Source: Macrostomum lignano (Eukaryota). Taken from it: a stretch of DNA of 64,000 bases. Position 1 is the stretch's first letter, and each line of letters begins with the position of its first letter. Under the pieces are notes generated by a model. The model had not been told where the DNA came from, ran no database searches, and saw only the letters and a program-made list of their open reading frames with translations. The position numbers were made by a program, and so were the translations under genes. The stretch lies in the NCBI GenBank assembly GCA_002269645.1, contig NIVC01000505.1, positions 62,001-126,000 on the forward strand. Direction: 5' to 3'. This document shows positions 1 to 64,000 of the stretch, piece by piece.

Positions 1-730
1 CGTCTTATAGTGTGAGTATGCATATAAATCTATAGTAGCAAATATATATGCATACTGTATTATTAATTCATCATCATAAAAACTCCTCTATAGTATATAG
101 TACGCCTGCGACTTTAAAAAAACACCCTTTATCTATCTTGACTCTCTTAGTAATTAAGTAAGCCCTGCATGAGTTCTCATCCACTGTGTCCTCAGCGTCA
201 CCCCTCATCATAAAGCCTGGCACATCGCGTTTCCTGTCGTCTATATAGTGCTGCTAGTGACTGCTAATAGTTTGGATTGCAACTGACTGGGTTAATAGAG
301 CAAGGCATTGAGTAGAGAGCTGTGATTGCACTGTGTCATTGCTGCACAGATTTCTGGTGTTGACCTCGGCTGAACGAATGACTCAACGATATCCAAACCA
401 ACAGGGCTTTGTCTGATACCAGTAATTTTGCGATTTGTCAGAGATTTAATTGTTGTTCTGATGCTTACTTTTTTAATTCTCTTTGTTTGTCTCCCTAATC
501 ACTGGGGAAATGGGCGTCTGATTGTCTCTGTCTGTTAGGCTTTTAGTGAAATATATAACCATTCATGCATGCAACAAACAAAGCATTTGAATTTTTTAAA
601 TCAATCTCACTTTTTTAAAAAGCAGCTCGCTTTTTTATGTGCTTTCTCTTAGACACTGGGGTTCTATTGATATCTGTCTATTTTGTCTACTAAGTCAATC
701 TACTGCAGGGGTCCTCCGGCCCGCTTACGG

Positions 731-920
731 TTAGGGTCTTCTCTCTAATCTCCTGTCCTCTCTCATCTCCCCTCCCCCTTCTCTTCTCTCTTTGCTCCTC
801 TCCCCTCCAGCCTCTCTCCCTTCCTCTCTCCTCTCCTCTCTCATCTTGCCTATCTCCTCTTCTTTCTTCCCTCCTCTCTCGTCTCTTTTCTCCCCTTTTC
901 TCTCTATCGCTCTGGCCAAC
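731..920. repeat. CT-rich low-complexity tract
   Basis: Near-pure C/T sequence; ORFs 731..919 and 792..980 are compositional artefacts. Confidence 0.8.
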
Positions 921-977
921 TGTTTTTCGACAGCTTCTATATTTAGCCCTTTAGTTAATTTTTCCCGATCCCCCCCC

Positions 978-1900
978 TAATCTACTGTCTACTTCTCCTG
1001 TCTACTAAGTCAATAATCTACTGTCCACCTCTCCTGTCTACTAAGACAATAATCTACTGTCTGCTCTCCTGTCTACTAGTCAATAATCTACTGTCCACCT
1101 CTCCTGTCTACTAAGTCAATAATCTACTGTCTACCTCTCCTGTCTACTAAGTCAATAATCTACTGTCCACCTCTCCTGTCTACTAAGACAATAATCTACT
1201 GTCTGCCTCTCCTTTCTACTAAGTCAGTAATCTACTGTCTACCTCTCCTGTCTACTAAGTCAATTATCTTCTGTCTGCTCTCCTGTCTACTAGTCAATAA
1301 TCTACTGTCTGCCTCTCCTGTCTACTAAGTCAATAATCTACTGTCTACCTCTCCTGTCTACTAAGTCAATAATCTACTGTCTACCTCTCCTTTCTTACGC
1401 CAATAATCTACTGTCTGCCTCTACTGTCTAGTATGCCAATAATCTACTGTCTGCCTTTCCTGTCTACTAAGTCAATAATCTACTGTCTACCTCTCCTTTC
1501 TTACGCCAATAATCTACTGTCTGCCTCTACTGTCTAGTATGCCAATAATCTACTGTCTACCTCTCCTGTCTACTAAGTCAATAATCTACTGTCTACCTCT
1601 CCTGTCTACTAAGTCAATAATCTACTGTCTACCTCTCCTGTCTACTAAGTCAATAATCTACTGTCTGCCTCTCCTTTCTTATGCCAATAATCTGCTGTCT
1701 GCCTCTACTGTCTACTATGCCAATAATCTACTGTCTACCTCTCCGACTCTCCTGTCTACTAAGTACATCTAGTGTCTACCTCTCCTGTCTACTAAGTACA
1801 TCTAGTGTCTACCTCTCCTGTCTACTAAGTACATCTAGTGTCTACCTCTCCTGTCTACTAAGTCAATCCACTGTCTACCTCTCCTATCTACTAAGTCTGC
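978..1900. repeat. ~36-bp minisatellite (TCTACTAAGTCAATAATCTACTGTCTACCTCTCCTG), shifting to a ~33-bp variant at the 3' end
   Basis: Tandem copies read directly; 12-aa periodicity (LLSTKSIIYCLP) in ORF 1539..1772. Confidence 0.92.
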
Positions 1901-2864
1901 CCTAGTTCAATCTTCAGTGTAACCTTATAATTTATTTCTATACTTCCTCTTCAGTCGGGCGGGCACCTTACAAAATAGTTCCTTTTGCACTCATTTTCCT
2001 AACATTTAGCCAGCCAGCCAAGTCACTGGTTTGGTTGTAAATCATTATTTTTCCTCGGAAAAACAGTCACAATAATAGGTCTTTGTTTGCCATAATTTCC
2101 TCATCTAACTGACGCCTGCGTCTGACTGAGTCTCACTGCCTTCTTGTTTTTTTCCGGGTTTTTTAATCTCCAGCTTTGTTGCTCAATGCCTGTAGCTTTC
2201 ATATTTATTATTTTACCAGCTAGAGCTTGAAATTTGTTTGCATTTTCTGTGTGTTCATGAAATACCGCTTTGACAGTGTGCTTTTTTATTATTGACTACT
2301 GTTTTACCTGAGCAGTTGGCTTTGTCTATTTAGCATTAATGATGGAGCTTTTGTATCGCAATGGAAGATAGAATTTTTTAAAATCACGTTAATGAACTTT
2401 GACATTTTTTACCACTTTATTTAGCCTTTGGGATTTGAACATAATCAAATTAGCTCACAAGGTTTAGACAAAGAGAATTTTCTGCTGCTTCTCTCAATGC
2501 CTTCAGGCTGTTTTTCGTTCACTGCGTGTGGTGTGGTTTTGTAGAGGAAATGAAAATGTAGAGGATTGAAGCCTGGGATCTGGCTTGGAGGCGGCAGCTT
2601 TACACAAGTGGTGTAGGCCTGCCTATCCTGTCTATCCATTCGAGTATTTGACAAGATCTTCGAACTGGGGTGGGAACTGGGATGCTGGATTAGTCGGGAC
2701 TTAAAATGCTCGGGGTGGGATATTATTATAAACACTTATTTAAATCCTCTGTGTGCCGGGTGACAGTTTCAGACTGGCTTAACTGATCTGCTAGAAGTAA
2801 ATAGACAGACAGGCTTTGTTTGGTGCACTGCCAGATCCATGTACAGACTAAGACAGGCAAATGA

Positions 2865-3480
2865 TAATACAGACTGACACTGGGACACTGGGACAGTTAC
2901 TAAGACAGACAATAAGACACTGAGACAGACACTGCGATAGACACTGAGACAGACACTGCGACAGACACTGCGACAGACACTGCGAACAGACACTGACACC
3001 AGCACTAAGACAGACACTGAGACAGACACTGCGACAGACACTGAGACAGACACTGAGACAGACACTGCGACAGACACTAAGACAGAGACTAAGGCAGACA
3101 ATGTGACAGACACTAACAAAAACACTAAGACAGACACAAAGACACACTAAGACACATAATGAGACGGACAACAAGACAGACACTGAGACAGACACTAAGA
3201 CAGAGACTAAGGCAGACAATGTGAGAGACACTAACAAAAACACTAAGACAGACACAGAGACACACTAAGAAAGATAATGAGACGGACAATAAGACGGACA
3301 CTGAAACAGACACTAAGACAGACACTGAGACAGACACTAAGACAGAGACTAAGGCAGACAATGCGACAGACACTAACAAAAACACTAAGACAGACACAGA
3401 CACACTAAGACAGATAATGAGACGGACAATAATACAGACACCAAGGCACAAGACGGACAGACTCTGAGACATACAGACAG
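2865..3480. repeat. Degenerate GACAGACACT-type tandem repeat
   Basis: Repeated gacagacact(g/a)(a/c) units with larger duplicated blocks. Confidence 0.85.
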
Positions 3481-4144
3481 ATGCACTAAATTTTCTTATC
3501 TAAGGATAATGTTAAGGTTATGATATTGAATAGAACTGATTAAGATAACTGGCCCTATGGCATGACTAGCTCGTGAAACCTGGGTACATGTTAAGCTTCC
3601 CAACTAAGACTTCTCCAATTCTCAATCAGACTGTCCACCCTTACCCTTCCCTTGGTTCCTTCGGTCGGCGGTGGACACCTGATCTCGCCCCCAACCCCCT
3701 CTAGCCAAGCCAGCTAATTTGATGCATTATTCGCAATCATTCGGCCAGAGGCAAAACCTATATGAATAGTATGATTAATATTATTTGCAATTTGAACACC
3801 CGGGCTTATTCAAGCGTAGATATTATTTGAGGAAATCTTCCCACCCTACCTAAAACCATGCAAGTCTTTGTTCGCATTCTCCCTTGGTTATTGTTGACCT
3901 AGTCAGCTGTCAGCGACGGCGCAGGGCAAACCTTACACTTGACTGACCATAAATTATAATTCCGGAAAAAAGGATTACGCAATCGTTCCTCACCTGTCAT
4001 CCCTTAGCTCTGAATGCGTTGCAGTTTAAACTCTGCGGATTGTGGTCAAACAAAGGGGACAAATTCTGAGTTCTATTTCTTCGAAGGTCTGGACGAAGTT
4101 TTGTTGATAAGAACCTTAGGTCATTAGATTATGAATAGGCGTCC

Positions 4145-4457
4145 GTGATGTGTGATGTGTCTAGCTTGTTCTGTGTCTAGTTTGTGGTGTGTCTAGTTTG
4201 TGATGTGTTTGGTTTGTGATGTGTTTGGTTTGTGATGTGTCTAGTTTATGATGTGTCTAGTTTGTGACGTGTCTGGTTTGTGATGTGTCTGGTTTGTGAT
4301 GTGTCTAGTTTATGATGTGTCTAGTTTGTGATGTGTCTGGTTTGTGATGTGTCTAGTTTGTGATGTGTCTGGTTTGTGATGTGTCTGATTTGTGATGTGT
4401 CTGGTTTGTGATGTGTCTGGTTTGTGATGTGTCTGGTTTGTGATGTGTCTGGTTTGT
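4145..4457. repeat. 16-bp minisatellite TTTGTGATGTGTCT(G/A)G
   Basis: About 19 tandem copies visible. Confidence 0.92.
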
Positions 4458-7400
4458 GGAAGTTACTTGCCTCTTATTTCAACTACATTACAGCACTGAA
4501 AGTAAAGTGTCCTGCCCTGTACAATTAAGACAAAAGAACAGCTTTTTCCTTTTTTTTTCTTTGCCTGCAAAACCTTTTGTCCTTCATTTTTGTGTTTTTT
4601 TTTCAGTTTAGTGCTTGCGTTTGTTGGGGCCTGCAGTTTTGTTCTGCGGCATTTTCTTGCCTTGTTTTTCAATTTTTGCATTTTCCTCTGCCATTCTACG
4701 AGTATTTTAGTGCACACAGGGACTGCGTGTGCTTGCTTTGACTTCAGTCAAATTCAGGCCCCTAAGTGTTTTTCAGAACTCTCCACCTCTTTCATCATTC
4801 AAAGCTTTTTTTAAAGAAACCTAAATTTTACCACATGAAATCTCGTTTCTTCCGCTTTTCCATACATATCGGTGGGCAATTTATTTATCTCCCTCCCTCG
4901 CCCTCTCGCCCTCACCCTTTCACATTCCCTCTCACTTAATCTTACTTTCTGAGGCAAAACCATCCCACTTACTCTTGTCAACAAAGAGTGCACCACATCT
5001 ATTTGACTTTAAACACTCCGAGTTCTGTCTGCTTTCTGTGTGTGTTTTCTTTTCCTATTTCAAATCTTTCACATCTTCAGGTGCCTTTTTTCTTGCTTAA
5101 AAAAAGCTCACCAGCCCAAATGTTTTAGTCCAATCTAGAAATTCGACACCCTACCATCAAGTTTTGCAGCATATTTGCGTCAATTCACTAAGATTGACAC
5201 AGCAGTGCGAAATGAAAAAAGGCATTTAAGTACAGCTGTTCGCGTTTATTTAGGCAGGTCTTTTTTGGATTTCTTTTTGAAGAAGAAAAACGCACACTCA
5301 GTACCCGTGTTGGCCACCACACTGTAGAGCACTCAACAGAATAAATAAATGAAATTAAATAAAAGAAGACCAGAAAAGATTTCTCACCTGCTTCTTTTCA
5401 GTTGTAAATCTGTACTTTGTTGAGTTTAGTTCAGAGTTTGTCTTTTATTTATCTGCCAGCTCAGCTATATAGATAGGCATAATAAATTAGACATTAGGCA
5501 TATGCAATTTACTCGGAGGCGTCTTATTATGTAAATACACTGGGGGAGAGATTCCATTTTTTCTGTTCCATGCCCCCATCTTTCTCACACCTTTTAACCC
5601 TTCCGGCGCTTCTACTTTATTCAAGATTAGACAGAGAGACAGAGAGAAAATTGCATTGTTAATTTGGGAGCCGAATAGCGATATAAAACTTTATAGTGTG
5701 CATAATGTAAACGATTAATATGCATATGCTGAATTTTACTGTCTTTAGTAATTCACTAACTTATTGGAACTCGCTAGGGCATTTTGAATTCGTTTTGTTT
5801 GAAGTTTTATTACGTCCCACAGATAGTGTACATGTTTGACGATTAGAAATTCAAGTGCCACCGAAGGGTTTGTGACAAACAACCATTTCTGTGAAGGTAA
5901 AGCCTAGAGTCTGACAAATTGGGAGTTATGTGAATAGTTATATTGCTCGGCTCCCAAATCGCTTTGAATATGCATTTATGAATAGACAATAATAATACAA
6001 GGTGAGGAGAGGGGGGAATTGACAAAATACTAAGGAAGACTCCCCGTCGCATTCACGCACAGCTCTGTATGCGCAGCTGTGTTAAAGACAAGAGAGAAGC
6101 GGCCTCTTAAGAACACTTGAGTTAACAGTGTCTCACAGACATTTCTGTTGTGAGTCGGTCAAGTTCAGAAGCGAAGCCGGGGGGGGGGCAATAAAAGCTA
6201 CAGTACCATGGGTAGAAAAGAGAATGAATATTTTTCTAAAACCCGGCACCTTTGATTATAGTTTTTTTTCTCTTCCCCAAAGTGTAAATATGACCGTTTT
6301 CTGTATTCTCTTTTTACGTGCCGATTTATATCTATCTATACACACACGGATTCTGTTATCTATAATTATGCGTGCCTATATTGTAGTATAGAATATGCGG
6401 TAGGTAAGGCGGATTGGTTAATTCTACTTAATTTATTTGCTTGGATATTTCTTTTTTTCAAGTCTATTATAGATTTTGAATACAATTTCAATTTAAAAGT
6501 AGCTCCATGCCACCACGGCCCCCGGGTTCTTTGAAGCTTTCGTCGAAAATTTGCGCACCTCAGGTTCAGTGAGGGGTCTGGGAAACGGTCGTGACTGCTT
6601 GCGTCCTTGCTTAGATACGGGCGGGTCGACTGCTGTAAGGACTAATAACTAAAGACATTTAGGCTAGTGGGGTATGTAGGGGTATGTAGCCTTATAAAAT
6701 AGCATATTTTCCTAATGCTGCTTGATCCAGAAGCTATATTTATTCATCGTTGTTTTCATACTTTAAACGAAACATGATAGAATGCTAATATTTTTTATTC
6801 GTATTGGGGCAATCATTATAGGTGAAGGAACAGGAAACTGGATTGGCTGTGTCCGTCTGTGTGTGTATGTGCTTTCCTTGCCAAAATTAATTAAATAAAA
6901 TCGCCTCTTACTGGGATATAGAAGATTGGCTGAAATACTAGCTAGCTAGTTAGTTAGTTAAACTTTCACTTTTCCGCTTTTCTTTACCCCATCCGATAAA
7001 AAAACGTCGGTGCTAGACGTCGAGTTATATTTCCCTAAGGAGATTAATTTATTTGAGCTCTCACTGGAGCGGCAGAAAGCGGGGTCCCTGGATTAAAGCT
7101 GCCGTAAGTCTGAGACGAATTCTCCTTTCATCTTCCCTCACCGTTTCTTCCGAGGTCTCAAGGCTGAGAACTCTCAAGGGAAGATGGTTGGCTTGAGTAA
7201 AGTGTATCAAGTTAAGTTGTGTTATGCATAGTAAGCAGCTCGGAGCTGGCGCCATTTCGGGGGGTTACGTATTAGACAGTCGATTCCTGCTTCGGGCTAT
7301 GGCTGCTTCGGGGCAGGCAGGAAAAAAGTGACTGGGTCTAAAAGTGGTGCATAGGCGATAATTGAATTTTTCGAACTAGGACCTACTACTTACACTACTA

Positions 7401-7755
7401 CCTAGTGCATTATTATATTATTATGGTTCCTGATATACGAGTATGTATACGTGTCTTAGCTCATTTTTCCCTCCTCGCGTCTTCTCCCTTCACTAGCGAG
7501 TGAGGTCCTGCTTCAGTTAGTATATATAGATGGATGGATAGATAGAAAGCGACCTCTTGTCTGTTCCTTGCTAGGCCAAGCGGGTTGGTAAGAGGAGAGA
7601 GAGAGAGATTAAAAACGGATAGTCGGGATAGAAGGAGAATGCCGCTTGTCCCGGCGCTGCGTTTAGGGCGATGACTCATCGTTAGGCGTCACGTCTCTCT
7701 CCCCTCTCTCTCTCTCTCTCCCTTCCCCCTTTCCCGCCTTCCCCGTTCTGTCTGG

Positions 7756-7840
7756 CCGCGGACCCCGGGATTATAAGCAACTTATAACAACTTATAAGCA
7801 ATTATAAGCAATAAGTTGCTTATAATCCCGGGGTCCGCGG
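7756..7840. mobile_element. 85-bp hairpin MITE-like element
   Basis: Perfect 29-bp terminal inverted repeats (CCGCGGACCCCGGGATTATAAGCAACTTA ... TAAGTTGCTTATAATCCCGGGGTCCGCGG), flanked by direct repeat TCTGG (7751-7755, 7841-7845; extendable to 7-bp GTCTGGC). Confidence 0.7.
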
Positions 7841-8831
7841 TCTGGCTCTGTTGGCGGTCTTCTCTTAAAAATATATTCTTCAACCCCAACCCCAAGAGTG
7901 TCGTCAAATTAAGTCCTATCTTACAGTCTATAATCTATATTATTGTATTAGATACATTTGTTTCATTTTCTTTTCTGCTTAGTTTTACTATATATATTTA
8001 ATATGCGCAGTTTAGAATTAGGAAAACAAAATAAGATACACGATTTTTCTGGCGTGCGGTGCATTTGATGCTCAGATATCCGTTCGAACTCTCAGCCAAT
8101 CGATCAAACGGTCCAGTGCAGTTTAAAGAAAACTCCAAGACGTTTGAAAAACCAGATGGAACCAACCGGGAGGCCTAAGAATGCGACATTAGTTTAGTAC
8201 TTTTTTGAGAAATCAGTGCGTTACACTTAGTTGCCTGATTCAGAAATCTGGAGTGTGTTGTGTGCATGCGTGCTTCCAACCAATTGGCTCCCATTGGATT
8301 GCAGGGTTACCTTAGGAGTAGCCCCAGCCTCGTATCAAAATAGGTTGGCCTAAAGAAGGTCCTCGGCTCTCCCCCTCTGTCCATCTGGACGCCTCCTGTC
8401 CCTACGAAGGCCCACTTTCACCGCCAACCTCCCTCCCTGAACGTTTTCTTCACCGTTCCTTCTCCTCAAGCAGCCCGCTCTCTCCTCGCTCAGTCAGTCA
8501 GCGTCAAAAGCTTACGTTGGATTTCGTTCAGTTCAGCGTCTCACGGGATGTGATTAATCCCCTCCCCACGCCTCCTCCCCTTGCTCTCTCCTTTCCCCTC
8601 TTCTCCGTTCTCCTCTCTCCTCTGTCCTCGCGTGCCTTACAGCCAACCCTCTAAGGCCTCGTCCCCGTTTTCCCCAGAGTCAGCCCGACAGTTCGCCCGC
8701 CCCATTTTGCCGCTGCTCTGTCTGTCCCATTTAATAACCTAATCTTTCTCTGTTCCTCTCTCTCTCTCTCTCGGCTCCATCTGCGCTCCTGCCGAGAGAC
8801 AAAAAACGCAGAAAAAAGCGCTAACCTGTTA

Positions 8832-8849
8832 TTACTAATTTCTCTTCAG
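8832..8849 (+). promoter_or_regulatory. Candidate 3' splice acceptor upstream of the Robo ATG (5'-UTR intron or SL trans-splice site)
   Basis: TTACTAATTTCTCTTCAG: branch-point-like CTAAT, pyrimidine tract and CAG, 151 nt before ATG 9001. Confidence 0.45.
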
Positions 8850-9000
8850 ATTCTCTCTGGTCGGTTGGTTGCAAAATCCAAAGAATCTGACATGTTCAAC
8901 AGCATCGATTTTGACTGATCTAGCGTCTTCAAAACTATCCGACAATAATACATTGATTGCGAGTCGAGTCGACAAAGGATAAAAAGAGGAAAGCAATATA

Positions 9001-12000
9001 ATGTCATTTATTGCGCTAATCGCCCTGTCCCATATGGTGATCGCTTCCGTATTGGCCGCATCTGGTAACGACCCGGTCATCACAAATCCGCCCACCGCCA
9101 TGTCGGCATTGCGCGGCACTTCTCTGTCCTTGACTTGTACCGCTGTTGGAGATCCGAAACCGCGTATTACGTGGTACAATGCTACGAGTGGTCGTCAGGT
9201 TGGTGTATGATATTGCCTTGCTTTGAGAACTGCATTCATGTCATGTCAACGCTTCCCATTAACATATCTGTAGGTTCAATATGCCATATGAAAGCTTCAA
9301 ATACATTTACCATCTGGAAGCTTAAAATATCATCTAGAAGCTTCGCATATCATCTGGAAGCTTCACATATCATCTGTAAGCTTCACATATCATCTAGAAG
9401 CTTCACATATCATCTGGAAGCTTCACATATCATCTTAGAAGCTTCGCATATCATCTGGAAGCTTCGCATATCATCTGGAAGCTTCACTTATCCTCTGGAA
9501 GCTTCACATATCATCTGGAAGCTTCAGATATCATCTGGAAGCTTCACATCACCTGGAAGCTTCACATATCATCTGGAAGCTTCGCATATCATCTGGAAGC
9601 TTCGCATATCTCCTAAAAGCACTAAATATCTTATGCAAGTTTGATACATCCTTCAAACAATGATTTAACCACATCAATGAACTATATTAAACCTACCCCT
9701 AAACTGACAGGTACACTCAATGTCAGACGACCCAGTTCACAGCATGATCCACCTAGACAGCTCCGGTAAGCTGACCTTCCTATCATTCGAAGCCAAATTC
9801 GAGGGTCGCTACTATTGCAACGCCAGCAACGAGCACGGTTCGACTGTTAGCGACCCAGTCTGGGCTAGGATTGCTTACCTAAACGACAAGTTCCGCTCGG
9901 AGCCGCAGAGTAAATCGGTACCAACAGGTTCTACCATAGAGATTGAATGCGACCCACCAGATGGCCAGCCTAGGCCGGAAGTGTCCTGGCGTAAAAACGG
10001 CCAATCAATAGTACCTGAGGACGGTCGCATAGTTGTTATGGACAATGGCCATTTGCGCATAATGCGAGCCGGTCCATCCGACGCCGGCGAGTACGCTTGT
10101 CGAGCTATAAATATCGCCGGCGACCAGCTCTCAGCGTCCGCCATCATCAGCGTCAAGTCTAAGCCGGTATTCCGCGTAGCCCCATCCGATTTAGACAGAA
10201 TGCAAGGCGAGAATGCTACGTTTAACTGCGCCGCTGTTGGCGATCCGGCGCCTACGCTCAACTGGCGCAAAGACAATGGACAAATAGTAAAGTCGCGCTC
10301 GTTTTCCCATAGCAACGGTTCGTTAACCGTGTTTAATCTGGCCCCAACAGACGCTGGCAAGTACATCTGCGAAGCGTCGAACAGTGCCGGAACTAACGAA
10401 GCCTTAGCCACTTTAACCGTTCGTTTTAAGCCGGAATTTCGCGAAACACCGGTCGACCAAGTTGCCGTAGAAGGCGACCGAGTAGTATTTCGTTGTCGAG
10501 TAGTCGGTAATCCAAAGCCGAATATATTCTGGTCGCAGGATAAAGGTATGTACATCTTTCCCAATAATGCGCCAAACGATGACGAGAAACTTCGCGGAGT
10601 CAACGTTACAACGGACGGATCTTTAGTGATCGATCCAGTTAGGCCTATTCACCAGGGCAAGTACGAGTGCCATGCTAATAGCTACGCTGGCAGTGTGCAA
10701 TCCTCTGCCACGTTAACCGTGACAGCCAGAGCCGCTCTCGCACCAATCATCTCTGTCGGGCCGCAGAGTCAGTCAGTGACGCGTGGCCAAGATCTCCAAT
10801 TGAATTGCGAACTTGATCTTGAATACCAGCGCGCTCACGCCAGATTTAATCCGCAAACCATCTGGTACAAGGATAGCGTGCCCATCCGGAAAACAAATCG
10901 ATTCCATGTTAACTATGACGGCTCGTTGAAAATCTACGAATTGCAACCGTCCGATCGGGGTAATTACACCTGCGCTATTAAAGTTGGCGGCAAGGTGACC
11001 ACTTGGCCAACTCCGGCTATTATCGACGTGGTTAATTATCAGGCATCGCCGGACGGTATGAATCGTCGCAGGCCAGACGTTAGCGACCTGCCGCGGCCGC
11101 CTCGGTCCATTGCTGTCACTGATAAAGGAGCAGATTGGGTATTGTTAAAGGTGACGCCTAGAAGTTCGCCGGCTGTGCCCGGTAGCGAACTGGTTCGCTA
11201 TCAAGTTGAATATCTGTCGCACGATCTTGGCACTGGATGGCAGTTGTATCCGCATCTATTCGAATCCGAGACGCTGAAAGTAGACGGTCTGCGCAGCCAG
11301 ACGTCTTATCAGTTCCTGGTGCGCACCGTCACCTCTAGGGGCGTTTCTAAGCCGTCGACTTTGTCTCCGCCTGTGCACACGGAAGCCGAGACACCAACAG
11401 ATAAATTTGGCTATTCGGAAATACCGCAACACCTGCAAAACATGGGTTACAGAGATTTCCGGCTGCAAGTAATGAAAAAAGATGTTGTACGCGTGCTATG
11501 GAAAGTTCAGGCTAGGCAGAACACTTTAGAATTGACGCACGGATTTCACATCAACTACAGAGTGGTACCGCTGCACCGCTGTATCGACGATAATAAAGTC
11601 TTTCAACAGTACAAGAATAGCCATTGCTCGTTGAAGAATGAGCAGCGATTAAACTATCATTTGCGATCGCGATTGGATAGGCCAGATGCTAGAGCTAGTG
11701 GTGTTGATGCTTCGTCCTCTTCCGCAGCTGAAGCCAGCTCAGGCGGCGGCGGCGGTGAGCACAGTCCGAGCTACGCTCGACAACAGACTAAAACTATTAG
11801 TTGGCGTTATAATAAAAAAGCTGCAAGCGCTAACACGGTTTCCGCGACTTTGTCGGATTTGATGTCGTTCAGCTGCTACGAGGTTACGGTTGAGAATTTT
11901 AATAAGCAGGCTATGTACGGCGAAACTAGGGGCTCGCGATCGGAGCCGCACACCGTGCTCACCTGGGAATACTTCCCAACTAAGCCGCCTTCGAATATCA

Positions 12001-13574
12001 GAGCTAGCTGGCTTAGCAACACAAGCCTATCGTTGTCTTGGACTCCACCGCCAGTGACTGATAGCAATGGAATTCTTACCGGCTTTGTTATTCATTTGCG
12101 TGAACCGGCTTCAGTCAGGCAGTCGCAGCAGTCGTCTGGTAACTCAACATCTGGACTGGAATCTCGTCTAGTTTGGCGCACGATTAGTATTAACAACGGT
12201 AGCGCTAATAGTCACGTGATTACCGGCTTAGATCCTGCCGCAGATTACACTTTACACCTGGCCGCTGTTAATTGTCAAGGCGAAGGAACTAGATCGCCGC
12301 CTCTGCGCATACCATCGGCTATTTATAGTTTGAGCGCGGCGCAGGAAAAGAAGACCCTATTGAAAGAGCCGTGGTTTATCTCAATAATGGTTATTGGAAT
12401 ATTGCTTTGGCTAGCAGTCTGCGCTGTAGTCATCTTCGCCTTCCGGACCCGATGCCTGCATAGAAAGAAGCCGTATTATAAGCCTTATAACAAGGGGGTC
12501 GGTGGCGGCGGCAGCGGCGGCTGCGGTTCTGTCGACGCTAGCGGCAACGCTTTTCCATTGCTAAGCAAGTCGTCCGGCGGTCAGGATGACAGTTCGAATG
12601 GCTCGCGATTCACTGGCGGTGTTGGCCACGGCAGCGGGCACCAGTTGTCTGGCGAGCTGCACCAGCAGTCGCCGCCGCCTCCGCCAGACCTTCTTGATCA
12701 GCAGCAGCAGCAGCAGCATCAGAGTGCCGCTAGCAAGAAGCAACAACAGCAGCAGCAACAGCAACAACTATTCGCTAACAGTCCTATGCATATTCATCAT
12801 ATGCAGCAGCAGACTCCGTTGCTGATGCTGGGACACGGCGGTCCTGTTGTTGACCAGATGCTGCCAGCTGCTCCGATGCCGCCGCCAGCTACGCTGCCCT
12901 CGGTGGCGCCTGTAGCCACTCCGTACGCATCGGCCAGTCTGATTCAGAGCGCCATCCAACAGGACCGGCGCTACCAGCAGGGTTCGTTATATTCCAACGC
13001 CGACGAGCCAGCTTGCTCAATGAGCTGCTCAGATTGTAGCGACATCTCTGACAGTACAGCCGCTGTGCAAGATCATCACCAGCACCAGCATCAGCGTCAC
13101 GTGATGACCTCTTCAGGCGGCGCTGTTGGCAATATTAACTTCCCTAGTTACAAGCCGCCAGCTATGAATATCTGCGATTTCACGCCGCCACCGCCGCCGC
13201 TGTCTGATCTGGTTAGCGGCGGAGGCGGCAGCGGCGGCAGCAGTCGGTGTCCGTATTACACGGCCGATTATCAACAGCAGCAGCAGCAGCAGCAGCCGGC
13301 TTGCAAATCTGGCAGCCAGTCGTCTGAGTCTGGAGCGCCTAGTTGCTATGCTAATTGTGCTCCGGCTTCTACTCAGCAGCAGCAGCGGCTTGACAATAAG
13401 CTGGTTGTCCGACTAACTCCTGTCTCTACTGTTGGTGTTGGCGCCTACGTCACCACGGCCTCCAATTCGTCCTCTTGTTCGCCTAATTTCGGTCCGCAAG
13501 GATTGCCTAATACGGCAACGACAGTACAGCAGGTTCGCGGCGGAGTTATTAGTCATCATCATCATCCAGGGTGA
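9001..13574 (+). CDS. robo: Roundabout-family axon-guidance receptor, join(9001..9198,9711..13574), ~1353 aa
   Basis: Signal peptide MSFIALIALSHMVIASVLA; phase-0 intron (CAG|GTTGGT ... CTGACAG|GTA) joins the two halves of Ig1 in frame; five Ig domains (C...W...YxC), three FN3 domains, TM FISIMVIGILLWLAVCAVVIFAF, cytoplasmic CC1-like TPYASASLI and polyproline motifs. 5 Ig + 3 FN3 + CC1 is the diagnostic Robo architecture. Confidence 0.93.
9300..9612. repeat. 20-bp minisatellite (TATCATCTGGAAGCTTCACA) in the Robo intron
   Basis: About 15 tandem copies, most with an AAGCTT site; source of spurious ORF 9135..9644. Confidence 0.92.
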
Positions 13575-13669
13575 GCTGTCTACTCTGTATGCATATTTGA
13601 TGCGGGATGGCTATTAGCAGCTGACGAGACAAAACATTGAAAGTTCATTTCGATTGCCGGGTAGATAGA

Positions 13670-14398
13670 TGTGAAAGGGGGAGAGGGTAGAGGGGTGTGA
13701 AAAGGGGAGAGGGTAGAGGGGTGTGAGAAGGGGAGAGGGTAGAGGGGTGTGAAAAGGGGAGAGGGTAGAGGGGTGTGAGAAGGGGAGAGGGTAGAGAAGT
13801 GTGAGAAGGGAAGAGGGTAGAGGGGTGTGAGAGGGGGAGAGGGTAGAGGGGTGTGAGAAGGGGAGAGGGTAGAGGGGTGTGAAAAGGGGAGAGGGTAGAG
13901 GGGTGTGAGAAGGGGAGAGGGTAGAGGGGTGTGAGAGGGGGAGAGGGTAGAGGGGTGTGAGAAGGGGAGAGGGTAGAGGGGTGTGAAAAAGGGGAGAGAA
14001 TAGAAGGGTGTGAGAAGTGGAGAGGGTAGAGGGGTGTGAGAAGGGGAGAGGATAGAGGGGTGTGAAAAAGGGGAGAGAATAGAAGGGTGTGAGAAGTGGA
14101 GAGGGTAGAGGGGTGTGAGAAGGGTTGAGGGTAGAGGGGTGTGAGAAGGGGAGAGGGTAGAGGGGTGTGAGAAGGGGAGAGGGTAGAGGGGTGTGAGAAG
14201 GGGAGAGGGTAGAGGGGTGTGAGAAGGGGAGAGGGTAGAGGGGTGTGAGAAGGGGAGAGGGTAGAGGGGTGTGAGAAGGGGAGAGGGTAGAGGGGTGTGA
14301 GAAGGGGAGAGGGTAGAGGGGTGTGAGAAGGGGAGAGGGTAGAGGGGTGTGAGAAGGGGAGAGGGTAGAGGGGTGTGAGAAGGGGAGAGGGTAGAGGA
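13670..14398. repeat. 26-bp G-rich minisatellite (GAGAAGGGGAGAGGGTAGAGGGGTGT)
   Basis: About 28 tandem copies starting ~95 nt after the Robo stop codon. Confidence 0.93.
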
Positions 14399-14561
14399 TG
14401 AGCGGCAGGTTAGAAGAGTTGAAAGGAAGAGGATAGAGCATAGACCTCATAATTGGTTATAACAAAATGCTCAGAATTTCGGTATGTCTAACAAAAAAAG
14501 AAAAATTAATTCTGTTATAGAACTTTACAATATTTTACACATATTGTACTTTAATCAAAGG

Positions 14562-14753
14562 TGTTAAGTAGGAACAAGCGAGACATTTAGGCACGACAAA
14601 ACTCTTAAGGCCCAAGTTGGCCAAAGTCAGACTATATATATTGTCAAGTGAAGCGGGTTGAAATATTGATTCATGCAATGTACAGTGTCGCGTGTACATA
14701 GAGCTAGTGTGCATTTTGAATTAAGAAAGAGTTCTAAAACGCGACACACAACA
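14562..14753 (-). repeat. 3' LTR (192 bp)
   Basis: Matches 19349..19540 except one A/G at the 6th base from the left end on the + strand. Confidence 0.95.
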
Positions 14754-15139
14754 TCTCCCAACGCAAGAAATAAGTTTGTTAACCGATTACAGTATTAAAG
14801 TATTTAGCAAAATCTCCGAACGGAAGCGGAAATAAAAGCAAATTCGAATGGAAGCGGATTTAAAAAAAAAACTACAATCTTTGAGTCATGTTGGACTAAT
14901 AACATTGGCAACATTGATACAAACAATGCACATTAACTTTAATGCAAAGCTCTGGACCGATACAATGCAACAATACACTCCTAATCTCTCCACTGTCTAA
15001 CAATACAAAGTCGGAAATCAATGCGGAATATAACGCGACCTTACGATTCGCAAGCTCAAACAGTTCCAAAAAAAACAGTTCATCAAACTTTAACTCAAAT
15101 CAGAATCAAGCGTCAACTTATCTTCATCAATACAGCGGC

Positions 15140-18100
15140 TTAACTCGGATGATAGAAAACTGGCGTTTTGACAACTCGGCCACGCATTGTCCTGTACGGC
15201 TCATCTGACTGCTTTGAGGCCGGCTGCACGGAGGCCGGCTGCACGGAGGCCGGCTGCACGGAGGCCGGCTGCACGGAGGCCGGCTGCACGGAGGCCGGCT
15301 GCACGGAGGCCGGCTGCACGGAGGCCGGCTGCACAGAGGCCGGCTGCACAGAGGCCGGCTGCGCAGAGGCCGGCTGCACGGAGGCCGGCTGCACGGAGGC
15401 CGGCTGCTCAGCCTCGTCGACATCCTCGCTGTCACAATGGAGAGACTCGCTGAATGGCACATCTACCATTCGAGGCCTGATGAAACGGCGATTCCTTCTG
15501 AGCAGCTGACCAGTCTCGGTTCGAACCCAGTACGACCTTGGACAATTCTCCAGCTCGCTGTCGATCTCAGCAGCCACCCAGTCGCGACGACCTCGTTGGA
15601 GCCAGACCAGATCACCAGCAGCTAGTCTCCTCAATGGTCGAGCTCCTCGGTTGTACAACTGCGCTGCCCGAGTGCGCTGCTTCTCAAAGGCCTCTATGCT
15701 TGAGTGTAGGTGAATTTCCTTTGGCCGCAAATCTTGAACAGTTGCAGGCAAGTCGCACCGGAGCTTACGACCGAATGCCATCTCAGCTGGACTCGGAAAG
15801 CCGCTGCCGACTGGGGTGTTGCGGTAGTGAAGCAACGCCAGCTCCAGGTTCTGTCCAGTCTCTGAGCACTTCTTCAGCATATTCTTTGCCGTTTGTACGT
15901 AGCGTTCTGCTCTTCCATTTGATTGCGGGTACGTCGGACTTGAAGTTCGGTGCTCGACCTTGAATTCTGCTATCGTCTGTCGAAATTCCCGAGCGGAAAA
16001 CTGTGGACCTCCGTCGCTGACGAGTTTCTCTGGCACTCCGAAGTTTTGAAAATGGTCCCGAATCACTGAAACGACAGCTGCGCTGGTGGACGATCTCATT
16101 CGAGTGACACTCATCCAGCGACTGTAGGAGTCCACGTACACCAGGTAGGATGAACCGCCGAACTCGAACAGGTCTGTGGAGCAATCTTGGAATGGGAAGC
16201 TCGGCATGTCCACCGTCATCAGCGTCTCCTTAGACTGGGTTCTCATGTTTCGCTGACAAGACTCGCAGTCAGTGACGACCTGCTCCACACAGCTCCGCAT
16301 TCCTGGCCAGTAGAAATAGTCCTTAGCCTTGAGGTGCATTTTCACGATGCCTGGGTGCCCAGCATGAAGAATTTTGAGCACCTGTTTCCTTGAATCTCCG
16401 CTGGGAACATAGATCCGGTCCTTCAAGCACAAAAGTCCGGAAGCATAGGTCAGGTCATGCCGAACGTCCCAAAACGGCTTCAGGTCGTCTGTCAACCTCG
16501 CTCTGTGCTCTGGCCAACCGTCTAGGATGACATTCCGCAACCGCTCGCTCGTCATATCTTTGGCTGTTGCATTCTTGATCATGTGCAAGATCTCGCGGTC
16601 CCCGCTAAAGCAGCGCTCGACTGATAGGACTTGACCATCGAGGGCTTCTTCCAGCTGAATTGTGAGGAGATCAGCTGCACCGTGTGCTCGGCTCAATGTG
16701 TCGGCTACGTGCAACTCCTTTCCGGGAGTGTACTTGACGCGAATGTCATAAGGCTGCAACTGGAGCATAAGTCGCTGAATTCGAGGCGTTGTGTCACACA
16801 GAGCCTTCTTGAAGATCGCCTCCAACGGCTTGTGGTCGCTCTGGACATGCACTGTCCGGCCCCAGATGTATCGATGGAACTTTTTGCAGCCATAGACAAT
16901 AGCAAGAAGCTCTTTCTCGATTTGTGCATATGCTCGCTGGGCACTGGTCATTGCAGAGGACGCGTATTCGACTGGGCGATGGTCTTGTAGCAGCACTGCG
17001 CCAATTCCACTCTTGCTTGCGTCGACTGAAACCGTTACGGGCTTGGCTGTGTCAAAGGTAGCCAGCACCCGGTTCGAGCACAGATCCGCGATGATTGCAT
17101 CATACGCCTGGTCGTGCTGATCCAGCCAGCTCCATATGATTTCCTTCTTCAGGAGATGCCTCAGTGGTTCCGCAGTGGCTGACAGGTGAGGGCAGAATCT
17201 TGCCAAGTAGGTGACACAGCCGAGAAAACGCCTCAGTTGCTCTTTCTTTGCGGTTACGCCTTCCAGAGAGTCGGGTCTTGCCATCTGCTTGATTGCCTTG
17301 ACCTTCTGCGGATCAGCTCGAATTCCATCAGGGCCCAGAATATCGCCTAAGTAGTTCAGCTCTGGGGCTCCAACTCGCATCTTGTTCGGATTCAGCGTGA
17401 CGTTAGCGCGCTTGCACTGCTCCATCAGGCTGCGAACTGCAGTGTCATGTTCCTCGATGGTGCGCCCCCACACGATAATGTCATCGAAAAAGTTTTTCGA
17501 GTTCTTGACGTGACTGGTGACATTCTCCTCCATGCGCTTTTGGAACACTTCGGGGATCGATGATAAGCCGTACGGCACCCGCTTCCACCTGTAACGGCCG
17601 AATGGAGTATGGAACGTAGTGAGGAACGAGCTCTGCTCATCTAGCTTGAGCTGATGGAAACTCTCGTTGGCGTCAAATGTGCTGTACACCACGGCTCCAG
17701 CAGTCGCCATCCGAACTTCCTCCGCCGTTGGAATCGGGTGATACTCGCGGATGATGAACTGGTTCAGGTATGTTGGGTCAAGGCATAGGCGCATCGAGCC
17801 GTCCTTCTTCCAGACAATGGTGACGTTTGAAACCCATTGAGTCGGCTCGTCTACTCGAACAATTTTCCCATCTCTCTCCAGGCGCTCCAGCTCGCACTTC
17901 AATGGCTGATAGGCCGCGAATGGAACCTTGCGTGGCGGCTGGACTTTTGGAGCGGCATTTTCTGTTAGCTGAATTGTGTACTGCTGCTTCATGCACCCGA
18001 CACCTTTGAACACAGTCGGATAGTCTGCTATCAGCTGGCTGCTAGTGATCTGAGACTGGTGGGGTTTCTCAACTTTGCTGAGATTGGCTGGGCTCTTGTT

Positions 18101-19297
18101 TATGGCAAAAAGCTTCCTGATGAGATGCAACTCATGCAGTGCTGACTTCCAACCTATGATCGGAGTCGCGTTTTCTCCAACGACTACAAACTGAAGTTTA
18201 ACGTTTTTCTGACACGGAGACGAAACTGTCAGGTGAGTTAGGCCGACGACATCCAGCTGCTGTCTGTTGTAGGTAGTGAGTGTCCAGGATGTGGGCTCAA
18301 TTTCAGCCGCAGGGGCGAACTTGATCAGGCATCGCAGCGGAACAACGTTGACATCTGCCCCAGTATCGACCTTAAACTGGAGCATCCGTCCCGAATCCTT
18401 CGCCGTGAGATTCACCATCATTGTTGAGTAGTCGTGCAGACGCTGAGCTTCCAGTTTCTCAACTGTCATGACTGTCGCTGGTTTTGCCTTTTGGTCAGCG
18501 TCATCCAGCTGCTGCTTGTCCTCCTGGAGCTCGTTGACTTTCTTTGAGGACCGGCACATTGACGAGAAGTGGTTCAGACGGCCACAGCTGTTACACTTCC
18601 TACCGTAGGCTGGGCATTTTCTCCGCTCGTGCTGCAGTCCGCAGAAGCCACAGCCGCGGCCTGAAGGCGGTTTTGGTGGGCCAGCTGGTGCTCGGGGTCC
18701 ACCTTGGACAACATCCACCGTTGACGGCGGAGCTCGGCCGCTCTGAGTTGCCAGCAGAGCGCTAGCCTGTCGCTTTGACGTCTCCGAAGCCCGTCCCATC
18801 TGAATTGCACGGTTGAGTGTCAGGTTGGACTCACGGAGTAGTCTCTCTTTGAGCGCTGGGTCGCCGACTCCGATCACGATCTGGTCGCGGATGACGCTGT
18901 CGCCGACTGACTCGCCGTTGGCCGGTGTCGCGTAGTTGCACCTGGTCACGAGCTGTCGCAGAGAGGCAACGAACTGATCGAAGTCTTCCGACTCCTTCTG
19001 CACTCTGGTTCTGAACAGGTAGCGGTCGAAGGTCTCGTTGCTCATTGGCTCACAGTAATTCTTGAATTGATTGAGAACCCCAGCGTATGTCGCCACTTCG
19101 GCTGTCGGGAAGGTGGAGAACACGTCTTGTCCTTCTGATCCGAGCGCAGTCAACAGTATTGCAATCTTGACCTCTTCGCTCTCCTCCGTTTTCTTGGTTG
19201 CCTTCATGTAGAAGTCGATCGCTTTGCTCCATTTTCTCCAGTTATCTGCGCGATTGGCATCAAAAACCATCGGCTCTGGAGGCCTCAGTCCTTCCAT
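15140..19297 (-). CDS. Gag-Pol polyprotein (1385 aa): gag, 2x CCHC knuckle, aspartic protease, RT, RNase H, integrase
   Basis: CGFCGLQHERRKCPAYGRKCNSCGRLNHFSSMC; protease FKVDTGAD; RT LDANESF-like/FFDDII region; RNase H VDASKSG...EKELLA...SDHKPL; integrase HAGH...CESC and D(STDLF)-D(SDGGPQF)-E(NGRAER). PR-RT-RH-IN order is Ty3/gypsy; the double CCHC and single ORF are Mag-like. Confidence 0.96.
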   Translation of the reverse strand: MEGLRPPEPMVFDANRADNWRKWSKAIDFYMKATKKTEESEEVKIAILLTALGSEGQDVFSTFPTAEVATYAGVLNQFKNYCEPMSNETFDRYLFRTRVQKESEDFDQFVASLRQLVTRCNYATPANGESVGDSVIRDQIVIGVGDPALKERLLRESNLTLNRAIQMGRASETSKRQASALLATQSGRAPPSTVDVVQGGPRAPAGPPKPPSGRGCGFCGLQHERRKCPAYGRKCNSCGRLNHFSSMCRSSKKVNELQEDKQQLDDADQKAKPATVMTVEKLEAQRLHDYSTMMVNLTAKDSGRMLQFKVDTGADVNVVPLRCLIKFAPAAEIEPTSWTLTTYNRQQLDVVGLTHLTVSSPCQKNVKLQFVVVGENATPIIGWKSALHELHLIRKLFAINKSPANLSKVEKPHQSQITSSQLIADYPTVFKGVGCMKQQYTIQLTENAAPKVQPPRKVPFAAYQPLKCELERLERDGKIVRVDEPTQWVSNVTIVWKKDGSMRLCLDPTYLNQFIIREYHPIPTAEEVRMATAGAVVYSTFDANESFHQLKLDEQSSFLTTFHTPFGRYRWKRVPYGLSSIPEVFQKRMEENVTSHVKNSKNFFDDIIVWGRTIEEHDTAVRSLMEQCKRANVTLNPNKMRVGAPELNYLGDILGPDGIRADPQKVKAIKQMARPDSLEGVTAKKEQLRRFLGCVTYLARFCPHLSATAEPLRHLLKKEIIWSWLDQHDQAYDAIIADLCSNRVLATFDTAKPVTVSVDASKSGIGAVLLQDHRPVEYASSAMTSAQRAYAQIEKELLAIVYGCKKFHRYIWGRTVHVQSDHKPLEAIFKKALCDTTPRIQRLMLQLQPYDIRVKYTPGKELHVADTLSRAHGAADLLTIQLEEALDGQVLSVERCFSGDREILHMIKNATAKDMTSERLRNVILDGWPEHRARLTDDLKPFWDVRHDLTYASGLLCLKDRIYVPSGDSRKQVLKILHAGHPGIVKMHLKAKDYFYWPGMRSCVEQVVTDCESCQRNMRTQSKETLMTVDMPSFPFQDCSTDLFEFGGSSYLVYVDSYSRWMSVTRMRSSTSAAVVSVIRDHFQNFGVPEKLVSDGGPQFSAREFRQTIAEFKVEHRTSSPTYPQSNGRAERYVQTAKNMLKKCSETGQNLELALLHYRNTPVGSGFPSPAEMAFGRKLRCDLPATVQDLRPKEIHLHSSIEAFEKQRTRAAQLYNRGARPLRRLAAGDLVWLQRGRRDWVAAEIDSELENCPRSYWVRTETGQLLRRNRRFIRPRMVDVPFSESLHCDSEDVDEAEQPASVQPASVQPASAQPASVQPASVQPASVQPASVQPASVQPASVQPASVQPASVQPASVQPASKQSDEPYRTMRGRVVKTPVFYHPS

Positions 19298-19348
19298 TAG
19301 CTAGCTTGCTTGGCTATTGGGGGAAAGTACTTTATGCTTGCGACGCCA

Positions 19349-19540
19349 TGTTAGGTAGGAACAAGCGAGACATTTAGGCACGACAAAACTCTTAAGGCCC
19401 AAGTTGGCCAAAGTCAGACTATATATATTGTCAAGTGAAGCGGGTTGAAATATTGATTCATGCAATGTACAGTGTCGCGTGTACATAGAGCTAGTGTGCA
19501 TTTTGAATTAAGAAAGAGTTCTAAAACGCGACACACAACA
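19349..19540 (-). repeat. 5' LTR (192 bp)
   Basis: TG...CA ends; TATATATAG TATA-like motif on the - strand; immediately followed on - by the PBS. Confidence 0.95.
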
Positions 19541-19601
19541 AAAGGGCTATGGTTATATTATCAACCTACAAGACCTGAAAAACACATGACGCTTCGAAAA
19601 T

Positions 19602-19978
19602 CGGGGGCGCTTCATAAGACCTAAATTTCTCAACGCCTAAAGCATATGACTTCACATCACCTAAATTTCATAACGCCTAAGTTTCACAACGCCTAAAATC
19701 GAAAATGCAGCCTCGTTCACAACGCCTAAATTTCACAACGCCTAAAAATCTGCATGCTCTTTCATATCGCCTAAATTTCACAACACCTAAAACTGAATGT
19801 AAAGGAGAGAAGCAAAGATTTTAGGCGTTGTGAAATTTAGGCGATATGAAATTTAGGCGATGTGAAAGAGCGTGCAAATATTTTAGGCGTTGTGAAATTT
19901 AGGCGATATGAAATTTAGGCGTTGTGAAGTGTGGTGTTTTAGGCGTTGTGAAATTTAGGTCTTATGAAAGCGTCCCCG
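19602..19978. mobile_element. ~377-bp foldback/MITE-like element with subterminal 15-16-bp repeats
   Basis: TIRs CGGGGGCGCTTCATAAGACCTAAATTT / AAATTTAGGTCTTATGAAAGCGTCCCCG; left half has repeated TTTCACAACGCCTAAA, right half its reverse complement; flanking direct repeat AAAAT (or 8-bp CGAAAATC if the ends are 19603/19976). Confidence 0.8.
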
Positions 19979-20524
19979 AAAATCTACTAAGTAATGTAGC
20001 AGAATTATATTGATTATATTACAAAGTATTGTTTGTAAGCGCGATAGGGCTCGTGCAGAAACAGAGAGATTTTACGATGTTTTTTATAATGCAATTTTTA
20101 TAAAAGATCTCGGCGGAGTTATTGCTGGCGCCACTGAGACGCGAACCTGTCAAGGGAAAAAAAGATATTTAGACAGCTTAATTAACATTAAATTCTATCC
20201 TCGGGTCGGGGCTAAAGAGAAATTGTAAAACGACAGGCGGCTGTCTGGCTGGTTGACTTGTGGCCAGGTCCCCCTAGCATTAGAGACACCAGTTAGTGCG
20301 GCTTATAAAATATTTAGGCATCTGTGTGCATTTTTGGCTTAACACGGAGCTTCCTGGCCTTATAAAATTCTATTTAAATGTCCCCTTTTTGACAGTTTTA
20401 TTAGTCTAGCCAAAAGAGAAAGCGCTTTGAAAATTAGCTGAAGGTCAGCAAGCCTATGGCAGCTGAACTCCACACCTGGATTTGGGAATCTTAAATCTCT
20501 TTGTGGTGGCTGCTATTAGGTTTT

Positions 20525-20960
<436 letters not shown>

Positions 20961-21777
20961 CTAAAACCAGAACTCAGCACTACCTTGCTACTCTGCTTTT
21001 TCAGCCTCACAGAAAGGAACTGATGCAGTAGAAGATGCCGGCTCCTTACTTATCTTTCGCTTTTTCTCCGCACGTCCCGTTGACCTCGGCTGCTCAGCTC
21101 TTCTTTGAGCACGCAATATTCGAGTGGGAAATCTCCTCATTTCTCAGCAGAAGCGCCGGAGTAGCATCCCTTCTCTGTAATCCCGCGCGGTTCAGAGGCT
21201 GACTCTGAGGTCAAGACCATGCGCCATCGAATTCCCCTGCTCTGCTTCTCCTTGACTACTCATTTTTTATTCTTCAGCGCGTCTCTCCCCCCACCCGGCT
21301 TCTTCATCTCCGTCGTAAAAACTCGAGCATCCATCCGGGCTAGAATAACTCAATCTCAAAGTCTGCTGCTATCGTACGATGCTTGCAGCGTATTAGAAGT
21401 GTCACCAGAGCCAGTAACTTAATTATGCCTGGCTGCAGCCTGCAATAAAAATTGAGATTCGAGATGGGAAGAAAAAAGAAGACAAGTAGGATGAAAAACA
21501 CTGGAAATAGGACAAAGCCGTTCACTTTTTTCAAGATCTTTTTAGCGGGTTACTTTCTTGTGCGGGCGGAGCTGTTCGTTTGGGTCAAGTGAGGCTAACT
21601 TTATTTTAGCACAAAAAGTTAATGAAGAGAGTGTTCGTGAATGCTAATATGCTGATGGAGCTGAGCGGATCTGCTCGGGATTCAAGTGGGGAATTGGCAA
21701 TCTGGGATTTCAAGTGACTGGGGAGATTAACGCACTAAGACAGATGGGCTGGTAGACACTGAAATACGAGTTGCAGA

Positions 21778-21792
21778 TAGAGACAGACAGAC

Positions 21793-21869
<77 letters not shown>

Positions 21870-22165
21870 CACAGGCAGACAGACAGGCAGGCAGACAGAC
21901 ACACAGGCAGACAGACTGGCACACTCACAGGCAGACACACACACAGACAGACAGACAGACTGACACACTCACATGCAGACACACACAGACAGACAGACTG
22001 ACACACAGGCAGACAGGCATACAGGCAGACACACACAGACAGACAGACTGACACACAGGCAGACAGGCATACAGGCAGACACACACACAGACAGACAGAC
22101 TGACACACAGGCAGACAGACATACAGGCAGACAGACAGACAGACACACAGGCAGACAGGCACGTG
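21778..22165. repeat. (ACAG)n-derived microsatellite/minisatellite
   Basis: Direct reading. Confidence 0.9.
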
Positions 22166-22994
22166 CAGGCAATCAGTGGACAGAGGCCCAGACAGTCCAG
22201 TCGCCCTGTCCGGCCATAAACATTCGCTAAGCTAAGCGTTGGCAGTTAATCAGTCACCAAGCGATCGATCATTTCTCAGCCTCCCCCTCCCCTTATCGCG
22301 GCCGCAGTCTGCCGCATGTTCCGTCACAATTTGTGCATCAATTTGATATCGTGTCGTGTGTGCGCCTGCCTGTCTGTCTGTGTTGCATCAGTTCGCTTGT
22401 TCCATATTTTACCCGGAGACAGCCAAGGAAAGCAGACTTCCCAAATAGTGTAGACTGGCATAGATAGCGCCCGATCGTAAATCATAAAGATTTTTTCTGC
22501 CTTTTTTATCACCTTTTGGTGCATCAGTGCACCAGAATCTTGGTGTAATCTTTCTGATCTGCCTCATCTGATGCAGCTCATCGGCATCGGCAGTAGTAGT
22601 ATGATGGTAGTATTATGCTGCAATAGTCATTAATTGTTGGTTTTACTGCAATATTATGCAAGATGCCTGACTAAGAGAGAAATAATAAAGATAACCAGCA
22701 GATAACTATTTATTCCGCGTCTCTTGGGTAAGGTGGTGTGAGTGAGTGTTTTTTTTACCCACCAGCACAGCTGGATTTGATTACGCAATCAGCTACTGTT
22801 GAGTGTGTGTGGTGAGGGGGGAGCATTCTGTGGACGTCTGACCTCCAGTCCCCCACTGTGCGGGTTTCTATGATGATAGTAAAATAAATTGCTTTTTTAA
22901 GCGGGGGTTGTGGGGTCAAACAAGTTAGTTGATTGTTCTCCTGTGGTTTCTCTTGTTTTGTGTGTGTCTGATTCATCCTCTAAACCATTCCTCC

Positions 22995-23843
22995 CTCCTC
23001 TGCCAATCCTCTCTGATTCCATCCTCTCTGATCCCATCCTCTCTGATCCCATCCTCTCTGATCCCATCCTCTCTGATCCCATCCTCTCTGATCCCATCCT
23101 CTCTGATCCCATCCTCTCTAATCCCATCCTCTCTGATCCCATCCTCTCTGATCCCATCTCCTATCTGATCTCATCTTCTCTAATCCCATCTCCTCTCTAA
23201 TCCCATCTCCTCTCTAATCCCATCTCCTATCTGATCCCACCCTCTCACTGATCCCATCTCCTCTCTGATCCTATCCTTTCTGATCCCATTCTCTCTCTGA
23301 TCCCATCTCCTCTCTCATCCTATCCTCTCTGATCGCATTCTCTCTGATCCCACCCTCTCTGATCCCATCCTCTGATCCCATCCTCTCTGATCCCATCCTC
23401 TTTCTGATCCCATCCTTTCTGATCCCATCCTCTCTGATCCCATCCTCTTTATGATCCCATCCTCTCTGATCCCATCCTCTTTATGATCCCATCCTCTCTG
23501 ATCCCATCTTCTCTGATCCCATCCTCTCAGATCCCATCCTCTCTGATCCCATCCTCTTTATGATTCCATCCTCTCTGATCCCATCTTCTCTGATCCCATC
23601 CTCTTTCTGATCCCATCCTCTTTCTGATCCCATCCTCTCTGATCCCATCCTCTTTCTGATCCCATCCTCTCTGATCCCATCCTCTTTCTGATCCCATCCT
23701 CTCTGATCCCATCCTCTCAGATCCCATCCTCTCTGATCCCATCCTCTTTATGATCCCATCCTCTCTGATCCCATCTTCTCTGATCCCATCCTCTTTCTGA
23801 TCCCATCCTCTCTGATACCATCCTCTCCGATCCCATCTCTGAT
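22995..23843. repeat. 15-bp minisatellite (TCTCTGATCCCATCC)
   Basis: Direct reading; 5-aa periodicity (MGSER) in the ORF track. Confidence 0.92.
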
Positions 23844-24016
23844 ACCATTCCATGTACACTTCACTGTGCCTTGCGGGTTGGCCCTCAAAGATTTTTATTG
23901 CACGATCATAGCGGAGCCGAGATTCCAATTCAGCTCCAAATTAATGTGACTGCACTTGGAATCGAGCCTGGGCCGCTGGCACATAAGGGCGCCGCGCTTG
24001 ACCACTGGGCCACGTC
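23844..24016 (-). mobile_element. tRNA-derived SINE-like insertion (~173 bp)
   Basis: On -: GTGGCCCAGTGGTCAAGCG (A box) ... GGCTCGATTCC (B box), followed by a non-tRNA body and an ATGGAATGG tail; no canonical acceptor stem or 7-nt anticodon loop; flanked by TCTCTGAT, though that is also the array unit. Confidence 0.6.
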
Positions 24017-25064
24017 TCTCTGATCGCATCTTTTCTTTTTAATCCCTATTCCTTGATCCCATATTCTATCAGCAGATCCCGGTCACATTCCAATTTCTCC
24101 CTCCGAAATTCTCTCCTCTCTTTCAGCCACTCTGATCCCAGGGCACTCCAATCCAATCAAATCAGTCACCTCTCGCTCTAGTAATAAAAAAGAAAAATCT
24201 AATTAACTTTCTCGCCAAATCTGTCATCATATCGCACGTAGAAAATAATATTAGATCAAAAACAATTTTTCTGTCGGGTGTCGGGCGTTAACTTGGCTAA
24301 GTAGCAGCCTATGATTGAATCGACATATCGACACAAGGAAATCGAGGCCTTTTTAAAAGCTTCGTTAATATCCTTCACTATATAACATAATTTTACTATT
24401 GCATATACAACTAATGTTGACCAAGGCTTCCTCTATTCTGGAGCATGCTAATAATTTACAAGCTGTGCGTGACTTCGGCGGGAATTTGCATGCGAATATG
24501 CAGTGTATATAGTGTAATCTAATAATGCTATTAAAACTGCAAAGTGATTGCGTAATCTGCGAGTAGGGGGTTCCAGTTACTTTATAGTAATCAATGCTCA
24601 GTAGCTCTGCTATGTAAACTGTAAATTGATTGGTTATTGGCGATAGTAACTACTACTATTAGTAAAATAAAAGCAATGGTCACTTGCAGTTTGTTAAAGA
24701 TAATTAGATAAACGAGATATGCCGCTTCATCAGTTGAGGCTGAGCTCTGTCAGTTCCGATTCCGTTACCAACACACGCGCATATTAATCCCCCGTTTAAT
24801 CCTCTCTAAATCTCTTGCGTAATTCACTTGTGTTCAGTTGCGCTAAACGATTATTGCAAGCTATCACTATGCCAATACGAACTGGCAGTGTTCTTAGTCT
24901 GTTTTTCTGACAGGCGCAATTAGAAAGGATTGAAGAGAGACCTATAAATATAGTCCTAGGCATGCATATTCAGAAACAGAGAGAGGGGCGAGATGTCAGC
25001 GACAGACTGAGCCAAACAGATATTGCAAGGCACTGACAGATAGCTACATGTACACCAAAGGATG

Positions 25065-25285
25065 CACAGACAGACAGACAGACAGACAGGCAGACAGACA
25101 GGCATACAGGCAGACACACACACAGACAGACAGACTGACACACAGGCAGACAGGCATACAGGCAGACACACACAGACAGACAGACTGACAGAGACACAGG
25201 CAGACAGGCATACAGGCAGACAGACAGACAGACACACAGGCAGACAGGCATACAGGCAGACACACACAGACAGACAGACTGACAG

Positions 25286-25322
<37 letters not shown>

Positions 25323-25390
25323 AACACTAAAACAGATATGTAGACAGACAGTCAGACAGACAGTCAGACAGGCAGACAGACAGGCAACAG
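25065..25390. repeat. (ACAG)n-derived microsatellite
   Basis: Direct reading. Confidence 0.9.
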
Positions 25391-25562
25391 AGCCAAATAG
25401 GGAAACGGACAGACTTCGTCAAGCTACCCTTAATACTCTAAATTTGAGAGCCAGTCTCCCACAAATGCCTCCAATCTCCATTCCGTACCCACCCGGATTC
25501 TTCATCATTCCAGTTTCCCTGTCAGCTTCCCCCAGCAGCAGCAGCAGCAGCAGCAGCAGCAC

Positions 25563-26818
25563 ATGCCGGGCCAGCACCATCCAACCATGTCGGGTCACAG
25601 AGACTCCCCGGCTCCGAGCAGCCTGCTTGGCGAGGCCGACTCCAACCGCTCCTGGCCTTCAAACATCAACAGCGATGTACAACAGCAGCAGCAGCAGCAA
25701 CATCGACCAGACGGCGACGACCTACTCGAAGACGATGTCGACGATTGCGAATATGACGACGAAGACGATCTTGACGATGATATGGACGTTGAAGATGGCG
25801 AGTCTGCCGCTCAGCCCGCCTGTTCGACTAGCAGCAGCAGCAGCGAGGAAGGCGTCCACGAAGACGATGCTCGGAGGGGTCTGCAGCGACAGCCGCAGCA
25901 TCGGCAGCAGCGCCAGCAGCGGCAACAGCATCCGCACGGCGGCGTAAGTCTATTTAACTTAAATCTCCAAAATGACACTTCAACCTTCAAAAATGGCACT
26001 TCAATCTTCAAAATGGCACTTTAATCTCTAAAATGACAGTTCAATCTCCAAAATGGCACTTCAATCTTCAAAATGGCACTTTAATCTCTAAAATGACAGT
26101 TCAATCTTCAAAAATGGCACTTCAATCTTCAAAATGGCACTTCAATCTCCAAAATGGCACTTTAATCTCTAAAATAACAGTTCAATCTCCAAAATGGCAC
26201 TTCAATCTTCAAAATGGCACTTTAATTTCTAAAATGACAGTTCAATCTTCAAAAGTGACACTACTAGCACCATAAATGGCACCACATATAGTCAAAATTG
26301 GCACTTAAAGCTACAAAAATGGCAAAATGTGCAGATCAGTTTACTTCCCTAAATACTTACTTCAGCATCCGCCTCAGCGTCATCATCAGCCGCAGGCGCC
26401 GGCTCACTATCTGCAGCATCACGGAACAACGCCAAACTACGACAGATTGTTCCATTCGAGCGGCGGCCCAGTCAGCGTCGCCGGAGGAGGCGGCGGCCCA
26501 GCAAGTCCTCTGGTTGGCGGTCCTTCTAGTAGAAGACGGCGGACCAGGCAACAGCAACAGCAGAATCTGCAGCAACAGCCGAGACCAGCCAGTCCGTACT
26601 CAACCGACTCAAACTATTCTGCACTACCGTCGGCGCCTCACCGACCCTATCCCAAGTCTGAACGAAAGAAGCAGCTGCGCTCCTACGGCGCCGCTCCGAA
26701 CGGCGTCAGCAACGGCGGCAACAACGCGTCGAATTCAAACCGGCGACCGTCGGTGCCCAGACAGTCGCATCCGCCGTTGCCGCCAACTCCGCCTCTGGAT
26801 CAGCTGCCCATTGTGTGA
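25563..26818 (+). CDS. Unidentified Q/P/S/D-rich protein, join(25563..25943,26366..26818), >=277 aa; may extend upstream to an acceptor at ~25448
   Basis: GC-rich coding-like islands; GGC|GTAAGT donor and TTACTTCAG|CAT acceptor join in phase 0 to a stop at 26816-26818; reading frame stays open upstream to 25434. Contains an acidic tract and a complex block RPASPYSTDSNYSALPSAPHRPYPKSERKKQLRSY. Confidence 0.7.
25964..26255. repeat. 20-bp intronic minisatellite (AAAATGGCACTTCAATCTTC)
   Basis: About 14 tandem copies. Confidence 0.9.
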
Positions 26819-26999
26819 TGGACATTTTTAGGATTTCCTGTTTCCCTGTTTTTACTCTGTTTCAATTCAATTTGATTTTCTATTGATATGACCGACTGAC
26901 TGACCTTTGCTGCTCGTGTCAGCCAAATTTACTCATTTGGCTTCCCACTTCACTTAGAGGCTTGTCTTTTCCAATGTAGAGTTCAATTTAGTTTAGTTG

Positions 27000-27000
27000 A

Positions 27001-27048
<48 letters not shown>

Positions 27049-27049
27049 G

Positions 27050-27126
<77 letters not shown>

Positions 27127-27157
27127 GCCTGTCTGTCTGTGTGTCTGTCTGTTTGCC

Positions 27158-27192
<35 letters not shown>

Positions 27193-27193
27193 G

Positions 27194-27251
<58 letters not shown>

Positions 27252-27512
27252 CCTGTCTGTCTGTCTGCCTGTCTGTCTGTGTGTCTGTCTGTGTGTCTGT
27301 CTGTCTGTCTGTCTGTCTGTCTGCCTGTCTGTCTGTCTGTCTGTCTGTCTGTCTGCCTGTCTGTCTGTCTGTCTGCCTGTCTGTCTGTGTGTCTGTCTGT
27401 TTGCCTGTCTGTCTGTCTGTCTGCCTGTCTGTCTGTCTGTCTGCCTGTCTGTCTGTCATGGTGTCTGTCTGTCTGTCTGCCTGTCTCTCTCTCTGTCTGT
27501 CTGTCTGTCTGC
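27000..27512. repeat. (GTCT)n microsatellite
   Basis: Direct reading. Confidence 0.95.
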
Positions 27513-28865
27513 ACTGACCACTCCAGATCATCAGGCGCAGGCCGAGCCGGCTCAACAGAATCTCTTCTCATTAAAGACAAGACTCGCTATCCCTGTTCGC
27601 TCTCAGCTGTCTCTGTGTAAAAATGTCATAGCGCTTTTGGTTTGAAATTTGTCTGTATTATTGTAAAATCATTTCTATAATTTCTTTAAGAAATCGAAAG
27701 TTGCTACAAGCAATGCAGGTTTGCTAGTGGCTTCTAATTATTATATATTGTAATATAAATAACTGATTCAATATTATTTTACCCAACTCAACGACTTGTG
27801 TCTCATTTTCACTCAACTTCGTTTTTGCTTCTCCATTTGCATATTTTATTTGTCACGTTCTAATTTTTCTACTCTAAGTAGGAAAAAAAGTGTATTTGTG
27901 TTTTATTTTCTCACTGTTGATTATTTGGTCCAAAAATGGATTCATTTTTTGTTTTAATTAAAACTGTTTCTGTATGTATGAGGGATTTTAATAAATTAAC
28001 AAAATTTTTATAATTCTAAGTATGATAGTACAAAATGTGGCATTTTTTTCTAATGGCATTGAAATTCCTCGCTAACGGACTGACCACGTTGTGTTTTATT
28101 GGTTGGCTAGTCAAATTTACTATAAATAATAATTAATATGATTGTATGCAAACTCAGAATGTCTGTACCATTTTTATTAGAATCTCAAACCTATTTATTG
28201 CTAGCCATCAGCTTGATCTTAATTGTTATTTTTTGTCCGCAACCACACTGCAACCTAAAATTCAATGCCCTTCTTGTGTAAAAGTCATCCTTGGCTTTTT
28301 TATTGTCTTTGTCATTTTTTTCCCGCTCCGGAGTATCTGAGAATGTTGAAATTCTTTGTACATAAATCAATATAAAAACTGCATTGACTTTTAACTTGTT
28401 GTTATTAATGTGAAATAATATTCCTAATCGTCTGCTTTTAGTAGCTTATAAATATAAATTGCAGTATGCATATATATATAGCTCTTTGTTTATTCAATAT
28501 TGCAAGACACATGTAGCTAGCTTTGTTATACTATTAACTTTGGTGGTATTTTAGTAATAATTATATTGTTCTACTGTTATTAAAACTACTAGTTTTATTG
28601 TGCTTCAAGTAACAAGGATATTGCAGAGATTAAGAATATATTTGCTTTTCTGATGGAACAAAATCTTTTTAGCTTGTAATATTATAAAAATATGTCCTTA
28701 GTGTACTTTTTCAGTGTCGCATACACAGTAGCGAATGCAATGCTGGTTTACTATTGTCAAAAATATACTCACTTATATGTGCATCTCAGACTTGGGCTAT
28801 GCTAAGCCAGTGAAACAGTAACATGGTTTCTTTCTTTGTTGATTTTTGTTAAAAATAAAGCCATC

Positions 28866-30786
28866 CTATATTGAAGAATCGCCCATCCAATATTCAAGAA
28901 TCGCCCATAAGATATTCAAGAATCGCCCATAAGATATTGAAGAATCGCCCATAAGATATTCAAGAATCGCCCATAAGATATTGAAGAATCGCCCATAAGA
29001 TATTCAAGAATCGCCCATAAGATATTCAAGAATCGCCCATAAGATATTCAAGAATCGCCCATAAGATATTCAAGAATCGCCCATAAGATATTGAAGAATC
29101 GCCCATAAGATATTGAAGAATCGCCCATAAGATATTGAAGAATCGGCCATAAGATATTGAAGAATCGGCCATAAGATATTCAAGAATCGCCCATAAGATA
29201 TTCAAGAATCGCCCATAAGATATTCAAGAATCGCCCATAAGATATTCAAGAATCGCCCATAAGATATTCAAGAATCGCCCATAAGATATTCAAGAATCGC
29301 CCATAAGATATTGAAGAATCGCCCATAAGATATTGAAGAATCGCCCATAAGATATTGAAGAATCGGCCATAAGATATTGAAGAATCGCCCATAAAATATT
29401 GAAGAATCGGCCATAAGATATTGAAGAATCGCCCATAAGATATTGAAGAATCGGCCATAAGATATTGAAGAATCGGCCATAAGATATTGAAGAATCGCCC
29501 ATAAAATATTGAAGAATCGGCCATAAGATATTGAAGAATCGCCATAAGATATTCAAGAATCGCCCATAAAATATTGAAGAATCGGCCATAAGATATTGAA
29601 GAATCGCCATAAGATATTCAAGAATCGCCCATAAAATACTGAAGAATCGCCCATAAGATATTCAAGAATCGGCCATAAGATATTCAAGAATCGCACATAA
29701 GATATTCAAGAATCGCCCATAAAATATTGAAGAATCGGCCATAAGATATTGAAGAATCGCCCATAAGATATTGAAGAATCGCCCATAAGATATTGAAGAA
29801 TCGCCCATAAAATATTGAAGAATCGGCCATAAGATATTGAAGAATCGCCCATAAGATATTGAAGAATCGCCCATAAAATATTGAAGAATCGGCCATAAGA
29901 TATTGAAGAATCGCCCATAAGATATTGAAGAATCGCCCATAAGATATTGAAGAATCGCCCATAAAATATTGAAGAATCGGCCATAAGATATTGAAGAATC
30001 GCCCATAAGATATTGAAGAATCGCCCATAAAATATTGAAGAATCGCCATAAGATATTCAAGAATCGCCCATAAGATATTCAAGAATCGCCCATAAGATAT
30101 TGAAGAATCGGCCATACGATATTGAAGAATCGCCCATAAGATATTCAAGAATCGCCCATAAGATATTCAAGAATCGCCCATAAGATATTGAAGAATCGGC
30201 CATAAGATATTGAAGAATCGCCCATAAGATATTCAAGAATCGCCCATAAGATATTCAAGAATCGCTCATAAGATACTAAAGAATCGGCCATAAGATATTG
30301 AAGAATCGGCCATAAGATATTGAAGAATCGGCCATAAGATATTGAAGAATCGCCCATAAGATATTGAAGAATCGCCCATAAAATATTGAAGAATCGGCCA
30401 TAAGATATTGAAGAATCGCCCATAAGATATTCAAGAATCGCACATAAGATATTCAAGAATCGCCCATAAAATATTGAAGAATCGGCCATAAGATATTCAA
30501 GAATCGGCCATAAGATATTGAAGAATCGCCCATAAGATATTCAAGAATCGCCCATAAGATATTCAAGAATCGCCCATAAGATATTGAAGAATCGCCCATA
30601 AGATATTCAAAAATCGCCCATAAGATATTGAAGAATCGGCCATAAGATATTCAAGAATCGCCCATAAGATATTGAAGAATCGCCCATAAGATATTCAAGA
30701 ATCGCCCATAAGATATTCAAGAATCGCCCATAAGATATTCAAGAATCGCCCATAAGATATTGAAGAATCGGCCATAAGATATTGAA
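28866..30786. repeat. 22-bp satellite (GAAGAATCGCCCATAAGATATT)
   Basis: About 87 tandem copies. Confidence 0.96.
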
Positions 30787-31278
30787 AATGCATGTATAAA
30801 AAGTACTATGGCATGCTTCAGTCAATTGTGCTCATAAACAATATTTTAGAATGATAGATGCATATATATTAAGGTATTTTGCAGAAAATTAACAAATCGG
30901 CCAGCATAGCGATTACATAAAAGAAACAAAAAATTGTTCAACTTTGTAGGCTTTATCAAAATTTATAAGTAGACTGTTAGATGTCCGAGCTTGTACTGTG
31001 CATGAACATGTTCTAGTGTTATTACGAGTACTGCGAATTAGAAAATGTAATAACACTAATTGATGTCTCTGAATGTAATATTAATAAAAACAAAAATATG
31101 CAATTGCCAGAAGACAGCAAGAGTATTTTCAAACGGTTAAATTCAATCATATTTAACTAGGCTTATCAAATTTCATCTAAACCTTATCATACTGACACTT
31201 ACAAACCCTAGAAGTAGTAATTTTACTGGACTATTAGAAATTTTTACATTAGTTAGTTAAAGAATAAGGATCGAAATC

Positions 31279-31683
31279 ATGAGAGTCGCCCTCGAAATCA
31301 CCGGTGATGAGAGAATCGCACTGGAAATCACCGGTGATGAGAGAATCGCCCTGGAAATCATCAGTGATGAGAGAGTCGCCCTGGAAATCATCAGTGATGA
31401 GAGAGTCGCCCTGGAAATCATCAGTGATGAGAGAATCACCCCGGAAATCACCGGTGATGAGAGAGTCGCCCTCGAAATCACCGGTGATGAGAGAATCGCC
31501 CTGGAAATCACCAGTGATGAGAGAATCGCCCTGGAAATCATCAGTAATGAGAGAATCGCCCTGGAAATCATCAGTGATGAGAGAATCACCCCGGAAATCA
31601 CCGGTGATGAGAGAATCGCACTGGAAATCACCGGTGATGAGAGAATCGCCCTGGAAATCACCAGTGATGAGAGAATCACCCTG
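31279..31683. repeat. 30-bp minisatellite (GAGAGAATCGCCCTGGAAATCACCGGTGAT)
   Basis: About 13 copies, starting ~17 nt past the stop codon of the - strand gene; 10-aa periodicity in the ORF track. Confidence 0.93.
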
Positions 31684-31700
31684 ATAGCCTCGGTCACTGC

Positions 31701-34700
31701 TCAACAGCCATCCACAAACGCGGTCATGAGTCGCAGAGTAACCCTGCCGTGTCCGCCGTCCGAGTTGCCTCCTCCGACCTCTTGACAGCTGCCGTCGGCG
31801 CCGCAGTAGGAGCCGCCACCGCCGCCTCCGTGATAGCGGTTAACCCCGGCGCCCCCGCCGCTGAAGCCGCCGCCAGCGCCTCCGGCTCCGTAGTTGTCAG
31901 CAGCGCCACCACCTCCGCCGCCGCCGAAGCCTCCGTTGCCGCCGTTACCGACGCCACCGACGCCACCGACGCCGCCAACGCCGCCCACCCAGCCGTCGGC
32001 CAGACCGCCGCCTCGTTCGCCGTCGCGAGTGCCTCGCCTCGGGTTGACGGCCCGGCCCAGCCAGCCGGCGCCGCAGCCGCCGTGAGTCTGCATTGATGGA
32101 GTGTCTCCAGGAGTGTTCTGGCCAGGGTGTCCGTTGTAACCTCCAGTTCCTCTGGTGTTGTCGTACACGGAAGATGCCGATGAGCGGCCTCCATTAGCTG
32201 TACTTCTGCCTGGCGCTCCTGCATTTCAGTAATGGAGTGAACTGTGGATGATGGATGAGAATCTATTGAGTATCATTGATGAAAATTTATTGAGTATCAA
32301 TGATGAGAATGAGCATCATTGAGTATCATGGATGAGAATCTATAGAGTATCAATGATGAGAATGAGTATCATTGAGTATCATGGATGAGAATCTATTGAG
32401 TATCATGGATGAGAATCTCTTGAGTATCATGGATGAAAATCTATTGAGTATCATGAATGAGAATCTATTGAGTATCAATGATGAGAATCTATTGAGAATC
32501 ATTGATGAGAATCTATTGAGAATCATGGATGAGAATCTATTGAGTATCATCGATGAGAATCTATTGAGTATCAATGATGAGAATGAGTATCATTGAGTAT
32601 CATGGATGAGAATCTATTGAGTATGATGGATGAGAATCTATTGACAATCATGGATGAGAATCTATTGAGTATCATGAATGAGAATCTATTGAGTATCAAT
32701 GATGAGAATCTATTGAGAATCATGGATGAGAATCTATTGAGAATCATTGATGAGAATCTATTGAGAATCATGGATGAGAATCTATTGAGTATCATCGATG
32801 AAAATCTATTGAGTATCAATGATGAGAATGAGTATCATTGAGTATCATGGATGAGAATCTATAGAGTATCAATGATGAGAATGAGTATCATTGAGTATCA
32901 TGGATGAGAATCTATTGAGTATCATGGATGAGAATCTATTGAGTATCATGGATGAAAATCTATTGAGTATCATGAATGAGAATCTATTGAGTATCAATGA
33001 TGAGAATCTATTGAGAATCATTGATGAGAATCTATTGAGAATCATGGATGAGAATCTATTGAGTATCATCGATGAGAATCTATTGAGTATCAATGATGAG
33101 AATGAGTATCATTGAGTATCATGGATGAGAATCTATTGAGTATCATGGATGAGAATCTATTGAGAATCATCGATGAGAATCTATTGAGTATCATGGATGA
33201 GAATCTATTGAGAATCATGGATGAGAATCTATTGAGTATCATCGATGAGAATCTATTGAAAATCATGGATGAGAATCTATTGAGAATCATGGATGAGAAT
33301 CTATTAAGAATCATCGATTAGAATCTATTAAGAATCATCGATTAGAATCTATTGAGAATCATCGATTAGAATCTATTGAGAATCATCGATGAGAATCTAT
33401 TGAGTATCATGGATGAGAATCTATTGAGAATCATGGATGAGAATCTATTGAGAATCATCGATGAGAATCTATTCAGAATCATCGATGAGAATCTATTGAG
33501 TATCATGAATGAGAATCTATTGAGTATCAATGATGAGAATCTATTGAGAATCATGGATGAGAATCTATTGAGAATCATTGATGAGAATCTATTGAGAATC
33601 ATGGATGAGAATCTATTGAGTATCATCGATGAGAATCTATTGAGAATCATGGATGAGAATCTATTGAGAATCATCGATGAGAATCTATTAAGAATCATCG
33701 ATGAGAATCTATTGAGAATCATGGATGAGAATCTATTGAGAATCATCGATGAGAATCTATTAAGAATCATCGATGAGAATCTATTGAGTATCAATGATGA
33801 GAATCTATTGAGAATCATGGATGAGAATCTATTGAGAATCATTGATGAGAATCTATTAAGAATCATCGATGAGAATCTATTAAGAATCATCGATGAGAAT
33901 CTATTGAGAATCATCGATTAGAATCTATTAAGAATCATGGATGAGAATCTATTGAGAATCATGGATGAGAATCTATTGAGAATCATGGATGAGAATCTAT
34001 TGAGAATCATCGATGAGAATCTATTAAGAATCATCGATGAGAATCTATTGAGTATCAATGATGAGAATCTATTGAGAATCATGGATGAGAATCTATTGAG
34101 AATCATTGATGAGAATCTATTGAGAATCATGGATGAGAATCTATTGAGTATCATCGATGAGAATCTATTGAGAATCATGGATGAGAATCTATTGAGTATC
34201 AATGATGAGAATCTATTGAGAATCATCGATGAGAATCTATTGAGAATCATCGATGAGAATCTATTGAGTATCAATGATGAGAATCTATTGAGAATCAATG
34301 ATGAGAATCTATTGAGAATCATCGATGAGAATCTATTGAGAATCATCGATGAGAATCTATTGAGAATCATGGATGAGAATCTATTGAGAATCATCGATGA
34401 GAATCTATTGAGTATCAATGATGAGAATCTATTGAGAATCATCGATGAGAATCTATTAAGAATCATCGATGAGAATCTATTGAGAATCATGGATGAGAAT
34501 CTATTGAGAATCATCGATGAGAATCTATTAAGAATCATCGATGAGAATCTATTGAGAATCATCGATGAGAATCTATTGAGAATCATCGATGAGAATCTAT
34601 TGAGAATCATCGATGAGAATCTATTGAGAATCATCGATGAGAATCTATTAAGAATCATCGATGAGAATCTATTAAGAATCATCGATGAGAATCTATTGAG

Positions 34701-37700
34701 AATCATCGATAAGAATCTATTGAGAATCATCGATGAGAATCTATTAAGAATCATGGATGAGAATCTATTGAGAATCATCGATGAGAATCTATTGAGTATC
34801 AATGATGAGAATCTATTGAGAATCATCGATGAGAATCTATTGAGAATCATCGATTAGAATCTATTGAGAATCATGGATGAGAATCTATTGAGAATCATCG
34901 ATGAGAATCTATTGAGAATCATCGATAAGAATCTATTAAGAATCATCGATGAGAATCTATTGAGAATCATGGATGAGAATCTATTAAGAATCATCGATTA
35001 GAATCTATTGAGAATCATGGATGAGAATCTATTGAGTATCATGGATGAGAATCTATTGAGAATCATCGATGAGAATCTATTGAGTATAGATGATGAGAAT
35101 CTATTGAGAATCATCGATGAGAATCTATTGAGAATCATGGATGAGAATCTATTAAGAATCATCGATTAGAATCTATTGAGAATCATGGATGAGAATCTAT
35201 TAAGAATCATCGATGAGAATCTATTGAGTATCATGGATGAGAATCTATTAAGAATCATCGATGAGAATCTATTGAGTATCAATGATGAGAATCTATTGAG
35301 AATCATCGATGAGAATCTATTGAGAATCATGGATGAGAATCTATTAAGAATCATCGATGAGAATCTATTGAGTATCATGGATGAGAATCTATTAAGAATC
35401 ATCGATTAGAATCTATTGAGAATCATCGATGAGAATCTATTAAGAATCATCGATTAGAATCTATTGAGAATCATGGATGAGAATCTATTAAGAATCATCG
35501 ATGAGAATCTATTAAGAATCATCGATGAGAATCTATTAAGAATCATGGATGAGAATCTATTGAGAATCATCGATGAGAATCTATTAAGAATCATCGATGA
35601 GAATCTATTGAGTATCAATGATGAGAATCTATTGAGAATCATCGATGAGAATCTATTGAGAATCATCGATGAGAATCTATTAAGAATCATCGATGAGAAT
35701 CTATTGAGTATCAATGATGAGAATCTATTAAGAATCATCGATGAGAATCTATTAAGAATCATCGATGAGAATCTATTGAGAATCATGGATGAGAATCTAT
35801 TGAGAATCATCGATGAGAATCTATTAAGAATCATGGATGAGAATCTATTAAGAATCATCGATAAGAATCTATTGAGAATCATCGATGAGAATCTATTAAG
35901 AATCATCGATGAGAATCTATTGAGAATCATGGATGAGAATCTATTGAGAATCATCGATGAGAATCTATTAAGAATCATCGATGAGAATCTATTGAGTATC
36001 AATGATGAGAATCTATTGAGAATCATGGATGAGAATCTATTGAGAATCATTGATGAGAATCTATTGAGAATCATGGATGAGAATCTATTGAGTATCATCG
36101 ATGAGAATCTATTGAGAATCATGGATGAGAATCTATTGAGTATCAATGATGAGAATCTATTGAGAATCATCGATTAGAATCTATTGAGAATCATCGATGA
36201 GAATCTATTGAGAATCATGGATGAGAATCTATTGAGTATCATCGATAAGAATCTATTGAGAATCATCGATGAGAATCTATTGAGAATCATGGATGAGAAT
36301 CTATTGAGAATCATCGATTAGAATCTATTGAGAATCATCGATGAGAATCTATTGAGAATCATCGATGAGAATCTATTGAGTATCATGGATGAGAATCTAT
36401 TGAGTATCATCGATAAGAATCTATTAAGAATCATGGATGAGAATCTATTGAGTATCAATGATGAGAATCTATTGAGAATCATCGATTAGAATCTATTGAG
36501 AATCATCGATGAGAATCTATTAAGAATCATCGATGAGAATCTATTGAGTATCATGGATGAGAATCTATTGAGTATCATCGATAAGAATCTATTAAGAATC
36601 ATGGATGAGAATCTATTGAGTATCAATGATGAGAATCTATTGAGAATCATCGATTAGAATCTATTGAGAATCATCGATAAGAATCTATTAAGAATCATCG
36701 ATGAGAATCTATTGAGAATCATGGATGAGAATCTATTAAGAATCATCGATTAGAATCTATTGAGAATCATCGATGAGAATCTATTAAGAATCATCGATTA
36801 GAATCTATTGAGAATCATGGATGAGAATCTATTAAGAATCATCGATGAGAATCTATTAAGAATCATCGATGAGAATCTATTGAGAATCATGGATGAGAAT
36901 CTATTAAGAATCATCGATTAGAATCTATTGAGAATCATGGATGAGAATCTATTGAGAATCATCGATGAGAATCTATTGAGAATCATGGATGAGAATCTAT
37001 TAAGAATCATCGATGAGAATCTATTGAGTATCATGGATGAGAATCTATTAAGAATCATCGATGAGAATCTATTGAGTATCAATGATGAGAATCTATTGAG
37101 AATCATCGATGAGAATCTATTGAGAATCATGGATGAGAATCTATTAAGAATCATCGATGAGAATCTATTGAGTATCATGGATGAGAATCTATTAAGAATC
37201 ATCGATTAGAATCTATTGAGTATCAATGATGAGAATCTATTAAGAATCATCGATAAGAATCTATTGAGAATCATGGATGAGAATCTATTGAGTATCAATG
37301 ATGAGAATCTATTGAGAATCATCGATTAGAATCTATTGAGAATCATCGATAAGAATCTATTAAGAATCATCGATGAGAATCTATTGAGAATCATGGATGA
37401 GAATCTATTAAGAATCATCGATTAGAATCTATTGAGAATCATGGATGAGAATCTATTGAGTATCAATGATGAGAATCTATTGAGAATCATCGATGAGAAT
37501 CTATTGAGAATCATGGATGAGAATCTATTAAGAATCATCGATGAGAATCTATTGAGTATCATGGATGAGAATCTATTAAGAATCATCGATTAGAATCTAT
37601 TGAGTATCAATGATGAGAATCTATTGAGAATCATCGATGAGAATCTATTGAGAATCATCGATGAGAATCTATTAAGAATCATCGATTAGAATCTATTGAG

Positions 37701-40700
37701 AATCATCGATGAGAATCTATTAAGAATCATCGATTAGAATCTATTGAGTATCATCGATTAGAATCTATTGAGAATCATCGATGAGAATCTATTAAGAATC
37801 ATCGATTAGAATCTATTAAGAATCATCGATTAGAATCTATTGAGAATCATCGATGAGAATCTATTGAGAATCATCGATTAGAATCTATTGAGAATCATCG
37901 ATGAGAATCTATTAAGAATCATCGATGAGAATCTATTAAGAATCATCGATTAGAATCTATTGAGAATCATCGATGAGAATCTATTAAGAATCATCGATGA
38001 GAATCTATTGAGTATCAATGATGAAAATCTATTAAGAATCATCGATGAGAATCTATTAAGAATCATCGATGAGAATCTATTGAGAATCATCGATGAGAAT
38101 CTATTAAGAATCATGGATGAGAATCTATTGAGTATCAATGATGAGAATCTATTAAGAATCATCGATGAGAATCTATTGAGAATCATCGATGAGAATCTAT
38201 TAAGAATCATCGATGAGAATCTATTGAGTATCAATGATGAGAATCTATTAAGAATCATCGATGAGAATCTATTGAGAATCATCGATGAGAATCTATTAAG
38301 AATCATCGATTAGAATCTATTGAGAATCATCGATGAGAATCTATTAAGAATCATCGATGAGAATCTATTGAGAATCATGATGAGAATCTATTAAGAATCA
38401 TCGATGAGAATCTATTAAGAATCATCGATGAGAATCTATTAAGAATCATCGATGAGAATCTATTGAGAATCATCGATGAGAATCTATTAAGAATCATCGA
38501 TGAGAATCTATTGAGTATCAATGATGAGAATCTATTGAGAATCATCGATGAGAATCTATTGAGAATCATGGATGAGAATCTATTAAGAATCATCGATGAG
38601 AATCTATTGAGTATCAATGATGAGAATCTATTAAGAATCATCGATGAGAATCTATTAAGAATCATCGATGAGAATCTATTGAGAATCATCGATGAGAATC
38701 TATTGAGAATCATCGATGAGAATCTATTAAGAATCATCGATGAGAATCTATTAAGAATCATCGATAAGAATCTATTGAGAATCATCGATGAGAATCTATT
38801 AAGAATCATCGATGAGAATCTATTGAGTATCAATGATGAGAATCTATTGAGAATCATCGATGAGAATCTATTGAGAATCATCGATGAGAATCTATTAAGA
38901 ATCATCGATGAGAATCTATTAAGAATCATCGATAAGAATCTATTGAGAATCATCGATGAGAATCTATTGAGAATCATGGATGAGAATCTATTGAGAATCA
39001 TCGATGAGAATCTATTGAGAATCATCGATGAGAATCTATTGAGAATCATCGATTAGAATCTATTGAGAATCATCGATTAGAATCTATTGAGAATCATCGA
39101 TGAGAATCTATTGAGAATCATCGATGAGAATCTATTGAGAATCATCGATAAGAATCTATTGAGAATCATCGATGAGAATCTATTGAGAATCATGGATGAG
39201 AATCTATTGAGAATCATCGATTAGAATCTATTGAGAATCATCGATGAGAATCTATTGAGAATCATCGATGAGAATCTATTGAGTATCATGGATGAGAATC
39301 TATTGAGTATCATCGATAAGAATCTATTAAGAATCATGATGAGAATCTATTGAGTATCAATGATGAGAATCTATTGAGAATCATCGATTAGAATCTATTG
39401 AGAATCATCGATGAGAATCTATTGAGAATCATCGATGAGAATCTATTGAGTATCATGGATGAGAATCTATTGAGTATCATCGATAAGAATCTATTAAGAA
39501 TCATGGATGAGAATCTATTGAGTATCATGATGAGAATCTATTGAGAATCATCGATTAGAATCTATTGAGAATCATCGATAGAATCTATTAAGAATCATCG
39601 ATGAGAATCTATTGAGAATCATGGATGAGAATCTATTAAGAATCATCGATTAGAATCTATTGAGAATCATGGATGAGAATCTATTGAGTATCATGGATGA
39701 GAATCTATTGAGAATCATCGATGAGAATCTATTGAGTATCAATGATGAGAATCTATTGAGAATCATCGATGAGAATCTATTGAGAATCATGGATGAGAAT
39801 CTATTAAGAATCATCGATTAGAATCTATTGAGAATCATGGATGAGAATCTATTGAGAATCATCGATGAGAATCTATTGAGAATCATGGATGAGAATCTAT
39901 TAAGAATCATCGATTAGAATCTATTGAGTATCATGGATGAGAATCTATTAAGAATCATCGATGAGAATCTATTGAGGATCAATGATGAGAATCTATTGAG
40001 AATCATCGATGAGAATCTATTGAGAATCATGGATGAGAATCTATTAAGAATCATCGATGAGAATCTATTGAGTATCATGGATGAGAATCTATTAAGAATC
40101 ATCGATTAGAATCTATTGAGTATCAATGATGAGAATCTATTAAGAATCATCGATGAGAATCTATTGAGAATCATCGATGAGAATCTATTAAGAATCATCG
40201 ATTAGAATCTATTGAGAATCATCGATGAGAATCTATTAAGAATCATCGATTAGAATCTATTGAGTATCATCGATTAGAATCTATTAGAATCATCGATGAG
40301 AATCTATTAAGAATCATCGATTAGAATCTATTAAGAATCATCGATTAGAATCTATTGAGAATCATCGATGAGAATCTATTGAGAATCATCGATTAGAATC
40401 TATTGAGAATCATCGATGAGAATCTATTAAGAATCATCGATGAGAATCTATTAAGAATCATCGATGAGAATCTATTGAGAATCATCGATGAGAATCTATT
40501 AAGAATCATCGATGAGAATCTATTGAGTATCAATGATGAGAATCTATTAAGAATCATCGATGAGAATCTATTGAGTATCAATGATGAGAATCTATTGAGA
40601 ATCATCGATGAGAATCTATTAAGAATCATGGATGAGAATCTATTGAGAATCATCGATGAGAATCTATTAAGAATCATCGATGAGAATCTATTGAGTATCA

Positions 40701-43700
40701 ATGATGAGAATCTATTAAGAATCATCGATGAGAATCTATTGAGAATCATCGATGAGAATCTATTAAGAATCATCGATGAGAATCTATTGAGAATCATCGA
40801 TGAGAATCTATTAAGAATCATCGATGAGAATCTATTGAGAATCATCGATGAGAATCTATTAGAATCATCGATGAGAATCTATTAAGAATCATCGATGAGA
40901 ATCTATTAAGAATCATGGATGAGAATCTATTAAGAATCATCGATGAGAATCTATTAAGAATCATCGATGAGAATCTATTGAGAATCATGATGAGAATCTA
41001 TTGAGAATCATCGATGAGAATCTATTGAGAATCATCGATGAGAATCTATTGAGAATCATCGATGAGAATCTATTAAGAATCATCGATGAGAATCTATTAA
41101 GAATCATCGATGAGAATCTATTAAGAATCATCGATGAGAATCTATTAAGAATCATCGATGAGAATCTATTGAGAATCATGATGAGAATCTATTGAGAATC
41201 ATCGATGAGAATCTATTGAGAATCATCGATGAGAATCTATTAAGAATCATCGATGAGAATCTATTGAGAATCATCGATGAGAATCTATTAAGAATCATCG
41301 ATGAGAATCTATTAAGAATCATCGATGAGAATCTATTGAGAATCATCGATGAGAATCTATTGAGAATCATCGATGAGAATCTATTAAGAATCATCGATGA
41401 GAATCTATTGAGAATCATCGATGAGAATCTATTGAGAATCATCGATGAGAATCTATTAAGAATCATCGATGAGAATCTATTAGAATCATCGATGAGAATC
41501 TATTGAGAATCATCGATGAGAATCTATTGAGAATCATCGATGAGAATCTATTGAGAATCATCGATGAGAATCTATTGAGAATCATCGATGAGAATCTATT
41601 GAGAATCATCGATGAGAATCTATTGAGAATCATCGATGAGAATCTATTGAGAATCATCGATGAGAATCTATTGAGAATCATCGATGAGAATCTATTGAGA
41701 ATCATCGATGAGAATCTATTGAGAATCATCGATGAGAATCTATTGAGAATCATCGATGAGAATCTATTGAGAATCATGATGAGAATCTATTGAGAATCAT
41801 CGATTAGAATCTATTGAGAATCATCGATGAGAATCTATTGAGAATCATCGATGAGAATCTATTGAGAATCATCATGGAATGAGAATCTATTGAGTATCAT
41901 CGATAAGAATCTATTAAGAATCATGGATGAGAATCTATTGAGTATCAATGATGAGAATCTATTGAGAATCATCGATTAGAATCTATTGAGAATCATCGAT
42001 GAGAATCTATTGAGAATCATCGATGAGAATCTATTGAGAATCATCGATTAGAATCTATTGAGAATCATCGATGAGAATCTATTCAGAATCATAGATTAGA
42101 ACCTATTGAGAATGAGAATCCTGGATGAGAATCTATTGAGAATTATGGATCATGGACTACTATAATACATAGAAAAACGGGCTCACCACTGTGTGCATGA
42201 GAGGCGCCGCCGCCTCCTCCAGCCGCAGCCAGCAGATAATTATCGCCAGTCCGATAGACGAAGCTGCCTCCGCCGCCTCCTGCTCCAGCCTTGCCCGAGC
42301 TGGAACTGTTTACACTGCTGCCCGCCTGTCCAACAACCACGGCTAGCCGAGTGCCCGCTGTCAGGTTGAAATTGCCGCTGACGGTGGCGCCCCGACCTCC
42401 GGCATGATTTCTGATTGGATTGTCGCCGCCTTTGGCGCCAGCCGCCGCGATGCGGTAGCAGCCGGTGACGCCGATTAGCGAGTATTGAATAAATCCGGCT
42501 GGATATTCGGGTTCGAGATTTGGGATCTTGAATGGGTCTGATGGAGACCGTCAGGAGTGTTTTGTAGAGGCTGTCAGGAGTGTTTAGTTGGAGTGTCAGG
42601 AGTGTTTTTTGGGGTGTCAGGAGTGTTTATTTGGGGTGTCAGGAGTGTTTAGTTGGGGTGTCGGGAGTGTTTATTTGGGGTGTCAGGAGTGTTTAGTTGG
42701 GGTGTCAGGAGTGTTTATATTGGGTGTCAGGAGTGTTTCGTTGGGGTGTCAGGAGTGTTTATTTGGGGTGTCAGGAGTGTTTATATTGGGTGTCAGGAGT
42801 GTTTAGTTGGGGTGTCAGGAGTGTTTATTTGGGGTGTCAGGAGTGTTTATTTGGGGTGTCAGGAGTGTTTATATTGGGTGTCAGGAGTGTTTATATTGGG
42901 TGTCAGGAGTGTTTATTTGGGGTGTCAGGAGTGTTTATTTGGGGTGTCAGGAGTGTTTAGTTGGGGTGTCAGGAGTGTTTAGTTGGGGTGTCAGGAGTGT
43001 TTATTTGGGGTGTCAGGAGTGTTTATTTGGGGTGTCAGGAGTGTTTATTTGGGGTGTCAGGAGTGTTTAGTTGGGGTGTCGAGAGTGTTTATTTGGGGTG
43101 TCAGGAGTGTTTATTTGGGGTGTCAGGAGTGTTTATATTGGGTGTCAGGAGTGTTTAATTGGGGTGTCAGGAGTGTTTAATTGGGGTGTCAGGAGTGTTT
43201 ATTTGGGGTGTCAGGAGTGTTTAGTTGGGGTGTCAGGATTGTCAAGATGGGGTGTCAGGAGTGCCAAGTTATGGTGTCGATCAGGAGAGCCAACAGCTGA
43301 CTCAACAATCCAAATTAAAAGCAGCAACTACTTACGGTCAGAGAGCTGAAAAGTAATCACTATTGCTTCGCCCTTGACCCAAACAGTGACCTCATCAGCT
43401 TGGCTGGTCGATATTGGTTGCAGAGCAGTGAGTCTGCTTTCGGCTAGGGCAGAACTTCCCGGAGCAGTCACTGCCATAGCCAGCTGACAAGAAGTCAAAG
43501 CACTCTGCCCAGAGGATGCAGCTAAGAAGCAAGTGCTTGCAGTTTTGCAGCGAATCAGACAGTCAATATCAGACAGGGCGGTAAATTTTTCAACTGCACC
43601 TGCGGCTGCCATCGCCTGGTTAGTGAGATTTAAACCGGTCAGTGACTTGATGTCAGTGAATTCTGTAGAACTCACAATAGACGGTGTCGCGAGTCTGATG

Positions 43701-44358
43701 ACTGGAAAAATTGAGAATTATACAAGATATTTCTTCTCATACCTTACCTTATTCTTTTGTTCTTAGCTTGACTTGTGCGATGTAGCAGCAGGTCATGTGA
43801 CAGACTGTGTGCTGCTGAAACAGGTCATGTGACAGACTGTGTGCTGCTGAAACAGGTCATGTGACAGACTGTGTGCTGCTGAAACAGGTCATGTGACAGA
43901 CTGTGTGCTGCTGAAACAGGTCATGTGACAGACTGTGTGCTGCTGAAACAGGTCATGTGACAGAATGTGTGCTGTAGCAGCAGGTCATGTGACAGACTGT
44001 GTGCTGCTGAAACAGGTCATGTGACAGACTGTGTGCTGTAGCAGCTGGTCATGTGACAGACTGTGTGGCTGTAGCAGCAGGTCATGTGACAGACTGTGTG
44101 CTGTAGCAGCTGGTCATGTGACAGACTGTGTGGCTGTAGCAGCTGGTCATGTGACGGACTGTGTGCTGTTGAAACAGGTCATGTGACAGACTGTGTGCTG
44201 TAGCAGCTGGTCATGTGAAAGACAGTGTAATTGTGCAGCAGGTCATGTGACAGACTGTGTGCTGGTGCAGCTGGTCATGTGACGGATTGTGTGCTGTAGC
44301 AGCAGGTCATGTGTGATAGGAAACGCTTACCGTTTGCAGCAATAATTAAGAAGAGCAT
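31701..44358 (-). CDS. Putative secreted PAN/apple-like + ALK/LTK glycine-rich-domain protein, complement(join(31701..32218,42187..42537,43336..43701,44331..44358)), 420 aa
   Basis: All three introns are GT-AG and phase 1, and the exons sum to 1263 nt. N-terminus MLFLIIAANVIRLATPSIVSS is hydrophobic. DCLIRCKTASTC...SCQL is a PAN-like Cys spacing. QYSLIGVTGCYRIAAAGAKGG...GGRGATVSGNFNLTAGTRLAVVVGQ...GGGGGSFV...LLAAAGGGG...GGFGGGGGG...GGGGGGSY matches the pattern of the ALK/LTK TNF-like/glycine-rich ectodomain. No TM or kinase before the stop. Confidence 0.85.
32250..42143. repeat. ~9.9-kb 24-bp satellite (GATGAGAATCTATTGAGAATCATC) filling intron 3
   Basis: About 410 copies; source of all MILNRFSS/IDENLLRI ORFs. 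Confidence 0.97.
42550..43262. repeat. 22-bp intronic minisatellite (GTTTATTTGGGGTGTCAGGAGT)
   Basis: About 32 copies within intron 2 of the - strand gene. Confidence 0.94.
43785..44312. repeat. 32-bp intronic minisatellite (CAGGTCATGTGACAGACTGTGTGCTGCTGAAA)
   Basis: About 16-17 copies within intron 1. Confidence 0.93.
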
Positions 44359-44764
44359 GACTTCGGCAACTTTTTTCTCCAATTTTATTTCACTAACCTT
44401 GCCAATAGTTACCGAAATGGTTGCGTGAATCAGTCATGTATCCTGACAAATTTATAGCAAACATAATTTTTCGGCGAGAACCAATCCATTTTAAACAGCA
44501 GTTGAAGTGTCAGTCAAAGAATTCTTGGAAAATGAAGCACTTGGATTCCTGTCAAAAAAATTCAACATTGTTTGAAGAGGACTTAAAAAACCCGTTCATA
44601 TGAGCGTAAACAAATAAATTCACACGTCTGAAAGCTCTTCTCGGCGATTTTAATTGCCTAAGCACCACTCAGTCTCAAAGAAAAGATGATTGAGAAATTT
44701 TCATCTTAATAAAATCGTTTTTCTATTCTTTGTTGACTTTTTCAAGTGCTAAGCTTGTGCTAGT

Positions 44765-44925
<161 letters not shown>

Positions 44926-45441
44926 GTGCTCAAAGGCGTGTGTGCTCAAATCCAGCTCAGAGTTTTTGATTGACAAAACGTACCATATCAAAAATACACT
45001 GGCAATTAGCAAAGCTAAGCTTTATTACTCCGGAGAGATAAGTGCGAGTACTTGGTAACTCGGATTATAGAAAGTCAAACTGAAGTAAGGCACATGGGAC
45101 CCCCGAGAGAGATAAACAGTTGAAGCCAGATGAATAAAGATTTGTTTAGCTTACTCTGGCCTTGCTAGTAATGAGCACGAGCTATAGGCTGCAGCACTGG
45201 ACGGGTGGGCATGAACTCTAGACATTAAGGTTCGAGAGAGACTCAGAGCTTCGAAAGCGCGTGAGAAACGCAGTTAAATAGTCGGATTTCAGTCCAACAG
45301 AGCCTGTTAGTGGCTGACCTTTCCCAGCTATTTAACTTTTGTACCCCCCTGTGGCTGTATAGATGTTGGAGGGGACAACATATACCTTAGCAACCCTATT
45401 TAGCAGCTCACTGCTAAAGCCACAGACTACAGCTGAGAGTC

Positions 45442-60502
<15,061 letters not shown>

Positions 60503-61415
60503 CTACTGCACGTAAATGTTTAAGGGTGGCATGACTTACGTTACTATCTATGAATTCGGCTTGGTGGTTGCAGGATTTTTTTGTTTTTTTGATTTGAGTC
60601 TAAATTTATTTTTGCAGGACTTTGAAAACTGTGATTTTTGTTAATACTTTTTGCTGTTCTGAACTCGAAACTTAATTTTAAATTCTTTATACAGCTGCAC
60701 GTAATATTAACAAATTAAAAATGCATGATGCAGACAATTATTAAAAAAATTCTTTTATTATCGATACGGTTTCAGAACTTCCAGGGAAATTTTATCATGT
60801 ATATTTTTGCTGTTCGCACGTACGTGTCACATGCACGTGATTGAAGTATAACAAATTTTCGAAGTTTAATATTTACAAGTTATTCTGTGTAGAGAAACAA
60901 AACCAGAGGAAAGTATGCTATAAAAAGCGCAAATTTGAAAAGCTTTTTACAATGCAAACAGAACATCAGCATGCTGATCAATAAGGACATTTTCTTCTGT
61001 CAATATTCGTGAAGAATCATGATTGTTACAATCGAATTGTTTTAATTAGCTGCTTTTAACAAAATTAAAAACTCAAGATGCCTGTACTAATTTTTTCAAA
61101 GTTAAATTTTAAGATTGCTTTTAACGCGATGAAAAAAATCAATAAAAAAACTACAAAAACAAATTTATATGCGATTTTATAGAAAAAGAGATTGATAAAG
61201 AAATATAACTAAAATTATTGAATTTAGAATAAATAATTATTTCGAAGGTAATTTAATATTGTTAAGTGTTTAGTTAATTAATTTTGCTGGTTTGCCTTCA
61301 CTTTATAGAGTCAACCTAGAATAAGAAGTTTAGGATATTAAAAAAAATTCATTGTACTCCATGATGTTGGCAACTTTCATGAAAATATTAAATTCAAAAA
61401 ATTGTCTACCAGTTG

Positions 61416-63572
<2,157 letters not shown>

Positions 63573-64000
63573 CTGAAAAAAAATTGTTTTGTTGTTATTA
63601 ACTGAAATTAAAAGCAATCGTTACGGATGGGAACGGCGCTGACAGAAGCGTCTTACCCTGACACTAAACGGTTGGAGCTATAGAAAAGTAGACATGCACT
63701 GTCTGCAACCTACATGTAATTCGATCATGCAAACCTATGCTTATAACTATATCTGTAAACTAATCCAAGTCTAGCTAATTTTTACACAATGCTAACTAGA
63801 ATATGTAACAAAAAAATAGACACTAAAATCACCAGCTTTTAAATCTCATGTAGACACGTGTGTCACAGTGCTCCCTTGGTGCAAGTGCACTTTGATAGTT
63901 GTTGACTTTGGTAGTTGATTATTGTTACCCCCCCCCCCGGCTCAAGCCAGTCTGGAGCTATGAGCCCTTTGGCTGAGCCTCTGCTCTCTTTCTCTCTCTC

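Follow-up and report, generated by a model that had tools for sequence, protein, structure and literature searches.

Results and Discussion

A four-exon gene split by minisatellites

The minus strand of the window, by which we mean the whole 64-kb stretch of DNA analysed, carries a predicted four-exon gene encoding a protein of 420 aa. When this gene was rebuilt base by base its exons joined in phase (1/1/1) with GT..AG at every intron, yielding a CDS of 1263 nt with no internal stops. Its parts, in the direction of transcription, are:

44331..44358, minus strand: exon 1, 28 nt; ATG at 44358, nine codons of the predicted signal peptide (MLFLIIAAN) and donor GTAAGC
43702..44330, minus strand: intron 1, 629 nt; a 32-mer x 16.8 minisatellite (43774-44313) takes up nearly all of it
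43336..43701, minus strand: exon 2, 366 nt; remainder of the predicted signal peptide, 4-Cys PAN/apple-like N-module (about aa 27-112) and first TNF-like strands (VWVKGE...)
43487..43561, minus strand: Cys core of the N-module, C57-x3-C61-x5-C67-x13-C81 (within exon 2)
42538..43335, minus strand: intron 2, 798 nt; 22-mer x 32.5 minisatellite (42550-43263)
42187..42537, minus strand: exon 3, 351 nt; first half of the TG (TNF-like + glycine-rich) domain, TGCYRIAAAGAKGG ... AAAGGGGGASHAHS
32219..42186, minus strand: intron 3, 9,968 nt; an array of a 24-mer (GATGAGAATCTATTGAGAATCATC) repeated 409.8 times occupies 9,860 nt (32254-42113)
31701..32218, minus strand: exon 4, 518 nt including TGA (31703-31701); second half of the TG domain, ending ...GRVTLRLMTAFVDGC
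31281..31683, no strand: 3′ flank, a 30-mer x 13.4 minisatellite that begins 18 nt past the stop codon

The phase-consistent model proposed in a first-pass annotation of this DNA thus withstood reconstruction, with canonical splice sites, an open frame, and an alignment to paralogues that crosses both the exon 2/3 and the exon 3/4 junctions without indels. Moreover, a single BLASTP HSP (residues 146-326, 60% identity) covers the junction at residue 251/252. The predicted N-terminus in exon 1 resembles that of paralogue P0004 (MLFIIYIV...), and strands in the AF2 model of a paralogue begin at a VWK motif that can be compared with VWVKGE... in exon 2. At the other end, the stop codon falls immediately after Cys420, about 10 residues beyond the last beta-strand, a position shared with paralogues P0001 (...FADKCN), P0010 (...VDGSCK) and P0005 (...GTACG). 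A tblastn search with the 420-aa product matched these exon pieces and nothing else within the window, and exact-sequence look-ups for the exon-4 ORF and for P0002 returned no record. Judged by sequence, the predicted gene is real and intact.

Each of the introns and the 3′ flank has its own, different minisatellite, and the coding sequence of the glycine-rich domain is itself interrupted by intron 3. The satellite-filled third intron explains why the gene's fragments look like junk in an ORF track, as had been suggested. We considered whether the 10-kb satellite is peculiar to this gene and rejected the idea, as introns and spacers across the whole window are filled by minisatellites of their own. 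Neighbouring genes also have satellite-filled introns, which is therefore the normal state of this genome, and the locus offers an example of how such introns conceal genes from ORF-based scans.

A complete ALK/LTK-type glycine-rich domain

The C-terminal ~300 aa form a TG domain (TNF-like/polyglycine, PF12810, assigned at family level). A family profile in which the window protein is the first row matched 7nx3_A with E=2.1e-38 over profile positions 48-349, that is, over the whole domain, and also matched LTK (3.7e-37) and SCD-2 (1.6e-17). The earlier description of the TNF-like/poly-glycine domain as complete holds. At the level of the family the domain is thus of ALK/LTK type by sequence. 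A single-sequence search of the window protein against ALK reached E~0.07 at best. Pfam gave a divided answer: hmmscan of the 420-aa product found no family even at E<=1, so that the threshold of PF12810 was not reached, whereas 8 of 13 close relatives matched PF12810 individually. The missing match is probably due to the compositional-bias filter. NCBIfam likewise gave no match for the product.

Glycine makes up 33% of the TG part. The motifs GAxGG, GGGGGSFVY, AAGGGGG, GGxGAGW, GGFGGGGGG, GGGGYSGGG and GGGGGSY are all present and aligned in the window protein, and their Gly columns are invariant or near-invariant across the family alignment. Conservation of the domain tracks these discrete motifs, and the loops between them are its variable parts. 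For the fold we turned to paralogue P0002, whose TG domain shares 54% identity with that of the window protein. The AF2 model of P0002 has a pLDDT of >=90 throughout the TG domain, and its 21 best PDB matches come exclusively from ALK/LTK/SCD-2 GRDs, with E as low as 7.7e-12, followed by the cyanophage tail fibre 7ypx (E=0.13). Therefore the ALK-type fold that the first-pass annotation expected was obtained for this paralogue, and through it the window protein is predicted to adopt the PGII-lattice/TNF-like fold.

In the ectodomains of ALK, LTK and SCD-2 (PF12810) the homologous domain has the same fold, with the glycine-rich motifs arranged as a PGII lattice on a TNF-like beta-sandwich. The window protein differs from these receptors in having a shorter N-terminal segment of the TNF-like part, and it lacks the EGF-like module, TM helix, kinase and MAM/LDLa that accompany the domain in ALK/LTK.

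A hydrophobic N-terminus and no kinase

The hydrophobic N-terminus noted previously corresponds to residues 1-19, the sole hydrophobic stretch of the protein (Kyte-Doolittle 1.94 in a 19-residue window, the runner-up reaching 1.04). No TM helix follows the TG domain. The N-termini of paralogues and of cnidarian relatives are clearly signal-like, and the predicted signal peptide suggests that the 420-aa protein is secreted. The product has no Pfam matches to EGF-like, MAM or LDLa modules and its sequence ends at the TG domain, where paralogues end too. In all six frames of the 64-kb window we found none of the kinase motifs HRDxxxxN, DFG, GxGxxG..V and DxWSxG. These data support the reading of the gene product as a soluble, modular, kinase-less protein with a glycine-rich domain of ALK/LTK type.

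A divergent PAN/apple-like N-module

The N-module had been described as a 4-Cys PAN/apple module. The four-Cys pattern held, with C57, C61, C67 and C81 invariant among 17 aligned N-modules, including those of members that pass Pfam PAN_1, and with a spacing comparable to C30/C34/C42/C54 of the plasminogen PAN, whose sequence we verified. Relatives P0153 (23.5 bits), P0264 (22.6) and P0277 (21.6) pass the PAN_1 cutoff of 21.4 bits, as does P0239 of Nematostella (33.0); all four share the architecture of the window protein, with the N-module at the corresponding place. The window copy, by contrast, gave no match to Pfam PAN models even at E<=10.

A profile built from six sequences matched nothing in the PDB and nothing by hhalign against plasminogen/HGF PAN, and a flatworm-only profile gave E=0.29-0.42. 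With 17 sequences all five PDB matches were PAN/apple modules, headed by apicomplexan micronemal apple-domain proteins, but with E only 0.008-0.47; hhalign of this profile against plasminogen/HGF PAN gave E=0.0028 with a probability of 11%. In a leave-one-out test the window N-module scored 17.8 bits and ranked first of 2,001, the best shuffle scoring 16.7. AF2 models are of low confidence here, with a pLDDT of 38.5 for the exon 2 product and <55 for the N-terminal part of the P0002 model. For the family as a whole the sequences support a very divergent PAN/apple domain; the PAN fold of the window copy itself may tentatively be assumed from its relatives. The label is right in kind, then, without being demonstrated from this copy alone.

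Relatives in flatworms

The closest relatives are dozens of protein models of Macrostomum lignano. A0A1I8HRN4, A0A1I8GD17, A0A1I8IUV7 ('Apple domain-containing'), A0A1I8I814 ('WSC domain-containing'), A0A1I8GEH1 and PAA57358.1 share with the window protein the predicted signal peptide, the 4-Cys N-module, the TG domain and the same C-terminal Cys end. Their TG domains are 47-58% identical to that of the window protein, whereas their N-modules are just 5-29% identical. Fragments and chimeras are common among the M. lignano models. Among 5.8 billion proteins none exceeded 60% identity to the window protein, so the gene is a different paralogue from the listed M. lignano models or belongs to a different species. 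An exhaustive search collected 6,373 representatives at E<=1e-3, and together with the dozens of M. lignano entries this upholds the suggestion that the family is expanded and uncharacterised. Sequence comparison places the window gene as a new paralogue or orthologue in a flatworm-expanded (Macrostomum-type) branch of an old secreted GRD family that is also cnidarian.

We rejected the possibility that the UniRef names of paralogues (WSC, PPC, F5/8C, calmodulin, myosin) reflect truly swapped lectin modules. WSC- and Apple-named paralogues align over one and the same 4-Cys module, at least one long model, P0153, is a chimera of three units fused to IFT140, and the calmodulin-named P0005 has EF-hand Pfam matches upstream of its GRD. 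Some of the remaining oddly named paralogues are fragments. Moreover, no protein combining a GRD with a kinase was present among the flatworm matches, and models named 'receptor protein-tyrosine kinase' or 'protein kinase domain' had no Pfam kinase match among those scanned. Automatic names such as 'receptor protein-tyrosine kinase', 'loricrin-like' and 'PE-PGRS' are misleading for GRD proteins, and a literature search found no study of kinase-less animal members.

Relatives outside flatworms

Kinase-less proteins that, like that of the window, are predicted to be secreted also occur in cnidarians, namely Nematostella XP_048583957.1 and XP_048576998.1 ('loricrin-like'), Pocillopora proteins named 'Apple domain-containing' or 'loricrin-like', and Sanderia EP00794_P006995. 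In them the GRD is combined either with PAN_1 (33 bits) or with a PAN-like module and EGF, and the order signal peptide, PAN, GRD is common to the flatworm proteins, Nematostella and corals. The cnidarian GRD is distinguished by a lengthy insertion (…VEIRGGRRTTSSAASLGESVEDNAGTGGGG…) and by partner modules of other kinds (EGF, C-type lectin). These cnidarian proteins are uncharacterised too. In other animals GRDs are accompanied by modules of extracellular-matrix and lectin type (EGF, C-type lectin, F5/8C). Another relative, P0013, consists of a GRD alone (about 41-44% identity); its contig is of eukaryote type, with Ig/collagen exons next to it. The choanoflagellate Monosiga has a kinase-less protein with five GRDs (XP_001748072.1).

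The same domain is found in standalone PF12810 proteins of bacteria, fungi (Kwoniella, Drechmeria) and protists, which differ in having no PAN module and often several GRDs each; they are without known function (PMC4859500). Bacterial members bear surface or secretion tags (T9SS PF18962, PEP-CTERM PF07589). Against human ALK the window domain reaches 16 bits, against standalone GRDs from bacteria, fungi and metagenomes 45-93 bits. A further likeness is to phage virion proteins, many of which are matched by the paralogue model, and better than ALK is (BFVD, a Caudovirales protein, E=2.3e-17, rmsd 3.2 A). A TNF-like plus glycine-rich unit is the receptor-binding device in the tail-fibre tips of phages Pam3 (gp24) and S16 (gp38) (PMC9608196). 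The phage adhesins differ in being trimers at the fibre tip that carry N-terminal helices for attachment and fold with the help of chaperones; the likeness is one of fold only, and homology beyond the fold is unsupported.

The greater nearness to standalone GRDs, the phage match and the kinase-less proteins of cnidarians and the choanoflagellate argue that the family is old rather than derived from ALK. Therefore, on comparison of sequences, the GRD family looks like an old extracellular module family that was the source of the ALK ectodomain.

What the protein may do

We infer function from the fold and from the company that the domain keeps. The interpretation to which we give somewhat better than even chances is a soluble secreted 420-aa protein, composed of a signal peptide, a PAN/apple-like module and a complete TG domain, that acts as a bivalent binder outside the cell. 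The rigid PGII lattice and TNF-like sandwich would display the variable inter-motif loops as one binding face, analogous to that used by ALK/LTK for ligand and by phage tail-fibre tips for host receptors. The N-module, presumed to be a fast-evolving, disulphide-bonded PAN/apple-like unit, would add a second site, probably glycan- or protein-binding, and the protein might bridge or coat an extracellular target (matrix, mucus, microbial surfaces) instead of signalling. The adhesive or immune-effector role raised at first pass is plausible and lies near this best guess.

A bulk structural material that self-assembles into an eggshell, mucus, adhesive or cuticle-like layer with no specific ligand appears unlikely. 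The glycine content of the TG part, secretion, a multi-copy family and a total of nine Cys, an odd count with one left over for cross-linking, would all suit such a role, as would the automatic name loricrin-like of the cnidarian relatives. However, that name reflects composition only, and the glycine runs are conserved, ordered parts of a compact globular fold (pLDDT >90), not disordered low-complexity sequence, with conservation following discrete motifs.

A bolder extension of the bivalent binder, speculative and distinctly unlikely on present analogies, is that flatworm PAN-GRD proteins are diversified soluble recognition molecules for microbial or partner-cell surfaces, using a device like the phage tip with specificity set by the PAN module and the loops. 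If this were true, they would make up a hitherto overlooked class of animal proteins for pattern recognition or gamete/mucus recognition, and would be living representatives of the secreted ancestor recruited as the ligand-binding region of ALK/LTK.

More doubtful again is an unexpressed or decaying paralogue, a recent duplicate among expanding minisatellites that is no longer transcribed or correctly spliced. Consistent with decay are the 10-kb tandem array inside an intron, the lack of any match above 60% identity and the reading NLEPEYPAGFIQ in the window copy where the family consensus has NSSTGRNGSIQ. However, no internal stop interrupts the 1,263 nt of the four exons, whose splice sites are all canonical, the family-invariant Gly, Cys and aromatic positions are retained, and satellite-filled introns are equally a feature of neighbouring genes.

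Lastly, the suggestion that the protein antagonises ALK signalling, as a decoy whose soluble TG domain sequesters the ALK ligand or heterodimerises with ALK, would fit a soluble, kinase-less protein with the fold of the ligand-binding and dimerising region of ALK/LTK, but it is highly improbable, because the domain is much nearer to standalone GRDs than to human ALK, phage proteins are better matched, and the dozens of divergent M. lignano paralogues, the kinase-less relatives in cnidarians (with the same architecture) and a choanoflagellate, and the absence of any GRD+kinase protein among flatworm matches are unlike what a dedicated decoy would present. Moreover, ALKAL ligands are vertebrate-only, and the invertebrate ALK ligands Jeb and HEN-1 are unrelated LDLa proteins (PMC10605310).

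In this locus and its relatives the ALK/LTK fold is seen as the main part of ordinary animal proteins that are predicted to be secreted. The ligand-binding fold of ALK/LTK, whose structure became available only in 2021, is commonly treated as a peculiarity of receptors. M. lignano is a tractable model with RNAi and transgenesis, and study there could reveal the role of the fold outside receptor signalling and the origin of the ALK ectodomain.

Surroundings of the gene

A search of the whole window with Rfam returned no family. The long ORFs downstream of the gene belong to a Ty3/gypsy pol and to a Robo-like gene on the other strand. The Robo-like ORF has no flatworm match and is closest to a bird Robo3 (32%), and the best match of the retroelement pol is 43%.

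Reconstruction of the PAN-GRD gene

The minus strand was read from 44700 to 31200 and the pieces assembled by script. This rebuilt the phase-consistent 420-aa model of the first-pass annotation as four exons:

44358-44331, minus strand, exon 1, 28 nt, with the ATG start
43701-43336, minus strand, exon 2, 366 nt
42537-42187, minus strand, exon 3, 351 nt
32218-31701, minus strand, exon 4, 518 nt, with TGA at its end

All three introns are of the GT..AG type (GTAAGC...CCAG, GTAAGT...ATCAG and GTGAGC...TGCAG), and the joined coding sequence of 1,263 nt gives 420 codons with agreeing phases and no internal stop. When the product was searched against the 64-kb window with tblastn, exactly the four-exon pieces were recovered and no second copy of the gene was found. 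The exon 2/3 and 3/4 boundaries are free of indels in an alignment with twelve relatives. Moreover, a single BLASTP segment (residues 146-326, 60% identity to the paralogue P0001) crosses junction 251/252. The predicted junctions are backed by homology and reading frame.

Minisatellites fill much of the gene. In the last intron, which measures 9,968 nt, ~410 copies of one 24-mer take up 9,860 nt (32254-42113). Three further arrays lie in or beside the gene:

Intron 1, 17 copies of a 32-mer
Intron 2, 32 copies of a 22-mer
3′ flank, 13 copies of a 30-mer, beginning 18 nt past the stop codon

Such arrays crowd the ORF list with long, repetitive pseudo-ORFs, and it was correctly anticipated that a 10-kb satellite hides the gene in the ORF track.

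Identity and fold of the TG domain

As a single sequence the window protein had no match in Pfam or NCBIfam, and phmmer against PDB sequences reached only E~0.07, all matches except the last being ALK or LTK ectodomains. A search of 5.8 billion proteins retrieved 255 relatives, none above 60% identity. Eleven clusters from Macrostomum lignano ranked highest (36-60% identity; PF12810 in several), followed by many bacterial and metagenome PF12810 proteins. A profile of 95 relatives, headed by the window protein, covered the whole of the solved TNF-like/glycine-rich (TG) domains of human ALK (E=2.1e-38), LTK (3.7e-37) and C. elegans SCD-2 (1.6e-17). Taken one by one, 8 of 13 close relatives pass PF12810. 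At the level of family sequence, the evidence for an ALK/LTK-type TG domain is decisive.

The fold was computed on a full-length paralogue, P0002, whose TG domain is 54% identical to that of the window protein, using a 97-row alignment. The TG domain was modelled at pLDDT 90-98. Against the PDB, the best 21 matches were all GRDs of ALK, LTK or SCD-2 with E-values as low as 7.7e-12 and probability 1.0; the tail fibre of cyanophage Pam3 came next (E=0.13). An ALK-type fold, as the earlier proposal of an ALK/LTK glycine-rich domain demands, is therefore predicted for this paralogue, and we regard the structural identification of the window protein as highly probable.

Only the N-terminus, MLFLIIAANVIRLA, forms a hydrophobic stretch: its Kyte-Doolittle mean over 19 residues is 1.94, against 1.04 for the next best segment. 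The stop codon immediately follows the C-terminal Cys420, ~10 residues beyond the last strand, and M. lignano paralogues with complete C-termini share the same end point and terminal Cys. The tyrosine-kinase signatures HRDxxxxN, DFG, GxGxxG..V, DxWSxG and xxAPE are absent from every frame of the 64-kb window. The rule-based UniProt names of M. lignano relatives include 'receptor protein-tyrosine kinase' and 'protein kinase domain-containing', and the scanned models bearing kinase names contain no Pfam kinase match. With one hydrophobic stretch, no kinase motif in the window and paralogues that end alike, the predicted protein lacks a TM segment and a kinase, as had been claimed.

The N-terminal module

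The N-module had been described as PAN/apple-like; this reading, the least secure element of the first-pass annotation, fares better for the family than for the window copy. On its own the window module retrieved nothing from Pfam even at E<=10, a six-sequence profile retrieved no PAN structure, hhalign against the plasminogen/HGF PAN was insignificant, and AlphaFold of the exon-2 product gave an unusable model (pLDDT 38). In several relatives added by an exhaustive profile search, the Pfam PAN_1 threshold of 21.4 bits is exceeded at the same position by unit 2 of P0153 (23.5), P0264 (22.6), P0277 (21.6) and the Nematostella protein P0239 (33.0). Four Cys are invariant in a 17-sequence alignment, with C57, C61, C67 and C81 of the window protein in those columns. 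The 17-sequence profile matched just five PDB entries, all PAN/apple (E 0.008-0.47): Toxoplasma MIC4, a 'microneme antigen L2' entry, Eimeria MIC5, factor XI apple 4 and the HGF N domain. A flatworm-only profile matched two micronemal PAN proteins only (E~0.3-0.4). In a leave-one-out test the window module scored 17.8 bits and ranked first of 2,001, with two shuffles at 15.8-16.7. Identity to paralogues is 5-29% in the N-module against 47-58% in the TG domain. Judged by sequence, the family's N-module is well supported as a PAN/apple domain of high divergence, and for the window copy itself the support is only weak and positional.

Distribution of the family

Run exhaustively with a profile built from flatworm sequences alone, HMMER recovered 6,373 representatives at E<=1e-3, of which 2,326 reached <=1e-10 and 111 reached <=1e-30. 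Look-ups of names and domains give dozens of M. lignano entries, many of them fragments or chimeras; A0A1I8G307 carries three N-module+GRD units fused to IFT140. Kinase-less cnidarian relatives include Nematostella XP_048583957.1 (signal peptide, PAN_1 and GRD) and XP_048576998.1 (PAN-like, EGF and GRD), and Pocillopora proteins named 'Apple domain-containing' or 'loricrin-like'. A kinase-less jellyfish protein combines six EGF modules, a C-type lectin and a GRD. A Monosiga brevicollis protein has five GRDs; other multi-GRD proteins of 2-3,000 aa resemble it, one with an F5/8C domain. Bacterial PF12810 members bear T9SS or PEP-CTERM tags. The GRD-only protein P0013 (41-44% identical) is encoded on an 81-kb eukaryote-type contig, adjoining Ig and collagen exons. 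Given these cnidarian, choanoflagellate, bacterial and other relatives, the architecture is old and widespread. We found no functional study of the secreted kinase-less GRD architecture in the literature, and with the dozens of M. lignano entries and thousands of representatives the suspicion of an expanded, uncharacterised family is borne out. The window gene is a further example of this kind; the family and its architecture can already be found in public databases.

The deposited M. lignano models of this family are frequently long or bear odd names (P0153, P0159, P0172, P0175, P0227, P0005). In P0153, three N-module+GRD units are demonstrably fused to IFT140, and others are named myosin, kinesin light chain or calmodulin. 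Automatic naming has labelled many of them 'receptor protein-tyrosine kinase' or 'PE-PGRS', those scanned being without a kinase domain, and 'loricrin-like' is the RefSeq name of cnidarian relatives. Such names should not spread further in annotation.

Relationship to ALK and possible function

In phmmer comparisons, the TG domain of the window protein reaches 129-255 bits with M. lignano paralogues, 95-108 with cnidarian-type proteins, 45-93 with bacterial, fungal and metagenome GRDs and 16 with human ALK. Predicted phage and giant-virus proteins beat ALK as matches to the P0002 model (best E=2.3e-17; rmsd 3.2 Å to a Caudovirales protein), so the GRD fold is common in viral surface proteins. 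In BFVD, 91 predicted viral proteins match it at E<=1e-3, among them virion/tail proteins of cyanophages, proteins of Caulobacter phages, and ones of algal giant viruses that have LamG or collagen-like partners. The TNF-like plus glycine-rich unit of phage Pam3 gp24 structurally resembles the SCD-2 ectodomain and is the host-recognition part of the fibre (PMC9608196). ALKAL ligands are vertebrate-specific, the invertebrate ALK ligands being unrelated LDLa proteins (PMC10605310). Taken together, these data make a dedicated ALK decoy very improbable. The structure and family claims of the first-pass annotation stand, and its ALK-antagonist idea is unlikely. It is simpler to suppose that an extracellular binding module already existed and was recruited by ALK/LTK, the PAN-GRD gene being an ordinary member of the non-receptor lineage.

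We propose tentatively, as the likeliest mechanism, that the window protein is secreted and acts as a bivalent binder outside the cell. The PGII lattice would form a rigid scaffold, and the PAN-like module would supply a second binding site. The segments between glycine motifs are where the paralogues vary, as in phage adhesins. PAN/apple modules are protein- and glycan-binding domains, a lead only for the window protein. In other animals the GRD is found with EGF, C-type lectin or F5/8C, partners typical of matrix- and glycan-binding proteins. Since the structure is much firmer than this function, the two combined are slightly favoured. Glycine makes up 33% of the window protein outside the hydrophobic N-terminus; a self-assembling structural material is an unlikely alternative to the binder, and an unexpressed paralogue a more doubtful one still. 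The PAN-GRD gene is a clean case of a non-receptor protein with the ALK-type fold, and offers a good starting point for work in a flatworm model that is tractable.

Genomic surroundings

Of the long downstream ORFs, the one sharing its strand with the PAN-GRD gene is a Ty3/gypsy-type pol and the one on the opposite strand a Robo-like Ig/FN3 gene; an ankyrin-repeat gene lies upstream:

8983-13571, plus strand, Robo/L1-like gene, four Ig I-set and FN3 in a single 1,288-codon open stretch
15143-19300, minus strand, Ty3/gypsy-type LTR retroelement gag-pol, 1,386-codon uninterrupted ORF with RT, RNase H, and integrase zinc finger and core
46453-60500, plus strand, multi-exon ankyrin-repeat gene, Ank matches at 46453-46827, 50997-51293 and 51887-52135

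The best database relatives of the gag-pol ORF are merely 43% identical. The Robo-like ORF best matches bird Robo3 (32%), with no flatworm protein among its database matches. Together with the 60% ceiling for the PAN-GRD protein, these distant matches suggest that the source species, or at least this locus, is missing from the databases searched; the PAN-GRD family alone points to a flatworm close to Macrostomum. A later exon of the ankyrin-repeat gene may resemble TRPA-type channels.

Almost every intron and spacer of the window (1-64000) has a minisatellite of its own; TRF gives 45 rows, with units from 4 to 190 nt and arrays reaching 10 kb. Examples are 48215-50380, 52722-55685, 56300-57128, 57601-58217, 58480-59365, 59788-60145, 28868-30786 and 13659-14397. 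Because the introns of the neighbouring ankyrin-repeat gene and most spacers are likewise filled, the satellite-filled PAN-GRD introns are the genome norm rather than a peculiarity. The adjoining arrays 28868-30786, 31281-31683 and 32254-42113 (units 22, 30 and 24 nt) have a common core (GA[A/G]GAATC, GAATCGCCC, GATGAGA..ATC) and may be derived from one another. Lastly, the same 73-codon ORF recurs three times on the minus strand of the (ATCT)n tract 52722-55685 (53175-53393, 54297-54515 and 54959-55177, the middle copy with one substitution), pointing to a higher-order repeat of ~0.7-1.1 kb.
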